Part shown: piece after piece, positions 1 to 64,000 of the stretch | How the letters are laid out: every line of letters begins with the position of its first letter | Numbering within the stretch: position 1 is the first letter of the stretch | The notes under the pieces: generated by a model | What the model was told of the DNA's origin: nothing | The model's input: only the letters and a program-made list of their open reading frames with translations | Databases searched by the model: none | Translations under genes and position numbers: made by a program | Source of the DNA: a virus | Strand: one strand, 5' to 3' | Virus record (IMG/VR): IMGVR_UViG_3300025121_000027 | Location: 43,006 to 107,005 of that record | Length of the DNA: 64,000 nt

Positions 1-83
1 AATCAACAATATACAAGCCAAAAATATGGTATTTTCCAAAAGCCCACCCATCTAAAACGAAAAAAAGAGCTATTATCACGTCA

Positions 84-158
84 TTAACAGTTAACACATG
101 TTAACTGAACTGTTAAAAACATTAACACATGTTAACCAATCAAATTAACACATTAACA
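84..158. repeat. Cluster of TTAAC(A) repeats and palindromes upstream of terS
   Basis: TTAACACATGTTAAC at 91-105 and 122-136, partial copies at 84, 145 and 153; CAGTTAAC-acat-GTTAACTG palindrome at 88-107. Confidence 0.6.
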
Positions 159-191
159 GAAGTATAAAACAATCATAAAATACTAATAACC

Positions 192-992
192 ATGCGAAAA
201 AGAAGAGACATTCCAATTATAAAACCTGCCGATGCTCCTAAGGGAAGAGGTAGGCCAAGCAAGAAGCCCAAAGTAAAGAAGAGTTATCTATATAAACCAC
301 CAGAAGCACGAGACTTATCCGATTTACAGATGCGATTCTGTGAAGAGTACATAGTAGATTTAAATGGTGTACAAGCGGCAATACGATCCGGCTATAGTCC
401 ATCAAGCGCAGGCATAACAGCAAGCAAACTTTTAGCAAATACTTCTATCATTAGATATGTACAACATCTTAAGATAGAACGCGCCAAAAAATTAGAAGTC
501 TCCCAGGATAGAATAGTACAAGAGTTAGCAAGAATAGCTTACAGCGACCATAGAACATTTTATGATAAAGAAGGTTGGCCGATACCGATAGAGCTATTGA
601 CAGACGATCAGCAAGCATCGGTAAGGGACATTCAGTGGGGAGAAGAAGTCCAGAAAGATAGAACTGGCGAAACAATAAAAGATCAAAATAACCAAGATAA
701 GATTTTTAGATATGTAAAGAAGTATGCTTTTTATAATAGAGTAGATGCGCTGAGAATGCTCGGGCACCATTTGGGAATGTCTCTTGATAAACCATCGGAA
801 AGATTTACTGGAAAAGATAAACCGCAGCAAGAGATAACATTCGAACATTTACTTAGAAGATTGGATGCAGCGAAGTTGGAACAATTAACACAATGGTTAG
901 TATCTGCCGCGCAGCCAATTAAAAGTGCTCATCCTGTAGATAAAGAAGATATTCCAGAATGGCCGGATGAAACCCTTGGCGGTATGCAATGA
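192..992 (+). CDS. terS: Terminase small subunit
   Basis: FCEEYIVDLNGVQAAIRSGYS Terminase_2-type HTH motif, ELARIAYSD, position upstream of terL. Confidence 0.9.
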   Translation: MRKRRDIPIIKPADAPKGRGRPSKKPKVKKSYLYKPPEARDLSDLQMRFCEEYIVDLNGVQAAIRSGYSPSSAGITASKLLANTSIIRYVQHLKIERAKKLEVSQDRIVQELARIAYSDHRTFYDKEGWPIPIELLTDDQQASVRDIQWGEEVQKDRTGETIKDQNNQDKIFRYVKKYAFYNRVDALRMLGHHLGMSLDKPSERFTGKDKPQQEITFEHLLRRLDAAKLEQLTQWLVSAAQPIKSAHPVDKEDIPEWPDETLGGMQ

Positions 993-1210
993 CAAAATGC
1001 CCAAGATGCAATGGTGAAGTTTTTAAGGTAATCTATTATGGATTGCCTTTTTCTTTATGCAAAGAAGAAGATTGCAGTTGTTTGTTTGGTTTCTTTGATT
1101 TCATTGCAAGATATCTTCCTTTTAATGGATGGTTTTATGCATATGAAGGAAGTTATCTGATTGCTTTAATATGTTGGTTGTTTGGGATGGAAACTGGAAA
1201 AGACGAATGA
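989..1210 (+). CDS. Small Cys-rich hypothetical protein
   Basis: CPRC...YYGLP...C..C motif; ATGA overlap with terS. Confidence 0.6.
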   Translation: MTKCPRCNGEVFKVIYYGLPFSLCKEEDCSCLFGFFDFIARYLPFNGWFYAYEGSYLIALICWLFGMETGKDE

Positions 1211-1359
1211 AAAAGAAATTCTTTATTGCATTTATCTTTATGCTATTTGTTTTTATAAGTATTGGCTTGAAGTGTTTTATCTTTTCCAATAGTTCTACTG
1301 GAATGATTGCGGATGATAGTAGTCATGTAATAGACAGTAGAGAGTATGGAAAGTAATTA

Positions 1360-2265
1360 ATGTTTAATGCTTTTGACATATCCAGCTATACACCAAGACA
1401 GCTAATGGATTCAATTCCACCGAATCCTATTCCGATAGCCGAAAGAATACTGGCAGAAAAATCATTAAAGCATTTTGTAATGCAAGCCTGGCATATACTT
1501 GAGCCGAGAAGCCCTTTGATTTGGAATTGGCATCTTGATGCAATCTGCCAACACTTAGAAGCAGTAACAAACACCTATCTTATTAAATCAGGAATAGCTG
1601 GAAGAGAAATAGACAACCATTTCTATGAAGCAAATTATTCCATTCCTTCTATAAACTACTTATGGATAAATATGCCGCCGAGACATGGTAAGAGTTTGCT
1701 TGTTTCTGTCTTCTGGCCATGTTGGGAGTGGGGTCCGAAAAACCTTCCAGACTTACGATATCTTTTCATCTCATATGCACAGCCACTATCTACCAGAGAC
1801 AATTTAAAACGAAGAAGATTGATAGAGTCCAATTGGTATAGAGAAAGATGGGGAGAGCGTTTTCATCTTACTACAGATCAGAATGCAAAAACTCGCTTCG
1901 ATAATGACAGAACAGGAGTAATGATTGCAACTTCTATCTCTGGTCTTGGAACGGGCGAAGGCGGGCAACGCGTTTGTCTACCATATAACCAGAAGATAGA
2001 TACAGAAATTGGTAGGGTCGAGATCGGAAAGATCGTCAAAGAAAAATTAGAAATCAAAGTTGTTAGTTTTAATCATAAGACAAATAAAACAGAACTTTCT
2101 AAAATAGAAAAGTATTTTGAAAATGAAGGCCGAGATATTTTTGAGATAGAACTTGAAGACGGCACGACATTTCGATGTACTGAAGATCATCCTGTATATG
2201 TTAATGGTAAAGGGTATATTCAAGCAAGAGAATTAACAGAAGAAGATGAGGTGGTCTGCTTATAA
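1360..2265 (+). CDS. terL: Terminase large subunit N-terminal part fused to split-intein N-fragment (IntN 1975-2262)
   Basis: Walker A INMPPRHGKS; extein ends GEGGQRV, then CLPYNQKIDT (intein block A), CTEDHPVY (block B) and an acidic tail. Confidence 0.92.
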   Translation: MFNAFDISSYTPRQLMDSIPPNPIPIAERILAEKSLKHFVMQAWHILEPRSPLIWNWHLDAICQHLEAVTNTYLIKSGIAGREIDNHFYEANYSIPSINYLWINMPPRHGKSLLVSVFWPCWEWGPKNLPDLRYLFISYAQPLSTRDNLKRRRLIESNWYRERWGERFHLTTDQNAKTRFDNDRTGVMIATSISGLGTGEGGQRVCLPYNQKIDTEIGRVEIGKIVKEKLEIKVVSFNHKTNKTELSKIEKYFENEGRDIFEIELEDGTTFRCTEDHPVYVNGKGYIQARELTEEDEVVCL

Positions 2266-3275
2266 TGGGTTGTTTATATCAAATAACTTCTCCATCTGGT
2301 AAGTCTTATATAGGCATTACTAATTTTACCGCTCAAGAAAGATGGTCTCAGCATGTAGGCGAAGCATTAGGGTCAAGGTCTAAAAGAGCAATTTCTAATG
2401 CTATAAGAAAATATAGCTCTGATTTGTTTGATGTTAAAACACTTCTTATTGCAAATGATGCGGCTTATTTAAAGTTGATGGAAGTTAAAGTAATTGCGGC
2501 ATTTAAAACGCATACACCTAATGGTTATAATATGACTGCTGGCGGAGATGGTGTTGTTGATTTAGATAGCGAGACTTTTAAAAATCTTCTTGAAAAACGC
2601 TTAAAAACTATAAGGTCGAAAGTATATAGAAAGAAAAATTCAGAAACTCAAAAGGCGCTTTGGACAGAAGAAAAAAGACAAGAAAGATCAAGAGTTGTTT
2701 CTGAATTGTGGGAAGATGAAAATTATCGCAATCATATGTCTGAAGTTCACAAAGGATGGCATTATTCTAAAAGAGAAAGAGAAAAAGCGTCTATACGTTC
2801 TAAAAAACGCTGGAGTAATCCGGAGTATGTCAAAAGACATAAACTTATGATGAAGAAACTTTGGCAAGATGATGAATTTAAAAAGAAAATGGCTGAAGCC
2901 ACAACCGATGAAGTAAAAAAGAAGATAGGTGTTGCTTCAAGAAAGATGTGGTCTGATCCAGAGTTTCATGCAAAAAGAAGTAAGCAAATGAAAGAGTATT
3001 TTAATTTGCCAGAAGTTAAAGAAAAAATAGCTGAAAAAACAAGACAACAAATGGCTGATCCAGAAGCAAGAAAAAAGATTGGTGAAGCCATGTGTAAGCA
3101 TCGAGGTTATATCTTTTCAAAAGGTATTAAACCAAAAAATCCGAGAAGCGTGTTTTATAAAATTTGGGACAAGATAGAAAGTAAGATAACATTCGCAGAG
3201 CTTTATCGTTTTGATATTGAAAGCCGTAGAATATCAGAAGCTGTTGATCGTGGCTATTTGGTGATTGTTAAATAA
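2265..3275 (+). mobile_element. Free-standing GIY-YIG homing endonuclease between the split-intein halves
   Basis: CLYQITSPSGKSYIGIT...R...GYNMTAGGDG followed by basic helical W-x-D-P-E-like repeats; TAATG overlaps at both ends. Confidence 0.88.
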
Positions 3276-4384
3276 TGAAGATTAAGAAGATAAAAAGTAT
3301 TAGACGAATCAGAAAAGACTCTGCTACTTATAATATTCAAGTAGCAGATAACTATAATTATTTTGCCAATGGTGTACTTGTTCATAATTGTATTGATGAC
3401 GCCCATAACGTGCTTGAAGTAGAATCAGAGCCAAAAAGACAAAAAGTATTAGCTGTCTGGGACGATACTCTTTCAACTCGTGTCAATGATGTAGAAGTCG
3501 GTGCTTATGTCGGCGTCATGCAAAGAACACATTCAAAAGATTTAACTGGTCATATTTTAGAAAAGAGAAAAGATGGGCAGATAGACAATCTTGTGCATGT
3601 ATGTCTTCCTGCAAGATACGAAAAGAATCATCCGCACCCTTCTGATACTCCATTAAACTTTACAGACCCAAGAACAGTAGAAGGCGAGCCTTTAGATAAA
3701 GGAAGACATCCAGAAGATAGTCTAAAGCAATTAGAGGGAAAACTTACTGCCTGGGGTAAGGCTGGTCAGTTACAGCAAAGACCAAGGCCAAAAGGTGGTC
3801 AGATTGTTCAAGCAGGAAAAATTAAGATAGTAGATAACTATAATCATAGATTAGTAAAGAAGATGGTGCGTTACTGGGACAAAGCTGCCTCTGAGGATAA
3901 AAGTGCTTCTCACTCAGTAGGTCTTCTGATGGCATCTATGAGAGATGAATGTATTGACTACGGCTTTATTGTTCTGGATGTTGTCTACGGCCAATGGACT
4001 TCTGGCGAGCGTGATGTAAGAATGCGTCAAACTGCTCAGATGGATGGAATAGAAGTTGAACATGTAGTAGAGCAAGAAGGTGGCTCCGGCGGTAAAGAAT
4101 CAGCACAAAACTCCATAAGAAAAGTATTTCTTGGTTATAAGTGTTCAGCAGATCACCCATCAGGCGCAAAAGATGTAAGACTTGAGCCGTTCGCTGGCCA
4201 AGTAGAAAACAACAATATTGCTATGTTATCTGCTCCTTGGAATAAAAAATATGTGGAAGCATTAGAAGAGTGCTCTGTTGGTTCCGTAACAGACTTTGGG
4301 GATGGTTCTTCTGGTGCTTTTAACTGGCTTAATGGTTTAACTGGTAAGGGAAAGTCTAAAGTAAGAATAGGAGTTGTAGGATAA
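3275..4384 (+). CDS. terL: Split-intein C-fragment (IntC 3275-3388, 38 aa) fused to terminase large subunit C-terminal part
   Basis: MKIKKIKSIRR...TYNIQVADNYNYFANGVLVHN|CIDD; VMQRTH, QLQQRP and RYWDKAA nuclease-domain motifs. Confidence 0.92.
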   Translation: MKIKKIKSIRRIRKDSATYNIQVADNYNYFANGVLVHNCIDDAHNVLEVESEPKRQKVLAVWDDTLSTRVNDVEVGAYVGVMQRTHSKDLTGHILEKRKDGQIDNLVHVCLPARYEKNHPHPSDTPLNFTDPRTVEGEPLDKGRHPEDSLKQLEGKLTAWGKAGQLQQRPRPKGGQIVQAGKIKIVDNYNHRLVKKMVRYWDKAASEDKSASHSVGLLMASMRDECIDYGFIVLDVVYGQWTSGERDVRMRQTAQMDGIEVEHVVEQEGGSGGKESAQNSIRKVFLGYKCSADHPSGAKDVRLEPFAGQVENNNIAMLSAPWNKKYVEALEECSVGSVTDFGDGSSGAFNWLNGLTGKGKSKVRIGVVG

Positions 4385-4621
4385 ATGAGTACTTTTGATG
4401 TGGACTTGAGAACAATCAATCCGCAAACAGGAGACATAATAGTTCTACAATTAGACGTGGATAACATTCCTTATTTTGATTTAGACGATTTTATGGAAAT
4501 GCAAGATAAGTTGAAAGAAGCATTTCCAAGGAACAAAATAATACTATTGGCTAAAAGCGATAATTTTTTGGTCTGTAAGAATAAGAAAGAAGTTCAAGAG
4601 ATATTAAACGAGTTGTCATAA
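4385..4621 (+). CDS. Hypothetical protein
   Basis: ORF abutting terL with GGAG upstream. Confidence 0.6.
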   Translation: MSTFDVDLRTINPQTGDIIVLQLDVDNIPYFDLDDFMEMQDKLKEAFPRNKIILLAKSDNFLVCKNKKEVQEILNELS

Positions 4622-5019
4622 ACATTGGATAGTTTGGATAGACAAGTGAATGGGTGCTACAGAACGCAAAGAGAAATAGAAGAAGGCATTTGCACTTGTC
4701 TACAATACGAGCAAGCAACAGGAAGATGTTTATCAAAGATAGATACAGTATCAAAAATAGATGGTCAGTCAACTTGCCCAAGAAACCCGTTGGCGATACC
4801 TTATAAAGAGTGGGAAAAAAGAAAATGAATCTTTTCTTTAATCCATTAAAAGCTTTCAGAAGATGCAAAGAACTTGAATGCAGGATTGCAAGAAAAGAAG
4901 AAATGTCCAGACTTTGCGAAGAGAAAGCAAAACTTCTTAAAAACGGAATAAGATGCGATCAAGAGCAGCTTGATAAATTAAGAATTAAAATAGCCAAGAA
5001 AACTAAAAGGAAATAAGCA

Positions 5020-5397
5020 ATGGCATTTACTCCAACATATCTTCCTAATAGCAGAAGCAAGTTTTTTCAGTTCTTTGCTACTGGTAACACAACGATGGTT
5101 GAAGCATTAAATCTTGGTAAAGCATTTGAACTTGCCGATATTAGATTGATTCTTTCTGCTGCTCATCCTTCTGTAACTTATTTCACCGCTAATTTATCTG
5201 CTGGTCAAGGTAGTGCTTATAACGTCGTGCTTGCTTCTTTTCTTGCAAGTACTCTAACCAATGTAACAGATAGAGTATGGACACCTTCTGCTGATAAAAT
5301 ATTATATCAACATAATGATACTATTCAATTTTCCATGCTTAACAGCGTTGGTGCGATTTGGGGGTTAGTTGTAACTGGTTGGGCAGTACAGGATTAA
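5020..5397 (+). CDS. Hypothetical, probably virion-associated beta-rich protein
   Basis: AAGGA RBS; Ala/Ser/Thr-rich composition. Confidence 0.55.
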   Translation: MAFTPTYLPNSRSKFFQFFATGNTTMVEALNLGKAFELADIRLILSAAHPSVTYFTANLSAGQGSAYNVVLASFLASTLTNVTDRVWTPSADKILYQHNDTIQFSMLNSVGAIWGLVVTGWAVQD

Positions 5398-5403
5398 TAC
5401 TTA

Positions 5404-7215
5404 ATGGCAGATATCATTCTATCACAAGAAGGCGAAGTAATACCTTCCAACGAAGGCGATACGGTATTCGATTATTCTGAATATACCTTATCTGCTGAAG
5501 CTGGTAGTATTACTCTTGCTGGTACTGCTGCTGATGTAGTTAAAAACTATGCTGTTTCCGCCGATGCAGGAAGTATTGCTTTAACTGGTACAGATGTAGG
5601 ATTAATTTCCGTATTTATAATTACAGCTGAAGCAAGTAGTATTGCCTTAACTGGTGCAGATGCAACATTAACAAAACAAATACCAATCGATGCTGAAGCT
5701 GGTGCTATATTTTTAACTGGTACCGACATCGATTTAACCGCTACTCGTTTAATTGATATTGAATCTGGAAGTATATCTTTAACAGGAACAGATGCCTCTC
5801 TTGAACGTCATCGAATATTTGACGCTGATTCATCTTCTATATCTATAACGGGTACTGCCGCCGATTTAGTTAAAAACTATGCTGTTGTTGCTGAAGTTGG
5901 AAGTATTGTCTTAACTGGTACAGACATTGATCTAACTGCTACTCGTTTAATCAGCGCGGAATCATCTTCTATATCTATTACTGGTACGGACGCAGCACTA
6001 ACAAGACAAATACCAGTCGATGCTGAAGCAAGTAGTATTGTTTTAACTGGTGCGGATGCAACATTTATTTATTTATATCAAATTCAAGCCGACGCTGGTT
6101 TATATTCTACATCTGGCCAAGATGCCTCTTTAGTTAAAAACTATGTTGTAGTAGCTGAAGCTGGAAGCATTTTAATAACTGGCATAGATGCTACCTTATC
6201 AAAGTCCGCTACTGAAAGCGGAGAAGTTGTTTGGGACACTCAAGGGGATAGAATCCCGTCAGATGATGGCGATAGAGTATTCGATGGAATAGATGCTCCA
6301 GATAGCTATGCTGTTTCCGCCGATGCTGGAAGTATTGCTTTAACTGGTACAGATGCTACTTTAACAAAAACAAAGACAATTTCCGCAGAATCATCCTCTT
6401 TTATTATTTCTGGTACAGATGCTTCTCTACAAAGACATATAGTATTTGCCGCCGAAGCTGCATCTGTATCTATTACAGGCACAGATGCTACACTTATAAG
6501 AAACCGTTCTGTTGCCGCTAATGCTACAAGCTTTATTGTTTCCTCTATTGGCGCAACTTTACAGAAAACGACTATATTTGATTGTGATAGCGCTCAAATT
6601 TCGCTTTCAGGAGAAGACGCTGCTCTTATACGCGCCTTTGTTCAATCGGCAGAATTTGGCTCGATTTCATTATCAGGTAATAATGTTGATTTATTAAAGT
6701 CTCTTTCTCTGTCTGCTAATGCAGGAAGTATCTTAATATCTGGCAAGGCCGCTGATTTATCTCAGCTTGCCGCTTTAAGTATTTCTGCTGATTCTGGAAG
6801 TATTGCTCTAACTGGTACTGATGCAAGTTTAGATTTTACTTTAAGAGTTCTTCAAGCAGAGCCAAGCAATATATCTATTATTGGTAAAGATGTAGAATTA
6901 ACAAGAGCACTAACTGTTCAATCCGATCCTGCATCTTATTCTATTGTTGGCAGCGATACCCCTCTTACCAGAGGAAGATATATTGCGGCTAATGTTGGCA
7001 ACATATTTTCTTCCGGCAAAGATGTTGATTTTATAAGAAGTTATGTTTTTGATGCAGAATTAGGACAATATGTTTTAACAGGAAGTAGTGTTAGTTTGGA
7101 TTTAGCAGTAGTTATGTTACCTCACGGGTTGGCAAGTCTTTCTGTTTCTGCAAAGCTACCAGTAATATCGGCAGAAGCAAGAAGACCTGGAATAACAGCG
7201 ACATTGAATTTATAA
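5404..7215 (+). CDS. Ser/Thr/Ala-rich tandem-repeat structural protein
   Basis: About 20 repeats of ~25 aa resembling A(E/D)AGSI.LTGTDA.L; GEVIPSNEGDTVFD and GDRIPSDDGDRVFD motifs occur twice. Confidence 0.75.
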   Translation: MADIILSQEGEVIPSNEGDTVFDYSEYTLSAEAGSITLAGTAADVVKNYAVSADAGSIALTGTDVGLISVFIITAEASSIALTGADATLTKQIPIDAEAGAIFLTGTDIDLTATRLIDIESGSISLTGTDASLERHRIFDADSSSISITGTAADLVKNYAVVAEVGSIVLTGTDIDLTATRLISAESSSISITGTDAALTRQIPVDAEASSIVLTGADATFIYLYQIQADAGLYSTSGQDASLVKNYVVVAEAGSILITGIDATLSKSATESGEVVWDTQGDRIPSDDGDRVFDGIDAPDSYAVSADAGSIALTGTDATLTKTKTISAESSSFIISGTDASLQRHIVFAAEAASVSITGTDATLIRNRSVAANATSFIVSSIGATLQKTTIFDCDSAQISLSGEDAALIRAFVQSAEFGSISLSGNNVDLLKSLSLSANAGSILISGKAADLSQLAALSISADSGSIALTGTDASLDFTLRVLQAEPSNISIIGKDVELTRALTVQSDPASYSIVGSDTPLTRGRYIAANVGNIFSSGKDVDFIRSYVFDAELGQYVLTGSSVSLDLAVVMLPHGLASLSVSAKLPVISAEARRPGITATLNL

Positions 7216-7233
7216 CGAAAGGATTTAAAGAAG

Positions 7234-7662
7234 ATGGCATCATTTAATAAATTTCAGGATTTCGCAGAGCAGTTGGCAAAAGGTATTCATCAGCTTCATG
7301 CTGCTGGTCATACTCTTAAGGTCTACTTGAGTAATGCTGCACCGTCTGCTTCTGCCGATGCGGTTAAAGTTGATCTTGCAGAAATTACCATGACTAATGA
7401 AACAACTCATGGTGCTGGTGGTGGAGATATTCAAAATGACTACACCGAGACTGCTGGCGTTGGGACTTTGACTGGTACTGATGTTACTTTTCTTGCTACC
7501 GGCGCTCTTGGCCCATTTAGATATGTAGTACTTTATAACGATACCCCTACCGATCCTGCTGATCCTTTGATTGGCTGGTGGGATTATGGTAGTGAAATCA
7601 CTCTAAACGCTGGCGAATCTTTTACTGTAAACTTTGGCGCATCTATTCTTACGATAGAGTAA
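7234..7662 (+). CDS. Putative virion structural protein
   Basis: MASFNKF...GPFRYVVLYNDT...LIGWWDYGSEITL..GESFTVNF resembles a widespread phage structural family. Confidence 0.65.
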   Translation: MASFNKFQDFAEQLAKGIHQLHAAGHTLKVYLSNAAPSASADAVKVDLAEITMTNETTHGAGGGDIQNDYTETAGVGTLTGTDVTFLATGALGPFRYVVLYNDTPTDPADPLIGWWDYGSEITLNAGESFTVNFGASILTIE

Positions 7663-7675
7663 TAGGTAAATAATA

Positions 7676-8026
7676 ATGATATCTATCTCTGAAACAGCAA
7701 AAGAAAACAGTACTATTATATTTGATGTTTCTTTTACAGATGAAGATGATGCAGATGTAACGCCAGAAAGCATTGCATGGACTCTTGTTGATTCTCAAGA
7801 CAATGTTATAAATAGTAGAGATGGTGTTTCTGTATCTGTACCAGCGCCGACTGTTTCAATAGTACTTACTGGAGACGATTTACAAATACAGACTTCAGAA
7901 AGATATCAGAAGAAGGTTTATAGATATCTTATAGTCGAAGCAATTTATAATAGCGACGCTGGAGATGGTTTATCTATTACAGAATCTATCAGATTTAAAG
8001 TTGAGAACTTGATCCATCTTGTTTAG
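7676..8026 (+). CDS. Ig-like/BppU-N-like acidic adaptor protein
   Basis: Beta-strand pattern, position next to the repeat protein. Confidence 0.45.
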   Translation: MISISETAKENSTIIFDVSFTDEDDADVTPESIAWTLVDSQDNVINSRDGVSVSVPAPTVSIVLTGDDLQIQTSERYQKKVYRYLIVEAIYNSDAGDGLSITESIRFKVENLIHLV

Positions 8027-8039
8027 AGGAAAACATATT

Positions 8040-9191
8040 ATGAAGAAAATGTTTTTTCTTATTTTAGCGTGTTTTGCGCTAATGCTGAATACAAGTACCC
8101 TTTTTGCTGCCGCGCGTCCTGACGGCAAAAAGACTATGTATTTAGCTACTGCTTTATCAGGCGGTGCTTCTGGCGCATTAGATGCTTTTGATATTACTGG
8201 AGCTGGCACTCCAAATACTTATGATTTGGTAGATGGCGACACTTGTATTGTTACTACTTTAAGTAGTACTACTGGTACTTCTTATAGTTATGTTTTTGAT
8301 GTTGATGGGACAGATGCAGAATCTTCTCCATCTATAATTAGGCCAGACGATTATGATACTGCTGGTGTGTGGCGTCTTGCAGTAGTATCAATGGAGTCTT
8401 TAGCTCTCGTTCCTTCTACTTCTCCAGGCTTTGATCTTTATGATTCTGATAATCCGGGTACAGATAAATGGACAGCATCATTTGAAGCAGCCTATGTGGA
8501 TGGAGCAGACGGAGCAGAAAATAGCGATATTTTGATTTATATCAATCAGGGCGGTACAAAAACGCTTGTTCTCCAGTTTGATGAATCAGATGATCAATGG
8601 GAGACTTCTAAAGCGATTAACTCTTCTGGTGGGTTTGTAGGGGCTTTAACTGGGAATGCTTCTACGGCTACGGCAGCAGCTTCTCAAGCAATCACGGATA
8701 ATGCTATCATCACGGCAGATGCGGCAGATATAGCAGATAATGACTATGCCAAGTTCACAGCAAATGGTGTAGAGGGCCGATCTTATTCCGAAGTACTTTC
8801 AGACATCGGAGCGGCGGCAACTGCACACACTACGCAGTACTCGGCAACTCCTGTAGTCGATGACGCCGATAACTTTGATGATAACTTCACCAGTGATAAT
8901 CTCTACGGCGGGACTTTCATCGCTAACGCTGCCGGAACCATTATACTTCCCGATCCCGCCGTTGGCATGAATTTCACAATAGTACTGGAAACGACCGGCG
9001 CAGTAATCGTTGACCCGCTCGACACCGGAACCGCCGACACAATCGTAATGAACGGGCTTGCTGCTGCCGCTGATGAAAACATCACGGCGGGCGCTACGGG
9101 TGCATTAGGGGATATGTGTGTCTTCCAATACAGAGCCGCAAATAGTTGGATGGCGACTTGTACCGGATGGGCTGAAGCTACACCTCCGTAA
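8040..9191 (+). CDS. Signal-peptide-bearing fibre-like protein
   Basis: Start refined to MKKMFFLILACFALMLNTSTLFAA (GAGGA RBS); fibre-like FVGALTGNASTATA motif. Confidence 0.65.
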   Translation: MKKMFFLILACFALMLNTSTLFAAARPDGKKTMYLATALSGGASGALDAFDITGAGTPNTYDLVDGDTCIVTTLSSTTGTSYSYVFDVDGTDAESSPSIIRPDDYDTAGVWRLAVVSMESLALVPSTSPGFDLYDSDNPGTDKWTASFEAAYVDGADGAENSDILIYINQGGTKTLVLQFDESDDQWETSKAINSSGGFVGALTGNASTATAAASQAITDNAIITADAADIADNDYAKFTANGVEGRSYSEVLSDIGAAATAHTTQYSATPVVDDADNFDDNFTSDNLYGGTFIANAAGTIILPDPAVGMNFTIVLETTGAVIVDPLDTGTADTIVMNGLAAAADENITAGATGALGDMCVFQYRAANSWMATCTGWAEATPP

Positions 9192-9203
9192 TAAGGGGAT
9201 TAT

Positions 9204-9977
9204 ATGAAAAGAATAACATCAGTAGTTTTAATACTTCTGGCTTTCGCGGCTCTGGCTTATGGCGGGTTGCTGCAAGAACGGCAGGCGGCTGTGGTTGCGG
9301 CGCGGTCGGTGCCGGTGGCTTCCAGTTATACTGATGTTCTATTCCATTGGGGCGCTGAGAACACCATGGACGCAGATAAGGGTAGTGTCACCGGCACAAA
9401 TAACGGCGCTGTTTTTGATTCGACAACCTACAAAGTTGGGTCTTATTCCATCGAGCGCGATGGTAATAATGATAATGTTGTTTTTGCTATATCTACTTCG
9501 CACTTAGAAAAGGAGGGCGGGCAGATAGGGTTTTGGTGGTACAACGGCAACGGCTATCAGGCAGCCTCCCTTAATCGCATCCTGACGATTGTAGACACAG
9601 GCGGTGACGATTCAATTGTTTTGAAAGTGCATTCCAGCGGCGGGCTTTCGCTTTATTGGGACTCGCAAGCCGCATCTTCGGACGCAGCAGAATATACAGC
9701 CGCCGCCCTATCGACATCAACATGGTATTACATCGTGCTTTTTTGGCATCAAGGCGATGCTGGAAATGATCTAATCCTGACAATCTATGATGAGGCGGGG
9801 TCGGTGGCTGGATCGGCTACCGATGCGAATATCACCGCCTTTACTGATGATCCGAGCACACTGACAATTTTTACTGCAACATCCGACGCTCACCGATCCA
9901 ATGTAGACAACTTCATAATTTCAAACGACGAAACCAGGGATATGTTGGCGGTGCGTGATGTTACGAATTTTAATTAA
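9204..9977 (+). CDS. Signal-peptide-bearing LamG/concanavalin-like domain protein
   Basis: MKRITSVVLILLAFAALAYG; G.IGFWW...LSTSTWYYIVLFW...VDNFIIS jelly-roll pattern. Confidence 0.65.
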   Translation: MKRITSVVLILLAFAALAYGGLLQERQAAVVAARSVPVASSYTDVLFHWGAENTMDADKGSVTGTNNGAVFDSTTYKVGSYSIERDGNNDNVVFAISTSHLEKEGGQIGFWWYNGNGYQAASLNRILTIVDTGGDDSIVLKVHSSGGLSLYWDSQAASSDAAEYTAAALSTSTWYYIVLFWHQGDAGNDLILTIYDEAGSVAGSATDANITAFTDDPSTLTIFTATSDAHRSNVDNFIISNDETRDMLAVRDVTNFN

Positions 9978-11430
9978 ACTTGCGGCTTTATGCCTGTTAC
10001 TGCCGGCTGTCTGCCTCGGGGAAACGTACCTTGACTTTGAGGAGTTTCCCGTAACAACCGGCAGCGTACCTGGCGATTCAACAAATTGGGAGTATAGTTC
10101 AAACACTACAAACAACTACCCAGCGAATGTCGAGTCTAACACTTCTGGATGGAAAACGAAGAGTTATTTATCCGATGGGTATAATTGGTTTTACAGGGTC
10201 CAATCTTTTCAGGGTGATGGGTGTGATGACCATTATGGCCTAAAGACCTTCGGATACTTAACGATTTCATCAAATGGGTATACCGGAAATGCTCTCCAAT
10301 ACACCGTAACAGGTGGTCTTAGGGACGGAAATTGCTCCACGCTCTATGGCACCGAACTATATTGCAGAGAGCAGTATAGCGGGCCTGAAGATGTCTATAC
10401 ATCTGGCGAAATCGGGCATCCTTATATCTATTTCAAAAAGCTGAATAGCACATTGACGGCGCGGAACACGTCGGCTTTTTCTCAGATCACAGATAAAAAC
10501 AGGTGGTCAGTTTATGTTTATCTGCCGAGTGGGTATGATAATGGGGCTGGTGGTAGTTCGCCGGTAGGTGCTTCTGCTGTTAGCAAGACTTCGCAGGTTG
10601 GTATATTCCGCGACCCTGCCAGCACCGCGTATCATCATTATTTCAACTTCTGCACGCAGGGCGGTGGTTGGGCAAAGTTCCAAATAGAAGAAACCACCAA
10701 CGGCGATAACGCTACAGACGGATCGACACGATACATCCCCAACCTCCTGACAAGCACATGGCAATTTTATATCACAACCTTGCCATATGCCGGAAATGCC
10801 ACTCCACCATATAATGTTCTTTACGATAATTTGTCTTTTGATTCGGACGCATACGCCAATCAGAACAACGAGACTATCTCGAACATCGCCATTATGTATA
10901 ACGGTAGCGGCGGGTGGGAAATTTCACTGAATGATAAATATAAAGATGCGACGACTGTCCGCTCGTATGCGACCTATGAACTTCGTTACTCCTTGTCAGG
11001 AGCTATAACAAACGAGAATTGGAATAGTGCCACTCCCGCTCAAATTACAGCAGACAGTAGATTCAGAATCCTCGCTCGGACTGACGGAAAATTCCAGAAG
11101 TGGGTAACGTACAGTCAATTTGTGTGGGCTCCATTTACCTTAGAGGTAGAAGACACGGCAGCTTTAACAGGTGGATCAACTGTGTACTTCGCGGTTAAAG
11201 ATATTAGTCAAAATCCGGCAGATTTAACAGACCCAGTTGACGGAATCAACGGCTATTGGGCGACAAGCCAAGGCGGTAGAGATTATGTCGCTCAGTCAGC
11301 ATACTTCGATTATGCGAACGACGAAGCCGCATTACCACTGATAAAAAGGATCAGCTACACCATCGCGGGGGTCGGAATCCGCCGCATGTCCGGCTCAGGC
11401 GCAGTAATACGCGGAGGAAGTTATAGATAG
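9955..11430 (+). CDS. Signal-peptide-bearing beta-rich exported-type protein
   Basis: Hydrophobic N-terminus ending AVCLG; YELRYS...ITNENWNSAT...YFAVK FN3-like segment. Confidence 0.6.
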   Translation: MMLRILIKLAALCLLLPAVCLGETYLDFEEFPVTTGSVPGDSTNWEYSSNTTNNYPANVESNTSGWKTKSYLSDGYNWFYRVQSFQGDGCDDHYGLKTFGYLTISSNGYTGNALQYTVTGGLRDGNCSTLYGTELYCREQYSGPEDVYTSGEIGHPYIYFKKLNSTLTARNTSAFSQITDKNRWSVYVYLPSGYDNGAGGSSPVGASAVSKTSQVGIFRDPASTAYHHYFNFCTQGGGWAKFQIEETTNGDNATDGSTRYIPNLLTSTWQFYITTLPYAGNATPPYNVLYDNLSFDSDAYANQNNETISNIAIMYNGSGGWEISLNDKYKDATTVRSYATYELRYSLSGAITNENWNSATPAQITADSRFRILARTDGKFQKWVTYSQFVWAPFTLEVEDTAALTGGSTVYFAVKDISQNPADLTDPVDGINGYWATSQGGRDYVAQSAYFDYANDEAALPLIKRISYTIAGVGIRRMSGSGAVIRGGSYR

Positions 11431-11484
11431 AAAGGCGAACATGAAATGAATAGCAGCAACTTTTACTTTTAGGACATTAAAATA

Positions 11485-11934
11485 ATGTTTTATCTTATAT
11501 CTTCAGAAGCAATAAGAAAAGAGTTGAAACAGTTTGATATCTTCTTTGGAAAGAAGATATCAACAACTGAAAGTTTACTTGATACAAAATTTATTCTCTT
11601 ATCAAAAGAAGAACTAAAAGAAACAATACAATGGGCTAATGGTAGAATAGCAGAAAATTACAATGTAAAACCAGAAGAAGTAAAGAGTTTGTGGAAATCA
11701 TTGAAACATGATTGTGATGATTTTGCTAACGAACTTTGTACTTTTTCAAATATGCGTTTTGCTTTAATGAAAGAAGCAACTGCTTCACCAGCAATTTTTA
11801 GAGTGATAGTAGATAGAAATCCACTTCCTCATGCTTTCAATATGTGTTTTACACAGCAAGGAATTTGGTATGCTGATCTTTCAAGAGGTGTAGATATATG
11901 GCAGGAAAATCCAACCATATTAGGATTCGGATGA
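11485..11934 (+). CDS. Papain/transglutaminase-like cysteine protease domain protein
   Basis: HDCDDFA ... PHAFN catalytic-type motifs. Confidence 0.55.
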   Translation: MFYLISSEAIRKELKQFDIFFGKKISTTESLLDTKFILLSKEELKETIQWANGRIAENYNVKPEEVKSLWKSLKHDCDDFANELCTFSNMRFALMKEATASPAIFRVIVDRNPLPHAFNMCFTQQGIWYADLSRGVDIWQENPTILGFG

Positions 11935-12761
11935 TGAAAAAGTATTTTATCATATCTTTTTTTATTCTACTTTGCGCTTGCGGAAAACAATACCAATTAG
12001 AGCGTACTGGTGTAGAGTTCGATGCAGACAACGATAATGTGTTCGACGACTCTTTCAAATTTGACGTGGATAATCTCTACGACGACGGCTCGGCGTTGTC
12101 TGCGGATATTCTTGCTTTACTTAAAGCAGACTCTGCTGCTGACACGGGAATAGCATTTTTCACAAATGCAAACGCTACGACTATTTTTGGGTTCACTTAC
12201 ACCGATCTTGATTTCGGCGCATTTACTGGCTCGACGATTCCAGACGATAGCGATGCGAAGGAAGCATTTCAAGCCCTTGAAACAGAAGTAGAGACAAAAG
12301 CAGACACCACAGGAACGGTTGGGGCTTTTACTCTTGCCGATCAAACAAGCCAAATAGTGGACTTTCTCAGCCTGACCGCTGGCGAAGCGATTACGGCAGG
12401 AAATCCCGTTTATGCCAAATGGGACGCCGGATTGGAAGAGATATGTATTTTTGCATACGACGCAGACGCGGCAGACGCGGCAGACTTCTTTATGCTTGGA
12501 ATAGCAAGCTCAAGCGCAAGCGCAGAAGCCGCAGTACAAGTATGGGTTGGCAAAGCGATGCTGATGAGACGCGATACCTTTTCTTTCCCCACGGCCACTT
12601 ACGGAAAGCCATTGTGGTCAACGACTACGGCGGGTGGGATTAGTTCAACACCACCTCCAACAGCCGGAGATCATGTAATCAAAATTGGTACTGCCGTTGC
12701 AGCAAACTACATTCTGTATCGCTTCAGTATTGATGATACTCAACGGGAGCCAGCCCCATGA
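11931..12761 (+). CDS. Predicted lipoprotein with a C-terminal capsid-cement-like (DUF2190-like) domain
   Basis: MMKKYFIISFFILLCAC lipobox-like start; AGEAITAGNPVY...GKPLW...AGGISST...KIGTAV. Confidence 0.55.
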   Translation: MMKKYFIISFFILLCACGKQYQLERTGVEFDADNDNVFDDSFKFDVDNLYDDGSALSADILALLKADSAADTGIAFFTNANATTIFGFTYTDLDFGAFTGSTIPDDSDAKEAFQALETEVETKADTTGTVGAFTLADQTSQIVDFLSLTAGEAITAGNPVYAKWDAGLEEICIFAYDADAADAADFFMLGIASSSASAEAAVQVWVGKAMLMRRDTFSFPTATYGKPLWSTTTAGGISSTPPPTAGDHVIKIGTAVAANYILYRFSIDDTQREPAP

Positions 12762-15451
12762 AGTATATCCTATCTCTTATTTTTTTACTCTTCGCGGCTC
12801 AAGCAAGTGCTGCAACCTATTACGTTACTCAAAGCGGAGATGGTTCTGGCGATGGTTCCACCTTAGGAAACGCCGCGAGCATAGCAACCCACAATGCCGG
12901 GACAGGGGTATTTGCCGACCTATCCGGCGATACCGTGAGCATGTCGGGAAATATCACAACAACCCTTCAAGCACGAACCGGAGCCACCTATGGCGGCACG
13001 GCTACCTTTACCACTTACAGCGCGAATTCCACTTCAATAAATATCTCCGGCGTCAGCAACGTCACGGTTCAAGACACCACAGTAGATTGGGACCACACCA
13101 CGGCGATGGGTTCGACCCTTATCAACTTGTATGGTATCAGGGTTATAAACAGCTCCAATATCTCAATTGATCATAATACCATCACCGAAACGCCCAATGC
13201 GATCCTTATTTATACTGATTCTGACACAGTGAGCATCACCCGCAATACTTTCCAAAGAAATACTGAAACCGGCATTTTCATGACGGCGACCTGGGACCAC
13301 CCGATAACCAACGTCACCATCGGCGGTTCGGCGGTCAACGCTAATACTTTTATCGAGAACACCTATAAGACTCTTTGGGGCAGTAATACAGTAGGTTACG
13401 ACATTCGGGCCGATCAATCTACTTCTCATTTGGTTGTCAGCCACAACCATCACTACTCCAATACCGCCAACTACATGATGTCCGCGCTACTTTTGCATGG
13501 GACTAAAAACGTGCTGGTCGAACACAACAAGATGCACGCCAACCGCGCTTTCAACGCAAGGCCGATGATCTCTATCAAGGGAGCGGACACCGCAACGACG
13601 ACAGACGCTTATAAGGCTCCATATAATATCATTATTCGCTTTAATGAGTTGTGGGACTTGGACGTAGCGTTGAATCCGTACACCGCTCCGGCTCAAGATG
13701 GTATATCGGTATCCGGCAACTGGCACGACATTTATATTTACGGCAACTGGATTCGTGACGCCGATATGGGGATTGATTTTAACCCCGGCAACTGGTCGTC
13801 TCCTGCGACAGATACAGACGGGGTGCATGTTTACAATGGGTTTGTTTGGGCCAATATAATTCAGGATTCCGTAACTGGCTTGTCGATCACTGAATACTCC
13901 GCGACTGACCGTTTCCAAAAGATTTACTACCTAAACAACACCGTCCACAATGCTGGCGCGTTTTTATTGGCAGCATCAGGCAATCGCCTGGAAAACGTCT
14001 ATGTGAAGAACAACATAATCCACACTTCTCCGAACGGTTCTTATACTTTCCGCGCTCCCGTTCCGACAAGCTACACGGTTGAAACAGATTATAATATGCA
14101 CTGGCCCTCAAGCCATGCCAATGTATACTGGCAAAATTCTGCCTCTTGTACTCCGTGCGCTTATAATTCTGCCAATGTACCAACAGGCCAAGGAGACAAT
14201 GACCTTTCAGCCGACCCTCTGTGGATGAACTGGCACCCAGGAGATTATCGACTTTCGGTCGGCTCCACGGCTATCGGCGCAGGCGTGACAGTAGCAAATA
14301 CAGATCTACCATCATTTGACAATCTAATTACGATTCAAGGTGTTACATATTGTAATAATAGTAGCGGCTCTTGCGATCAACTCTTATCTTTCGGCTATGG
14401 CCTGGGGGATGACTCTACTTTGACCATGGAGAGTTACGCTCCAACCTGGACGGCCAGATCGGGGGCATGGGACTTGGGCGCAGTTCTTCACGGTGGATCG
14501 GAAGCAGATATAACCCCACCAACGGTAACGAGCGCAACGATTGATTCGACCGGACTTTTACTGACCATTTTATTTGATGAGTCCTGCACTGGGAATGCCG
14601 GGTTTACTATCACGCCGTCTGGTGGCGCGGCCACACTGACCTATGCCAGCGGGACCGGGCCAAATCGAGTTTATGATATATCCCGCGCTATCGACTATGA
14701 CGAAACCGTTACCTTTTCTTATACAGCCGGTGATGTTGAGGACATAGCAACCAACGCACTCGCGACCATTACTACCGTAGCCGTTGTAAACAACTCCAAT
14801 GAGGGATATACGGCGGCAACGGGATTGATTCGGAACAAAGTGCCTGACCCGGTTTGTAACCTTGTGACAAACCCCACAATTAATAAAGTGGCATATGCTC
14901 CAGCGCCGTCACCTACTCCGTCATATGCATGTTCCGAAACTGCATACAGATCAGTTACACAAAGCGGAACACTCAAAGACTCTCTTGCTGATAGCTATCT
15001 GAGAATATTTTGGGGGCAAGTAATTACAGCCGGGGAAGCTGACAGGGATATTTGCACAGTCACTTGGGACATTTCCAGAACAGCGGGAGATACCAGTAGT
15101 AAAACGTATGTCACCGAAATCTGGTCACTCGGTGGAAGCAACGAACTTGATACTCTCTTGGGCCAGTCCGATACATTGACCGGGTTCAATTCTGCGTCCA
15201 CAACAAGAGTCACTTTTACTTTCAGCCCCGCCGTAACAGCAGCAGCGGGCAACGCTATAATTTTGCGAAGGTACAACACAACAGATGGAGATGCTTCAAA
15301 CTATATCTCGGTGCATTACGTGTCCTCAAATGCTGATAGCAGCTACAGTTCAAAGGCCAGATGGCGTGATACGGGTGCGCTTGGCACGTCGGGGATTGAA
15401 ACCACGGTGGATTTAAGTGGAACATTCCACGCGTACGTTTTGGTAGAATAG
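12758..15451 (+). CDS. Signal-peptide-bearing right-handed beta-helix (pectate-lyase-like) protein
   Basis: AAQASA|ATYYV; repeated N.(T/L)I..N beta-helix turns; DP...GDYRL..GS.AIGAG and WDLGA motifs; C-terminal Ig-like domains. Confidence 0.8.
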   Translation: MKYILSLIFLLFAAQASAATYYVTQSGDGSGDGSTLGNAASIATHNAGTGVFADLSGDTVSMSGNITTTLQARTGATYGGTATFTTYSANSTSINISGVSNVTVQDTTVDWDHTTAMGSTLINLYGIRVINSSNISIDHNTITETPNAILIYTDSDTVSITRNTFQRNTETGIFMTATWDHPITNVTIGGSAVNANTFIENTYKTLWGSNTVGYDIRADQSTSHLVVSHNHHYSNTANYMMSALLLHGTKNVLVEHNKMHANRAFNARPMISIKGADTATTTDAYKAPYNIIIRFNELWDLDVALNPYTAPAQDGISVSGNWHDIYIYGNWIRDADMGIDFNPGNWSSPATDTDGVHVYNGFVWANIIQDSVTGLSITEYSATDRFQKIYYLNNTVHNAGAFLLAASGNRLENVYVKNNIIHTSPNGSYTFRAPVPTSYTVETDYNMHWPSSHANVYWQNSASCTPCAYNSANVPTGQGDNDLSADPLWMNWHPGDYRLSVGSTAIGAGVTVANTDLPSFDNLITIQGVTYCNNSSGSCDQLLSFGYGLGDDSTLTMESYAPTWTARSGAWDLGAVLHGGSEADITPPTVTSATIDSTGLLLTILFDESCTGNAGFTITPSGGAATLTYASGTGPNRVYDISRAIDYDETVTFSYTAGDVEDIATNALATITTVAVVNNSNEGYTAATGLIRNKVPDPVCNLVTNPTINKVAYAPAPSPTPSYACSETAYRSVTQSGTLKDSLADSYLRIFWGQVITAGEADRDICTVTWDISRTAGDTSSKTYVTEIWSLGGSNELDTLLGQSDTLTGFNSASTTRVTFTFSPAVTAAAGNAIILRRYNTTDGDASNYISVHYVSSNADSSYSSKARWRDTGALGTSGIETTVDLSGTFHAYVLVE

Positions 15452-15459
15452 GAGATTAA

Positions 15460-16068
15460 ATGCAATATCTCTGGTTCATACTTCTTCTTGCTATCTATAC
15501 ACCTTCACAGGCAGCACAGGTGGTGCTCCAATGGGATGCTAATAATCCTACGCCGCAGGGCTACCGTATTTTCCAGCGGTCTGAAAATGGGCAGTATAAC
15601 TATCTTCAACCTGTATGGACTGGCACGGCTACTACAACTACTATAGAGAATTTATTTGAAGGTGTTCCGTATTACTTTGTAGCTCGCGCCTTTGTTGGTT
15701 CCGATGAAAGTGGAGACTCAAACGAAGTTATGTTTATTGCTCCTGTTATTCCAATTCCAGTAATTACTCCAGTTCCAAGCTCGGAGCCAACTCCAATGCC
15801 TCCGAAGTGCTTCCCGATTTCTGGATCAGCTGGATTTATTTCTACCATTGCTCCTGGTGAATATACTATCAAAGACAATGGTAAACTGTGGACATTGACT
15901 ATTGTTGATGTACTACCAAAGACTAACTTTTCCGGCAATATCATTACCAAGACGTTTCACAGAGAAGAGTGTAGATACTATAAATGTTTAACATGCACCG
16001 CTAATTTTGTGACCAGAGAAGCAGCTATTGCAGCAGGATATAAACCGTGCGGAACGTGTAAGCCATAA
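15460..16068 (+). CDS. Signal peptide + fibronectin type III + Pro linker + Ada-like metal-binding domain
   Basis: LQWD...GYRIF...YYFVARA...ESGDSNEV; FHREEC...TREAAIAAGYKPCGTCKP. Confidence 0.75.
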   Translation: MQYLWFILLLAIYTPSQAAQVVLQWDANNPTPQGYRIFQRSENGQYNYLQPVWTGTATTTTIENLFEGVPYYFVARAFVGSDESGDSNEVMFIAPVIPIPVITPVPSSEPTPMPPKCFPISGSAGFISTIAPGEYTIKDNGKLWTLTIVDVLPKTNFSGNIITKTFHREECRYYKCLTCTANFVTREAAIAAGYKPCGTCKP

Positions 16069-16087
16069 AAGTATAGGAGATTGGAAG

Positions 16088-16342
16088 ATGGGGTTTGATA
16101 AGTTAAGCGATGCAAAAATAAAATTGCTTCAGTGGATGATAGGAATACTTCTAACAACTCTGACAATTAGTGGCGCATGGACAATGCAGCAAATTTATCA
16201 ACTTAAATGCGATCTACCAAAAGAGTATGTTATGCTTGAAAGATATCAAGCGGATCATAACTCGTTAGAAAGAAGCATAGATAATATAGATAAAAAGTTG
16301 GATAGATTAATAGAGAGAAGCGGTTGTATTGATAAGCAATAA
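16088..16342 (+). CDS. Small membrane/coiled-coil protein (holin- or XhlA-like)
   Basis: One TM segment then IDNIDKKLDRLIE; start refined to the ATG after AGGAG. Confidence 0.5.
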   Translation: MGFDKLSDAKIKLLQWMIGILLTTLTISGAWTMQQIYQLKCDLPKEYVMLERYQADHNSLERSIDNIDKKLDRLIERSGCIDKQ

Positions 16343-16357
16343 AAAAGGAATACGGTT

Positions 16358-18859
16358 TTGACAATCTTCTCTAAAATATTTGGATCGAAAAACAAAAAAG
16401 AAAGTCGAATAGCTCGCTTGCTATTTTCTTCTGGTGGCGGTGCTATTTATAGTGAAAAGAACTATGAAAATTTCAGCAGAGAAACATATCTAAAAAATGT
16501 GATTGGTTTTAGATGTATTCTTGAAATTGCTCAAGCTTGTTCTTTTGTGGATTGGTATCTTGAAAAAAGAATATCTCAAGATCAAACAGAAATAGTAACA
16601 GATCATGAAGTAAATAATTTGCTACATAGACCAAATAGAGATAACTCTTGGTCTATGTTAATGTATAGATCGGCGGCATTTCTTGCTTTATCTGGTAATA
16701 CTTTTTTTGAGAAAGTACGATTACAAACAAGAAATGCAAAGTTTCCTTCTGAAATGTATGTACTTAGACCAGATAGAATTACTTTGGTTCCAGGCGATAA
16801 TGGAAGATTAAAACAATACGAATATACTACAAATCAAGGCAAAGAATATTTTGATATAGACCCTATAACTAATGAATGTGATTTACTTCATGTTCATACT
16901 TTTCATCCAACAAATGATTTTTGGGGCGCTGGTCCGGTTGAGCCAGCAAGTAGAGAAATAGATATCTCCAACGAAACAACTGATTGGAACATGTCTTTGA
17001 TTCGCAATCAGGGGCGACCAGGGATGGTTTTTACTATTGTTGGAGATATGGGAGATGATGATTTTGCAGCTTTTGAAAGAACTTTAAATGAAAAATTTAC
17101 TGGCCCATCTAATGCCGGAAAGAATATAGTAATTACAGGAGACAATGGAACAAAAGCAGAACCTTATTCTTTTACTCCACAAGAGATGGAGTTTGTAGAA
17201 GGAAGCAGAGAATCGGCAAGAAGAATTGCTTTATCTTTTGGTGTTCCGCCTATGCTTCTTGGTGTTCCTGGGGATAACACGTATTGTTTGCCTGCTGATG
17301 CAACAATATCTACTCCTAAAGGGCCAAAAGAGATTGTAAATCTTTCAAAAGGCGATTTTGTTTATTCTCTTGTAGATGGACAAATGAAGGCTATGTCTGT
17401 TTCTTGGCAAGGCAAGGTCGGCAGGAAACAACTTTATAAAGTAAAAACTAAGAATAGAGAAGTTGTTGCTACTTCTAATCATCCTTTTCTTGTTCGAGAA
17501 TCATTTAAAATTGAATCTCCTAATATTGGAAAAAGGCGCAGTAAAGAAATTGAATATCGTCTTGTCTATAAGGAACTTAAAGACATTAAAGTTGGCGATG
17601 TATTAGTTCAAGCCAGTAGCCTGCCAACTTTTGAGGAAAGCAATCCTTATAATATCTCTATAGAAGAGATGGAACTTTTAGGACTTTATCTCGGAGATGG
17701 GTATTGTTCTAAGCCGGTAATGATTGGAGACGGCAAAGGATATAAAAGAGGCGGTAGTTTTATTATAGCGGCAAGTCCAAATGCTTCTTATAGAAATTAT
17801 TATTTAAACATAGTGCAAAAACTTACTGGATCAGAAGGCCACATCGGGAAAAATTGTGTTGCTTTTGGAAGTTCTTCATATGTCAGGCGCATAGATTATC
17901 TTGGCTTTAGCGGTACTGCTCATCAAAAAAGAATACCGGAGTGGGTATTCTCGATGCCAGAAGAATATAAGCTTGCTTTACTTAGAGGTTTGATTGATTC
18001 TGATGGCAGTATTGATAAGAATGGCAGAGCTTCTTTTGCACTTTGTAATAAAAACCTTATCAAAGACATATGGAGCCTTTGTTTATCTTGTAGTTTGCAA
18101 GTCGGAAGTGTTTGTACAAGAGAAAGAGAAGCAACACTTCCGAATGGCAAAAAATTTAATCAAATATATCATATTTTTATGATTTCATGCGCTTCTGATG
18201 TTGCTAAAATAGGAACGCATACGACAGTTTATAAAGAAAGAATACAGGCTAATGTTTTTAAAGATAAAAAGCAACTTCTTTCTGCTACTGGAGGCAATTC
18301 GAGTTTTGAAAAAATTACTTCTCTTTTAAATACAAATGAGTTTCATTTTGCTAAAGTAGTTGATATAGAAAAGCAAGATGTTCAAGATGTTTATGACATT
18401 GAAGTAAATGGTAGCCACAATTTTATAGCCGAAGGCATTGTTGTTCATAACTCAAACCTCAAGGAAGCGCGTCAAGCATTTTATGAAGGAACAGTTCAAT
18501 TCTATTTAAATATGCTTTGTTCCGAATTAAACAATTGGTTGTTTAAGCCAGAGGATAAATTAGCTATCCGATATGATATGGATAATGTTCCCGCTCTTGA
18601 ACCAAGATGGGAAAGTAAATGGAAAAGAGCAGAGAACGCGGACTTCCTTACTATCAACGAAAAAAGAGAATTGACTGGTTATGAGAAGTATGAAGGTGGA
18701 GATGTAATTCTTGTTCCGATGGGGATGCAAACTCTTCAAATGGCAACTGAAGAAAAAGAAGAAGAAATAGAAAATATTGAAGATGATGCAAAAAAAGTAT
18801 CTGTAACTGATGAAGAGTTTGAACTTCTAATGGGTTTAAGAGAGAAATGGAATGAGTAA
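16358..18859 (+). CDS. HK97-family portal protein containing an intein
   Basis: LLHRPN, LSGN, LRPDR and FGVPP.LLG portal motifs; removing the intein restores GDNTY|SNLKEAR (444 aa). Confidence 0.93.
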   Translation: MTIFSKIFGSKNKKESRIARLLFSSGGGAIYSEKNYENFSRETYLKNVIGFRCILEIAQACSFVDWYLEKRISQDQTEIVTDHEVNNLLHRPNRDNSWSMLMYRSAAFLALSGNTFFEKVRLQTRNAKFPSEMYVLRPDRITLVPGDNGRLKQYEYTTNQGKEYFDIDPITNECDLLHVHTFHPTNDFWGAGPVEPASREIDISNETTDWNMSLIRNQGRPGMVFTIVGDMGDDDFAAFERTLNEKFTGPSNAGKNIVITGDNGTKAEPYSFTPQEMEFVEGSRESARRIALSFGVPPMLLGVPGDNTYCLPADATISTPKGPKEIVNLSKGDFVYSLVDGQMKAMSVSWQGKVGRKQLYKVKTKNREVVATSNHPFLVRESFKIESPNIGKRRSKEIEYRLVYKELKDIKVGDVLVQASSLPTFEESNPYNISIEEMELLGLYLGDGYCSKPVMIGDGKGYKRGGSFIIAASPNASYRNYYLNIVQKLTGSEGHIGKNCVAFGSSSYVRRIDYLGFSGTAHQKRIPEWVFSMPEEYKLALLRGLIDSDGSIDKNGRASFALCNKNLIKDIWSLCLSCSLQVGSVCTREREATLPNGKKFNQIYHIFMISCASDVAKIGTHTTVYKERIQANVFKDKKQLLSATGGNSSFEKITSLLNTNEFHFAKVVDIEKQDVQDVYDIEVNGSHNFIAEGIVVHNSNLKEARQAFYEGTVQFYLNMLCSELNNWLFKPEDKLAIRYDMDNVPALEPRWESKWKRAENADFLTINEKRELTGYEKYEGGDVILVPMGMQTLQMATEEKEEEIENIEDDAKKVSVTDEEFELLMGLREKWNE
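17285..18451 (+). mobile_element. LAGLIDADG intein (389 aa) in portal
   Basis: CLPADATI start, ATSNHPF, LLGLYLGDG and LLRGLIDSDG motifs, VYDIEV..SHNFIAEGIVVHN|S end. Confidence 0.93.
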
Positions 18860-19520
18860 AGTAGAAGTTTTTGAAGACTTAAATATAAATGATTTCCTGA
18901 AAGCCGGAAGAGCTAAAATTGGTTCTAATGATGGCTATACAGAGATAGAAGAAGATGGCACTCTTCGCTTTGATGGGGCTGCTGTTGTTTGGGATGATAT
19001 TAGAATAGTTCCTGGTGTTTTTGATTTTCCTGGCATTGCTGATCCGGTTCTTGATAACTGGCAACCAGGGGGGGCAGGAGCAACATATAAAGTATGGGTA
19101 TTTGCTCAAAATGACGAAGTACATACTACTGTTCAACTTCCACACAAATATAAAGAAGGCTCAGATATTTATGCTCATGTTCATTGGACACCAAGAACAA
19201 GAGGAAATGAAGAAATTGGAAAAACAGTTGCTTGGAAAATAGATGTTTCTTGGTCAAACAATGGAGAAGTATTTCCTTCATCTACAACGTATGATTTAAC
19301 CGATACTTGTACAGGTACAGATAATTTACACGAAAAGACTTCTGATGTTTTACTTAGTGGCGTAGATAAAAGAATATCTTCGATGCTTGAAATTAGATTA
19401 TATAGAGATGCAACCGATGATTGGGCAGGAGTATTAGCGGCGCAACTTCCAGCATTTCTTGAATTAGATTTTCATTTTCAAATTGATACAGCAGGAAGCA
19501 GAGAAAGTCATAGTAAATAA
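18852..19520 (+). CDS. Hypothetical virion-associated protein
   Basis: ORF between portal and minor head gene; QLPH.YKEG...HVHW motif. Confidence 0.55.
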   Translation: MSKVEVFEDLNINDFLKAGRAKIGSNDGYTEIEEDGTLRFDGAAVVWDDIRIVPGVFDFPGIADPVLDNWQPGGAGATYKVWVFAQNDEVHTTVQLPHKYKEGSDIYAHVHWTPRTRGNEEIGKTVAWKIDVSWSNNGEVFPSSTTYDLTDTCTGTDNLHEKTSDVLLSGVDKRISSMLEIRLYRDATDDWAGVLAAQLPAFLELDFHFQIDTAGSRESHSK

Positions 19521-20318
19521 ATGTTTAATGTTTCAGATGATAATGCAGCAAAATATCAAAAGTATTTACTGCGATTAATGGGTAAATTTGAAAGAGGCAT
19601 GATTCAAAGAATTTATCCAGTTCTTCAATCGACGTATGAAGAAGCATCTAAACTTGTAGAACATGGACAATCTGATTTTTCTATCGTTATAGAAAAACAT
19701 AGACAAGCAATGCAGAAACAATTACAGAAAGAATATGACAACCTATTAGCTTATTTTGGTACGTTTACTTTTGATCAATTTAAGAAAGCATACCAAAAAG
19801 AAATAACAGTTTTAGAGACAAAAGGAATGGAAGATATTTATTGGCAAAATATAAAACAGTGGTCTCAAATAAGTGTTTTATATAAGTCCAGAGAGATATC
19901 GAAAACAACGAACAAACTGATACAGTCCTTAATACGAAATGGAATGAGGGCTGGCTTATCTAATGCTGAGATAGTAAACGAGTTGATGGATAAAAGAAAG
20001 ACTTTTAACAAGGTAAGAGCTACAAGGATAGTAAGAACAGAAACACACTCGGCGGCAAACAAATCAATAGATGAAGCGGTAAGAAGCACCGGCTATGTTC
20101 ACGATAGAGTTTGGCGGGCAACATTAGATGATAGAGTTAGAGGGGCAAATCCAAAAGATAGATTTAATCATAAAATAGCAAATGGCCAAAAGAGAGATTT
20201 AAACACTCCTTTTGATGTATCTGGAGACAAGTTGATGTTTCCAGGTGATCCAAAAGGTAGAGCTGGAAATATTGTGAATTGTCGTTGCGTCACCAGCTAT
20301 CATACTAAAAGAGCATAG
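19521..20318 (+). CDS. Minor head morphogenesis protein (Mu F / SPP1 gp7 family)
   Basis: RATRIVRTET, W.ATLDDRVR..H, FPGDP...NIVNCRC. Confidence 0.9.
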   Translation: MFNVSDDNAAKYQKYLLRLMGKFERGMIQRIYPVLQSTYEEASKLVEHGQSDFSIVIEKHRQAMQKQLQKEYDNLLAYFGTFTFDQFKKAYQKEITVLETKGMEDIYWQNIKQWSQISVLYKSREISKTTNKLIQSLIRNGMRAGLSNAEIVNELMDKRKTFNKVRATRIVRTETHSAANKSIDEAVRSTGYVHDRVWRATLDDRVRGANPKDRFNHKIANGQKRDLNTPFDVSGDKLMFPGDPKGRAGNIVNCRCVTSYHTKRA

Positions 20319-20465
20319 TATTGTGCAAAATGAAGAAGATAAAGATAAAGAGAAAAAGAAATCATGCGACACTTGCGCTTATGTAGGTGTTGCATTTTGT
20401 GATAAATGTAAAGATTTCAGTCTTTGGTATCCAGGGGATAACAACAGCGATGAGGAGAAAAAAAG

Positions 20466-21224
20466 ATGAAAAAAGATTCTAATAATTACTTCGGCAAAGG
20501 TAACACTCCTCCGCCTTATAGTATTTTGGGTTTGCCTTTGGAAATTAAATCCGATGATGTTTCGGATGAAGGCAAATTCAAAGGATGGGGAAGTACTTTT
20601 GGCGGGAAACCAGATAGTTATGGTGATGTAGTTGTAAAAGGAGCATTCAAAGAAACATTAGAAAATGGAGGGAGAAACGGGACTGGAATTGCTATGCTTT
20701 ATCAACACAATTCCTATGAGCCAATTGGCGTTTGGACCGTAATGGAAGAAAGAGATAAAGGGCTTTGGGTAGAAGGCGAATTAGATTTAAATGTTCAAAG
20801 AGCAAAAGAAACACATTCTCTTCTTCGCAAAGGTGCTATGCGCGGCTTGTCTATTGGCTATGATCTTCCAAGACTACCTGATGGAACAAGAGATCCAGGT
20901 GCTTGTGAATTTATCGAACAAGTAAATGGTCAATACATTAGAGTATTAAAGAAGATTAATTTATGGGAAGTTTCCCCTGTTACTTTCCCTGCAAATATCC
21001 AAGCCACTATTACTTCGGTAAAGGATTTTGAGGGGTGTAAAACCGAGCGAGATTGGGAAAAAGCCTTGAGGGAATTAGGGCTTTCAAAGTCTGCCGCTCA
21101 GTATATAGTAAAGTTAATCAAGCCGTCTTTGAGGGAGTCAGGGGCGCAAGATGAAAGCCAAGATGAGCTTGGCGCAATGCTTGCAGAGCTGCGGAATAGA
21201 AGTAAACGCGCCTGCGATTTCTAA
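20466..21224 (+). CDS. HK97-family prohead protease
   Basis: DSYGDVV.KGAF, MLYQH, PIGVW, GLSIGY, LWEVS.VTFPAN. Confidence 0.93.
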   Translation: MKKDSNNYFGKGNTPPPYSILGLPLEIKSDDVSDEGKFKGWGSTFGGKPDSYGDVVVKGAFKETLENGGRNGTGIAMLYQHNSYEPIGVWTVMEERDKGLWVEGELDLNVQRAKETHSLLRKGAMRGLSIGYDLPRLPDGTRDPGACEFIEQVNGQYIRVLKKINLWEVSPVTFPANIQATITSVKDFEGCKTERDWEKALRELGLSKSAAQYIVKLIKPSLRESGAQDESQDELGAMLAELRNRSKRACDF

Positions 21225-21254
21225 CTAACTTATTTTATTTAAGGAGTAAACAAA

Positions 21255-22718
21255 ATGACTTGGGAAGTAAAAGACGGTTCCACCGAAAGAGAAGATGCAA
21301 TTAAGAAAAGCCAAAACCCGGAAGTTGTGAAGCAGGTTTTTGCCGAGATTGATCGGCAGAACGATGGTCTTAAAAAGAACTATGAGACTTTGCGAACTGA
21401 TTATACCGAGCTGAAGCATTTGGTCGGCGAAGTAGAAAAGTCCATCAAGGGTGTCGATCCTTTGCTTAAAGAGCAAGTAAAGAAATTTGAGGAAGCCATT
21501 GTCAATCGTCAAGCTGAAATGGACACCTTGAAAGCTGCTCAAGAAACTGCTTCTAAAGAACAGCAGAAACGTATGGATGCCTTGGAGCTTACTTTGCGCC
21601 GTCCTAATGGTTCTGGCGATATGTCTCCTGAAGATGTTCGCAAGCTGGAGAAGTCCGCTCTGGATTGGCAGATTAATGTTATGTCCATGCGCGAAGATGG
21701 TGCGAAGTGGCATAAAGTCAAAGGTGTAAAAGTCGATGTTGAACTTTTCAAGAAGTATCAACAGGGCTTGGAAGCCTTTATGCGCTCTAATAATGATTTG
21801 CCTGAGCGTACTATGGATGCAGAACTTTACAAAGCATTGACTGTTGGTTCTGATCCTGATGGTGGTTATACTGTGACCCCTGCTATGGGCAATCGTATCA
21901 TTACTCGTGTTTTTGAAGCCGATCCTATTCGTCAACTTTGTGCATTGGAAAGCATTACTACTGGCGCTATTGAGTGGATGGTTGACTTCGGTCAAGCTGG
22001 TTTTGGGTGGGAAGGCGAGACTTCTTCTGGTGCGGAAACTGGTACGCCTGATTTGAAGAAGAAAAGAATCCCTGTGCATGTTTGTTATGCCAAGCCTCGC
22101 GCCTCTCAAACTCTGCTGGAAGATAGCGGTATCAATATTGAGAATTGGCTTGCCGATCACGTTGCGAAGAGATTTGCTCGTGGTGAGGGCGCTTCCTTTG
22201 TTACTGGTGATGGTGTTGGCAAGCCTCGCGGTTTCTTGACTTATGACAATGTTACTACTGCTGGCACTCCTGAATGGGGAAAAGTAGAGCAGATTAATAT
22301 GGGTCATGCGACTGCTTTGACTGCTGATGGCTTTATCAACGTCAAATACTCCATGACCGAGTATTATCTTGGTCGCGGTACTTGGTTGATGAATCGTACT
22401 ACTGTTGCCGATGCCTTGCAGTTGAAAGACGGTCAGGGTCGTTACATTTGGCAGCCTGGTATGGAAATGGGTCAGCCCGGTCAGATTCTTGGCCTTCCCG
22501 TTCGCATGAGTACTACTATGCCGGTTGTTGCTGCTAATGCTCTTTCGGTTGCTCTTGCTGATTGGCAGGAATTCTATATGATCGTGGATCGTCTTGGAAT
22601 TACTATTCAGCGCGATCCATACACTGCTAAGCCCATGATCGAATTCTACACGAGAAAAAGAGTGGGTGCGGACGTAGTAAACTTTGAAGCTGGTAGAATT
22701 GGCGTTATTGCTGCTTAA
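21255..22718 (+). CDS. HK97-fold major capsid protein
   Basis: N-terminal coiled coil, DGGYTV, GDGVGKPRG, LKDGQGRYIWQP, RVGADV. Confidence 0.95.
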   Translation: MTWEVKDGSTEREDAIKKSQNPEVVKQVFAEIDRQNDGLKKNYETLRTDYTELKHLVGEVEKSIKGVDPLLKEQVKKFEEAIVNRQAEMDTLKAAQETASKEQQKRMDALELTLRRPNGSGDMSPEDVRKLEKSALDWQINVMSMREDGAKWHKVKGVKVDVELFKKYQQGLEAFMRSNNDLPERTMDAELYKALTVGSDPDGGYTVTPAMGNRIITRVFEADPIRQLCALESITTGAIEWMVDFGQAGFGWEGETSSGAETGTPDLKKKRIPVHVCYAKPRASQTLLEDSGINIENWLADHVAKRFARGEGASFVTGDGVGKPRGFLTYDNVTTAGTPEWGKVEQINMGHATALTADGFINVKYSMTEYYLGRGTWLMNRTTVADALQLKDGQGRYIWQPGMEMGQPGQILGLPVRMSTTMPVVAANALSVALADWQEFYMIVDRLGITIQRDPYTAKPMIEFYTRKRVGADVVNFEAGRIGVIAA

Positions 22719-22723
22719 TTAAA

Positions 22724-22760
22724 TTTGCTTCGGTTCTTTCTTCAAATTGAGCCGAAGCAA
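22724..22760 (+). terminator. Hairpin downstream of the capsid gene
   Basis: TTGCTTCGGTTC...GAGCCGAAGCAA inverted repeat. Confidence 0.5.
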
Positions 22761-22782
22761 TAACTTAACGGAGGTAAAATAA

Positions 22783-23310
22783 ATGTTGAGAGATAGTGTA
22801 TCGAATTTCAAGTTTTTCCAAGCGGTTTCCCCGCAGGATCTTGCTGCAACCGACATTACTGGTTTTGACATCGACACTCAAGGGTATGAGTCCTTGACTT
22901 TCATTATCAATGTTGGTCAACTGAGTCATGTCAATAGCGTTTCTTATGTTCAGTTTGTTATGCAACATGCGGATGCTTCTACTGCTGGCGGTGCTGGTAC
23001 TTATGCTGCCGTATCTATTACCGAAGTAATCGGTCTTGCTTCTACTATCACTGCTCTTTCTGGTGGTATTGTGAAGTCTCTTGGCCAACTTAACAGCGGG
23101 CTTGCTGCTTCTTTGGGTAGTGCCGTTCATGCTGTTGGCTATCGCGGTACCAGACGTTATGTGCGGCTTAATGTGGATTGCGTCGGTGCTGTTTGTTCTG
23201 CTGCCGCTGTATCCGCTGCCGCGATTGAGATTACTGCGATGCTTGGCTATCCTGGGGATTGGCCCGTTGTTGATAATGTAGAGCAAGCAGTTGATACTAA
23301 CAATGTGTAG
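22783..23310 (+). CDS. Putative head decoration protein
   Basis: IDTQGYES...VGYRGTRRYVRL pattern typical of the gene following the capsid gene. Confidence 0.65.
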   Translation: MLRDSVSNFKFFQAVSPQDLAATDITGFDIDTQGYESLTFIINVGQLSHVNSVSYVQFVMQHADASTAGGAGTYAAVSITEVIGLASTITALSGGIVKSLGQLNSGLAASLGSAVHAVGYRGTRRYVRLNVDCVGAVCSAAAVSAAAIEITAMLGYPGDWPVVDNVEQAVDTNNV

Positions 23311-23359
23311 TAATTAGGTGTTCGGCTGATAGGCAGTCTCCTCCTTGAAGCCGATTAAC

Positions 23360-23383
23360 GAGTGGGGAGTAAAATCCCCACTC
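23360..23383 (+). terminator. GC-rich hairpin
   Basis: GAGTGGGGA-gtaaaa-TCCCCACTC. Confidence 0.5.
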
Positions 23384-23414
23384 AATACAAAACAATAAGA
23401 AAAGGTAAAAAAAT

Positions 23415-23897
23415 ATGCCTCTTTTCCCTACTAAAGATGTTTCCTATAATAATCAAGATATCGGTATGTATCAAGGAGCAGACTTTGCTTTTTGGGATGA
23501 TGCAGTAATGGGGGCAAGAGCGATGAGAAATTTTCTTCGTTCTTTGCTTACTGTAACTGATCAGGCAATTAGCGATTCTGTTCTTGCTAATAGTCTTTTC
23601 TCTCCTGCTTATGGGGTGCATTGGTATTCTGCTCCGACTGGTCAATCTCTTTGTTCTATGTATCTTCCTATCCCAAGCGAAGGTATGGTTCTTGTTTTGG
23701 ACGGCACAAACCTTGTTACAGACGCAAATGTTTTTGTTTCTCTTGTCACTGGTGTTACTTTGCAAAGACCTTCTGGCTCTGCTATTTCAAGTATTAACAT
23801 GAGCGCCGCTGCATTCGCTAAATTGCTTTGTACTACAGATGGAACTTGGTCTGTAATTGAAGCGAATGCAAGTGCTACTTTGCAGGTTGCGTCTTAA
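23415..23897 (+). CDS. Hypothetical virion protein
   Basis: LP.PSEGM.L...L.C..DGTW.V fibre-type C-terminal motif. Confidence 0.55.
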   Translation: MPLFPTKDVSYNNQDIGMYQGADFAFWDDAVMGARAMRNFLRSLLTVTDQAISDSVLANSLFSPAYGVHWYSAPTGQSLCSMYLPIPSEGMVLVLDGTNLVTDANVFVSLVTGVTLQRPSGSAISSINMSAAAFAKLLCTTDGTWSVIEANASATLQVAS

Positions 23898-23916
23898 TTT
23901 TAATTAGAGGTGGATA

Positions 23917-24204
23917 ATGTTAGTAAGGATGACCAAAACAACAAAAGGCTCGCCAAATGGCATCAAAGTTATGGAGTATAAAGCGGGCGAGCAATATAAT
24001 TTGCCGGAAAATCTTTATCATGTTTTCAAGAAGATTGGCGCTTGTCAAGATGTAGAAGTAAAAGCAGTATCTAATGCACCGCAAAATAAAATGGCGCAAG
24101 TTCCAGAAAACAAAGTAGAAAAAGTTGAAGAGATTCCTGAGATTGAACAGGAAGATATTCAAGAAGTAGAAGACAAACAATCTTACAAACGCCGGAGACG
24201 GTAA
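23917..24204 (+). CDS. Small head-associated protein
   Basis: GE.Y.LP and APQNKM/VPENK motifs common before head-tail connector genes. Confidence 0.55.
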   Translation: MLVRMTKTTKGSPNGIKVMEYKAGEQYNLPENLYHVFKKIGACQDVEVKAVSNAPQNKMAQVPENKVEKVEEIPEIEQEDIQEVEDKQSYKRRRR

Positions 24205-24807
24205 ATGCCACTTATCGAGAAGCCCTTGCCGGGTCATGCAAATATGGTTTTTAAAGTTGTAATATCTCCAGAGTCCGAACCTATTACGGCTGAAGAAGTA
24301 CGTTCTCTGGGTAGAATTGAGACGGACGCTGAAGATACACTTATCGAAACTATGATTACTGCTGTTAGAGAAATAGCAGAGTCATGGCTTGGCAGGGCTA
24401 TTCTCGAACAAACGATAGAAGCATCGTTTGATTACTGGCCTGATAATCCAGTAAAGCTTCCAAGGCCACCACTTATATCTGTTGATTCTATTGTAACAGT
24501 AGACGAAGAGAATCAAGAAACGCTTTATAGTGTAGATAATTACTTTTTCAGAACAAGTTCAAATCAGAAAGGTGAAGTAATTATTAAAAATGGAGCGGCA
24601 GCTCCAACAAATACAGATAGATATTATGGTGGTTTTAAAATTACATATACTGCTGGATATGGAGATCAAGTAGATGATGTGCCACAAGGTATAAAGCACG
24701 GTTTAATGGAATGGGTATTACATGCAATAGAAAATAGAACTATAAGCAGAGAACCACCTGAAATGGCTATGCCTTTACTTGGAGCATATAGGATAAGAAA
24801 CATATGA
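24205..24807 (+). CDS. Head-tail connector (gp6 / phiE125 gp8-like)
   Basis: EPIT.EEV, ED.LI..MI.A.RE.AE..LGRA, LPRPPL.SV, YTAGYG...VP. Confidence 0.88.
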   Translation: MPLIEKPLPGHANMVFKVVISPESEPITAEEVRSLGRIETDAEDTLIETMITAVREIAESWLGRAILEQTIEASFDYWPDNPVKLPRPPLISVDSIVTVDEENQETLYSVDNYFFRTSSNQKGEVIIKNGAAAPTNTDRYYGGFKITYTAGYGDQVDDVPQGIKHGLMEWVLHAIENRTISREPPEMAMPLLGAYRIRNI

Positions 24808-24967
24808 GAGAAACACTTCAAATAGTTGATGCTTGTGAATTAAATTTATCCTACAAAGAATCTCTTCAATCAGCAAAAGAACTTCTTAAACGAAACGGTT
24901 ATTTTGTTGAAAGAGTATTGTTGGATATAAACACAGGCATTGCTTGGGCGCATGTAGGTAAACAATA

Positions 24968-25480
24968 ATGTATGCCTTCGGAAAGAAAAAACATACTTAC
25001 TTTTGGGATTTGAAAAATTCTCCTAAATGGCTTGCTCGAAATCTCGATAAGAGGATTCGTTTGTTCAATGCCGCTCAAGCAGAATCAGATGAAGGTGGCT
25101 TTGACCATACATATAACTTTTTAAAAGAGATATGGGCAGGATGCACGACATTATCTCACAATGCTTATATGCGATGGAGCAGTACAGAAAACACCGGCAA
25201 CATATCTCATGAAATAGTAATTAGAAAAAATGCCGTAGATGATTTACATTCTGAATTTACTTCTGCTTTTGGAACAGTATTTGATAATATAGCAGATATA
25301 AATCCAATCAAAAGCAATATGTTTATCATGCTTTTATCTACTTCAAGCACAGGTAAATTTTTCAGAGCAAGAAGAGTTATGGATAAAGATGAAAATGGAG
25401 AATATTTATCTATACTGTGCGAAGAGATAGAAGAGTTTGGAACTGGCGCTCCTAATCAAGATGAAGATGGAGTATTGTAA
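24968..25480 (+). CDS. Head closure / head-tail adaptor
   Basis: LDKRIRL...DEGGF...IWA...HEIVIR...L.ILCEE; synteny. Confidence 0.7.
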   Translation: MYAFGKKKHTYFWDLKNSPKWLARNLDKRIRLFNAAQAESDEGGFDHTYNFLKEIWAGCTTLSHNAYMRWSSTENTGNISHEIVIRKNAVDDLHSEFTSAFGTVFDNIADINPIKSNMFIMLLSTSSTGKFFRARRVMDKDENGEYLSILCEEIEEFGTGAPNQDEDGVL

Positions 25481-25948
25481 ATGCCAAAATACATATCTGT
25501 AAAAGTTGAGCCAGATGACAAGATAATAAGTATTAAATTAAATAAGTTTAATCAAAAAGCACTTGATGCTGTTCATTATAGATTAGTTTGGGGAGCAAAT
25601 AGAATTAGAAATCGCATGATTAACTTGATGCGACACACTCCAAAAACAGGGAAGAAATATAGAAGAGGAAAGAAGTGGCATATAGCATCAAGCCCTGGTA
25701 ATGCTCCTGCTGTTGATCGCGGTCAATTGATTAGAAGTATAGTAATGGATGAAGGCATTGACTATGTGGAAGTAGGAGTTAAAAGCGGTGCTCCTTATGC
25801 AGCAGCGTTAGAAGAAGGAACAAGCAAAGCTGGCAGAGGAAGAAAAACCAAAATACTTCCAAGGCCATTTTTAAAGCCTTCTGTAGCGGCAGAGATGCCA
25901 AGAATAGAATCAAGAATATATTACGATTTAAATAGATTGGGTTTATAA
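25481..25948 (+). CDS. HK97 gp10-like neck protein
   Basis: ASSPGNAPAVDRGQL..SI, YAAALEEGT, PRPFLKP. Confidence 0.85.
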   Translation: MPKYISVKVEPDDKIISIKLNKFNQKALDAVHYRLVWGANRIRNRMINLMRHTPKTGKKYRRGKKWHIASSPGNAPAVDRGQLIRSIVMDEGIDYVEVGVKSGAPYAAALEEGTSKAGRGRKTKILPRPFLKPSVAAEMPRIESRIYYDLNRLGL

Positions 25949-26563
25949 ATGAGACTTGGCGAACTTGTCATAAGATTAAGAGAAACAACTCAGCTTTTCC
26001 AAGGAAGAGTTGGCGGTACTGCTGAATATGCAATAGCGCAAGACAATACTCTTAACAACGAAATGGCTTTTGTTCTTCCTGTAACTGATGTTGCAGATGA
26101 AAATAAAAATGATACTTCTATTCAGCAAATTATAACAGAACAATTTGCTGTTATAGTAGCAATAAAAAATGATACAAACTTTAAAGATAAAACTGGTTTT
26201 ACTGCATATAATCGATTGCATGAAATTAGAAAAGATATGTTTAGGGCTTATTTAGGATATGACACTGGATTACTTTTTGAAGAAGATGATGAAAATACTA
26301 CAGAAACATTGATCTATTATCGTGGTGGTCAACTCTTAGATATAGATAGAGGATATTTATGGTATCAATTCACATTTGAATATAAGGTTGGGATAACTAC
26401 TCAAACAGTATTCGATCCTGTGACTGGTTATCTTGACAGAATATATGCTCAATGGGTTTTAGCAGAGAGTGATAATTTGCCGGTTACGGAAGACTTGCCA
26501 GTAGAATCATTCGCTCCTGATATGGAGCAGATGATTGATTTGCAAGTGCTTAGAGAATCATAA
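25949..26563 (+). CDS. Tail terminator / completion protein
   Basis: Position before sheath; RGGQLL....LWYQFTF. Confidence 0.7.
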   Translation: MRLGELVIRLRETTQLFQGRVGGTAEYAIAQDNTLNNEMAFVLPVTDVADENKNDTSIQQIITEQFAVIVAIKNDTNFKDKTGFTAYNRLHEIRKDMFRAYLGYDTGLLFEEDDENTTETLIYYRGGQLLDIDRGYLWYQFTFEYKVGITTQTVFDPVTGYLDRIYAQWVLAESDNLPVTEDLPVESFAPDMEQMIDLQVLRES

Positions 26564-26584
26564 ACAGCGAAACGGAGAAAAAGA

Positions 26585-26770
26585 ATGGAAAAGTTTTTGA
26601 AACCAAAGGAAGGATTGATAGTACGCGATCCAGTTACAATGACTCCTCTATCTAAAGATGGAGAATGGAAACCTTGGATCGGTCCACAAGGGAGATATTG
26701 GAGACGAAGAATAAACTGTGGAGATTGTTTTGACAGTACTCCGCAAAATCAGAGAAAGAGAAAGGAGTAA
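26585..26770 (+). CDS. Mu gp38-like (DUF2635) protein
   Basis: KPKEGLIVRDP...L..DGE...YWRRRI..GD. Confidence 0.85.
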   Translation: MEKFLKPKEGLIVRDPVTMTPLSKDGEWKPWIGPQGRYWRRRINCGDCFDSTPQNQRKRKE

Positions 26771-26778
26771 ACTAAACC

Positions 26779-28284
26779 ATGACAATTTCCTTCAATAATA
26801 TTCCAGATGCCGTCAGAACTCCGAATGTGTACACCGAGATTGATAATAGTAGAGCACTCGGCAATCGTCTTGTTCAGAATCCTCATAAAGCTTTGATTGT
26901 TGCACAGAGAACTACTGAAGGTTCTGTTGAGCCTTTGGTATTGACTGCTATTACAAACAATAATCTTGCAGATGGTTACTTTGGCCCTGGAAGTCAACTT
27001 GCTCGCATGTGTGCAGTATTTAAAAGTAATAACCCAAATACTGAATTGTGGGCTGTTGCTTTGAGCGATGAAGCGGCTGGTATAAAAGCATCTTGTGTTA
27101 TCAGAACTTCTGTTGCTTTGTCTGCTACTGGTGGTAGTTGTTCTGGTGGTGGTACTTATTTCCTACTTGTTAATGGTGTTAAATGCTATACTGCTATGAC
27201 AAGCGGTTGGAGTACTGCTGATGCCAATAGTGCTATCATAGCTAAAATCAATGCTGATTCTACTTTGCCTGTGGTCGCCTCTACTATTGCTACTTCTGCT
27301 GTTTGTATCACTGCTGTGAATAAAGGCGAAGCTGGCAATTATATTGATGTAAGGGCTAATTACTATATGGGGCAAAGCGATCCTGCTTGCTTTGTGGATT
27401 CCGCTCAGATTACAGCAATGGCTGGCGGTACTACTAACTCTGATCTTGGCGATGCTTGGGCTGTTATTGATAATGAAAGATTCAATTACATTATTCAGCC
27501 TTATGTTGATGCTGCCAACCTAACAGAAATAGAAACGGAACTTGAAGATAGATTTGGGCCAATGATTAATCTTCAAGGCCACGGTTTTGCTGCATTGCGT
27601 GGTACTGCTGCTTCTTGTACTACCTTAGGCAACACTCGTAATTCTCCGCATAATACTATTATGGGTTGTTACGATAGCCCAACTGATCCAGCAGAATGGG
27701 CCGCTTCTCTTGGAGCTGTTGCTGCTTGGAATTTGAATAACGATCCAGCAAGACCATTGCAATTCTTAAAGTTGAAAGGTGTGCTTGCGCCGCCTGTTGC
27801 AAATAGGTTCACCAGAAGTGAAAGAGACACTTTGCTTTACGACGGCATTGCTACTTATTATGTTGATCCAGGCGGTTATGTACTGATTGAACGATGTATT
27901 ACTACCTATCAACTTAATGCAGTAGGAATTGCAGACCCGAGCTATCTGGATATTCAGACGCTTGCAACGCTTGGAGAAATTAGGGATCAATTCCTTATTC
28001 GCATGACCAATAGATTTATTATTCCAAGATATAAGCTTGCGGATGATGGCTATCCAGTACAGCCTGGGGCTTATATCGTAACACCTGCGACTGTAAGGCA
28101 AGAATGTATCTCTCTTTTTACTGCCTTACGGGATGATGGCTTGGTAGAGAATCTGGATGACTTCATAGAGAATTTGATTGTCGAAAGAAATCAAACAGAT
28201 GTTAATCGTGTAGATGTTTTGCTCCCCCCGGATCTTGTGAACCAGTTCCGTGTACTTGCCAGCACAATTCGTTTTATATTGTAA
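26779..28284 (+). CDS. Tail sheath protein (Mu gpL-like)
   Basis: MTISFNNIP...YFGPGSQL..M, DPARPLQ.L.L.GV, LLYDGIAT, DLVNQFRV. Confidence 0.95.
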   Translation: MTISFNNIPDAVRTPNVYTEIDNSRALGNRLVQNPHKALIVAQRTTEGSVEPLVLTAITNNNLADGYFGPGSQLARMCAVFKSNNPNTELWAVALSDEAAGIKASCVIRTSVALSATGGSCSGGGTYFLLVNGVKCYTAMTSGWSTADANSAIIAKINADSTLPVVASTIATSAVCITAVNKGEAGNYIDVRANYYMGQSDPACFVDSAQITAMAGGTTNSDLGDAWAVIDNERFNYIIQPYVDAANLTEIETELEDRFGPMINLQGHGFAALRGTAASCTTLGNTRNSPHNTIMGCYDSPTDPAEWAASLGAVAAWNLNNDPARPLQFLKLKGVLAPPVANRFTRSERDTLLYDGIATYYVDPGGYVLIERCITTYQLNAVGIADPSYLDIQTLATLGEIRDQFLIRMTNRFIIPRYKLADDGYPVQPGAYIVTPATVRQECISLFTALRDDGLVENLDDFIENLIVERNQTDVNRVDVLLPPDLVNQFRVLASTIRFIL

Positions 28285-28301
28285 AATCAATAGGTTAGCT
28301 A

Positions 28302-29060
28302 ATGTATATTGTTTATCGAATGTACTGCGAAGCAAATAAGAAAAGCTATATTGGTATTACTGATAGCTTCAAAAGAAGAATGGCTGTTCATTGGAATACT
28401 TTTACAAACACTGTTCTTTCAAGAACTATTAAGAAATATGGTAAAGAAAGCTTCAAAGTATATAAGATAGACAATGCAGAAGATTGTATTGAGGCTTGCG
28501 ATAAAGAGAAATTATATATCGCAAGCCTCAATACTAAAGTTCCAAACGGCATGAATATGACCGATGGCGGAGAAGGAATTTTTGGATTAAAACATTCTGA
28601 TAAAACTCGTAGGCAGATGTCTGATTCTCATAAAGGAAAAGCTATCGGTGATAAAAACCCAATGTATGGCAAACCCGGATCAATGCTTGGTAAAAAATGG
28701 ACGGAAGAACAAAGAAGAAAATTATCTGAATCTTGTAAAGGCAGAATACCATGGAATAAAGGAAAGAAAGGTGTGCAGAAGGGGTGGAATAAAGGTTTAA
28801 AAGGAATACCAAGTCCAAAAAAAGGGAAACCTGGCAAGAAATGGACAGAAGAAACAAGAAAAAAAATGGAAATATCAAGAGTTGGTTGTTCTTTGGGTTG
28901 TAAGAATGCATCAGCAAAATTTGTTGAATTAGATATAATTGAAATAAGAAAAATATATGATTCTGGCAAAATGAATCAGCGTGAATTGGCTAAAAAATTT
29001 AATGTAACAGAACCAAATATACATTGTATTGTCAGGCGAAAAACTTGGACGCATATATAA
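28302..29060 (+). mobile_element. GIY-YIG homing endonuclease with NUMOD3-like repeats, between sheath and tube genes
   Basis: YIVY...KSYIGIT, NMTDGGEG, HSDKTRRQMS, PWNKG repeats, C-terminal HTH. Confidence 0.88.
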
Positions 29061-29076
29061 TAAAGGAGAGAAGTAA

Positions 29077-29469
29077 ATGAGAATCACAGGTCGAGTGGAA
29101 ATTTTACTGAATGGAGAAATGCTTTTGAATAAGGCTGGCGCTGTTGCTCGTGGTCTTGGCATTAGCGGTGAGCCTAACTTTGAGCTAAGTGCAATAGTCG
29201 GAGATACTGGCCTTCATGGCTATATTGAAAATCCGATTATGGCAGAATGTGAAGTAAAGATAACAGATACAGATGATAAAATGCTTTCTGATCTTGCAAG
29301 AATTAGAGAAAACGGCACTCTTATCTTTCGCTCTGCTCGTGGTGGTAAAGCTTATATTATGGATAGAGCAACTTGTATTCGTAATTTTGAATTGACTGGT
29401 GGCGAAGGAGAGACAACCATTAAATTTCAAGGTCCGTATTGGACTGAAACCGTTGAATCTGCTCTATAG
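29077..29469 (+). CDS. Tail tube protein (Mu gpM-like)
   Basis: RITG......NG, G..GLHGY.E.P, GEG...IKFQG; synteny. Confidence 0.85.
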   Translation: MRITGRVEILLNGEMLLNKAGAVARGLGISGEPNFELSAIVGDTGLHGYIENPIMAECEVKITDTDDKMLSDLARIRENGTLIFRSARGGKAYIMDRATCIRNFELTGGEGETTIKFQGPYWTETVESAL

Positions 29470-29497
29470 TTTTAAGTAAAGAATTTCTAAGGAGACA

Positions 29498-29824
29498 ATG
29501 ATGGATAGTATTAAAGTGTTACTTAAAAGTCCAGTAACAGTAAATGAGATAATATATACAGAACTTACAATAGGAAAGTTTAGAGCAAAGCATTTTCAAT
29601 ATCTTCCAGAAGAGGCTCTTGCTTTAGAGTATGATGATCCTAAAGCAATGGATAAAAAGCAAATGCTTAAACTTGCCATAGGAATGATGCCTTTAATTGC
29701 CGCTATGGCAAATGTTCCTAAAGAAGTTGTTGAAGAGTTAGAGATGCCCGATCTTATGGGGGTGATAGAAAAAGTTGGCCCTTTCTTAGCAGCGTCCCTA
29801 TCACAAGAGACTGGAAGCAAATGA
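29498..29824 (+). CDS. Tail assembly chaperone (Mu gp41 / P2 E-like)
   Basis: LKSPV......ELT, LIA.MANVP...VEEL...DL; position before tape measure gene. Confidence 0.85.
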   Translation: MMDSIKVLLKSPVTVNEIIYTELTIGKFRAKHFQYLPEEALALEYDDPKAMDKKQMLKLAIGMMPLIAAMANVPKEVVEELEMPDLMGVIEKVGPFLAASLSQETGSK

Positions 29825-29946
29825 TATGGGTGATAGCGGACGCATATCATTTTGCTCCAGTCTCTATATGGGAAATGAGCATAGAAGATTTACACTTTTG
29901 GATAGATGGTTCCAACTGGCTAAACAAGAAAAGGGGCAGTAATTAA
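29779..29946 (+). other. -1 frameshift site C_CCT_TTC and E'-like extension of the chaperone
   Basis: In-frame XXXYYYZ heptamer at 29779-29785; -1 frame reads FLSSVPITRDWKQMIWVIADAYHFAPVSIWEMSIEDLHFW...* and stops at TAA overlapping the tape-measure ATG. Confidence 0.8.
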
Positions 29947-31661
29947 TGAAGAATTTTGATCTATCTTTTATAATGAAGTTAGTGGATCGCTTCTCCAGTC
30001 CATTGAAGCAGTCTATGCATAACTTCAATAAATTCATGGATCAAGTTAAGAAGTCCGATACTGTCATGATGAAGTTTAGCGACAACATGAAAGACATCGG
30101 GCAGAAAGCTTCTCTTTATCTTACTGCTCCTATAGTTCTTGCTGGTGGTATGGCTGTAAAGACAGCTATCAGTTTTGAATCTGCTTGGACTGGTGTTGTT
30201 AAAACTGTGGATGCTTCCAAAGAAGAGCTTGACTCGATGAAGAAAAGCTTGGAAGCACTTGCAAGGGTTACGCCAATTCCGCAAGAAGATATAATGAGAA
30301 TTGCAGAAGCTGCTGGCCAGTTAAATATTAAAACACAGTTTATCCCAGGCTTTACAAGAGCAATGGCGGCGTTAGCGGCTACTACTAACTTAACAGTAGA
30401 AAGCGGCTCTGACGCTCTTGCTCGTTTTGCTAATGTCATGCAAATGCCCCAAGATCAATTTGAGAGACTTGCTTCTACTCTTGCAAGATTAGATGTTAAT
30501 GCTCAAACTTCTGCTTCTGAAATTATGAACATGGCAACTTATTTTGCTGGTTCTGCTGCTCTTATTAAAATGACAGAATCGCAAACGCTTGGCCTTGCTG
30601 CTGCTTTAAGTTCTTTAGGTATTAGAGCCGAACTTGGCGGCGGTGCCATGAGTAGATTTATCATGGAGTTAGGCAAAGAAATTGGCACTGGCAGTAAACG
30701 TATGCGAGCTTTTGCAAAGATATCTAATTCGTCTGTTAAAGATTTTGAGAAGTTATGGAAGAAAGACGCACTTGAAGCAATACTAAAATTTGCAAAAGGA
30801 TTGGATGGTCTTAATAAAAGCGGCAAGAATGTTTCTGCAATATTAGATGCTATGAAGTTTGACGGCGTAAGATTGGCTGAAACATTGCTTAAAATGGCAG
30901 AGGGTGGGGATTTAGTCAGAGAAATTATAACAACAGGCAACAAAGAATGGGAGAAGCAAGGAGAACTTGTAAAGCAAACAGGTTTAAGATATGGGACTAC
31001 TGAATCCAAATTACAAATTTTTATAAATAGAGTAAAACAACTTTCTGCTGCTTTTGGAGATGAGCTACTTCCAAAACTTAATGAAGTAATGGATGGGCTT
31101 GAGCCGTTCATTGAACAGCTAAAATCAATGGATTCTCAAACAAAAACTTCTACTATAAAGATGGCTGCACTTGCTGCTGCTATTGGCCCATTATTAGTTG
31201 GTCTTGCTATTGTAACTAAATCTCTTGCAATCATTGCTGCTTCTCCTGCTTTTGCTTTGATAGTTGCTTCCTTTGCTGGAATTGCACTACAGATTAAAAA
31301 TACTAATGATGAAATAGATAGATTTACTTTGAAGATAAAATCATTCAAAGAATTTTTAAACTTTATGAAAACAATTAAAGGTGCTAACTTCTTTTCTTCT
31401 CCTGTTACTATGGCAACTACTGCATATAGAGCATCTAAAAAATTGTCTGAATCGCTTTGGCCAAACGAACCAGGTTTAAAATCTTCTCATTCTATTGATG
31501 GTGCATTAGCTCAATCTCATTCAAAAGCAGATGTAACAATTAGAGTGCAAGCAGAACAAGGAACGAATGCTCAAGTAGAAGATGTCAAGAAGAGTAGTGA
31601 TTTTGGCCTAAAAATTTTAAGTGATTATATGCTTGGAAATCAACTTGGATATGGATATTAA
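29946..31661 (+). CDS. Tail tape measure protein (TP901-type core)
   Basis: LVDRFSSPL, LTAPIV, FESA..GV.KT, AELGGGAMS; helical. Confidence 0.92.
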   Translation: MKNFDLSFIMKLVDRFSSPLKQSMHNFNKFMDQVKKSDTVMMKFSDNMKDIGQKASLYLTAPIVLAGGMAVKTAISFESAWTGVVKTVDASKEELDSMKKSLEALARVTPIPQEDIMRIAEAAGQLNIKTQFIPGFTRAMAALAATTNLTVESGSDALARFANVMQMPQDQFERLASTLARLDVNAQTSASEIMNMATYFAGSAALIKMTESQTLGLAAALSSLGIRAELGGGAMSRFIMELGKEIGTGSKRMRAFAKISNSSVKDFEKLWKKDALEAILKFAKGLDGLNKSGKNVSAILDAMKFDGVRLAETLLKMAEGGDLVREIITTGNKEWEKQGELVKQTGLRYGTTESKLQIFINRVKQLSAAFGDELLPKLNEVMDGLEPFIEQLKSMDSQTKTSTIKMAALAAAIGPLLVGLAIVTKSLAIIAASPAFALIVASFAGIALQIKNTNDEIDRFTLKIKSFKEFLNFMKTIKGANFFSSPVTMATTAYRASKKLSESLWPNEPGLKSSHSIDGALAQSHSKADVTIRVQAEQGTNAQVEDVKKSSDFGLKILSDYMLGNQLGYGY

Positions 31662-31663
31662 TT

Positions 31664-33073
31664 ATGACTTGGCGAGCTAACTTACAATTTGCATCTTTTA
31701 GAGGTGTTCCTTTTCATGTTCTTTCGCATGAAGCCTCTATCGGAAGAAGGAATGTAGTTCATCAATATCCATTCAAGGATGATCCGTATATAGAAGATTT
31801 AGGATTGGATACAGATGAATTTACTATTGAAGGCTACGTAATAGCAAATGAAGAAAATGATTATGATTATTTTTCACAAAGAAATAATCTAATAACTGCT
31901 TTAAAACAAGCAGGGCCAGGAGCATTAAAACATCCTTATCTTGGAGAGAAATATGTTTCTCTTGTAGGCAAAGCAAGAATAAGAGAAATGTTTAATGAAG
32001 GCGGCATTGCTCGCTTTACTATGACTTTCATGGTAACGAGCGATGCAATCTTTCCAAAGGAATCAATTGATACTTCTGGAGCAGTAGATAAAGCATCGGA
32101 GAAGTTGATAGATACTGCGCTGGATTCTTTCTATGAGCAATATGATATGGAAGATGCTCCAGCTTTCAGTCTTGCGGGGATGATAGATGATTTTGATTCT
32201 TATGTTTCTTTTGCAAAAAATAAAGTAAGTGCAATGCGTAATGCTTCTGGTTCTTCTTTAAGTTATGTTAAATCGACTTTTGACGATGCAAGAGAAGTAA
32301 TGCTTGAAGTAGTTAGATACCCATGTCAAGTAGGTGCTTTGGTTTTTGATTGTGTTGATAGTATTTTAGAAGTAGCTAATATAGTAGGAAGTGGCTATCT
32401 TGGCCAAATACTCGGTCAATGTAGTGGGCAAATTATAAGCAGTAGATTGTCTTCGATAGGGGATAAAGTAAACGAAACCCTTGGGCAATCAATGGTGCTT
32501 TCTATGCTTGGCATAGTTGGCGTTAATGATGTAACAGGATTTGGAACAGCTTTCAATGCTTCCTCTGGTGGTGGTTCTCTTACAACTATCAACGTCTCTA
32601 CGCACTCAACTGCAAGACAAGCAGCAAATAGATTAGCTTTTATTAATATGACTAAGGCAATGTATTTGGCTGGCTCTGTTCGTGCTGCTATTCGTTCTGA
32701 ATATAGAAGTCTTTCGGATGTAGAAAAGATTAAGGCGCAGATTATAAATTCTATTGATTATATGATTGAAAAACTTGGAGACGAATCAGCAAGCGATCCA
32801 TATAAGAATTATGGCATCTATGTTGATAACAGAAATATTTATTCTGATATAGAAAATTTAAGAAGCGAATTTGCAAAAGCTATAAAGCAAAAGTTTATAA
32901 ATCTTCCGTATGAAGTTGAAGAGGAAATATCTCCAGAAGGAACAACAATACTGCATTTAGCTTATGGCAAGTATTTAGATATCAGTAGAGATGAAGAAGT
33001 TTTCAAGCGCAACCAGCCAACACTTAAACATCCTGGCTTTGTACTTGATAATGTAAGGATGTTGTCTGAATGA
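31664..33073 (+). CDS. DNA circularization protein (Mu N-like)
   Basis: W...L..ASFRGVPF.V, GRR.VVHQYP, EDLG, L.HPYLG, N....HPGFV. Confidence 0.92.
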   Translation: MTWRANLQFASFRGVPFHVLSHEASIGRRNVVHQYPFKDDPYIEDLGLDTDEFTIEGYVIANEENDYDYFSQRNNLITALKQAGPGALKHPYLGEKYVSLVGKARIREMFNEGGIARFTMTFMVTSDAIFPKESIDTSGAVDKASEKLIDTALDSFYEQYDMEDAPAFSLAGMIDDFDSYVSFAKNKVSAMRNASGSSLSYVKSTFDDAREVMLEVVRYPCQVGALVFDCVDSILEVANIVGSGYLGQILGQCSGQIISSRLSSIGDKVNETLGQSMVLSMLGIVGVNDVTGFGTAFNASSGGGSLTTINVSTHSTARQAANRLAFINMTKAMYLAGSVRAAIRSEYRSLSDVEKIKAQIINSIDYMIEKLGDESASDPYKNYGIYVDNRNIYSDIENLRSEFAKAIKQKFINLPYEVEEEISPEGTTILHLAYGKYLDISRDEEVFKRNQPTLKHPGFVLDNVRMLSE

Positions 33074-34158
33074 GTGAAATTATACTAAAAGTAAATGGTA
33101 AAGAATTTTCTGGATGGAAAGAACTTGAGATCAATCAATCTCTGGACCAGCTTGCTTCTTCTTTTGCTTTTTCTTATACAGAAAAATATCCAAATCAATT
33201 TGATTCTTTTGATTTTACCATGGGCGAAGAAGCAGTTGTAGAAATCAATGGAACAAGATTAATAACTGGATATGTAGAAGAAATAGATAAGAATTATGAT
33301 AGCTCTAATCATGTTCTGCAAATAAGAGGTAGAGATAAATTAGGTGATCTTGTTGATTGCTCTTATTATCAAGAAGGTAAAAGCGGGGAGTGGCTTAATC
33401 AAACAGTAGAAACATTAGTAAAGAATTTGGTTGCTCCTTTTGGCATATCTGTTGTTGTAGATGAAACAGTAAGAAGTACAGCGAACGAAAGACATTCTTT
33501 TAAAATCAAAGAAGGAGATACTGTTGCTGATTCTCTTTCAAGATTAATGCGCTTATATGCTTTTCTTCCTGTTAGCTATGGCGATGGTAAATTGACAATG
33601 ACTCGCGCAGCATCAAATAGAAAAGCGGTCAATGCAATTGAAAGCGGAAAGAATGTTCTTGCTGGCAATTCTTATCAAAGCAATACGGAAAGATTTAGTA
33701 AGTATATAGTAAAAGGCTCTAATACCGGCGATCCTTTCCATGAATTAGAAACTTATATAGGCCCAAGTAGATATGCAGTGGACCCTATTATATCCAGAAG
33801 TAGACCGATAGTAATTATTCATGAAGATAAATCAGATAAAGCTAATTGCCAGAACAGAGCAGATTGGGAATCAATGGTTAGGGCTGGAAAGTCCAGATCA
33901 TATAAGTATGTTATAAACGATTGGCTTCAAAAAGACGGAACGCCTTGGCCTTTAAATGCCACCTATTCGGTTGTTGATAGTATCAACAAAGTAAATGGTT
34001 CTTTTCTTTCTTCTTCTATTATTTTTCGTTTGGGTGGTTGGGGAAAGATAACAGAAATTACTCTTGTAGATGAGAAGACATATAAGTTGATTAGAATGCC
34101 AGAAAAGATAACTGGCTCAAATGACGACGTAGACATATTAGGAATGATAGGCGCATGA
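33070..34158 (+). CDS. Baseplate hub (Mu P / gp44-like)
   Basis: LKVNG.EFSGW, ITGYV, GRDK.GDLVDCS, ERFS.Y.VKG. Confidence 0.92.
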   Translation: MSEIILKVNGKEFSGWKELEINQSLDQLASSFAFSYTEKYPNQFDSFDFTMGEEAVVEINGTRLITGYVEEIDKNYDSSNHVLQIRGRDKLGDLVDCSYYQEGKSGEWLNQTVETLVKNLVAPFGISVVVDETVRSTANERHSFKIKEGDTVADSLSRLMRLYAFLPVSYGDGKLTMTRAASNRKAVNAIESGKNVLAGNSYQSNTERFSKYIVKGSNTGDPFHELETYIGPSRYAVDPIISRSRPIVIIHEDKSDKANCQNRADWESMVRAGKSRSYKYVINDWLQKDGTPWPLNATYSVVDSINKVNGSFLSSSIIFRLGGWGKITEITLVDEKTYKLIRMPEKITGSNDDVDILGMIGA

Positions 34159-34862
34159 TTGAACCAATTTCCAGATTGCTTGCTCCGATAAAGAGACAAA
34201 TCTATATGCTTATAGGTAGGGCCATTGTCTCTTATATCGATAATTCAAAAAGTACTCAACTCTTACAATTAAGATTACTTGCAGATGAAATATCGAGCAA
34301 TGTTGAAAGATTTGAGGAATATGGATTCACTACTTATCCATTGGTAAATTCTGAAGCATTGGCATCTTTCGTAAACGGCAATCGTAATCACGGAATTATA
34401 CTTTGTGTTCATGATAGAAGATATAGGCCAACTGATTTAGCTTCTGGAGAAGTGGCTATTTATACTCACGAGGATTTATCATCTCCTAACCATAGAATAC
34501 ACTTAAAATCCGGCAATGAAATAGAAACCAAGTGTCAAGATAAGGTAGATATTATCGGCGGAAATAAAACGGAAACCATTACAGGTAATAAGCAAGTAAC
34601 TATAACAGGCAACCAGGGAAAGAACGCTGCCAATGATACAGAAACAATAACAACAAGCAAGCAAATTGTTGCCGCTGTTATTATTCTGAATGCTCCTTCT
34701 GTAACTCTTGGTGGCGCTTCTGGCACAGGGAAAACATTAGCTACAAGTGATATTGTATCTATCTTTAATAATCATACACATAATGAAACTGGCTCTGTAA
34801 CAAATGCTCCAAATACTACTTTAGCCGCCGCCAATATGACTGCTAATGTAAAGGGTGTATAA
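34155..34862 (+). CDS. Baseplate spike (Mu gp45-like)
   Basis: VERFEEYGFT, DRRYRP..L..GEVAIY, terminal HTH metal-binding motif NHTH. Confidence 0.9.
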   Translation: MIEPISRLLAPIKRQIYMLIGRAIVSYIDNSKSTQLLQLRLLADEISSNVERFEEYGFTTYPLVNSEALASFVNGNRNHGIILCVHDRRYRPTDLASGEVAIYTHEDLSSPNHRIHLKSGNEIETKCQDKVDIIGGNKTETITGNKQVTITGNQGKNAANDTETITTSKQIVAAVIILNAPSVTLGGASGTGKTLATSDIVSIFNNHTHNETGSVTNAPNTTLAAANMTANVKGV

Positions 34863-35423
34863 ATGGCTGATGAAATCAAACTTTCTTGGGATGAGATTTT
34901 TCTTGAAGCAGATATGTCTTATCTTAATGGAGACTTAGAGTCAGAAGCTGGATTTGCTTCTGCTGCTTTAATATCTCTTTTTACAGATAGAAGGGCATTA
35001 GATGATGATGAATTACCGGATTCAAATAGTCTTGATAAGCGCGGCTGGTGGGGGGATTTAGCTTCTCCAGAAGTTGATAATGATAGAATAGGTTCAAGGC
35101 TTTGGCTTTTAGAAAGATCAAAAACAATTCCTTCTATAGTTGTTAGTGCAAAGCAGTATGCAGAAGAATGTCTTCAGTGGATGATAGATGATAAAATAGC
35201 CTATAAGATAGAAGTAGAATCAGAAAGACAAGAGCCTGTTGGAAGTGACAGACTTGCTTTAAGTGTTAAGATATACTTAATAAGCGGAACAACAATAGCA
35301 ATCTCTTTTAATAACGAATTAATAGTTCTATCTTCTAACTCTGCAAGAACTTTAATTGGAGTATATGGAGATAGTTGGCAAGGTACTGTTGCTACATGGC
35401 AAGATGGTCCTATAACGTGGTAG
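34863..35423 (+). CDS. Baseplate protein (Mu gp46-like)
   Basis: ISLFTDRRA, RGWWGD, GSRLWLL.R.K, YAEECLQWMIDD. Confidence 0.92.
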   Translation: MADEIKLSWDEIFLEADMSYLNGDLESEAGFASAALISLFTDRRALDDDELPDSNSLDKRGWWGDLASPEVDNDRIGSRLWLLERSKTIPSIVVSAKQYAEECLQWMIDDKIAYKIEVESERQEPVGSDRLALSVKIYLISGTTIAISFNNELIVLSSNSARTLIGVYGDSWQGTVATWQDGPITW

Positions 35424-35443
35424 GGTTTTGAGGAGAATTTGAT

Positions 35444-36538
35444 ATGCCTTTTACAAGACCAACTCTAACTGAATTGGTAGATAGAATCCAAAGCGATATA
35501 GAGACTCATGTCACTAATGGGCAGTCTTTGCTTCGTAGAAGTGTTTTAAAAGTTTTGGCAAGAGTATATGCTGGCGTTGTTCATCTGTTATATAGTTATC
35601 TTGGATTCCAAGCAGAACAATTATTTGCTACTACTGCTGATGTTGAAGGTTTAGAAGCAATAGCGGATGAATATGGCATAAATAGAGTTGCTGCAAGTAA
35701 AGCTACGGGCTTACTGACTTTAACTGGAAGTGTTGGATTGATAATTCTTGCGGCTACAGAATTTCAATCTTCTGATGGGGTTACTTATGTTTCGGATGAA
35801 GATGAGATTTTTGTTGGAACAAGTTTATCTATAGAAATAACAGCGAGCGAAGGTGGCGATAGTGGCAATCAAGATGCTGGCGCAATTCTATCTTTTGTTT
35901 CTCCTATTGCTGAAGTATCTTCTCAAGCAACAGTAGCTACTGGTGGCTTGACTGGCGGAGCGGATGAAGAAACAGACGATGATTTAAGGGAAAGAGTTCT
36001 TTTAAGGAAGCAATATCCTCCTTATGGTGGTTGCTCTTATGACTATTGGCGGTGGATGTTAGAGTATGCAGGGGTAACAAGAGCATGGGTTTTTCCAGCC
36101 TATAATGGCGCTGGTACTGTTGGTTGTGCTTTTGTTATGGATGATTCTACTCCTTATATTCCAAATGCTGCAACTGTTGCGCTTGTAAGAGCATATCTTG
36201 TAGAGCATACAGATCCAGCAACAGATAGAACTGTTGGGATACCAGTTACAGCCGAGCCTGGTTTGTTCATGATTACTATTACAGAATTAACTATTAATAT
36301 GACGATAAACATTTATCCAAATACAGCAGCGGTTCAAACCTTGGTTGAAGCAGAGATACAAGATTTAATCGACAGGCAAGGTGGGCTTGGCTCGACAATA
36401 TATTTATCAGATATACAAGCTGCATTAGGAAGAGTGTCCGACCTTGAATACTTTTCTCTTGTACTGCCTGTTGCTGATGTTACTACACTTACCAATCAAA
36501 TACATGCTCTTGGCACAATTACTTTTGGAGACTATTAA
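35444..36538 (+). CDS. Baseplate J-like wedge protein (Mu gp47)
   Basis: MPFTRPTL.EL, GGADEETDDDLRER, DY..W.....GVTRAW. Confidence 0.93.
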   Translation: MPFTRPTLTELVDRIQSDIETHVTNGQSLLRRSVLKVLARVYAGVVHLLYSYLGFQAEQLFATTADVEGLEAIADEYGINRVAASKATGLLTLTGSVGLIILAATEFQSSDGVTYVSDEDEIFVGTSLSIEITASEGGDSGNQDAGAILSFVSPIAEVSSQATVATGGLTGGADEETDDDLRERVLLRKQYPPYGGCSYDYWRWMLEYAGVTRAWVFPAYNGAGTVGCAFVMDDSTPYIPNAATVALVRAYLVEHTDPATDRTVGIPVTAEPGLFMITITELTINMTINIYPNTAAVQTLVEAEIQDLIDRQGGLGSTIYLSDIQAALGRVSDLEYFSLVLPVADVTTLTNQIHALGTITFGDY

Positions 36539-37305
36539 TGGCATATTCAGTTTCCGAATATTTAAAAATGTTTCTAAGCTTGTTCCCTCGTGGTAGAGCA
36601 TGGTCCAGAGATGTAAATAGTGTTCTCTATAAACTATCAAATGCTCACGCCGAAGAACTTACAAGAATAGATATAAGAAGTGGCGATCTTCTTATAGAAA
36701 GAGACACAAGAAAAACTTATGATCTTCTTACAGATCATGAAAGAGATTTAGGTTTGCCGGATGAATGTTCTTCTGTTAGTAGTACAATTACAGAAAGAAG
36801 ATCAACTGCTTTCGCTAAATTTGTTTCAGAAGGGGGGTTAAATAAACAAGCCTATATTGATCTTGCAGAAGATTTAGGCTTTACCATTACTATTACAGAA
36901 TTTAAGCCATTCTGGTGCGGGTTAGGTGTTTCAGGAGAAGGGTGTGGAAATCAATCTAATATATTTTATTGGCAAGTAAACACTTATATAAATCCAGATG
37001 ATTGGATTTACTTTACAAGTGGTAGCAGTCAGTGTGGAGATATGTTATCTGTTGTTGCTGGAACAGTAGAGCAACAATGTGTTTTAAATAAACACAAGCC
37101 AGCGCATACGATTATTATTTTTGAATACTTTGGTCCAGAATACTCAGCAGCATTTAGTGGTGCTTTTAATTCTCTGCCATCAAGTGATCAAGCTTGGTTG
37201 CAAGGAGCATTTGATAGAAGTTTTGATAATTCTTTCACTGCATATTATGGCGGTGGTGAATTTGATAAACCAGCATTTGATGAAGCATTCTACAAACCAT
37301 TATAG
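36538..37305 (+). CDS. Baseplate protein (Mu gp48 / YmfQ-like)
   Basis: L.SLFPRGRAW, ER.LGLPDEC, C.LN.HKPAHT. Confidence 0.88.
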   Translation: MAYSVSEYLKMFLSLFPRGRAWSRDVNSVLYKLSNAHAEELTRIDIRSGDLLIERDTRKTYDLLTDHERDLGLPDECSSVSSTITERRSTAFAKFVSEGGLNKQAYIDLAEDLGFTITITEFKPFWCGLGVSGEGCGNQSNIFYWQVNTYINPDDWIYFTSGSSQCGDMLSVVAGTVEQQCVLNKHKPAHTIIIFEYFGPEYSAAFSGAFNSLPSSDQAWLQGAFDRSFDNSFTAYYGGGEFDKPAFDEAFYKPL

Positions 37306-37320
37306 AAAGGAAAACTAACA

Positions 37321-37872
37321 ATGGCCGATACGCAACGCACGAGAGCAGCAATTTTAGCTTTGTTCGCAGACAATGTAACAGGGCAGATTAGTGCTCAAGA
37401 TTTAAGAGATTTTGTTGTAACTCTAATGAACTCTGAATTTGCTTATGAAGGCGATTTCTGGAGCCAGCCAGCTACTGCTCAACTTACGGCAGAAGGCGGC
37501 AGAGGATGGAAGATTTATAGTCAAGTAGTAGACAGCAATATTAGCTTTGGCAATATTCTTTATATGACTATCTCTGGTACTTGGAAAAATGCTGATGTTA
37601 TTTCCAACCCAAAGAATTGCTTGCTTGCTGCTGCAATGAGCAACATTACAAGTGGTGATAGCGGTATTCTGCTTAGAAGAGGATTGATCTTTAAAAGCGC
37701 ATACAGCGGCATATTCAGTGGTTTTCTCGGTCAGCCAGTCTATTTAGCTTCTGTTGCCGGTGGTAGTATTTCTGTTACAATTACTACAAGCGTAAAGATC
37801 ATTGGTGTTGTAGAAAATGAAGCAAATGGTATCTATCGCTTTGAGCCTGATTGGAGTGTTGTCGGTTCTTAA
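37321..37872 (+). CDS. Putative tail/virion protein
   Basis: DN.TGQISAQDLRD N-terminal motif; C-terminal cement-like GQPVYL...GG. Confidence 0.6.
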   Translation: MADTQRTRAAILALFADNVTGQISAQDLRDFVVTLMNSEFAYEGDFWSQPATAQLTAEGGRGWKIYSQVVDSNISFGNILYMTISGTWKNADVISNPKNCLLAAAMSNITSGDSGILLRRGLIFKSAYSGIFSGFLGQPVYLASVAGGSISVTITTSVKIIGVVENEANGIYRFEPDWSVVGS

Positions 37873-37896
37873 TAGTTTTTTAAAAGGAGACAATAT

Positions 37897-38124
37897 ATGC
37901 ATAGAACAGAAGGAACAAATCATAATTTAGGAATGTTTACCAACGGCCCTCCTGCAACTTGCGTCGAAGAAGATTGGCTAAATGCTGTTCAAGAAGAAAT
38001 AGCAAAAGTAATAGAAGATTCAGGATTAGCATTGAAAACAGCGACAACTGAAACAAGAGATCAACTATCAGCAGCAATTACAGCTTTGATAGATGCAAGG
38101 TTATCTTACCATAGTTTGATTTAA
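37897..38124 (+). CDS. Stand-alone tail-fibre N-terminal (anchor) domain
   Basis: MHRTEG...DWLNAVQEEI..VIE...QL..AI; near-duplicate of the N-terminus of the next gene. Confidence 0.8.
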   Translation: MHRTEGTNHNLGMFTNGPPATCVEEDWLNAVQEEIAKVIEDSGLALKTATTETRDQLSAAITALIDARLSYHSLI

Positions 38125-38138
38125 AGTGGAGACAATAT

Positions 38139-39020
38139 ATGCATAGAACAGAAGGTGAAAATAATAGTGGAGGAATGTTTATTGATGGTCCTCCAGGCAC
38201 AAGAGTTGAAGAAGATTGGCTTAATTCTGTTCAAGAAGAAATAATCAAAGTAATAGAAGAAGGAGGGGAAACTCTTAAAGTAGCAACTACAGACACAAGA
38301 GATCAATTGTATACAGCTATTTCAAACTTGATTGATGATGAAGCGGCAATTAGAGCTTCTTCTGGTTTAAGGACTATATCTGTATTGACTTCTGGCGTTG
38401 CTGCTACATATAGCGTTCCTTCTGGTTGTACTCGTTTAATGGTAACGGTCATTGGCGCAGGTGGTGGCGCCGGTGGAATTGATGGCCAAGGAGCAAGTAC
38501 TTCTGCTGCAAGTGCTGCTGGCGGTGGTGGTGGATGGTGTCGTAAATTGATAACAAGTCCAGCAAGTTCATACACTTATACAATTGGCGCTGGCGGCGCT
38601 GGCGGTGCTTCTGGAGACAATGCAGGGTCAGCAGGTGGTAGCACTTCTTTTGCTGGTGGTAGTATTTCTCTATCTGCTACTGGAGGCGGGTTAGGACTTG
38701 GTCATACTGGTTTTGCTGGTAATCAAGTTGGGAATGGTACTGCTGCTTCTCCAGGGGCTGGCTCTGGTGGCGACATTAACGGAAGAGGTCTTCCGTCTCA
38801 TGGGCGATCTATTGTTGGTGGATATATAGCTGGTATTCCTGTATCTGGATGTTGTCCTGTTATTGGTGGTGGTAAATTGCCAAAGCTTGACGACAATGGA
38901 GAAAACGCAACAGCATACGGAGAAGGCGGCGGTGCTGCATTTTCAAGAGATGCTTCTGATAATTATTCTGGTGGCAATGGTTTTCAAGGAGTAATTATTG
39001 TTGAGGAGTATTATAACTAA
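38139..39020 (+). CDS. Tail fibre protein with Gly-rich domain
   Basis: MHRTEG...WLNSVQEEI anchor; VIGAGGGAGG Gly-rich domain ending GVIIVEEY. Confidence 0.85.
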   Translation: MHRTEGENNSGGMFIDGPPGTRVEEDWLNSVQEEIIKVIEEGGETLKVATTDTRDQLYTAISNLIDDEAAIRASSGLRTISVLTSGVAATYSVPSGCTRLMVTVIGAGGGAGGIDGQGASTSAASAAGGGGGWCRKLITSPASSYTYTIGAGGAGGASGDNAGSAGGSTSFAGGSISLSATGGGLGLGHTGFAGNQVGNGTAASPGAGSGGDINGRGLPSHGRSIVGGYIAGIPVSGCCPVIGGGKLPKLDDNGENATAYGEGGGAAFSRDASDNYSGGNGFQGVIIVEEYYN

Positions 39021-39520
39021 TGCTTAAAGTAGCAGTATTAGACAAAAACAATATAGTAACAAACATAGGAATAATTAATAGTATTAATGAGCGTCCAAAC
39101 AATGCTGTTGTCATTCAAGATAGACAAGCTTGCAATATTGGATGGAGATATAATGGTAGTTCTTTTTCTTCTGTCAATTCACAATCTGAAATTCCTATTG
39201 GGAAAAGAAGAGAGAATGCTTGGAAGCGCTTAGAATTTAATATGCATTCTTATATTTTTGTTGCTTGTGATTTTCCACAGCCTACTCAAATTACTTTACA
39301 GGCAATTTTTGTTGATCCAGATAGTAACAACCAACAGCGAGCAGCTTGTAAATCTATTTTTGATTGGATTAAAAATACTGTTTTGTTGTATTATTATACT
39401 AAAAAAATAGAGATAATGACATCTGAAAATCCAGAAAGTGTAACTTGGAATTTCCCTGCAAATTGCAATTCGTCCGCACCAAAGATCACGTTAGCACAAA
39501 TACTGCGAATGGGTATGTAA
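39020..39520 (+). CDS. Tail fibre assembly-like protein
   Basis: AVLD.NNIV.N...IGWRYNG..F motif; follows the fibre gene. Confidence 0.6.
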   Translation: MLKVAVLDKNNIVTNIGIINSINERPNNAVVIQDRQACNIGWRYNGSSFSSVNSQSEIPIGKRRENAWKRLEFNMHSYIFVACDFPQPTQITLQAIFVDPDSNNQQRAACKSIFDWIKNTVLLYYYTKKIEIMTSENPESVTWNFPANCNSSAPKITLAQILRMGM

Positions 39521-39525
39521 TTAAT

Positions 39526-40059
39526 ATGGACCTATACTACAAATATCAAAGCCAATTTGGCCACGCAGATTTAATAGAGTTTGCTCCAGACACTTTAGTT
39601 GGTTTTGCAATTAGAATGTTTACTGGGAAAAATGTTAGCCATACTGCCGGTGTTGCTTTGATGCAGCTTGTAGGAGATAACGAAGAAAGAAGATATATTT
39701 GGGAAGCAGATAAGAACGGTTTTCATTTATCTTATCTTTCTGATGTTGTTAGTGGATATAATGGTACTGTTTATTGGCTTCAATTAAAAGAAGAATACAA
39801 AGACTATAGATTAAAGATAGTGCAACAAGCAAAGAAACTTGAAGGCAAACATTATGATTATATAAACCTAATTCGTAATGCAAGAAGACCAGTAAAACTT
39901 GATGATAAAGATATCTTCTGCTCTGAAGGCTGGCATATTTCGATTGTTAGAACTGGATTAATTACAGAAGAACTTACAGGCGGATATGCTTTACGCCCTG
40001 GAGAATTTGATAGAATAGGAATATATAATTCTCCTATATGTATACACAATAAGGAGTAA
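39526..40059 (+). CDS. Permuted papain-like NlpC/P60 (YiiX/YebB-type) amidase
   Basis: SHTA...EA...G..YDY...FCSE with His before Cys; start refined to MDLYY. Confidence 0.75.
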   Translation: MDLYYKYQSQFGHADLIEFAPDTLVGFAIRMFTGKNVSHTAGVALMQLVGDNEERRYIWEADKNGFHLSYLSDVVSGYNGTVYWLQLKEEYKDYRLKIVQQAKKLEGKHYDYINLIRNARRPVKLDDKDIFCSEGWHISIVRTGLITEELTGGYALRPGEFDRIGIYNSPICIHNKE

Positions 40060-40061
40060 TT

Positions 40062-40289
40062 ATGGAATGGAAAGAAATTTTATATTGGTTTTCTGATGTA
40101 AGTATTATGTCGATATTAGATATAATCAGAAAAGACTTTTTGATAATGGTTTTTATGTTTGGTGGTGCCGTTGTTTATCTTATCAAGAAATTTACTACTT
40201 GGACTCCGTGGACGAGCGATGACGATATAGCAGATAAGATAGGGAAATACTTTGGTCTTAATAAAAAAGAAGAAGATAAAAAGGAATGA
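40062..40289 (+). CDS. Holin-like small membrane protein
   Basis: TM segment then TPWTSDDDI and a charged tail; last gene of the + arm. Confidence 0.55.
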   Translation: MEWKEILYWFSDVSIMSILDIIRKDFLIMVFMFGGAVVYLIKKFTTWTPWTSDDDIADKIGKYFGLNKKEEDKKE

Positions 40290-40320
40290 AAAATATATTA
40301 GTTTGTTTTATGTGTAGATA

Positions 40321-40361
40321 AAATAGTGCTTGCATTAATAATAAGTACGCAAGCACTATTT
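40321..40361. terminator. Bidirectional terminator between the convergent arms
   Basis: Perfect 13-bp inverted repeat AAATAGTGCTTGC / GCAAGCACTATTT. Confidence 0.75.
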
Positions 40362-40377
40362 AGCTATGATTTTGCTA

Positions 40378-40650
40378 TTATCTTTTAGTTCCAGATGCTC
40401 CGTGGCTTTGCATCCAGCGAACCAAATGAAAGTGAAAGTTACGATGTACATCATTAACAGCAGCAGACCATACTTGCGGAGATATACTTCCGCGAAGTCT
40501 ACTATCATTAGCCATGCGTTCACTTTCATATCTTAGTATATCTAAAATTTCAGTGAACCGTTCTTCTTCGATTATAATCGCTCTCATTATTTCACCTTTC
40601 TTTATGACTCGTTCTTGTCGTTTGGTCTTGTAAGTAACTGCCGAAAGCAC
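40378..40650 (-). CDS. Hypothetical protein (true start probably MRAIIIEE)
   Basis: ORF track; AGGTG upstream of the internal ATG. Confidence 0.5.
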   Translation of the reverse strand: MLSAVTYKTKRQERVIKKGEIMRAIIIEEERFTEILDILRYESERMANDSRLRGSISPQVWSAAVNDVHRNFHFHLVRWMQSHGASGTKR

Positions 40651-40855
40651 ATAAAAAATCCCCTAATTTGCGCTATCCACATCCATGAAGGGTTGCCTCT
40701 GATTATGTGCTTTTTCGCAGATTTGGCGAATTGAATCATCCCCATTATGTTTATTTTAATATGACTATTCTTGATATTGTTGAACACCCAAAAGTACATA
40801 CATTCTCCCTATCATTATGTACCTTAATATTGTTTTTTCAATCATTCTATTGGTT

Positions 40856-41149
40856 TTAATCGCATTTAATTTTATCAAAATCTTCTATTGCGGATTTAAT
40901 TGCTTCTTCAAGATTCCTATTGCATTCAAATACTGCTATATTGTCCGAGCATCTACAACCTTTAATAGCCACAGACCATCTACAATTATCTCTATCTATA
41001 TCGTGCGAAACTGATATTCTATATGCTTTTTCATAGTTAAAAATCTTTAGTAATGATTCTGCCGATACTGGTTCGTCCGAATCGGCACAAGCCACACCAA
41101 TAAAACAAAACATCAACATAAACAATAAAGTACTTTTAATCTTTTTCAT
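40856..41149 (-). CDS. Small exported or lipoprotein-like protein
   Basis: MKKIKSTLLFMLMFCFIGVACA signal-like N-terminus. Confidence 0.55.
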   Translation of the reverse strand: MKKIKSTLLFMLMFCFIGVACADSDEPVSAESLLKIFNYEKAYRISVSHDIDRDNCRWSVAIKGCRCSDNIAVFECNRNLEEAIKSAIEDFDKIKCD

Positions 41150-41565
41150 GTTTTTTTATTTCCTTTCTTTCTCTTTAGAAAGTCTTGTTTCCAAAAGCAA
41201 TTCTCAAATATTCTAATTATTCTATGCCTTGCTGCTTCCATTTCTAATTCTGTTGTAAATCTACTGTTGGCAAGATACCATAAATCCCCGAATAGAATTT
41301 CAAGTACTTCATGAAAAGCAATCTTCTCTATCTCTGTTTCTTCTGGTGTCGCATTCCAATCCTTTTGTAATGTAATGCAGCAAGTTTTAGACTCCATATC
41401 GCTTGTTGCAAATGCTCTTGCATCTTCTTCTGTTTGGCAATGTTCTATGCATAATTCTATATCAAACATGCCAAATCTCTCTATCCAATATTCTGCTTCT
41501 TTCTTAAATCGCACAAAATCTTGTGCTGTTGTTTTGTAATTATTTTCATAGTTCTTTTCTATCAT
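41146..41565 (-). CDS. Zincin-like hypothetical protein
   Basis: IAFHEVLE (HExxE variant of HExxH). Confidence 0.45.
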   Translation of the reverse strand: MIEKNYENNYKTTAQDFVRFKKEAEYWIERFGMFDIELCIEHCQTEEDARAFATSDMESKTCCITLQKDWNATPEETEIEKIAFHEVLEILFGDLWYLANSRFTTELEMEAARHRIIRIFENCFWKQDFLKRKKGNKKT

Positions 41566-44258
41566 TCGGATATTCCTTTTATTGCTTTTGCTTTTGCTTT
41601 TGCTTCAATCGCTAAATCTTCTTTATCACAGACAAGAGCGGCAGAAGATAACTTTAGCCATACTTCATAATCGGCAGGATACTTTTTAAGATATTCTTTA
41701 TAGTGAACAATTGCTTCGCCGTGTTTTTTTAGATTGCAAAGTAAATCCGCAATTATAGGAAGAAACGAATCAAATTCTTCTGCACCATTCATTGCTTCTA
41801 AAATGGTATCAATTCCGTATATAATTTTAGATGTATCTTCTTTTGTTTCTCCGTCGCATACAAGTACTTGCCCAAGTTCAAATTTATATCTTTTCTTTTC
41901 TGGATATTCTTTAACGAGTTGATTGTAAATAGGAATTGATTTTTCATATTCCTTGATTTGGAAATGTACCGTAGCAAGCCCCCACCTTGCTACTTCGTTT
42001 GTTGGAGATTTATCAACTGCTTTTTCGAGCATCTCTTTTGCTTTTGTGAAGTCTTTTTCTTTTCTACCTATCTCTTGTGCGTCAAACATTAATTGGATAG
42101 ATTCAATTGTATCGCTATTATCTGGAAGTTCTTTTGCTTTTTTAATTGCTTCATTAAATAGGCGATATGCTTTTAATAAAACATCAGTCGCATTTTCATC
42201 TATAAGTTTAAATTTACTTGCTTCAAGCATAGGTCTTGCGAAATTACCAACAGCAAAGTATTGTTCCGCATCTTCTATATTTGGCTCTGGTTCTTTCTGT
42301 TTTGGAATAAGTAAAGATAAATCTCTTGCTTCGGATACTTTTGTTAATTGTTGTAGTGTCTCTTTATAGGATTGCTTCAATTGTTTACAGGCATCAAATG
42401 CCGCTTGCAATATAATTCTATTTCTTTCAATTCTAATTTTAGCATCTTCTAATGAAGTAAGAATATGATCTTGATTACCATCAACTTTCATTGCTGCATG
42501 GTTAATCTTTCTTGTTGCGCCATACAAAGCGAGAATAACAAGAGGCAATCTAACAGCTATATTATGTGCGTTATCACTATAGAGTTTATTGCTTGAAAGA
42601 AGTTTATTGAATTTGTCTGTTTGATCTTTCTTCAATTTTTTTAAAGTTAGTGCTTTCAGTTTTGAATTTGTATCAAGTGCTTTCTTTGCATTTACTTGAC
42701 ATTCGTTCAAAAGAGATATTTCTTTTTCAAGAAGAGGTATTGATTCATCTACAAGTTCTAATGCATTACTACAATTAGAAAGCAATGGTTTAAGTTTATC
42801 TCTTTTATCTTCAATTTTATCTTTACAATATGTTTCCAATGCTCTCTTCAAAGACATTCTTTTTGCGCCTTGAATATTAGCACCACCTTCAGTCGCATTG
42901 ATTACATGAGAATCCATTCCTTTAATGAATCGTTCAAACGAAGTAATGAAAGAAGCAAGGCCAACATTCGTTATAACTTCACCACCAAAATATCCAGCGA
43001 CAGGAATAGGTGGCCCCATAGAAATATCTTGTACTTTGTTCAAATGACAACGTGGGTCTTGCACTTCCCATTTAATATCGCCTTGCTCGCTTCGTTTTAA
43101 AATACCCCTGCTATCTGCTTGTTGGAAATGAGATTGCTCGGAATCATATGCTAAATCTTGGCCGATCATAATCAAAGGAGAACAACCCAAGAGAATACTT
43201 AGGCCGTAGCACATATGAGCAACTGAACCGCCTTGCAAAGTCCATCCTTTATCAGAAAGGATTTTGTGTATTCTATTCTTATGATCTGGATGCATATCTA
43301 TTTGCGGCGAGCAAGCGACAAACATAGGCCCTTGCCATCTTTTAAGTAATGGGGCAAAAGACCTATTCAAAGCAACAAGTGGAATATTGCTTTCCATCAA
43401 TCCTTCATAATGCGTTAGATTGACTTCGCCATAATCAACAGAGCAAATGAAATCTGGATTGATACCATAAGCAAGCAACGGCCTTAATGCTTGTCCTACT
43501 GCAATAATGATTGCATTTTCTTGAGCCTCGATTAACAGATGAAGATTTTTAGAAAGAGAAGGGCCAGTAGAAACAAGAATGGCGGGAAGTCCTTTGTACA
43601 GCCCTTCAAGTTCTCTAACGCCTCTTCTATGGATAACGTATGGCAAATTGCTTATATCGTTATCGGCAATTTGTTTCCCTGCATTAGCAACCGTTCCGAT
43701 ATTGCATCTTGTTTGATTCAGAATAGATAATGCTTCAAAAGAAATTTGCTGATATGCATGATTGTCTATTGTATAACCTTCAATACAAGTTGCCCAATCG
43801 TCAATAACGTACTTCTCATTAATCAACTCCAACATATAAGATAGATCATCGATAGTTGGAGCAATCATCAACTTTTCTTCTTTTATTGCTTTTGAAATAT
43901 CTATTCTTTGTAGAGCCGCTTTCAATAGTCCTGGTTCGGATTCTACTACAATAATAATATGTTTATCTTCTGCTTTGTTTAATGCTTCTTGCAGAAAATA
44001 ACCAAGGCCAATGCCGATAATCATTGTCGCATTGGAACTATTGAAAGAAAAATCTTTTAGTCTTGCATCCGCTTCTTTTTTCCATCCTTCAATTGGATAC
44101 AGAGATTTTCTTTTTGTTCCTTTAACAATTAGAAGATTGTCTGTATTGTCTTCACTCTTGATTAGTTCTACCCATTCTGGAAGATTTGCTTTTTCTATCT
44201 TTTCAATAAACTCTGGAATAAGATGGTGCTTTAATGCTTCGATATTTCTATTGAACAA
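41562..44258 (-). CDS. maf: Maf-family (DUF115/MAF_flag10) nonulosonate glycosyltransferase with C-terminal TPRs
   Basis: GIGLGY, AILVSTGPSLSKN, GINPDF..SVD, GGSVAH, LGC.P..MIGQDLAY, INATEGGA.I.G; TPR-like helices after about aa 720. Confidence 0.85.
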   Translation of the reverse strand: MFNRNIEALKHHLIPEFIEKIEKANLPEWVELIKSEDNTDNLLIVKGTKRKSLYPIEGWKKEADARLKDFSFNSSNATMIIGIGLGYFLQEALNKAEDKHIIIVVESEPGLLKAALQRIDISKAIKEEKLMIAPTIDDLSYMLELINEKYVIDDWATCIEGYTIDNHAYQQISFEALSILNQTRCNIGTVANAGKQIADNDISNLPYVIHRRGVRELEGLYKGLPAILVSTGPSLSKNLHLLIEAQENAIIIAVGQALRPLLAYGINPDFICSVDYGEVNLTHYEGLMESNIPLVALNRSFAPLLKRWQGPMFVACSPQIDMHPDHKNRIHKILSDKGWTLQGGSVAHMCYGLSILLGCSPLIMIGQDLAYDSEQSHFQQADSRGILKRSEQGDIKWEVQDPRCHLNKVQDISMGPPIPVAGYFGGEVITNVGLASFITSFERFIKGMDSHVINATEGGANIQGAKRMSLKRALETYCKDKIEDKRDKLKPLLSNCSNALELVDESIPLLEKEISLLNECQVNAKKALDTNSKLKALTLKKLKKDQTDKFNKLLSSNKLYSDNAHNIAVRLPLVILALYGATRKINHAAMKVDGNQDHILTSLEDAKIRIERNRIILQAAFDACKQLKQSYKETLQQLTKVSEARDLSLLIPKQKEPEPNIEDAEQYFAVGNFARPMLEASKFKLIDENATDVLLKAYRLFNEAIKKAKELPDNSDTIESIQLMFDAQEIGRKEKDFTKAKEMLEKAVDKSPTNEVARWGLATVHFQIKEYEKSIPIYNQLVKEYPEKKRYKFELGQVLVCDGETKEDTSKIIYGIDTILEAMNGAEEFDSFLPIIADLLCNLKKHGEAIVHYKEYLKKYPADYEVWLKLSSAALVCDKEDLAIEAKAKAKAIKGISE

Positions 44259-44368
44259 AATTTATTCTCCTTTTCATAAATCAGAATCCCTACTCAACAT
44301 GAGAACTATGAGAAGTGAGCATGTATCTTGTAGGGATTTTCAGCGGGTACCTCGCCTATCTGATATTG

Positions 44369-45031
44369 TTATTTCGATGCTGTATATTTTGCTGCAAAAT
44401 CTCTCATTTCAACATAAGATAATTCGCTATATTTCATTGCCGCTTCTCTAAATACTTCTGGAGTATAGAAAACAGGCGGCGGCATTGGAAATTCAGAATC
44501 GCTTACAACAACATTATATTTTTCATCAAGACGATAATAAACAATTCCCAATTCTTCATTTTCTTCATTGTTTTGTTTGTTTAACTTTACAACTTGAACA
44601 TGCCATGCAGCAATAGCATCTCCAACAGCAAGATAAATGGTATCGTCCAGCTTATTATTTCTTTCGAGAATAGAAAGAATAGATAATGCTTTGTCTACAC
44701 AAGCGCCATAAGCAACAATTTTTACTCCAGCTTTATTACTTTCTGCTGTCCATCCAGTAGCCCCATCCGGCATAGTAAAAGTTGCTGTTCCATCTGGCGC
44801 AATACTTACATTAGTATATTGATTTTCTGTTGCTCCTGAATAATTAGAATATGAATATTTTCTTACAAGTCTTTTTGCATTATAATAATTATAAATACCG
44901 GTTGTTATTAGCGTAGCAATTAAAGCTATAACCAAACACTTAATACTGTGTTTTAAATCACTACATTCTTCTTCTTTCTCTGCAAGATGTTTTCTCAATA
45001 TGACAAAAGACATAGGATTCATAATATTCAT
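44369..45031 (-). CDS. Membrane-anchored hypothetical protein
   Basis: One TM segment near the N-terminus. Confidence 0.55.
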   Translation of the reverse strand: MNIMNPMSFVILRKHLAEKEEECSDLKHSIKCLVIALIATLITTGIYNYYNAKRLVRKYSYSNYSGATENQYTNVSIAPDGTATFTMPDGATGWTAESNKAGVKIVAYGACVDKALSILSILERNNKLDDTIYLAVGDAIAAWHVQVVKLNKQNNEENEELGIVYYRLDEKYNVVVSDSEFPMPPPVFYTPEVFREAAMKYSELSYVEMRDFAAKYTASK

Positions 45032-45360
45032 CCTCTCGCTTGCCTGTTTTTATAGTTATTGATAAACTTCTTTTCTACCTCTGTAAGATCAGAAGGCATA
45101 TAGTAACCTTTATAAAAAGAAATATAATATGGATGATTGTGTTTTACAGAAGGATTGTCGTTTTTAAAAGAACTTCTTGTAAACAATGCTTGTCTTGCTC
45201 TTTCAAAAGCAATTTTCCTTCCTGTCAATTTGCAAGGATTATCTCCGTAAGAACAAACAGAAATACCCCTTGCATATTCATCGCCATCAATTAGAAAGCA
45301 TTCAGTAATCATCGGCTTGTTATCTTCTGTTCTCTCGTACAGATAATAATCTTTCATCAT
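45028..45360 (-). CDS. Hypothetical phage protein
   Basis: T.C....ARG.S.CS..DN..K..GR.IA..RA motif seen in small phage proteins. Confidence 0.6.
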   Translation of the reverse strand: MMKDYYLYERTEDNKPMITECFLIDGDEYARGISVCSYGDNPCKLTGRKIAFERARQALFTRSSFKNDNPSVKHNHPYYISFYKGYYMPSDLTEVEKKFINNYKNRQARG

Positions 45361-45387
45361 TGATTTTTCTCCTTTTAGTTTGTTGGA

Positions 45388-45756
45388 TTATCTGGCCATC
45401 CTTATAAGATCTTTCAACGCTTGGTATTCTGGATTAAATAAATCTGGAACTTCGGAAATAGTAGCAATGCCAGAAGCAATCAATCCAATTAATGAAGCAA
45501 TACAAAGAATGGAGAAAAAATAGACATATTTGTTCCCCTCATCCCAATCAAATAATTTGTATTTATCTCCAATAAACAAAAATGCGATTGTTATTAGTGT
45601 AAGAATAATAAAGAAACCAAATAAAATCAAAGCAGAATATGCTTCAACAATTTGTTGTTTAACCAACCATGGCCAAACTTGTTCTACAGTAACTCCGATT
45701 TTTTCGGCAATTTTATCAAGATAATTTGTAACAAGTTCTACATATTCTTTTTCCAT
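45388..45756 (-). CDS. Two-TM membrane protein
   Basis: LDKIAEKIGVT.E.VW..LVKQ...FNPEY.AL. Confidence 0.65.
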   Translation of the reverse strand: MEKEYVELVTNYLDKIAEKIGVTVEQVWPWLVKQQIVEAYSALILFGFFIILTLITIAFLFIGDKYKLFDWDEGNKYVYFFSILCIASLIGLIASGIATISEVPDLFNPEYQALKDLIRMAR

Positions 45757-45757
45757 G

Positions 45758-46120
45758 TCATTCTCTCCTTCTTCGTTTTGGTTTTTCTTCCGTTGTTTCC
45801 GTTGTTTCTTCTATGGCATCTTCTGTAACTTCTATCTTTTCATTATCATCTTTTGCTTTGAATGAAGGCAGGATTACATTGTTGTTTACCAAATATGAAT
45901 CTCTTTCGTATTGCGTTTCTTTGCAGAAAGATAAATATCTTTCACATTGATTTTTGCAAATAGTTTTAGATTGACAACATCCTAAATCAACCCACAATCC
46001 TCCTGTTAAATTCTTTTTATGTTGACATTCTTCTGGTGGGTTAAGAAGAAACCCTCCCCAGTTAGTTATTCTTTTAACAACTTTTCTTATTGGTTGTAAG
46101 CCGTCTCTTCGCTTTTTCAT
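45758..46120 (-). CDS. Cys-rich hypothetical protein
   Basis: ORF track; compact packing with neighbours. Confidence 0.5.
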   Translation of the reverse strand: MKKRRDGLQPIRKVVKRITNWGGFLLNPPEECQHKKNLTGGLWVDLGCCQSKTICKNQCERYLSFCKETQYERDSYLVNNNVILPSFKAKDDNEKIEVTEDAIEETTETTEEKPKRRRRE

Positions 46121-46336
46121 TTGTTACTCCCACATGTGCCGATAAAAACATACACTTGAGAAACTTGAATAGTTGATATAAAATCTTCTTTCTCTTTCGC
46201 TGAAATCATCCCATCTTTTTGTTTTGTTTAAACTATCCCAATTTTCTCTTCTGCTTAAATCACTCCAAAAACAATCTTTTTCAAAGGCTTCAGAGCCTAA
46301 ATACCAATGTTTGAATAAATGATTTATTCTCATTTG

Positions 46337-46624
46337 TTACCTCCACATATTCTTATATTTGATTTTATCTTCCCAATTTTCTATCAACTTCCATACGACA
46401 TGATTTTCTTTGTAATATTGTTTTTTTAATGGTGTTTTAAAATCTGCTTTCAGAAATTCAAATCCATAATAAGGATTGAAATGCCATCTATATACTTTGC
46501 CTTTATCTGCTGTTGCCCACCCTAAAAAATAGGCATGTGAACATTCTTCGCAGTAATTGCATGGATAAGAATTACAATGCAGACTTGAGCATATCGTTGG
46601 TGTTATCATATTCTTTCTTCCCAA
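46337..46624 (-). CDS. Cys-rich hypothetical protein
   Basis: ORF track. Confidence 0.5.
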   Translation of the reverse strand: MGRKNMITPTICSSLHCNSYPCNYCEECSHAYFLGWATADKGKVYRWHFNPYYGFEFLKADFKTPLKKQYYKENHVVWKLIENWEDKIKYKNMWR

Positions 46625-46853
46625 TCTTCTGTGTATTCATACTTTTCACAACTCCACATAGTAGTCCAAGACCAATGCTCGAAAAAGCAATGATAATGAT
46701 CTGGAAAGTCTCTCCACTTAGGATCAATACCGAGACAATCTGCTTTAACTTGCTGGAATAAACATTGTCTACATGCTGGCATTTGTCTATCCTCTTGCTT
46801 TACACTTAGGACATATCGGAGCGATGTTTAAAGTAAGATACTTTCATATATCA

Positions 46854-46882
46854 ATTATAATAAGAATAGAGCTAAAAATAAA
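46854..46882 (-). promoter_or_regulatory. Conserved sigma70-like phage promoter, copy 1
   Basis: Minus strand TTTATT-N17-TATAAT; same motif at 50181, 50506 and 62748. Confidence 0.75.
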
Positions 46883-46920
46883 GCCAAGGGCAAAGATACA
46901 TACTTGCCCTTGGCTTTATT
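46877..46920 (-). terminator. Intrinsic terminator closing the Ro-like operon
   Basis: 17-bp inverted repeat AATAAAGCCAAGGGCAA / TTGCCCTTGGCTTTATT followed by a T-run on the minus strand. Confidence 0.75.
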
Positions 46921-46979
46921 CTCTGCAACGTCAGAACAGCTTCTAATTGAGTTTAAACGCATATTCGGTTTCTTTTAAA

Positions 46980-47102
46980 ATACCGCATTGTTGGACTCGA
47001 ACCAACTCCTTTCTCATATGCTGTTCAAGCATGATCACCATTGGCCGTCGTGCTGTCTTACTGCATCATGTTGACTATTCTTCCCAGAACTAAATGCGGC
47101 AT
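46980..47102 (-). ncRNA. Enlarged tRNA-like RNA (~123 nt) with extended anticodon arm and no CCA
   Basis: 10-bp terminal stem AUGCCGCAUU/AAUGCGGUAU, UA linker, D-like arm GUUC/GAAU, long stem UCAACAUGAU/AUCAUG(C)UUGA, T arm GUUGG-UUCGAGU-CCAAC. Confidence 0.7.
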
Positions 47103-47107
47103 ATTTG

Positions 47108-47410
47108 TTACTTCAACCTTGCTTCTAGTTCCGCCACTTCTGCATCTACACTTTGCCGAATCTCTCTCCTGGACAATAGAGAAGCTTGCCGCGCTTTTGC
47201 CGCCTTCAACCTTCGGAGCAATTCATCTTTAGTGCGTCTGCTGATTTCAGAAACAATAGCAGAACTTTGAACCAAAACCCAATCAGGCGCATCGACTTTC
47301 AACTCTTCGTAGCCATCAGACAGTACTTTCAATTGTGCTTTGCCAAGAATCAATTCTTCCAAAGACAAGTTTTCCAAACAAGTAGTTTCGCTAATAATCA
47401 AGTTTCTCAT
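47108..47410 (-). CDS. Small alpha-helical coiled-coil protein, probable partner of the Ro-like protein
   Basis: LEEL...YEEL.V.APDWV...EISRR....L...LK....R...L.SR.E; same operon. Confidence 0.6.
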   Translation of the reverse strand: MRNLIISETTCLENLSLEELILGKAQLKVLSDGYEELKVDAPDWVLVQSSAIVSEISRRTKDELLRRLKAAKARQASLLSRREIRQSVDAEVAELEARLK

Positions 47411-47664
47411 TTTTGCTTTTCTCCTTTTTTGAGTTCTTTTATGGTAGATACCATTTTGCAGAAATCAAATAAGTATTTACGATCATTAAGAACTAAAACA
47501 ACATTAGTTTTCTTTTCTATTGAAAGAATCATACACTCTTCTTCACAAACATTTTGACTGCTTCCAGGAATCGCACTAACTACAATTTCTCTTATATGAA
47601 TTGTATTAAGTTTTCTTTCTTTTCTTTCTGCATACATTTTACCTTCCCTCCTTTTTAAATACAT
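47407..47664 (-). CDS. Hypothetical protein
   Basis: Overlaps both neighbours; GGAGG RBS before MYAERK. Confidence 0.55.
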   Translation of the reverse strand: MYLKRREGKMYAERKERKLNTIHIREIVVSAIPGSSQNVCEEECMILSIEKKTNVVLVLNDRKYLFDFCKMVSTIKELKKGEKQK

Positions 47665-49105
47665 CTTTAAGAGTCAACAAGGGAATCTGCATGATCTCAT
47701 CCACCAAACTATACTTACTTGTTCGCATGGTCTTAATCAAATTGGGAAGTGAATAATAATCTACATTATTCCCAAGCTCAAACTTTTGCAATTGAATATC
47801 TGCACTCTCGCAGTAAGAAGACATTCTATCATTTTCGCCAGGAACATGAAACATATAAACAGTTGGCTCAATACCAATATCTCTTCTATAATCATCATAA
47901 GCATTGTGAAAATAAGGAGAGCGATTATCACCGCCATCAGTACAGACAGCAATTCCGTTTACCACAATTCCTTTTTCTTTAATTAGCTCCAAGCCACAAC
48001 CAATAGAAGTGCTGCCAGTTGCAGTCAATCGTTTTGTATCATTCTTAATTTGCTCCAATGTCTTTCCTGTAACATCAAAATAAATCGGAGTATCATTAAA
48101 AAAAACAAGATGAACATTACCCTTAACTTGTCTTGCAATCAAAGCAGCAACATTTCTTGCAACTTCAATAGAAGTCTGCATAGAGCCAGAGCGATCCCCG
48201 AGCACAAGCCAATCACCATCAATACTACTATTGTCCAACTTATCTTCTTGCGCTTTGTGAAGTTTAGCGGAAAGCTTCTTATCTGTCTTTGCTACCGCTT
48301 CAGCAGCTTTCGTTATCTTCATCGAAGGTGTTTTCTTATCTTTCTGCATCCTTACTATACCATTATCATAAGCAGCTTTCAATGCAGGGTTTTCAAATAC
48401 TCCCATTTTTTGAAGCATGTTTGTATTTGTAATAAGTTCTGCTCCTGTCATGCGTTCAATCAGAGCAAGAATAACATCGGACTTTCCCTTAATACCACCA
48501 AGAGCACCAACAGCAATAAGATATGGTATCTTATGATTAAGAATTGCACCAGCGGCTTCTTGCGCTTTCATGTTTTTTAAATCTTTGACAACTTGAAAAA
48601 CACTATTCTTTGGATATTTCTTTTCAAATAGAATCTCTTGTGCTCGTTTATTTGGCTTGACATGATAGATAGCATAAAGACTTTTCATGGATTCTCTATG
48701 CTGCAATACAGTTCTATCCCACCAACCAATAGACTTTTCTCTTTCTCTGATAAACATTCTAACAGCTTGCTTTAACCAAGTACCGCCACCCTCTTGACAT
48801 AGCGGCAATTCTCTATGGTATCTACAAGCCCTCAAGAAGTCTTTAGGGGAAAGCTTGCAGAGATGAGCGGCGGCATTTTCATATAGTTCATCATCTTTGC
48901 TGCTGCGTAAAGATAGAATAGGAAAAGCCACTTTACTATCTCTTACTTCGCCCTTCAGTTCATTCCACGCAATGATATGTGCAAACAGTTCTGGCTCATG
49001 CTTTACTGCTTTCAAACCGATATCATTGTAAATAGAGAGATTGCCATGACCGACGCGCAGGAGTTGATTCACAATTTGATTTTGCGATGCTGCGATCTTT
49101 TCCAT
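47639..49105 (-). CDS. Divergent Ro60/TROVE-like helical domain plus vWA (MIDAS) protein
   Basis: Start refined to MEKIAAS (488 aa); ~290 aa helical N-domain then vWA with LGDRSGSM, TGSTS and CTDGGDN; flanked by tRNA-like RNAs as Ro60 loci are. Confidence 0.7.
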   Translation of the reverse strand: MEKIAASQNQIVNQLLRVGHGNLSIYNDIGLKAVKHEPELFAHIIAWNELKGEVRDSKVAFPILSLRSSKDDELYENAAAHLCKLSPKDFLRACRYHRELPLCQEGGGTWLKQAVRMFIREREKSIGWWDRTVLQHRESMKSLYAIYHVKPNKRAQEILFEKKYPKNSVFQVVKDLKNMKAQEAAGAILNHKIPYLIAVGALGGIKGKSDVILALIERMTGAELITNTNMLQKMGVFENPALKAAYDNGIVRMQKDKKTPSMKITKAAEAVAKTDKKLSAKLHKAQEDKLDNSSIDGDWLVLGDRSGSMQTSIEVARNVAALIARQVKGNVHLVFFNDTPIYFDVTGKTLEQIKNDTKRLTATGSTSIGCGLELIKEKGIVVNGIAVCTDGGDNRSPYFHNAYDDYRRDIGIEPTVYMFHVPGENDRMSSYCESADIQLQKFELGNNVDYYSLPNLIKTMRTSKYSLVDEIMQIPLLTLKDVFKKEGR

Positions 49106-49106
49106 T

Positions 49107-49217
49107 TTATTTTTCCTTTTGGTTGTTAGATTTTTTACAATAGAACAAATTATAGTGCTTTGTCGCTCTAACAGCAATTCTTAATCTTTTTGCTGCTTTT
49201 CTTTTATGTTTATTCAT
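49107..49217 (-). CDS. 36-aa basic peptide MNKHKRKAAKRLRIAVRATKHYNLFYCKKSNNQKEK
   Basis: Read manually; its stop is 1 nt before the ATG of the Ro-like gene. Confidence 0.4.
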   Translation of the reverse strand: MNKHKRKAAKRLRIAVRATKHYNLFYCKKSNNQKEK

Positions 49218-49239
49218 GATTTATTCTTTCCGTTTAAAG

Positions 49240-49317
49240 TGGCGCGCCTGGCAGGGCTCGAACCTGCGACCTAATGATTAGAAGTCATTTGCTCGTATCC
49301 AACTGAGCTACAGGCGC
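49240..49317 (-). tRNA. tRNA-Arg(UCU)
   Basis: GCGCCUG/CAGGCGC acceptor, D arm, AAUGA-CUUCUAA-UCAUU, GCAGG-UUCGAGC-CCUGC, encoded CCA. Confidence 0.95.
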
Positions 49318-49335
49318 ATAAATTTTTTCTAAAAA

Positions 49336-49378
49336 AATAGGCTTGAGAATCAGAATACTATTGTTTCTCAAGCCTATT
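49336..49378 (-). terminator. 14-bp hairpin followed by a U-tract
   Basis: AATAGGCTTGAGAA / TTCTCAAGCCTATT; A-run at 49331-49337 gives the U-tract on the minus strand. Confidence 0.55.
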
Positions 49379-49559
49379 AAAATTTGAGTGCGGATGCATT
49401 GTTCCTTCGATGTCCTTCGATAAAGGATTAGCACTCATATTCCTAAACTCATCAGCCGTTTTTAGCCATCCTCATATATTACTTTTGAGCATAATGATTT
49501 GCCTATGAGGACTGAAGGTATAAAACAAATCATATGTGACGTCTCAAAAGAAATCTAAC

Positions 49560-49634
49560 TGGTCGCCGAAGAAGGACTCGAACCTTGCATGAATGTTCCC
49601 AAAACACTCGTGTTACCACTACACTACTTCGGCG
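49560..49634 (-). tRNA. tRNA-Pro(UGG), apparently 8-bp acceptor / 4-bp T stem
   Basis: CGCCGAAG/CUUCGGCG, A73, CCA; AGUGU-UUUGGGA-ACAUU; AAGG-UUCGAGU-CCUU. Confidence 0.85.
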
Positions 49635-49644
49635 TAAAACTAAA

Positions 49645-49774
49645 AAAAGGGGAAAGTCGAAAAAGTTTTATACTACTTTTGATACAGGACTTGAACCTGC
49701 TACCGATTGCTTGGAATGCAATTGCTCTACCAAATTGAGCTAATCATGTAAACTTTTAAGCGGTATCCCCTTTT
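49645..49774 (-). ncRNA. Y-RNA-like element E1 carrying a UCC-anticodon tRNA module (49680-49746)
   Basis: Outer stem AAAAGGGGA/UCCCCUUUU, loop UACCGCUU/UCGACUU, inner stem AAAAGUUU/AAACUUUU, ACA, then a cloverleaf with 4-bp acceptor. Confidence 0.8.
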
Positions 49775-49783
49775 GTGTTCAAA

Positions 49784-49925
49784 TTAGCAAGAAGTCGTAT
49801 AAGCTATGTTGATTATACAGATTGATTTAGAGTCAATTGCGTATACCATTCCGCCTTATTCTCCGAAGAAAATAGAAGGAGTCGAACCTTCAAGTATCAT
49901 GTAAGCTTAATGCGGTGCTTGCTAA
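49784..49925 (-). ncRNA. Y-RNA-like element E2 carrying a circularly permuted CUA-anticodon tRNA (49810-49899)
   Basis: Outer stem UUAGCAAG/CUUGCUAA, CACCGCAU/UACGACUU, UAAGCU/AGCUUA, ACA; arm order T arm, UUCG-capped acceptor, D arm, anticodon arm. Confidence 0.82.
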
Positions 49926-49936
49926 ACTTTTTAAAA

Positions 49937-50007
49937 ATGGCGAGAAGTTATATAAGCTCTCTATTGTTTACTCCAGAAACATGTAAGCTTAAGATGATAC
50001 CCGCCAT
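49937..50007 (-). ncRNA. Y-RNA-like element E3, scaffold only
   Basis: AUGGCGGG/CUCGCCAU, UAUCAUCU/UAUAACUU, UAAGCUU/GAGCUUA, ACA, short apical hairpin. Confidence 0.72.
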
Positions 50008-50016
50008 AAGAACTTT

Positions 50017-50150
50017 TAAATCAGTAAGTCGAATAAGCTTTTTACTTTGGTTGCAATTGTTGGATTTGAACCAACTACTTATTCTTTATGAGAGAATCGC
50101 TCTACCAAATTGAGCTAAGTTGCGTGTAGGCTTAATCTGTAACTGATTTA
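50017..50150 (-). ncRNA. Y-RNA-like element E4 carrying a complete CAU-anticodon tRNA with CCA (50048-50124)
   Basis: UAAAUCAGU/ACUGAUUUA, UACAGAU/UUCGACUU, UAAGC/GCUUA, ACA; 77-nt tRNA CGCAACU...AAUUGCA-ACCA. Confidence 0.82.
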
Positions 50151-50161
50151 ATTTTCAAAGA
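50150..50161 (-). promoter_or_regulatory. boxA-like antitermination element
   Basis: UCUUUGAAAAUU between promoter and RNA array; identical copy at 50470-50481. Confidence 0.65.
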
Positions 50162-50180
50162 TCAATTGTTATTCTGAAAT

Positions 50181-50209
50181 ACTATAATAGAAAAGTTTTA
50201 AAAAATAAA
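50181..50209 (-). promoter_or_regulatory. Conserved promoter, copy 2 (drives the ncRNA array)
   Basis: TTTATT-N17-TATAGT. Confidence 0.72.
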
Positions 50210-50226
50210 GAGTAGATAAAATTTTT

Positions 50227-50465
50227 GTTTGCATGGCTGCCAGGATTCGAACCTGGACAACCGATTTGCGTAGCTTCTGCCCTACGCTCGTACGCTGCTG
50301 CGCGAGTAAATCCTCGATTGATCCGCACAGTTCGTCAGCAGATCCTTCTCGGCCAAAGTGCGGTGCGTTTCCGTGGGTTATTCAGCGTCATTTTGGAAGA
50401 TTGTTCATGCAATCTTTTGTCTACCCAAATGTCCTTTCGCCAACTTTCCGCCACAGCCAGCAAAC
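50227..50465 (-). ncRNA. Giant (~239 nt) tRNA-like RNA
   Basis: 12-bp terminal stem GUUUGCUGGCUG/CAGCCA(U)GCAAAC, UGGCGGAA D-arm start, T arm CCAGG-UUCGAAU-CCUGG, several internal hairpins; GC-rich; has its own promoter and boxA. Confidence 0.72.
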
Positions 50466-50469
50466 TATT

Positions 50470-50481
50470 AATTTTCAAAGA
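50470..50481 (-). promoter_or_regulatory. boxA-like antitermination element
   Basis: UCUUUGAAAAUU, identical to 50150-50161. Confidence 0.65.
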
Positions 50482-50505
50482 CCATCTTAAACTTGATTCT
50501 GACTT

Positions 50506-50534
50506 ATTATAATAGAGACTTTTAGAAAAATAAA
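50506..50534 (-). promoter_or_regulatory. Conserved promoter, copy 3
   Basis: TTTATT-N17-TATAAT. Confidence 0.75.
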
Positions 50535-50546
50535 GCCAAGCTAAAA

Positions 50547-51365
50547 TTAATTTCCAGTATAGCTTTTCGGCATAGGTATCTTATCCGAATTTGCCAACTT
50601 AGAACTTGCTTCCTGTATTTGCTTATCACAATCAACAATTTTCTTCATTATATCTTTGGCCTTTTCCGGTACAGAATCAAAAGCAAGCCTTACCAAATCC
50701 ATCCATCGTTTATTATTTTTCCCTCTAATTTCTTCTATCTTATTGATTAATTCTTGATCGCTTTGTTTTTCAGAAGATATGCCAAAAACTTTTTCAAAAG
50801 GATCTATATTTTTCTGTTCTTTCAACAATCCATATTCATAAACATCTACAAATTCACCATTAAGAAACATTGCTTCCTTAAAGATACCCTCTTTTTTAAA
50901 CCCGAGTTTTTCAAATACTTTTTGCATACCGATATTTGTTGCTGCTGTGCCACTCCAGATTCGATTCAATCCAAGTTTTTTAAATCCATGCTCGCATATC
51001 TCTTTAACCGCAAAAGTCGCAACTCCTTTACCATAATAATCTGGTTCACCAATTACAATGGCAATTTCAGCAGACCTATTAATTAGATCAATTCTTTGAA
51101 GTGAAACATTACCGATATGCTTAGGTCCTTTAACTAAGATACTCCAAATTATTCTTGATTCGTCATATTGCAATGTTTCTTTTATGTCTGTATCTGGAGA
51201 GTACGGGAAAAGTCCATGACTGTTTTTTGAAACTACTTCTGGACGATTAAACCAAAACTTATAATCAGAATTAATATTTTTGTTGTCGTATACTTCACAG
51301 AATGGAGCAAGATGAATAGTTCCTGCTTTTTCACTATAGGTTGTTGCTAAGACATTATAATTCAT
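50547..51365 (-). CDS. RimJ/RimL-type GNAT acetyltransferase (PseH-like) with an extra C-terminal helical domain
   Basis: HIGNVSL..ID..NRSAE..I.IGE..Y.GKG.A, N.GM..V.EKLGF.KEG. Confidence 0.8.
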   Translation of the reverse strand: MNYNVLATTYSEKAGTIHLAPFCEVYDNKNINSDYKFWFNRPEVVSKNSHGLFPYSPDTDIKETLQYDESRIIWSILVKGPKHIGNVSLQRIDLINRSAEIAIVIGEPDYYGKGVATFAVKEICEHGFKKLGLNRIWSGTAATNIGMQKVFEKLGFKKEGIFKEAMFLNGEFVDVYEYGLLKEQKNIDPFEKVFGISSEKQSDQELINKIEEIRGKNNKRWMDLVRLAFDSVPEKAKDIMKKIVDCDKQIQEASSKLANSDKIPMPKSYTGN

Positions 51366-51733
51366 TAACCATTCTCCTTTAACATCTCTTCTATTTTATT
51401 CCAATATAAATGTTCAACTGGTATTCCAAATTCATCCGCATTTACTTTTTCAATATGAATACCAAATGATTCTGTCCAGCCAGGAGCGCAAACAATAATC
51501 ATCTTATCCGCCCACTCTACAAGGATTGGCAAATCTTGAGCAAGCCAAAAGTTATGATCTAAATGACTGACTCCTTTTAATACTTTTGAAATCGGGTGGC
51601 TGTGAGATAAAGGAGAAAATACTACATGACCCGCTTTCATTAAAATGCCAGCAATCTTATCTGCTATATCAACGCGATATTCACAAACAGAATAATCCTT
51701 ATGAGAATAAGGGCAAGCCAAATAGATTTTCAT
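51365..51733 (-). CDS. Nucleoside 2-deoxyribosyltransferase-like protein (DUF1937-like)
   Basis: KIYLACPYSH, VFSPLSHSH, GW.ES.G...E. Confidence 0.8.
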   Translation of the reverse strand: MKIYLACPYSHKDYSVCEYRVDIADKIAGILMKAGHVVFSPLSHSHPISKVLKGVSHLDHNFWLAQDLPILVEWADKMIIVCAPGWTESFGIHIEKVNADEFGIPVEHLYWNKIEEMLKENG

Positions 51734-51735
51734 TT

Positions 51736-51996
51736 TTAAATCCTTTTCAGTTTAATTGCTTCATGTTTGTTTAGTTTGTCAATAAATACATCTACCATAT
51801 CTGGATGGCATACAACCAAATTAGCGCTTACAAAATAATAAAATTCAGAAGATGGAACTTGTTTAGTATATTTCTTTCTATACTTCTTAATCCATCTTGC
51901 ATTACTTTTCTTTTTAGGATGTTTAGTTTGAATAACTTCTAAAAGATTATTGTTTGTTTTTATTCTTATATTTGTTGGAAGAGGGTTAATCACCAT
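51736..51996 (-). CDS. Hypothetical basic protein
   Basis: ORF track; packed between neighbours. Confidence 0.55.
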   Translation of the reverse strand: MVINPLPTNIRIKTNNNLLEVIQTKHPKKKSNARWIKKYRKKYTKQVPSSEFYYFVSANLVVCHPDMVDVFIDKLNKHEAIKLKRI

Positions 51997-52957
51997 TTAA
52001 CAATCCTTTAATTACTTCAATATTGTCTGTATACAAAGGATTTCTATCGTCGCTGTATAGGCAATCCTTTAAAGAAGTTATCCACAAAGAAATTCCTTGC
52101 GGCGCTATAATATACTTATCTTCTTTCTCATTTGTTCTGAATATCTCTTCTTGATTGATTAACATTTCATGCGCTTTTTCCCCAGGTCTTCTTCCTACAA
52201 TTTTCCAATTACTTTCATCTGTTCCTGTCGTCGCTTTTATAAATACTTCTAACGAACAAGAAATCATCTTTGGAATATAAGTATACCCAGGCATACAGCT
52301 ATCAAGACAATCTAAAACAAACTTTGCAACTTTAGGAAGCGGAATCCAAAAGCGAGTCATTTCAGGATCAGTAATTGGTATTTTCTTTCCTTTATCAAGA
52401 AGTTTAATCATGTCTAAAATACTACCTCTTGAACCAATTACATTTCCATATCTAACAACAGCAAAATTAGTTCCCCACCCACCGCTATAAATGCTACCTC
52501 TTGACCATAATTTTTCAGCGCACATTTTGCTTGCGCCATATAGATTGATACTCTCCACCGCCTTATCGGTGCTAATAAACATTGCGCTTTTTACATTGGC
52601 AGCAATGCAAGCCATCATAACATTTTCTGTCCCATATACATTTGTCTTGATATATTCTAATGGATTATCTTCTGCTATCGGTACATGTTTCAATGCAGCA
52701 GTATGAATAACATGAGTAACACCTTTCAATGCTTCCGCTAATCTTCGATAGTCTCTAACGTCTCCTATAATAAAAGCAATAGGAGGCATGTCTTTTCCTT
52801 CTAATTGTTTCTTTAAATTATACTGCTTTAATTCGTCCCTACTATAAATCCGTATCCCTTTAATGTTTTTATTTCCTTCAAGTTGATTGAGAATTGCTTT
52901 TCCTAATGAACCAGTACCACCAGTTATTAGATATTCGCGTTTATATTCTATTTTCAT
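51986..52957 (-). CDS. pseB: UDP-N-acetylglucosamine 4,6-dehydratase (PseB/FlaA1-like)
   Basis: ITGGTGSLG, YSRDELKQ, HTAALKHVP, STDKA...NLYGASK, RYGNV.GSRGS, ITDPEMTRFW, RPGEK.HE. Confidence 0.9.
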   Translation of the reverse strand: MKIEYKREYLITGGTGSLGKAILNQLEGNKNIKGIRIYSRDELKQYNLKKQLEGKDMPPIAFIIGDVRDYRRLAEALKGVTHVIHTAALKHVPIAEDNPLEYIKTNVYGTENVMMACIAANVKSAMFISTDKAVESINLYGASKMCAEKLWSRGSIYSGGWGTNFAVVRYGNVIGSRGSILDMIKLLDKGKKIPITDPEMTRFWIPLPKVAKFVLDCLDSCMPGYTYIPKMISCSLEVFIKATTGTDESNWKIVGRRPGEKAHEMLINQEEIFRTNEKEDKYIIAPQGISLWITSLKDCLYSDDRNPLYTDNIEVIKGLLNGD

Positions 52958-53178
52958 TTAGCCTCTTTCGTTCTATCGTCTGCTGAAACAACAGTATCTA
53001 TAATACAGTATTTACAGAAACGGCCTTGATTAAAGTATTTACCGTTGCCAGTAATAATCTTTATAGATAGTTGTTTGTTAGTTATTGGGTCTTTATAAAT
53101 TATAAATGTAAGATCTGGATGACTGAAATTTTTATTGGTAATCTCCATGCCGCATATATCGCAAAATGTTTTAACCAT
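52954..53178 (-). CDS. Small zinc-finger protein
   Basis: FCDICG ... FCKYC. Confidence 0.6.
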   Translation of the reverse strand: MVKTFCDICGMEITNKNFSHPDLTFIIYKDPITNKQLSIKIITGNGKYFNQGRFCKYCIIDTVVSADDRTKEAK

Positions 53179-53180
53179 AG

Positions 53181-53729
53181 TTATACTTTCTGATAACTTT
53201 GTTGAAGCATCCTGAATATCTTTGCTTTAATAGAAGCAGAAGAGCGACCAAGAGTTTTAGATGTTTCTTGAATAAAATGATTTAATCCACTACGCAAACA
53301 TGCTTCTTCTACTACCGCCCACTTTATCTTCTCACTTAAATTCATTGCTTCTTTCTTATCGTCTTCAACATAGCTTACAGTTTGTTTTCCTGTAATGCGT
53401 TCCGTAATTGCTGCTTGAACATATCCTTTAGAAGCAAGATGTTTATTAGCAAGCTTCTCTTCAATCTTTTCTTCTACCCATTGCTGAATAGACTTAGGTC
53501 TTGATTTATTATAAAACTTTTTTTCTACTTCATTATATTCTTCTACAAGAGGATAAGTATCAAATGGTCCTTTAAAAGACATAAACTTTTCATCCCAAAC
53601 AATCCATCCGGCTTTATATCTATGGATGTTGCCAATCTTTTCTATCGGTTCTTCATTTGCAATTTGAGAATAAATTTCAGTATTCACTTTTACTTCTCCT
53701 TTCGCACTTTGATTGATGGTCTTTTGCAA
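53181..53729 (-). CDS. Hypothetical protein with C-terminal HTH-like segment
   Basis: SKTLGRSSASIKAK. Confidence 0.5.
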   Translation of the reverse strand: MQKTINQSAKGEVKVNTEIYSQIANEEPIEKIGNIHRYKAGWIVWDEKFMSFKGPFDTYPLVEEYNEVEKKFYNKSRPKSIQQWVEEKIEEKLANKHLASKGYVQAAITERITGKQTVSYVEDDKKEAMNLSEKIKWAVVEEACLRSGLNHFIQETSKTLGRSSASIKAKIFRMLQQSYQKV

Positions 53730-54565
53730 TCTTTTTCATCTGCTCTTAAATCAATATCTTTTCTATCTTCTCTCGACATAAAATTATCAATCCAGTTTTG
53801 CTCTACATCTGCTTTCTTCATTGCATTTGCAATATCGATTGTTTTAAATGCTGTTTCTGGATACCAGCAATGGCCATGCCTTGATTCATTACCTTTCAAA
53901 TCTACAAGATCAAAATGCATTTCAATTACTTTTGCCCCAGCATTAATAGCCGCAAGAATAGAGCCGATGTTTCTTGTATGGTCTGAATACCCAATCGCTC
54001 CACATACATGAGAAAAAGACTGAATGATTCCTTTTAGAATATCTATTCTTGCATCTTCTGCCGGATAAGAACTAATGCAATGGAAAATACAATCTTCATC
54101 ATTAGGTTTCATCTCTTTTGTAATAGAATAGATTTCAGAACGAGTACACATACCAGTAGAGACAAAAACAGGAAGATTTGTTTCTTTGCATTTACTAATC
54201 AATTCAGAGTTCATACATTCATAACTTGATACTTTTAGAAAGTCTACATACTTCGATACTACTTCAATATCTTCTACATTAAAAACAGAACAGCCAAAAC
54301 CAATCTTATGTAAATTGCAAAGTTGTTTTGTGTGAGCAAGAACTTCTTCTGTAATTTCTCCTCTCTTCGCCATTGCTATCCTATCTGGAAATTCTTTTGA
54401 CCATAATTTTTCTGCTTTATAGTATTGTAATTTGATAGCATCAAAGCCACAAATTCTTGCCGCTTCTACAAGCAAAGAAAGTCTATCTGGATCTTGATTA
54501 TGATTGCTGCCTAATTCAGCTACAAAATAAACGTCGTTATTTTGAGAATAAGGAAATGCTTTCAT
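53690..54565 (-). CDS. NeuB/PseI-family nonulosonic acid synthase
   Basis: VAELGSNHN, DAIKLQ, KVSSYE, STGM, HCISSYP, GYSDHT, GA.VIEMHF. Confidence 0.92.
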   Translation of the reverse strand: MKAFPYSQNNDVYFVAELGSNHNQDPDRLSLLVEAARICGFDAIKLQYYKAEKLWSKEFPDRIAMAKRGEITEEVLAHTKQLCNLHKIGFGCSVFNVEDIEVVSKYVDFLKVSSYECMNSELISKCKETNLPVFVSTGMCTRSEIYSITKEMKPNDEDCIFHCISSYPAEDARIDILKGIIQSFSHVCGAIGYSDHTRNIGSILAAINAGAKVIEMHFDLVDLKGNESRHGHCWYPETAFKTIDIANAMKKADVEQNWIDNFMSREDRKDIDLRADEKDCKRPSIKVRKEK

Positions 54566-54864
54566 AGTTTAATCCTTGTTTTATCAGTAGTATTTTCCAA
54601 AGTAATAGAAATTTTTCTATCTCCTATTTTAGTAATTACTACAACATAAATAGGAGCTAAGTACCCAGGTTCCGTAACAGGAAGTTTTTCATGGAAAGCA
54701 TGATATTCAATAGTATTGCCAAAGTCTGTAAATTCTGCTTTATAAATTATAAGACCAGAAGAAAATAACTTCTTTGCAACTTCATAACTATTTTCAAGAC
54801 AATATTTTGTGATAGCAAATTTACAACATCTATTATTTATAACAGGATTGCTCATATCTTTCAC
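54562..54864 (-). CDS. Hypothetical protein
   Basis: ORF track. Confidence 0.55.
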   Translation of the reverse strand: MKDMSNPVINNRCCKFAITKYCLENSYEVAKKLFSSGLIIYKAEFTDFGNTIEYHAFHEKLPVTEPGYLAPIYVVVITKIGDRKISITLENTTDKTRIKL

Positions 54865-54867
54865 CTA

Positions 54868-55170
54868 TTAGTTAAAGTTGAATTTGATTTTTAGAATGTT
54901 GGTAATATACTCTTTGATCTTTACTTTGATATAGTTCTCCAAAGGAAGATAATCGTCCATGTCTTCTATGTATCTATCGCTATAATTATCATCTTCTGAG
55001 TTCCAAATTTCTTCCCCGAGAAACTTTATTGCGACACCTTCGCCATCTGAATGAATTTCCAATAATCCACTTCTATCCATTACAAATTTATTCTCTGAGT
55101 TCTCTTCATAGATTTCAAGATTGATATTCTCCACAGTATTAAATGCTTCTTCAAGTAGTTTCCAACTCAT
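54868..55170 (-). CDS. Acidic hypothetical protein
   Basis: ORF track; ATGA overlap. Confidence 0.55.
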   Translation of the reverse strand: MSWKLLEEAFNTVENINLEIYEENSENKFVMDRSGLLEIHSDGEGVAIKFLGEEIWNSEDDNYSDRYIEDMDDYLPLENYIKVKIKEYITNILKIKFNFN

Positions 55171-56444
55171 ACTAATTCACTCCTATATTCCCAAACTTTA
55201 TTGAATGCTTTTCCGATATCTATCATGTCATTTGTTGTACTGTTTGGAGCATGAGCGATTGTCAAAAATAGCTTCTCTTTATATAGAGATTCTACAACTG
55301 GTCTATGAATTGCTTCTTGATCTTTTCTCCAAGGCATTTGATAGATAGGCTTAATATAGCCGCATCCAATTTGAACACCTTCGCCATCTCTCCCATCTCT
55401 TGGAGTTAATTCCGCTTTAACCACTTCAATAAACTTATCTCTATGTAGGCTATTTGCTTTGCTTTTATCCCACAAATAAGCAGCAACATAATATGAATGA
55501 GTACATCCGCATCTAATTTTTGCAGGAGTAATTGCAGGAATTTGACTTAACATAATATTAAGATTCATAACGTTTTCGCGTCTTGTTTCAATGTTATAAT
55601 CTAACTTTTTCAATTGCTCTCTTGCTACTGCTGCTTGAAATTCTGTCATGCGAAGATTAAGACCAATCATATTATAATGAATAGATTCCTCGCCAGAATC
55701 ATAAATGTCATTCATTACTGATTCTGCATGATTCATAATCAGCCTGCATCTATTTTCTAAATTTCCACTGTTTGTAACAATCATCCCACCTTCGCCGCAA
55801 GTCATATGCTTGCCAAAGTTCAAAGAGAAAACACTTATATCCGCAATTGTTCCTGAATATCTATCGAAGTATTTTGAGCCTGGTGCCTGAGCACAATCTG
55901 AAATAAGATATATTTCTTTTTTGTACTTCTCTTCTGCTTCCCTAATAATAGATTTCAAATTAGAATAGTCACAAGGTTGGCCGAAAATATCTACTGCAAT
56001 AATTGCTTTTGTTTTCTCTGTAATTAATGATACAACACTTTTAGGATCGATACAAAAATAATCCTCTTCTACATCTGCAAAGACAGGAGTTGCTCCAAAC
56101 CATAGGGGAACAGTAGCAGAACAAGTCATACTATAAGGAGTTACAATAACTTCATCTCCTTGTTTCAAGCCGATTGCGGCGCAAGCAATAAACAAACCAG
56201 ACGTAGCACTATTACAAGCAATAGCTTGTCCGTTGACATTAAATTTATAAGACCAAGACAATTCAAGCCCTTGAATTTCTGGTCCACCCATAGAATGAGG
56301 ACCTTTGTTTGCTCTATATCCAGATGGTCTCCCAAAATTAAAAACTCGCTTTAGTGCTTCTTTTTCATTTTCATTATATGTATTTTGGCTCGGAAAATTT
56401 GTAGTTCTGATTTTTCGCCCACCAAAAATAGCAAGTTCAGACAT
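55167..56444 (-). CDS. DegT/DnrJ/EryC1/StrS aminotransferase (PseC-like)
   Basis: NSATSGL, GDEVIV, DCAQAPG, FSLNFGKHMTCGEGG (PLP-binding Lys), G.NLRMTEFQAA. Confidence 0.92.
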   Translation of the reverse strand: MSELAIFGGRKIRTTNFPSQNTYNENEKEALKRVFNFGRPSGYRANKGPHSMGGPEIQGLELSWSYKFNVNGQAIACNSATSGLFIACAAIGLKQGDEVIVTPYSMTCSATVPLWFGATPVFADVEEDYFCIDPKSVVSLITEKTKAIIAVDIFGQPCDYSNLKSIIREAEEKYKKEIYLISDCAQAPGSKYFDRYSGTIADISVFSLNFGKHMTCGEGGMIVTNSGNLENRCRLIMNHAESVMNDIYDSGEESIHYNMIGLNLRMTEFQAAVAREQLKKLDYNIETRRENVMNLNIMLSQIPAITPAKIRCGCTHSYYVAAYLWDKSKANSLHRDKFIEVVKAELTPRDGRDGEGVQIGCGYIKPIYQMPWRKDQEAIHRPVVESLYKEKLFLTIAHAPNSTTNDMIDIGKAFNKVWEYRSELV

Positions 56445-56462
56445 AGTTTTAATCCTTTCTTT

Positions 56463-57089
56463 TTAATATTTTGAATAAGCAAAATTATTTTCTTGCCCTT
56501 TTTTGTTTTTGACTCTGTTGCACATTTTTCTTATAATATATTCTGATTTATTCAATTCTTTTGCAGCAGCATTTGCGCTTGAAAATTCTTTACCATCAAT
56601 TATCCATATTAAAGATTTTCTTGTGTTTCTTCCATTTGTTTTATGTGTTACAAATCTACAGTTGCCTGGTTCGTAATTCCCATTATTGTCTTCTCTATCT
56701 ATCTCTAACCCTTTCTTCCAACCATTAGACATACACCAGTCATAGAATGTTTTAACGTCATCTTTCCATTCATCACATATCTTAATGCCGCGTCCACCAT
56801 AATATTTATAATCTTTACTTTTAACATTTGTACATCTTTCTTTGATATGCTTCCATGTTTTGTATAACAAATGATATCTTAACCCATGTATAGTATTTCT
56901 TTTGATTATCTCTTCTTTAAATAAACAACCACAACTTTTAGTATTTCCACTTTTGATATTTTCTCCAATGGCTATAAAATCATTTCCGCAGTCGCACTTA
57001 CATTTCCATAAAAGTTTACCCATTTTATTCTTTCCAGTGAGTTGAATTACAATAAATCTCCCATATCTTTTGTTGGTAATATCAATCAC
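56463..57089 (-). mobile_element. HNH-type homing endonuclease inside the sugar cluster
   Basis: W.C.CDCG, TKSCGC, YGGRGI.ICDEW, IDR.DNNGNYEPGNCRF. Confidence 0.82.
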
Positions 57090-58102
57090 AATTTTTCCTT
57101 TCTATCTTTATCAATCAATAGTTTATCAATCACATTATGAACTCTTAAAGCATTACTCATGTTGCAAATAGAAGAGTATTCTTCTTTCATAAGTACTTTA
57201 TAAACGTGTTGATATAAATTCCGTAAAGAGAACTTTAAATCAGTTTCAAAGAAACAACTTGATACTCTTTCTTGAATTGATGGAAGAGAATAATAATCTC
57301 CATACGTTTCTTCTTTTTTACAAAGAGTAGTTGATATATTCAAAAAATGATTATCAAAAATCCATCTTCTCTTTCCTGTCAAAAGATGCATTTCAAAACA
57401 ATCAAACTTCCTACCGTCAACAGGAACAATAAAGATATTATCACACTTAGAATACTTCAATCTAACTGCATATGTAGGGTCTGAAGAGTTATAATCAAGA
57501 ATTGGTTTTGTATCTACAATCTCTCCTTCTATAAATGTTCCTGCTACCCAATTTAAAATGTCGATTGCATGGCTCGCATCCCTTACAAACCCCCTTGTAT
57601 AGTAAAAGACAATACTTTGAATATCATTTTCTTTCTGGATATGTTCTATTGCATATCTTATATATTGAGAAAATCTTCTTCCATAATTGACGATAACTTG
57701 AATATTAGATTCTCTACAAAGCCAATCTATTCTTGTTGCTTCATAGATATTTTGTCCTGCTGGCTTTTCAAGGATGATAACTTTAGGTAGGGTATTTGGT
57801 CCTGCATGTTGTCTTGATATTTCTTCTATCATTGCTAAGTGCGTAGAAGTAGGAGAAGCAATAACAATAACATCTGCTATCGTTTCATGAAAGCCAAGAG
57901 CGATTTTGCAATTCCATTTATCTGCTGCTCGTTCTGCTTTTACTTCATCTACATCTCTTACCCATGTAAGTTCAAAATTAGGATCAGAATAAACAGCATG
58001 GGCATGAGTCAATGGAAATTCTGTATTTGGAGAATCTAAATGATCCAGTTTTAAACCACCGATTGACCCTGCACCTATTAGACCAACGGTAAATTTATTC
58101 AT
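57086..58102 (-). CDS. Gfo/Idh/MocA-family oxidoreductase
   Basis: LIGAGSIG, IASPT.TH, EKP, VNY.RRF, SHAID. Confidence 0.88.
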   Translation of the reverse strand: MNKFTVGLIGAGSIGGLKLDHLDSPNTEFPLTHAHAVYSDPNFELTWVRDVDEVKAERAADKWNCKIALGFHETIADVIVIASPTSTHLAMIEEISRQHAGPNTLPKVIILEKPAGQNIYEATRIDWLCRESNIQVIVNYGRRFSQYIRYAIEHIQKENDIQSIVFYYTRGFVRDASHAIDILNWVAGTFIEGEIVDTKPILDYNSSDPTYAVRLKYSKCDNIFIVPVDGRKFDCFEMHLLTGKRRWIFDNHFLNISTTLCKKEETYGDYYSLPSIQERVSSCFFETDLKFSLRNLYQHVYKVLMKEEYSSICNMSNALRVHNVIDKLLIDKDRKEKL

Positions 58103-58104
58103 TT

Positions 58105-58854
58105 TTATTCTCCTGGTTGTTTTGACTGCAACTTTCTGTTGACAAGTATTTGTGGATTGTCAAGTATGAAATCTACAATTTCATCTACTGTAATTGTTTC
58201 CCATCTATTTTGAGAAACAAAATGCTCTATGAGAGTTTTGATAACTTCAAAATCTTCTTTATAGTCTAACGTCAATCTCAATCCTGGCCAATTATAAATT
58301 CCTTCTGCTGCAAGATTTTTAAATACAGTAAATTTTGGAGCTAATCTAATTAAGTTCCATCCTGTATGTTGACGAAAACTTCCATTAACTCTTTTGTTTA
58401 TTTCTTTCAATACTTCTGTATTGTATATTTGAATATCGCTACCATCAAACCATGATCTTGGATTTATATTGCTTACATGCACATCATATAAAATATGAGT
58501 TATATAGCGTTTATAAATTTCATGCAACTTATCTATTTGAAGTGGGTCTAAAAGTGGACAGTCTGAAGTAACATCAACAATAGTATCAATGTTGTAAAAC
58601 GTAGTGCAACAAATTACTCTTTGCATTACGTCTTCTTCACTACCAACAAAAAAATCAATTCCATTATCTCTACAATAATAAATTATCTCTTGACTGTTTA
58701 CAGTCGTTGCTACAATAATTTTATCTAAACACTTTGCTTGCTTAACTCTATCTATCATCCATTGAAGTATCGGCTTGCCTAAAACTTCCATCATTACTTT
58801 GCCGGGAAGTCTACTGCTGCCCATCCTCGCTTGGATTATTGCTGCTGTTGTCAA
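58105..58854 (-). CDS. Cytidylyltransferase (SpsF/PseF/NeuA family)
   Basis: IIQARMGSSRLPGKV, GSEEDV, TSDCPL.DP, RLTLDY.ED. Confidence 0.92.
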   Translation of the reverse strand: MTTAAIIQARMGSSRLPGKVMMEVLGKPILQWMIDRVKQAKCLDKIIVATTVNSQEIIYYCRDNGIDFFVGSEEDVMQRVICCTTFYNIDTIVDVTSDCPLLDPLQIDKLHEIYKRYITHILYDVHVSNINPRSWFDGSDIQIYNTEVLKEINKRVNGSFRQHTGWNLIRLAPKFTVFKNLAAEGIYNWPGLRLTLDYKEDFEVIKTLIEHFVSQNRWETITVDEIVDFILDNPQILVNRKLQSKQPGE

Positions 58855-58855
58855 T

Positions 58856-59398
58856 TTACAATCTCCTTGTAGAAGTTTTGTAAAGCATTATTTCAATAAT
58901 TAAATCTTTATCTTCATTAGATAAAGTTACTTGTCTTGCATTTATTCCGTACTCTTTAAACTTGTCTTTCCAAAAACTATCTCTTTTCTTATCGTTGCTT
59001 TCGTATTCTAATTCAAAAATAACTTCTCTAATTCCTACAGAAGCAATATTTTTTAAACAAATAATGCACGGTTCGAGAGTACAATATAAAATTGAACCAA
59101 ACGGAATTTCACTTGACTGCATTGCCATTTGATTGATAGCGTTTTGTTCTGCATGAATAGATCTACACTCTTGGTATTTTATCGATCCGCTATCATCTGG
59201 AAGTGTCAATCTTCTAAGGCAATACTTATCTCCATCATCAGTGCATTGTGGTTGACCAGGAAGACTTCCGTTGTATCCTGTTGCTAATATCCTATGGTTA
59301 AATACAATAACTGCTCCTGTTGGTCTACTATTACAACCAGAACGAGAAGCAGCAAGTTTAGCCATAGCCAAAAAGTATTTATCCCAGGATAGTCTCAT
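58856..59398 (-). CDS. dCMP deaminase
   Basis: WD.YF, ATGYNG, HAEQNA, PCIIC. Confidence 0.92.
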   Translation of the reverse strand: MRLSWDKYFLAMAKLAASRSGCNSRPTGAVIVFNHRILATGYNGSLPGQPQCTDDGDKYCLRRLTLPDDSGSIKYQECRSIHAEQNAINQMAMQSSEIPFGSILYCTLEPCIICLKNIASVGIREVIFELEYESNDKKRDSFWKDKFKEYGINARQVTLSNEDKDLIIEIMLYKTSTRRL

Positions 59399-59721
59399 TA
59401 TTGTACTAACTCCAAATTAGAATAGTTGACCAATACTGGTTTTTCTCTTTCTGAAAAAACAACAAGAGCTGCTTTAAAATATTCTTTTGGAAAAAAGATA
59501 TTGCCAACTTCATCTTCCCATTCGATAAAGCCATTTGAAAGTGTTCTATATCCAATAAACAAACCAATTCTTTCTTCGATTGGTTTTTCTTCCCATGATT
59601 TATATTTCTTTAATGGTTTGCCTGGTTTTGCTTCTCTGCGCTGCCACATTCTTTGTAAAGTACTTTTTACAATTACTTTATCGCCAAGTTTAAAATTGCT
59701 TGATCCAATAATTTTTACCAT
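59398..59721 (-). CDS. Hypothetical protein
   Basis: G.FIGYRTL.NG motif; ORF track. Confidence 0.6.
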   Translation of the reverse strand: MVKIIGSSNFKLGDKVIVKSTLQRMWQRREAKPGKPLKKYKSWEEKPIEERIGLFIGYRTLSNGFIEWEDEVGNIFFPKEYFKAALVVFSEREKPVLVNYSNLELVQ

Positions 59722-61443
59722 TTATTCTTTCCTTAAATATTCTTTCACTATATCAATTTGAAAACCATAACAGTGAAGTCCTTGACTATAAAAAGTAAGC
59801 GGCCCTGGCTCAACTCCTAATTCATTTGCAATGTATTCGTTAAGCAAAGTAAAGCCGCCCATGTTTTCTGGAAAGCCGCAATTACCAGTTATTGAGATTA
59901 AGTTGTTTCTTCGCATAACAAAATTAGTATTTTTATTATTTACACACCAAACAAAACCACTATAATTTTGTTTTTTCAAACCATTGTTATCAAAATGTTG
60001 CCTTTGAATCATAGACTCTTTTCTTTTTGAAAGATAAATTGCTCCATCGCCTTCATTTATGATAGAGTGATATCCTAATGAATAAGATAACTTTTGGAAC
60101 CATTGAAGTCTATCTTTTTTAATTGAATAAAATATTTTGTTTGTATCGCTTCTGATAGATCCGTCTGCCATAATCATGGTGTCAAACAAAGCTTTTCTGT
60201 CTTCATAAACCAAATCCAATAATTTTTCTATAGGTTCTCTTTTTGGAATTAGATTAAAAATCCATTTAGAATATTCTACAGGTATATAGAAAACATAACT
60301 TTCAACATTAATACCATTTGGATATTCCTTGTTGGCAATTTTATATTTTGTTGTTTCAACAAATCTTTCTGAAAAATTGATGTTTAATTTGTTTAAAATA
60401 TCTCTAATTTCTTTATGATATTTCTTTTTTGTTTGATATATTTCTATCGCATTGCAATCCTGTTTATAAGAAGCATCTGTCAAAACCCATCCGAGTAACG
60501 ATGCCTTGTCAGATCCTATAGACCAAGATCCTCCAAAATACGGAGCTGCTAATGGTATAAAAGATCCATCTTTTGGTTGGATTTTTTCCGCTTGAGTATA
60601 TTGATATTCTTGTATGATTCTTTTGCGTCCTGAATGCGTTACATATTTATGTAAAACTCTATGATTAGCGGTAACAAGTTGATCAACTCTTTCCGTTTTT
60701 AAATGGTACATTGTTTCATTAACAACTGGATACTTAACTATGTTTGAAATATCGCAATATTCCAGTTGCCATTTATCTAAATTTAATGAACAAACAGTAT
60801 CTTTATTTTGGTTTATTGTATTTATATTTTTCCATCCGTTGTTTGTTAATACTTCTGAATCATCACTTATGCAATACAAGTCCCATGATCGATAAATGAT
60901 ACCAAGACAAACTTTATTCTCTTTCACTTTGATATCTATACCCCTAAGGCACGGAGAAGTCCTACGTTCCGTTTCATTTTTATATGGCTTGTCATATCCA
61001 AAGTTAGTATCTGGATCGCCTACAGTAATAAAAGGATGGTTATTACCGTATCCTTTTTCTTTTAAATGCCGAATGCTCCATTCAAGTTGAGACTCGTATT
61101 TATTAGAATAAACATTTCGCACCTTGCCATTGATCCAAGTAGCGTATCTATACTCTTCATTAGTAGATAGATTAGGGTCCATAAGATAGTTGGCAAAGTA
61201 TTGCTCTATCTTTTCATCTGTAGTTGTTGGTGATACTCCTTGAGGCATAATCGGCGCAAGCGGTCTTGTATGTGGAAATTGAATAATACCAGCAGCAACA
61301 GGAAGTTCAAGTCTGTAATCTCCTTTCATACTGCCTTCTGTAATTTCATATTTAATTCCGTATTTCCAACAACAAGAAAGAAGCATGAAATATGCTTCGT
61401 CTAAAGTATTTGCATTGACAAATCCTGGCATAAATTTATCCAT
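59722..61443 (-). CDS. thyA: Thymidylate synthase (ThyA fold, short archaeal-like type) containing an intein
   Basis: SPCLR catalytic Cys; spliced RSWDLY|CGFPEN; GLHCY; 242 aa after intein removal. Confidence 0.85.
   Translation of the reverse strand: MDKFMPGFVNANTLDEAYFMLLSCCWKYGIKYEITEGSMKGDYRLELPVAAGIIQFPHTRPLAPIMPQGVSPTTTDEKIEQYFANYLMDPNLSTNEEYRYATWINGKVRNVYSNKYESQLEWSIRHLKEKGYGNNHPFITVGDPDTNFGYDKPYKNETERRTSPCLRGIDIKVKENKVCLGIIYRSWDLYCISDDSEVLTNNGWKNINTINQNKDTVCSLNLDKWQLEYCDISNIVKYPVVNETMYHLKTERVDQLVTANHRVLHKYVTHSGRKRIIQEYQYTQAEKIQPKDGSFIPLAAPYFGGSWSIGSDKASLLGWVLTDASYKQDCNAIEIYQTKKKYHKEIRDILNKLNINFSERFVETTKYKIANKEYPNGINVESYVFYIPVEYSKWIFNLIPKREPIEKLLDLVYEDRKALFDTMIMADGSIRSDTNKIFYSIKKDRLQWFQKLSYSLGYHSIINEGDGAIYLSKRKESMIQRQHFDNNGLKKQNYSGFVWCVNNKNTNFVMRRNNLISITGNCGFPENMGGFTLLNEYIANELGVEPGPLTFYSQGLHCYGFQIDIVKEYLRKE
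59881..60873 (-). mobile_element. LAGLIDADG intein (331 aa) in thymidylate synthase
   Basis: CISDDSEVLT..GWK, VTANHR, LLGWVLTDAS, DTMIMADGS, VWCV...NFV.RRN....ITGN|C. Confidence 0.9.
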
Positions 61444-61547
61444 TAACTATTCCTCTTCTTTTTCATTTCTTCATATCCTTCTTTGAAAAACCATCCTATG
61501 ATAAGTCCGCAAATAAACATTATCAAAAGTTCTTCTGTCATTTTTGT

Positions 61548-61793
61548 TTATCCTTTTTCTGTGAAGGAGTTTACCATTGCTTTGTCTAATTGGTTGCAAA
61601 GTCTATCAAGACATAAACGGCAAATAAAAACACGACTTTTGAATATATCAAACTCTCTAACATTTGGAATTTCTACAACTTGCGGAACATAACTACTACA
61701 GAAAGAACACGAAGCATTTACATTTTCAAATACGTTTGGCTCTGGTCTTGGATTTGAAATTACTTTTGCTTTACTTAGATCAATTTTATTCAA
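61548..61793 (-). CDS. ClpX-like C4 zinc-finger small protein
   Basis: CSFC...VFICRLC. Confidence 0.55.
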   Translation of the reverse strand: MNKIDLSKAKVISNPRPEPNVFENVNASCSFCSSYVPQVVEIPNVREFDIFKSRVFICRLCLDRLCNQLDKAMVNSFTEKG

Positions 61794-61828
61794 GTTATAT
61801 TCTCCTTTTAGTTTTGCTTTTCTGGTCG

Positions 61829-62443
61829 TTACGCGGCCTGCCGCGAATGTTCAGCGAGCCTCAAAAGTTCGTCCCTGAAAGCGATGGGTGTTGCGTTCGC
61901 TTCCTTCTTGCCTAAGGTCGGCTTGTTGCGATCTTTTCCACGCTGATCGTGGAAACCAATCTGATATGCGCCCATAGGGCGCGCCCATCTGAGTTCAAAC
62001 GGCGCTACCTTGCCGACGTAATAAAGCCATGTTGCCTTGTTCGCTTTGTGACCATAAGCCGACTGCCAGACCTCGCAAGTCCAACCGATACCATCAACAG
62101 ACTTCACCCACGCGCCTTTTTTTGGCTTCGTTAAACCGAAGAAATTCCAAGCATATGTTTGTGCAGGGTGCTCCAATACACCGCCGTTGATTCTTACGGC
62201 GGCAAGCGCTGCATAAAAACAGCCACCATCTAACCACGGCACGTTGTGCTTGCCTCCCCATCGAGTGAAATTCACCTTAGCCATCTTCCCCCACTTCTGG
62301 CATGGTGGATGCGCAACAACAGGATTGAATCCTACATATTTTCTTGCGTCTCTGCCCACGTCCCAAGGATCGACAAAATTGAGTCCGAAATAGACGCCAT
62401 TTTTCTCCACAAACAAAGCTGAAATCATAGGCCAGTCCTCCAT
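61829..62443 (-). CDS. Putative DNA cytosine methyltransferase-like protein
   Basis: VAHPPCQ (motif IV), VLEHP (motif VI-like), QSAYGH...K.TWL, TP..F; visibly more GC-rich than its flanks. Confidence 0.6.
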   Translation of the reverse strand: MEDWPMISALFVEKNGVYFGLNFVDPWDVGRDARKYVGFNPVVAHPPCQKWGKMAKVNFTRWGGKHNVPWLDGGCFYAALAAVRINGGVLEHPAQTYAWNFFGLTKPKKGAWVKSVDGIGWTCEVWQSAYGHKANKATWLYYVGKVAPFELRWARPMGAYQIGFHDQRGKDRNKPTLGKKEANATPIAFRDELLRLAEHSRQAA

Positions 62444-62747
62444 ATCATTACTATACCTTTAATTTCTCCTTCTACCTACGAAGCAAAGTTCGCAGGTAGG
62501 TAGAGCATTATAGGCACATCAGCCGGTCGCTCTGAATCTTCATATATGAAGATTATAGTTTGCGAAGAAGAGCGGAGCCCGATCAAGGGCCAGTGTCACC
62601 TTGCGGCTCCATATGTATTCTATACTATTAATCTTACCCCTCCTATTTAATGGATTTTGAAATCGTTTGGTTGGCTTTTACCAACCGCGTTTCATAAAGC
62701 ACCTCCATCGTTTGTCAATGAGCGATTAATCATATGGTATACAGCTT

Positions 62748-62776
62748 ATTATAATAAGATTTTTTGAAAAAATAAA
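62748..62776 (-). promoter_or_regulatory. Conserved promoter, copy 4
   Basis: TTTATT-N17-TATAAT. Confidence 0.75.
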
Positions 62777-62786
62777 AGACGATTGG

Positions 62787-63413
62787 CTATTTTTTGACGT
62801 AGCTTTTATCAAGCTTTTTATCTATATGGAAAACTTTATCTCCTGCCTCACACAATATATCATTTTGTGTAACGATAATAATTTGCAAGCTAAGTTTTTC
62901 GCTTATCTCTTTTACCATTTTAGCCGCTCGTTTATGCAGATTGCCAGCAGCAGAATTAAGATGGCGAAATGGTTCATCGAATAAAAAGCAATTCATTTTC
63001 TTTGGTTCTTCTAAAGACCATAGGGTTGGCCGAAGCGCAAAAGATGCCACATCTACAATACCAAAACCAGTCCCATACATCGGTCTTCTTTCTTTGCCAT
63101 CTTTAACAAACAAAGGAGATGCTTCTGTTCTGCCTCTTTTAATATCGAATCTGAGTTTTAATTCATATGCATCTTCTCGAAAGATGGCTGTCATAGCAAG
63201 AGAAGCTAATTCGTTCAATCTAAATTCTAACAAAGATTGAGTTTGAAGTGCTATCAACTGGATTATAGTTTGTGCTTTTTGACAGTTTATCAAATGCTCT
63301 TTGTTTTTCTCTATTGATATCTTATAACTTTTTACTTGCTCTAATATAGCATCTCTTTTTCCTTTTGCTCTATCTAATTTAGACCTTAGCCTTGAAGTTG
63401 AATCGTATCCCAT
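62787..63413 (-). CDS. SbcC/Rad50-like ATPase, C-terminal half
   Basis: Coiled coil, signature-like TGFG..DVASFALR, Walker B FLFDEPF, IIIVTQ; no Walker A. Confidence 0.8.
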   Translation of the reverse strand: MGYDSTSRLRSKLDRAKGKRDAILEQVKSYKISIEKNKEHLINCQKAQTIIQLIALQTQSLLEFRLNELASLAMTAIFREDAYELKLRFDIKRGRTEASPLFVKDGKERRPMYGTGFGIVDVASFALRPTLWSLEEPKKMNCFLFDEPFRHLNSAAGNLHKRAAKMVKEISEKLSLQIIIVTQNDILCEAGDKVFHIDKKLDKSYVKK

Positions 63414-63649
63414 GAATACTTCCTCTCAAGAGATTGAACACCATTTTCAAATTTGACTTCAAGTTTTTTTAACGATGCTTCTTTTTCGTCTATTAGTTTA
63501 GATAATTGTTCTACTGTTTTTATCTTATCTCTTTTTTCAAGGTCTTGCATAATAGCAGATAAAGCACCTTCTGCTCTGGACTTTGCAGTATCGGCTTTAT
63601 CAACTACAGATTTCATCTTAAGAAGTTTTTCTGCTAATTTGTTATCCAT
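63386..63649 (-). CDS. Small coiled-coil protein
   Basis: RAEG...M..L.......VE.....I; overlaps the SbcC-like gene. Confidence 0.6.
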   Translation of the reverse strand: MDNKLAEKLLKMKSVVDKADTAKSRAEGALSAIMQDLEKRDKIKTVEQLSKLIDEKEASLKKLEVKFENGVQSLERKYSWDTIQLQG

Positions 63650-63660
63650 TATTATTTCCT

Positions 63661-63882
63661 TTATTTAAAAACAATATCTACAATCTTCTGTTGTATTTCA
63701 TGTCTTGCTCTGGATTCTGCAATATACAAAGTAGCATCTGCTATATTTCCTTCTGCCGAGATAACTCCTTTAATCATTTTAATGGCATCGACAATAGGTT
63801 TTATATCTTCTTCTTTTAATCCCTTTTCAATTGCTACTGTTACAGAATGATATTTATTACTCATTGTTGCATCCACCTCCAT
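63661..63882 (-). CDS. Hypothetical protein (true start probably 63864)
   Basis: I..AI.MIKGV motif; ATGA overlap with an upstream ORF that runs off the window. Confidence 0.55.
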   Translation of the reverse strand: MEVDATMSNKYHSVTVAIEKGLKEEDIKPIVDAIKMIKGVISAEGNIADATLYIAESRARHEIQQKIVDIVFK

Positions 63883-64000
63883 ATAATATTTTTTACATTA
63901 TCTTCTGTCTTATTCGCATTTGTATGCTCTTGCATATTCTTTCTAAAATTTAATTTAATGGAGTAATCCATTTTCATCGAATCGATATAAGTATCTATTC

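What the first reader, a model, noticed from the sequence alone, without database searches (positions are those of the whole stretch)
50017..50150. Complete initiator-like tRNA (CAU, C1:A72 mismatch, CCA) caged inside a Y-like scaffold
Seen: a 77-nt cloverleaf at 50048-50124 starting CGC and ending GCA-ACCA. It has the C1:A72 mismatch typical of tRNA-fMet but lacks the three consecutive G-C pairs of the initiator anticodon stem and has a second acceptor mismatch. Leader and trailer pair into the shared scaffold. A tRNA scanner would probably call a plain tRNA-Met and miss the cage. Inference: either a precursor released conditionally by RNase P and 3' trimming under control of the Ro-like protein, or bait for fMet-tRNA-targeting toxins such as enteric VapC.
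Basis: partly seen in the sequence, partly recalled or inferred. Interest (0 to 1): 0.78.

Follow-up and report, generated by a model that had tools for sequence, protein, structure and literature searches.

The report
tRNA-shaped head on phage Ro60 RNA
A complete tRNA look-alike sits inside a conserved double-helix handle next to a hidden Ro60 gene in a phage; relatives keep the handle and the cloverleaf but change the anticodon, so it is most likely a Y-RNA-type tRNA mimic, not an initiator tRNA.

Summary
A 77-nt cloverleaf with anticodon CAU and an encoded ACCA lies at 50048-50124 on the minus strand. It has C1.A72 and C6.A67 mismatches, and its leader and trailer pair. The window is part of a complete 107-kb phage genome.

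The flanks belong to a real RNA family. A covariance model built almost entirely from other phages finds exactly four units in the window, E1 included. It finds 102 units in 42 of 66 related loci, all on the strand of one gene. Pairing is 92% against 52% in shuffles.

That gene has no TROVE Pfam match, but its predicted structure matches Ro60/Rsr over its full length.

The initiator reading fails. C1 is the Y of the family-wide motif UACAYG, and the family consensus there is a U1-A72 pair. A roughly 90%-identical relative has U1 and anticodon AUG. Across homologous units U33 and the stems are kept, while the triplet is among the least conserved columns. Several triplets are ones bacteria do not use.

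Best reading: a Ro60-bound Y-like RNA with a non-permuted tRNA-shaped head. This is a new variant of YrlA-type tRNA mimicry. Binding, expression and processing are untested.

This scan had already noted the same scaffold on other phage DNA.

The parts
50017..50150 (-). E1, the whole unit: scaffold plus tRNA-shaped module
   Evidence: R1 hit at 50018-50149, 34.4 bits, E 3.5e-8; fold
50142..50150 (-). 5' strand of the outer stem (UAAAUCAGU)
   Evidence: Pairs with 50017-50025. The homologous helix covaries at all 8 pairs across 102 units.
50135..50141 (-). 5' side of the internal loop. It reads UACAGAU here; the family consensus is YACUG.
   Evidence: Motif listing. The relative in run X9 reads UACUG (50138 T>A).
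50130..50134 (-). 5' strand of the inner stem (UAAGC)
   Evidence: Pairs with GCUUA at 50034-50038. Inner-helix covariation.
50125..50129 (-). Junction CUACA. UACA is the start of the family motif UACAYG, whose Y and G are tRNA positions 1 and 2.
   Evidence: UACA is invariant in alignments A2 and A4
50048..50124 (-). tRNA-shaped module: 7-position acceptor with C1.A72 and C6.A67, discriminator A73 and an encoded CCA
   Evidence: ARAGORN; Rfam tRNA 60.1 bits. Alone it folds into a cloverleaf at -13.6 kcal/mol.
50088..50090 (-). Anticodon CAU
   Evidence: All three letters differ in the relative's contig, giving AUG.
50039..50047 (-). A-rich single-stranded linker after CCA (AAGUAAAAA)
   Evidence: An A-rich run follows NCCA in the homologous units
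50034..50038 (-). 3' strand of the inner stem (GCUUA)
50026..50033 (-). 3' side of the internal loop (UUCGACUU). CGACUU is the family signature.
   Evidence: G, A and U of the motif are invariant and its two C's at least 90% conserved in A4. The motif-only scan gave 97 pairs on the gene strand and 0 on the other.
50017..50025 (-). 3' strand of the outer stem (ACUGAUUUA)
49937..50007 (-). E2, a sibling unit with only a short hairpin as module
   Evidence: R1 48.3 bits
49784..49925 (-). E3, a sibling unit with a permuted, T-arm-first tRNA-like module
   Evidence: R1 37.7 bits; partial Rfam tRNA match, 26 bits
49646..49773 (-). E4, a sibling unit with a tRNA-like module. Its D arm is identical to E1's, its acceptor is 4 bp, and it has no CCA.
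   Evidence: R1 29.2 bits; Rfam tRNA 47.8 bits
47639..49177 (-). Ro60-like gene. The likely true start is the ATG near 49105, giving 488 aa.
   Evidence: AlphaFold2 model, pLDDT 83. Foldseek top hits are Ro60/Rsr/TROVE chains. Homologues are 488 aa long.

Best explanation
E1 is one unit of a phage array of modular Y-like noncoding RNAs that work with the adjacent Ro60-like protein. A conserved handle closes the RNA. The handle is an 8-9 bp outer helix, an internal loop with YACUG on one side and CGACUU on the other, a 5-6 bp inner helix, and the junction UACAYG.

Inferred: this handle is the Ro60 binding site. The head, here a complete non-permuted cloverleaf with NCCA, is displayed as a tRNA mimic. 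It would dock a tRNA-binding factor, such as a nuclease, a processing enzyme or a host tRNA-targeting protein, onto the Ro60 particle, or titrate that factor away.

The head is not under selection as a Met or fMet decoder. Because E1 has a 7-position acceptor and NCCA, RNase P may nick it at C1, as it does Mycobacterium smegmatis YrlA. The two pieces would stay held together by the handle.

Shown: the structure, the family, the linkage to a protein with a Ro60 fold, and the lack of anticodon constraint. Inferred: Ro60 binding, the partner, and any processing.
For: Scaffold family:
- R1 finds four tandem units in the window and none elsewhere in the window. Its less sensitive genome-wide look over the 107-kb phage found matches only in that array.
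- It finds 102 units in 42 of 66 loci, all on the Ro60 gene's strand; 97 end upstream of the gene.
- 91.8% of cells are paired against 51.7% in shuffles. 423 cells changed on both sides. Slid controls give 30-43%.
- The motif-only scan, which does not select for pairing, gives 6.86 of 9 flank pairs against 4.23 +/- 0.15 with shuffled partners.
- Whole-record scans of four phage records (392 kb) place every hit within about 3 kb of the Ro60-like gene. One of those records had been fetched without using the protein.

Protein: full-length structural matches to X. laevis Ro60, D. radiodurans Rsr, human Ro60 and Thermus phage phiLo Ro60, TM about 0.6. An invariant DxSxS, T, D set is kept.

tRNA-in-handle architecture: conserved in 15 units from 13 phage records, 90.1% paired against 62.7% shuffled. 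All five anticodon-stem pairs covary.

No decoding constraint:
- The relative's contig has C1 to U and CAU to AUG.
- Triplets in homologous units include AUC, AAU, AAA, ACU and UUA.
- Anticodon columns show 0.22-0.62 pairwise identity against a mean of 0.70, with U33 invariant.

Precedents: YrlA is a Ro60-bound tRNA mimic, and M. smegmatis YrlA is cut by RNase P, gains CCA, and both halves stay on Rsr (PMC4201824). Phage phiLo Ro60 binds two upstream Y-like RNAs and host PNPase (PMC12135203). E1's D arm is letter for letter the Rfam YrlA consensus D arm.
Against: - There is no expression or end-mapping data, and Ro60 binding to this handle is untested.
- E1 keeps every tRNA invariant, a natural anticodon loop (CUCAUAA) and an encoded CCA, as do the phage's two ordinary tRNAs (Pro, Arg). 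It could therefore also serve as a tRNA.
- NCCA recurs in about 10 of 15 homologous units. That suggests the acceptor end matters and might become free.
- The relative's differences come from one metagenomic contig at depth 5.5, and its 3' trailer could not be aligned.
- The handle does not carry the GNCGAA motif of known bacterial Y RNAs.
Confidence: 0.6

Rival explanations
1. E1 is a precursor of a working tRNA, an elongator Met or a lysidine-modified Ile. RNase P cuts at C1, an endonuclease cuts in the A-rich linker, exonucleases trim back to CCA, and the freed 77-nt tRNA decodes. The handle and Ro60 would only chaperone, store or time this release.
For: - Canonical cloverleaf at 60.1 bits with all invariant positions.
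- Encoded CCA, as in the phage's tRNA-Pro and tRNA-Arg (read).
- A natural CUCAUAA loop.
- A single-stranded A/U-rich linker after CCA, of the kind that RNase E-type cleavage prefers (general knowledge, not tested here).
- RNase P does cut a Y RNA with a 7-bp acceptor (PMC4201824).
Against: - The anticodon is not kept in a roughly 90%-identical relative, which has AUG, an A34 triplet that bacteria do not use.
- Homologous units carry non-decoding triplets.
- Two of the seven acceptor pairs are mismatched.
- The same handle encloses plain hairpins and permuted modules that cannot be tRNAs.
- The phage already has tRNA-Ile (UAU) for AUA.
- The nearest tRNA genes are not Met.
Confidence: 0.15
2. 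The tRNA-shaped heads are decoys or baits for host tRNA-targeting defences, such as anticodon nucleases or acceptor-end toxins. Their anticodon triplets change quickly to track those enemies, and Ro60 stabilises or recycles the bait.
For: - The triplet is among the fastest-changing parts of otherwise conserved units, while U33, A37/A38 and the stem are kept.
- All three anticodon letters differ in a relative that differs at about 10% of positions overall.
- In bacteria, Ro60 and YrlA sit in an RNA-repair operon induced by damaged tRNAs (PMC7790460, abstract seen).
- Jumbo-phage surveys place TROVE proteins among RNA-repair and conflict systems (PMC7824862).
Against: - Relaxed constraint explains the triplet turnover equally well.
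- No nuclease, ligase or repair gene was found in this phage: no RtcB and no CCA-adding enzyme. The Rnl1 search was uninformative, because it matched nothing in its control genomes either.
- The host is unknown.
- The CCA is not a free end in the intact unit.
Confidence: 0.15
3. E1 mimics initiator tRNA specifically, as bait for toxins aimed at fMet-tRNA such as VapC, or as a formylatable species.
For: C1.A72, G2:C71, C3:G70, A73 and the UUCAAAU T loop resemble what I recall of E. coli tRNA-fMet (own knowledge, not tested here); the letters in E1 are read.
Against: - C1 and G2 belong to the family-wide UACAYG motif.
- Position 1:72 is U-A in 9 of 14 homologous units with letters there, 15 aligned, and U in the close relative.
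- There is no run of three G-C pairs in the anticodon stem, and 11:24 is C:G.
- The anticodon is not conserved.
Confidence: 0.04
4. E1 is an ordinary tRNA gene whose flanks pair by chance, or only serve as generic transcript punctuation unrelated to Ro60.
For: AT-rich flanks can pair by chance. The fold z-score alone is modest, -3.3.
Against: The flanks match a model built from other phages at E 3.5e-8. Covariation is strong. Hits are exclusive to the gene's strand and lie beside the Ro60-like gene.
Confidence: 0.02

Closest known systems
YrlA (Rfam RF02553), the bacterial Y RNA-like tRNA mimic bound by Rsr/Ro60
   Same: It is encoded within a few kb of a Ro60 gene on the same strand. It has a closing stem plus a tRNA-like domain. 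The D arm UAGCUCAAUUUGGUAGAGC is identical to the YrlA consensus. M. smegmatis YrlA has a 7-bp acceptor, is cut by RNase P and carries CCA.
   Different: - In YrlA the tRNA-like domain is permuted: T arm first, acceptor closed by a loop, and the handle continuing from the anticodon stem. E1 is a complete, non-permuted cloverleaf joined to the handle at its acceptor end.
- YrlA's GNCGAAN0-1G motif on the 5' strand is absent. E1 has CGACUU on the 3' strand instead.
- The Rfam score is 21.5 bits against a cut-off of 69.
Thermus phage phiLo Ro60 with Yrl1 and Yrl2 (PMC12135203)
   Same: A phage-encoded Ro60 with several Y-like RNAs just upstream. The phiLo protein structures (9kop, 9l5y) are the top structural matches of the window's protein.
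   Different: The phiLo RNAs were picked by a CGAA motif, and no tRNA module is described for them. Here there is a different conserved handle and exchangeable heads, and the protein has no TROVE Pfam match.
Deinococcus radiodurans Yrn1 and metazoan Y RNAs
   Same: The 5' and 3' ends form a bulged helix that Ro60 binds, and an effector module sits at the far end. According to PMC4201824, Yrn1 can be drawn with D-loop features, a T-like stem-loop and an anticodon-like arm.
   Different: No Rfam Y RNA model (metazoan Y_RNA included) matches at E up to 10. The conserved loop letters differ: YACUG/CGACUU here against GGUCCGA in animal Y RNAs (5' motif quoted).
Ordinary phage tRNA genes
   Same: The tRNA model score, the invariant positions and the encoded CCA.
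   Different: E1 is enclosed by a conserved handle. Its anticodon is not conserved in relatives, and two acceptor pairs are mismatched.

Membership tests
tRNA (Rfam RF00005) | Cloverleaf model score above the curated cut-off | tested here: met
   60.1 bits against 29. ARAGORN calls tRNA-Met cat.
tRNA (as a decoder) | Anticodon kept among close relatives and homologues | tested here: not met
   CAU becomes AUG in a roughly 90%-identical contig. The 15 homologous units carry 11 different triplets, including AUC, AAU, AAA, ACU and UUA.
Bacterial initiator tRNA | Mismatch at 1:72 | tested here: inconclusive
   C.A is present in the window. The relative has U1, and the family consensus is U-A, seen in 9 of 14 units with letters there.
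Bacterial initiator tRNA | Three consecutive G-C pairs, 29-31 with 39-41 | tested here: not met
   The stem is AUUCU/AGAAU, with one G-C pair (sequence).
Bacterial initiator tRNA | A11:U24 | tested here: not met
   It is C11:G24 (sequence).
YrlA (RF02553) | Model score above the cut-off | tested here: not met
   21.5 bits against 69. The match rests on the D arm.
YrlA (RF02553) | GNCGAAN0-1G motif near the 5' end | tested here: not met
   It is absent from the 5' strand UAAAUCAGUUACAGAUUAAGCCUACA. UUCGACUU lies on the 3' strand. The motif is defined in PMC4201824.
YrlA (RF02553) | Permuted tRNA-like domain with a closed acceptor | tested here: not met
   E1 has the normal order, with an open acceptor joined to the handle. 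Its sibling E3 is permuted.
YrlA (RF02553) | Within 4 kb of a Ro60 gene and on the same strand | tested here: met
   E1 lies about 0.9 kb upstream of the Ro60-like gene on the same strand.
Metazoan-type Y RNA (Rfam) | Model match | tested here: not met
   No Y RNA family other than YrlA at E up to 10.
   34.4 bits, E 3.5e-8. E1 deviates at two letters, UACAG and UACACG; both are consensus in the relative.
Ro60 / TROVE protein (the neighbouring gene) | Helical-repeat (HEAT-type) region plus a C-terminal VWA domain | tested here: met
   pLDDT 83. The top 12 listed Foldseek rows are Ro60/Rsr/TROVE chains, E 9e-11 to 2.5e-7, about 500 aligned columns, TM about 0.6.
Ro60 / TROVE protein (the neighbouring gene) | Pfam TROVE sequence match | tested here: not met
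   Only a weak VWA_2 match, E 0.0018. No PDB sequence match. PHROGs phrog_850, 'RNA-binding protein', 1.5e-10.
Ro60-Y RNA particle | Physical binding of the RNA by the protein | not testable with these tools
   This needs a gel-shift assay or immunoprecipitation.

The most novel reading that the evidence does not exclude
Phage Ro60 particles carry a cassette system. One constant handle takes exchangeable heads shaped like tRNAs, permuted tRNAs or hairpins. The anticodon triplets of the tRNA-shaped heads turn over quickly because each head is a tuned bait or adaptor for a particular host tRNA-binding enzyme, such as an anticodon nuclease of a defence system. E1 would be the head currently showing CAU together with a formyltransferase-like acceptor end.
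Probability: 0.2. Interest if true: 0.85.

Novelty: new variant of a known kind. Interest (0 to 1): 0.6.

Why it matters
Ro60 and Y RNAs are studied in animals, where Ro60 is an autoantigen, and in a few bacteria. What the tRNA-like module does remains open.

This family offers hundreds of natural variants that share one handle and differ in the head. They lie next to a Ro60 relative that sequence profiles miss. That gives a direct way to ask what the head recruits.

It also bears on annotation. tRNA scanners count such units as phage tRNA genes, here a 'tRNA-Met', although the anticodon is not under decoding constraint.

Tried and rejected
- No RNA holder was listed among the sequencing runs, so expression and RNA ends could not be examined.
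- An exact-pattern search for the E1 body in viral contigs found nothing.
- A protein search of metagenome contigs gave only two loci with little upstream DNA.
- The pattern TACAYG plus D arm in viral contigs returned mostly ordinary tRNAs. Only 10 of 114 had the handle.
- A single-protein search of viral contigs gave one distant locus.
- The GenBank phage collection holds only one distant, unannotated relative of the protein and no copy of the handle.
- The promoter consensus scan found none.
- The minimum-energy fold of the whole unit does not draw the cloverleaf: -28.0 kcal/mol against -19.9 for handle plus cloverleaf. I did not use this either way, because it is usual for AT-rich unmodified tRNA sequences.
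- The search for RNA ligase Rnl1 in the phage found nothing, but it also matched nothing in its control genomes, so it is uninformative.
- I considered a hairpin-loop inversion as the origin of CAU to AUG, since the two triplets are reverse complements. The listed differences neither prove nor exclude it.
- No protein-complex prediction was attempted, because the partner in question is an RNA.

Full report
**What is there**

The window is part of a complete 107,005-bp phage record with terminal repeats. On the minus strand ARAGORN calls tRNA-Met (cat) at 50048-50124. Rfam's tRNA model gives 60.1 bits and marks non-standard pairs at 1:72 (C.A) and 6:67 (C.A).

The sequence ends GCA-A-CCA. The anticodon stem AUUCU/AGAAU has one G-C pair, and 11:24 is C:G. 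The 26-nt leader and 31-nt trailer pair as UAAAUCAGU/ACUGAUUUA and UAAGC/GCUUA.

**The flanks are a conserved RNA handle**

Four tandem units share the same frame: E1 50017-50150, E2 49937-50007, E3 49784-49925 and E4 49646-49773.

I fetched 73 viral loci that encode relatives of the downstream 512-aa protein. A scan by sequence motifs alone, YACUG...UACAYG...CGACUU, gave these results:
- 97 motif pairs on the gene's strand and none on the other.
- 82 unique pairs, 76 of them upstream of the gene.
- The 9 nt outside the motifs pair at 6.86 of 9, against 4.23 +/- 0.15 with shuffled partners.
- 72 different outer-strand sequences.

Covariance model R1 was built from 15 short units of other phages plus E2. 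Its results:
- It finds exactly four hits in the 64-kb window, E1 at 34.4 bits and E 3.5e-8. A less sensitive genome-wide look with R1 over the 107-kb phage found matches only within that array.
- It finds 102 hits in 42 of 66 loci, all on the gene's strand, and 97 of them end upstream of the gene.
- On those 102 units, 91.8% of cells form pairs against 51.7% in shuffles and 30-43% when partners are slid. 423 cells changed on both sides.
- In whole-record scans of four phage records, every hit lies within about 3 kb of the gene. One of those records had been reached through a tRNA-type pattern, not through the protein.

Rfam has no family for the handle.

**The protein is a hidden Ro60**

Pfam sees only a weak VWA_2 match, and PDB sequence searches find nothing. 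The AlphaFold2 model from 30 homologues has pLDDT 83 and pTM 0.72.

That model matches Ro60 chains over about 500 columns, at TM about 0.6 and E 9e-11 to 2.5e-7. The chains are Thermus phage phiLo Ro60, X. laevis Ro60, D. radiodurans Rsr and human Ro60. The next best matches are isolated VWA domains. The family keeps an invariant DxSxS, T, D set.

**The heads are modular**

Among 106 units, a rough sorting by length and T-loop position gives about 39 with a D-arm-first tRNA-like head, 27 with a T-arm-first (permuted) head and 30 that are short (100 nt or less, hairpin-type heads); the rest are other kinds.

E1 belongs to a subclass in which a whole cloverleaf is joined through its acceptor end. 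In about 10 of 15 aligned units, NCCA and an A-rich run follow the acceptor. Over these 15 units from 13 phage records, handle plus cloverleaf is 90.1% paired against 62.7% in shuffles. All five anticodon-stem pairs covary, and the D and T stems are 100% paired.

**Why it is not an initiator, and probably not a decoder**

- The first two nucleotides of the 'tRNA' (C1, G2) are the last two of the family-wide junction motif UACAYG. That motif is also present in units whose head is a plain hairpin.
- The homologous 1:72 position is U-A in 9 of 14 units with letters there, out of 15 aligned.
- A contig in a groundwater run, about 90% identical, shows C1 to U, UACAG to the consensus UACUG, and an extra inner-stem pair. 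All three anticodon letters are changed, CAU to AUG, while the stem is untouched.
- In the wider family, U33, A37 and A38 are mostly kept. The triplets are diverse and include AUC, AAU, AAA, ACU and UUA. The share of 'natural' triplets, 16 of 23, is about what chance gives by my own count.
- Ten orthologous units share the outer helix UUCCCUG/CAGGGAA. In them the anticodon columns have pairwise identity 0.22-0.62, against 0.70 for the rest, with U33 invariant.
- The closest tRNA genes in cultured phages are Ile, Thr, Lys and Arg at 76-80% identity. None is Met.

**Mechanism**

*Shown:* a conserved handle, a conserved tRNA shape, tight linkage to a protein with the Ro60 fold, and no constraint on the triplet.

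*Inferred:* the protein binds the handle, and the head acts as a tRNA mimic that brings or traps a tRNA-binding factor. Two precedents support this. YrlA is a Ro60-bound tRNA mimic, and M. smegmatis YrlA is cut by RNase P, carries CCA, and both halves stay on Rsr (PMC4201824). Phage phiLo Ro60 binds upstream Y-like RNAs and host PNPase (PMC12135203).

E1's D arm is identical to the Rfam YrlA consensus D arm. E1 is the only unit in the window with a 7-position acceptor and NCCA, so it is the best RNase P candidate among the four. Cleavage there would leave a nicked RNA held together by 13-15 bp. Release of a free tRNA would need a second cut in the A-rich linker.

**What remains open**

- Expression, RNA ends and protein binding are all untested.
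- Conserved NCCA in the subclass hints that the acceptor end has a role.
- The fast turnover of the triplet could reflect relaxed constraint or selection for change.
- The phage lacks RtcB and a CCA-adding enzyme. The Rnl1 search was uninformative.

**Comparison and novelty**

E1 works like a YrlA-type Y RNA but fails YrlA's membership tests on score, motif and topology. It is best filed as a new variant: a non-permuted full tRNA head on a distinct, phage-specific Ro60 handle.

This scan had already noted the same handle on other phage DNA and on the sibling unit E4. My checks were made independently and agree with those notes.

Noticed in passing
window 50227-50465 (-): A 239-nt GC-rich RNA-like unit lies just upstream of E1. 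It has a long closing stem and a canonical T arm (GGUUCGAAUCC). It has no Rfam match at E up to 5 and no match to handle model R1.
   Followed up: partly
window 49318-49559 (-): About 240 nt lie between tRNA-Pro and tRNA-Arg. The stretch contains a long hairpin followed by a U-run (terminator-like, near 49330-49380) and a CUGAUGAG word. No Rfam family matches.
   Followed up: no
window 49560-49634 and 49240-49317 (-): Two ordinary tRNAs, Pro-UGG and Arg-UCU, both with encoded CCA, sit between the Y-like array and the Ro60-like gene and have no handle. Relatives also keep a tRNA right next to the gene, for example tRNA-Pro in L009.
   Followed up: partly
window 41562-58000 (-): Genes for nonulosonic-acid synthesis and transfer flank the RNA array: NeuB-like 53690-54565, a PseB-like dehydratase 51986-52957, a GNAT 50547-51365 and a Maf-like TPR protein 41562-44258.
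   Followed up: no
L029, L055, L060 (loci): Some relatives carry six or seven handle units in a row. In L012 the array lies downstream of the Ro60-like gene instead of upstream.
   Followed up: partly
window 49992-50045, seen in run X9: In the roughly 90%-identical relative, the 54 nt between E1's CCA and E2's inner stem are replaced by 196 other letters. This suggests one extra unit in its array.
   Followed up: no
A5 (10 loci): Many D-arm-first units have no NCCA. Instead a small CCCGAAAGGG-type hairpin follows the acceptor 3' strand.
   Followed up: no

What the first reader, a model, noticed from the sequence alone, without database searches (positions are those of the whole stretch)
50227..50465. 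Giant tRNA-like RNA with insertions in the D, anticodon and variable regions
Seen: a GC-rich 239-nt unit with its own promoter and boxA, a 12-bp bulged terminal stem, a Leu/Ser-like UGGCGGAA start and a canonical T arm directly 5' of the closing strand. Internal helices include AAGAUUG/CAAUCUU, CCGCAC/GUGCGG, GAUUU/AAAUC enclosing CUCG/CGAG and CGUAG/CUACG. There is no CCA and no tmRNA-type alanine acceptor. Inference: an ornate tRNA-derived ncRNA of unknown class, or a tRNA interrupted by unusual intervening sequences.
Basis: partly seen in the sequence, partly recalled or inferred. Interest (0 to 1): 0.75.

Follow-up and report, generated by a model that had tools for sequence, protein, structure and literature searches.

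The report
Giant tRNA-shaped RNA beside phage Ro60
A 239-base phage gene makes an RNA with the outer frame of a tRNA but two large folded inserts and no anticodon loop; it opens a cluster of small RNA genes upstream of a Ro60 gene, so it is probably a non-decoding tRNA mimic that works with Ro60.

Summary
On the minus strand, window 50465->50227 is a GC-rich island (52% against about 35%). It has a 12-bp bulged terminal stem, a textbook T arm next to the closing strand, and a class-II-like UGGCGGAA..GG start. It matches no Rfam family even at E<=10, and ARAGORN calls neither a tRNA nor a tmRNA.

A fold that keeps the terminal stem and T arm costs no energy relative to the free optimum and gives a giant cloverleaf. 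It has a 75-nt rod in the D loop, about 84 nt of hairpins in place of the anticodon loop, and a short variable loop. Removing the D insert in silico makes ARAGORN call a tRNA.

The unit opens an RNA operon: a duplicated promoter plus boxA-like cassette, four Y-like RNAs and tRNAs, then a protein I confirmed by fold as Ro60.

The RNA carries one GNCGAAN0-1G motif, the proposed bacterial Ro60-binding site. It lacks the handle motif of this phage group's other Ro60-linked RNAs.

I found no sequence homologue. One roughly 90%-identical relative in a groundwater run keeps both ends but replaces the inner 138 nt with 87 others.

Best reading: a new variant of the tRNA-mimicking Y RNAs (confidence 0.5). 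Earlier notes of this scan report similar giant tRNA-shaped Ro60-linked RNAs on other DNA.

The parts
50227..50465 (-). The 239-nt RNA unit (RNA 1-239; RNA position p = window 50466-p)
   Evidence: Sequence; GC-rich island; single copy in the 107-kb phage genome
50454..50465 (-). 5' strand of the terminal stem (RNA 1-12). RNA 6-12 is the tRNA-like acceptor 5' strand; RNA 1-5 is a leader that pairs with the trailer
   Evidence: pair probability 0.96 for 1-6/234-239; no change in the run-X8 relative
50227..50239 (-). 3' strand of the terminal stem (RNA 227-239): CAGCCA, then U233 (bulge or position 72), G234 (discriminator-like), CAAAC trailer; no CCA
   Evidence: RNA 208-238 differs by 1 base in 31 from ordinary tRNA-Trp(CCA) genes on other contigs of the same metagenomes (tables 7 and 8)
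50240..50256 (-). T arm (RNA 210-226): CCAGG UUCGAAU CCUGG
   Evidence: Sequence; pair probability 0.78
50440..50453 (-). tRNA positions 8-19 equivalent (RNA 13-26): U8, G9, D-stem 5' strand GGCG, then AAAGUUGG with the G18G19 pair
   Evidence: Sequence; ARAGORN draws a canonical D arm once RNA 27-101 is removed in silico
50360..50364 (-). A21 equivalent plus D-stem 3' strand CCGC (RNA 102-106)
   Evidence: Pairs 15-18/103-106 in the MFE and in the frame-constrained fold
50365..50439 (-). 75-nt rod inserted in the D loop after G18G19 (RNA 27-101); tip hairpin AAGAUUG-CAUGAA-CAAUCUU at RNA 50-69 (window 50397-50416)
50434..50441 (-). GGCGAAAG, the only GNCGAAN0-1G motif in the unit (RNA 25-32)
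   Evidence: arises by chance in 22% of shuffles anywhere and 5% within the first 45 nt. Motif defined in PMC4201824; a CGAA motif was used to find the phiLo Yrl RNAs, PMC12135203. GGCGAA is kept in the relative, but G32 and G33 become A
50259..50354 (-). Anticodon-arm equivalent (RNA 112-207): closing helix GGCCGA/UCGGUU around an ~84-nt multi-hairpin insert. The insert includes hairpins at RNA 122-146 (loop UGACGAACUGU) and 179-198. No anticodon loop
   Evidence: Frame-constrained fold at -78.5 against MFE -78.7 kcal/mol
50256..50393 (-). Interior (RNA 73-210) that a ~90%-identical relative replaces with 87 unrelated letters
   Evidence: read laying joint in run X8: skips 138, 87 letters between (tables 5 and 8)
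50466..50546 (-). Promoter-leader cassette: TCTATTATAATA (-10-like TATAAT at 50511-50506) and boxA-like TCTTTGAAAATTAA at 50481-50468
   Evidence: The -10 and boxA-like boxes are unchanged in the relative. The same boxA-like motif is enriched on the Ro60 strand in relatives, 35 against 11
50146..50226 (-). Second copy of the cassette, heading the Y-like RNA array
   Evidence: In the relative its TATAGT becomes TATAAT (position 50182)
49645..50150 (-). Four Y-like RNAs with the UAC..UACAUG / CGACUU handle (context)
47639..49177 (-). Ro60 (TROVE plus vWA) gene; the database form has 488 aa, so the likely start is near 49105
   Evidence: PHROG 850; AlphaFold model pLDDT 86; Foldseek full-length matches to Ro60 of Thermus phage phiLo, human, Xenopus and Deinococcus, E 1e-8 to 4e-11, TM 0.55-0.66

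Best explanation
The unit is a transcribed, non-decoding, tRNA-derived RNA. It is the first gene of the phage's Ro60 RNA operon and most likely works as an oversized Y-RNA-type partner of the phage Ro60.

Shown:
- It keeps a tRNA outer frame. There is a 7-position acceptor stem with a C-U mismatch at 1:72. U8, a 4-bp D stem, A14, G18G19, A21 and a canonical T arm are all present, so the T-loop/D-loop elbow could form.
- Two structured inserts interrupt the frame: 75 nt at the exposed D-loop position 20, and about 84 nt in place of the anticodon loop.
- A leader-trailer extension lengthens the end helix to 12 bp.
- It shares a promoter plus boxA-like cassette with the Y-like RNA array. It lies about 1.05 kb upstream of Ro60 on the same strand.

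Inferred:
- Ro60 binds it, perhaps at the single GGCGAAAG motif near the 5' end.
- The tRNA elbow and the insert arms recruit or mimic a substrate of host tRNA- or RNA-processing proteins, as Y RNAs tether Ro60 to PNPase.
- The interior behaves as an exchangeable module between related phages.
For: - No known family fits.
- The cloverleaf with the frame enforced is isoenergetic with the MFE.
- ARAGORN calls a tRNA at its default threshold only after RNA 27-101 is removed in silico, and then draws a canonical D arm.
- The 3' 31 nt are nearly identical to real tRNA-Trp genes.
- The Ro60 fold is confirmed.
- The duplicated cassette and its boxA-like box occur only before the RNA units. They are conserved in a relative and in other Ro60 loci.
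- 142 Ro60-relative loci carry many tRNA-shaped, acceptor-closed RNAs upstream of Ro60. One family has 32 members with covarying acceptor, T and inner stems. Several are enlarged to 156-195 nt.
- A GNCGAAN0-1G motif lies near the 5' end (PMC4201824; PMC12135203).
Against: - The handle shared by this phage group's Ro60-linked RNAs is not detectable in it. The handle model R2 gave no hit at E<=10. PWMs of both handle halves score no better than shuffles.
- The Rfam YrlA model does not match.
- The CGAA motif alone is weak (5-22% by chance), and its final G is lost in the relative.
- The RNA is about twice the size of known Y RNAs.
- There is no homologue set, so no covariation supports the internal helices.
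- The MFE z-score is only -1.8.
- There is no expression data.
Confidence: 0.5

Rival explanations
1. A tRNA mimic that acts independently of Ro60. For example, it could be a decoy or sponge for host tRNA-targeting defence nucleases or tRNA-modifying and processing enzymes. On this view it merely shares the strong promoter and boxA cassette used for stable RNAs.
For: - It has its own promoter cassette, separate from the Y array.
- It lacks the Ro60 handle motif.
- Its interior is swapped between close relatives while the frame is kept, as expected for a target-mimic under an arms race.
Against: - In 142 related loci, the tRNA-shaped non-tRNAs cluster just upstream of Ro60 on its strand.
- A CGAA-type motif is present near the 5' end.
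Confidence: 0.2
2. A real tRNA gene (Trp- or Leu-like) interrupted by intervening sequences that are removed to give a decoding tRNA.
For: - Canonical acceptor, D and T frame once RNA 27-101 is removed.
- The 3' part is nearly identical to tRNA-Trp genes.
- A relative has an interior of different length.
Against: - No anticodon stem-loop can be reconstructed. ARAGORN's 'Arg/ACG' arm has mismatches and changes with the deletion end points.
- A D-loop insert has no known bacterial splicing route (my own knowledge).
- No group I or other ribozyme signal at E<=10.
- No RtcB or CCA-adding enzyme in the phage.
- C-U mismatch at 1:72 and no CCA.
Confidence: 0.07
3. A decaying tRNA gene: a pseudogene scarred by insertions of GC-rich foreign DNA, with no function.
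For: - It is a singleton with no homologues in large collections.
- The interior is not conserved in the near relative.
Against: - A dedicated promoter and boxA cassette.
- 49 nt (leader plus RNA 1-20) are perfectly conserved amid about 10% divergence.
- A 5-bp leader-trailer extension of the acceptor stem would not be expected in a scar.
- The relative keeps both ends in register around a different interior.
Confidence: 0.08
4. A small protein gene on the plus strand (ORF 50233-50490, 85 aa), or a tmRNA-like RNA.
For: - Open frames of 85 and 95 aa cover the island.
- The relative's replacement differs by 51 nt, a multiple of three.
Against: - No Pfam match.
- The six listed substitutions fall three on first and three on third codon positions.
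- The ORF is antisense to a canonical T arm and runs against the direction of all its neighbours.
- ARAGORN -m and Rfam find no tmRNA, and there is no G3:U70 pair.
Confidence: 0.03

Closest known systems
YrlA-type bacterial and phage Y RNAs (Rfam RF02553; Chen et al. 2014, PMC4201824)
   Same: Encoded within 4 kb upstream of Ro60 on the same strand. Contains a tRNA-like T arm and D element. Has a GNCGAAN0-1G motif near the 5' end. Its ends pair in a long stem.
   Different: - No match to the YrlA model.
- 239 nt against about 80-150 nt.
- Different topology. In YrlA the ends close the Ro60-binding stem and the tRNA part is circularly permuted. Here the ends close the acceptor stem and the extra domains sit in the D loop and anticodon loop.
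Yrl1/Yrl2 of Thermus phage phiLo with phiRo60 (PMC12135203; PDB 9KOP, 9L5Y)
   Same: A phage Ro60 with candidate partner RNAs upstream, identified by a 5'-3' stem and a CGAA motif. The Ro60 model here matches 9KOP best.
   Different: The phiLo RNAs are described as stem-bulge-stem Y RNA-like RNAs. In what I read of that paper, no tRNA frame is described for them, and binding was shown experimentally. Nothing has been tested for this RNA.
Acceptor-closed tRNA-shaped RNAs of this Ro60 phage group (model R1, 32 members found here), including enlarged members such as L030:1887-2067 (181 nt) and L257:2401-2556 (156 nt)
   Same: Same operon position, acceptor plus T arm closure and D-like 5' element. 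Some also follow a boxA-like box (L030).
   Different: Those carry the conserved GACUU..UACU..UACAUG handle in place of the anticodon arm, and most end in NCCA. This RNA has neither.
tmRNA
   Same: A large RNA whose ends form a tRNA-like acceptor plus T arm domain around a long structured interior.
   Different: No G3:U70 pair, no CCA and no tag reading frame of the usual kind. ARAGORN and Rfam are negative.
tRNA genes with group I introns in the anticodon loop
   Same: A tRNA frame interrupted at the anticodon loop.
   Different: The insert is only about 84 nt, with no group I core. There is a second insert in the D loop. No anticodon is recoverable.

Membership tests
tRNA (RF00005 / ARAGORN) | Whole-molecule match to the tRNA covariance model or an ARAGORN call | tested here: not met
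   No RF00005 hit at gathering score or at E<=10. ARAGORN gives nothing at default, with or without introns.
tRNA (RF00005 / ARAGORN) | Canonical T arm, 7-position acceptor stem, and D arm with A14, G18G19 and A21 | tested here: met
   T arm CCAGG-UUCGAAU-CCUGG. Acceptor has 6 bp plus a C-U mismatch at 1:72. The D arm GGCG-AAAGUUGGA-CCGC appears only after RNA 27-101 is removed in silico.
tRNA (RF00005 / ARAGORN) | Anticodon stem with a 7-nt loop | tested here: not met
   The position is occupied by about 84 nt of hairpins. ARAGORN's forced arm is mismatched and unstable.
tmRNA | Alanine acceptor (G3:U70), tag reading frame, detection by ARAGORN -m or Rfam | tested here: not met
   The third pair is G-C. 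ARAGORN -m at a lowered threshold finds nothing. No Rfam hit.
YrlA (RF02553) | Match to the YrlA covariance model (permuted T / AS / D arrangement) | tested here: not met
   cmscan of 50100-50600 at E<=10 lists no YrlA hit.
YrlA (RF02553) | Encoded within 4 kb of Ro60 on the same strand | tested here: met
   The RNA 3' end (50227) lies 1.05 kb upstream of the Ro60 ORF start (49177), same strand. Ro60 fold confirmed.
YrlA (RF02553) | GNCGAAN0-1G motif near the 5' end | tested here: met
   GGCGAAAG at RNA 25-32. Weak evidence: 5% of shuffles have one within the first 45 nt.
Y RNA (functional class) | Bound by Ro60 | not testable with these tools
   Needs EMSA or co-immunoprecipitation.
Handle-bearing Y-like RNAs of this phage group (models R1 and R2, built here) | Conserved handle GACUU .. 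UACU .. UACAUG with an inner stem | tested here: not met
   R2 gives no hit in 50227-50465 at E<=10, while it finds the neighbouring elements. PWM scores are -5.3 and 0.1 bits, exceeded by 407 and 305 of 500 shuffles. R1 scores 17.9 bits, in the range of ordinary tRNAs.
tRNA with a group I intron | Group I catalytic core in the insert | tested here: not met
   No Intron_gpI or other ribozyme hit at E<=10.

The most novel reading that the evidence does not exclude
The tRNA frame is a display scaffold whose two insert sites (D-loop position 20 and the anticodon loop) carry exchangeable RNA modules. Closely related phages swap these modules, giving a hypervariable RNA cassette system. It could retarget the phage Ro60 particle, or decoy different host tRNA-directed enzymes or defences.
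Probability: 0.15. Interest if true: 0.8.

Novelty: new variant of a known kind. Interest (0 to 1): 0.55.

Why it matters
Ro60/Y-RNA particles are known from animals, some bacteria and a few phages. The published Y RNAs I read about here are small: 80-130 nt for the characterised ones, about 147 nt for M. smegmatis YrlA.

This locus suggests that phage Ro60 operons also encode much larger RNAs. They appear to be built by inflating a tRNA at two exposed loops, and they are driven by rRNA-style promoter and boxA cassettes.

If Ro60 binds this RNA, the range of Y-RNA architectures widens. It would also offer a natural scaffold for asking what the non-Ro60 end of a Y RNA recruits during infection.

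The interior swap between near relatives hints at fast, modular evolution of that end.

Tried and rejected
**Searches for homologues, all negative**
- blastn against 50,697 phage records.
- Exact-pattern scans of IMG/VR with the 3' 25-mer, the tip hairpin and the 5' 16-mer. The first two found nothing. The third and the GTDB scan of the same 16-mer gave only unrelated chance hits: nhmmer found nothing and blastn found only one short chance match.
- GTDB genomes: the 26-mer found nothing. The 22-mer hit only ordinary tRNA-Gln, Trp and Pro genes.
- nhmmer and blastn over 80 metagenome and 62 IMG/VR Ro60-relative loci.
- Whole records of 8 related phage contigs.
- Neighbours of the GNAT gene and the tail-sheath gene.

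**Tools and runs**
The 14-kb contig of the 84%-identical Ro60 (P0002) could not be fetched.
- Sequencing runs: no RNA holder listed.
- Read laying does not report changes within about 30 nt of a piece end. Conservation of RNA 42-72 and 211-239 in the relative is therefore known only as at least 80% likeness.

**Readings rejected**
- Handle membership.
- Homology with the ~255-nt RNA of L031/L039, or with the enlarged RNAs of L044, L030 and L085. The alignments are unconvincing.
- The 7-nt complement between the tip loop (UUGCAUG) and the 3' end (CAUGCAA). About 2.6 such pairs are expected by chance in this stretch (my estimate).
- A profile of the Ro60 family finds no PDB sequence match, and Pfam sees only a weak vWA match. 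Only the fold comparison identified Ro60.
- A hammerhead-like CUGAUGAG in the spacer at 49400-49450: no Rfam support.

Full report
**1. What is there**

The window belongs to a 107-kb phage genome with direct terminal repeats (IMG/VR, complete by CheckV). It encodes portal, major head, sheath and baseplate proteins of a myovirus. Its sequence occurs in groundwater and soil metagenomes.

The finding lies on the minus strand, window 50465->50227. RNA position p equals window 50466-p. I confirmed the following features:
- A 12-bp terminal stem with U233 bulged.
- A textbook T arm (CCAGG-UUCGAAU-CCUGG) that abuts the closing strand.
- UGGCGGAA at RNA 13-20.
- No CCA and no G3:U70 pair.

GC is 52% in a roughly 35% GC region. 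The unit is single-copy in the genome.

**2. No known family**

Rfam 15 gives nothing here at gathering scores or at E<=10 on a 501-nt stretch. That covers tRNA, tmRNA, YrlA, group I introns and other ribozymes. ARAGORN calls neither a tRNA nor a tmRNA, with or without introns. Only at strongly lowered thresholds does it force an implausible model.

**3. Anatomy**

The free MFE (-78.7 kcal/mol, z = -1.8) and a fold that enforces the terminal stem and T arm (-78.5 kcal/mol) are equivalent in energy. The enforced fold is a cloverleaf of giant size:

| Element | RNA positions | Note |
|---|---|---|
| End helix | 1-12 / 227-239 | 12 bp, U233 bulged |
| Linker | 13-14 | two nucleotides |
| D stem | 15-18 / 103-106 | encloses AAAGUUGG, a 75-nt irregular rod (27-101, tip hairpin 50-69), then A102 |
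| Hinge | 107-111 | short |
| Anticodon-arm equivalent | 112-117 / 202-207 | encloses about 84 nt with three to four hairpins |
| Linker | 208-209 | two nucleotides |
| T arm | 210-226 | canonical |

Read as a tRNA, the sequence offers U8, G10, A14, A15 with U48, G18G19, A21, G53-C61 and the T-loop consensus. The elbow could therefore form. The D insert sits at the exposed position 20.

Deleting RNA 27-101 in silico makes ARAGORN call a tRNA at its default threshold, spanning exactly C6 to C235 (the acceptor stem C6-U233 plus G234 and C235). It draws a canonical D arm, GGCG-AAAGUUGGA-CCGC. Many nearby deletion end points also work, and a 4-bp closure is not rare by chance. This supports the model but does not prove it. 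The anticodon arm ARAGORN then draws is poor and varies with the deletion, so no anticodon is recoverable.

**4. Descent from a tRNA**

Contigs from four runs were laid on the region. Many unrelated contigs match only window 50228-50258, which covers the last variable-loop bases, the T arm, the acceptor 3' strand, G73 and CAAA. The best has 1 mismatch in 31. These contigs then continue as ordinary tRNAs with the anticodon loop CUCCAAA, which is tRNA-Trp (tables 7 and 8).

One contig aligns back to RNA 199. That places the 3' anticodon-stem strand at A201-G205 and gives a 4-nt variable loop. U72 and G73 are, to my knowledge, typical of bacterial tRNA-Trp. The 22-mer of T arm plus CAGCC alone is shared by tRNA-Gln, Trp and Pro of many lineages and says nothing about the host.

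**5. Context**

The unit is the first gene of a run of RNA genes on one strand. The order is:
1. Cassette 1.
2. The 239-mer.
3. Cassette 2.
4. Four Y-like RNAs (50150-49645).
5. tRNA-Pro.
6. A spacer ending in a strong terminator-like hairpin.
7. tRNA-Arg.
8. A 488/512-aa ORF.

The two cassettes are about 75% identical over roughly 85 nt. Each holds TCTATTATA(A/G)TA and TCTTTGAAAATTAA. The second motif occurs nowhere else in the 64-kb window. To my knowledge it resembles the boxA antitermination element of rRNA operons.

The same motif, including an exact GCTCTTTAACAA in L073, is enriched on the Ro60 strand of related loci (35 against 11). It often lies just before their RNA arrays.

The ORF has no Pfam TROVE hit and no PDB sequence hit. 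Its AlphaFold model (pLDDT 86) nevertheless matches Ro60 over its full length. Matches include Thermus phage phiLo, human, Xenopus and Deinococcus Ro60, at E 1e-8 to 4e-11 and TM 0.55-0.66.

**6. Relatives**

The Ro60 protein has hundreds of homologues. In 142 loci fetched around them, the 239-mer has no sequence homologue. The loci are nonetheless full of tRNA-shaped non-tRNAs upstream of Ro60.

One family is closed by an acceptor stem and usually ends in NCCA. Its anticodon arm is replaced by a conserved handle, GACUU - hairpin - UACU - inner stem - UACAUG. I collected 32 members, with compensatory changes in the acceptor, T and inner stems.

Enlarged versions of 156-195 nt exist:
- L030/L056 (181 nt) follow a boxA-like box and carry the handle.
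- L044 (175 nt) has a Leu-like D arm with an insert after G18G19.
- L085 (195 nt) has a Ser-like frame with a giant variable region.
- L257 is 156 nt.

Inflating a tRNA frame is therefore a recurrent theme at these loci.

**7. Is the 239-mer one of them?**

No, by the tests I could make:
- A covariance model of the handle (R2) finds the neighbouring elements but nothing in the 239-mer at E<=10.
- Weight matrices of both handle halves score below most shuffles.
- The whole-family model R1 scores it at 17.9 bits, like ordinary tRNAs.

It does carry one GNCGAAN0-1G motif (GGCGAAAG, RNA 25-32). Chen et al. proposed this motif as the Rsr-binding site near the 5' end of YrlA RNAs. A CGAA motif was also used to find the phiLo Yrl RNAs, which bind phage Ro60. 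By shuffling, such a motif arises in 22% of sequences, and in 5% within the first 45 nt. This is a hint only.

**8. A near relative**

In run X8, a 742-nt contig of about 90% identity covers the cassettes and both ends of the unit. It replaces window 50256-50393 (RNA 73-210, 138 nt) with 87 unalignable letters.

Window 50446-50494 (RNA 1-20 plus the leader with the boxA-like box) shows no change. About five changes would be expected there. RNA 21-38 shows six changes.

The -10 box of cassette 1 is unchanged. In cassette 2, TATAGT becomes TATAAT. Changes within about 30 nt of a piece end are not reported, so the T arm and the tip hairpin cannot be judged.

The frame and the expression signals are thus under constraint, while the interior is exchangeable or evolves fast.

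**9. Reading**

The unit is very likely a real stable RNA made from a tRNA gene. It cannot decode. The phage has no RtcB and no CCA-adding enzyme.

Its place at the head of the Ro60 RNA operon, the class of its neighbours and the CGAA motif make a Y-RNA-type partnership with Ro60 the best single explanation (0.5). By analogy with RYPER and with the phiLo complexes, the tRNA elbow and the insert arms would engage host factors.

The missing handle keeps a Ro60-independent tRNA decoy alive as a rival (0.2). The other rivals are less likely: a spliced tRNA (0.07), a pseudogene (0.08), and a plus-strand ORF or tmRNA (0.03).

**10. Earlier notes of this scan**

Earlier notes described the neighbouring Y-like RNAs and the Ro60 gene on this genome. 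They also described giant tRNA-shaped Ro60-linked RNAs in other phages. I used them as leads. The Ro60 fold, the handle and the cassettes were re-tested here. The other-genome cases were not.

Noticed in passing
L031:2014-2280 and L039:1718-1986: Another unknown GC-rich RNA of about 255 nt with a 12-13-bp terminal stem. The stem shows a compensatory change (AUCAGGG/CCCUGAU against AUCGGGG/CCCCGAU). It sits at the same operon position, 1.2-1.5 kb upstream of Ro60. The two copies are 74.5% identical by blastn. No Rfam family at gathering scores, and no convincing homology to the 239-mer.
   Followed up: partly
window 46979-47099 (-): A 117-121-nt acceptor-closed tRNA-shaped RNA just downstream of the Ro60 gene. 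It is a divergent member of the R1 family (45.5 bits, E 4e-9), with no CCA.
   Followed up: partly
L028-L107 and L213-L274 (Ro60-relative loci): A family of at least 32 RNAs of about 113-130 nt. Each is tRNA-shaped and mostly ends in NCCA, with the anticodon arm replaced by a GACUU-hairpin-UACU-stem-UACAUG handle. They lie 0.7-1.1 kb upstream of Ro60. Acceptor, T and inner stems covary. Rfam calls at most a weak tRNA for some of them.
   Followed up: partly
window 49991-50046 (-), relative in run X8: The same ~90%-identical relative replaces 54 nt between the first and second Y-like elements with 196 other letters. This is probably an extra RNA element in the array (table 5).
   Followed up: no
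window 49333-49378 (-): A 13-bp hairpin, AUAGGCUUGAGAA..UUCUCAAGCCUAU, followed by seven U, lies between tRNA-Pro and tRNA-Arg. It looks like an intrinsic terminator separating the RNA array from tRNA-Arg and Ro60. The consensus scan missed it because its loop is longer than 8 nt. The boxA-like leaders may serve to read through it.
   Followed up: no
window 49380-49560 (-): About 180 nt of spacer after tRNA-Pro, with no ORF and no Rfam match at E below 0.5. It contains CUGAUGAG..CGAAGG strings but has no hammerhead support.
   Followed up: partly
window 50547-52957 (-): The genes just upstream of the RNA operon are a GNAT acetyltransferase, a nucleoside 2-deoxyribosyltransferase-like protein and a nucleotide-sugar epimerase. 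They belong to the sugar-modification set that earlier notes describe.
   Followed up: no
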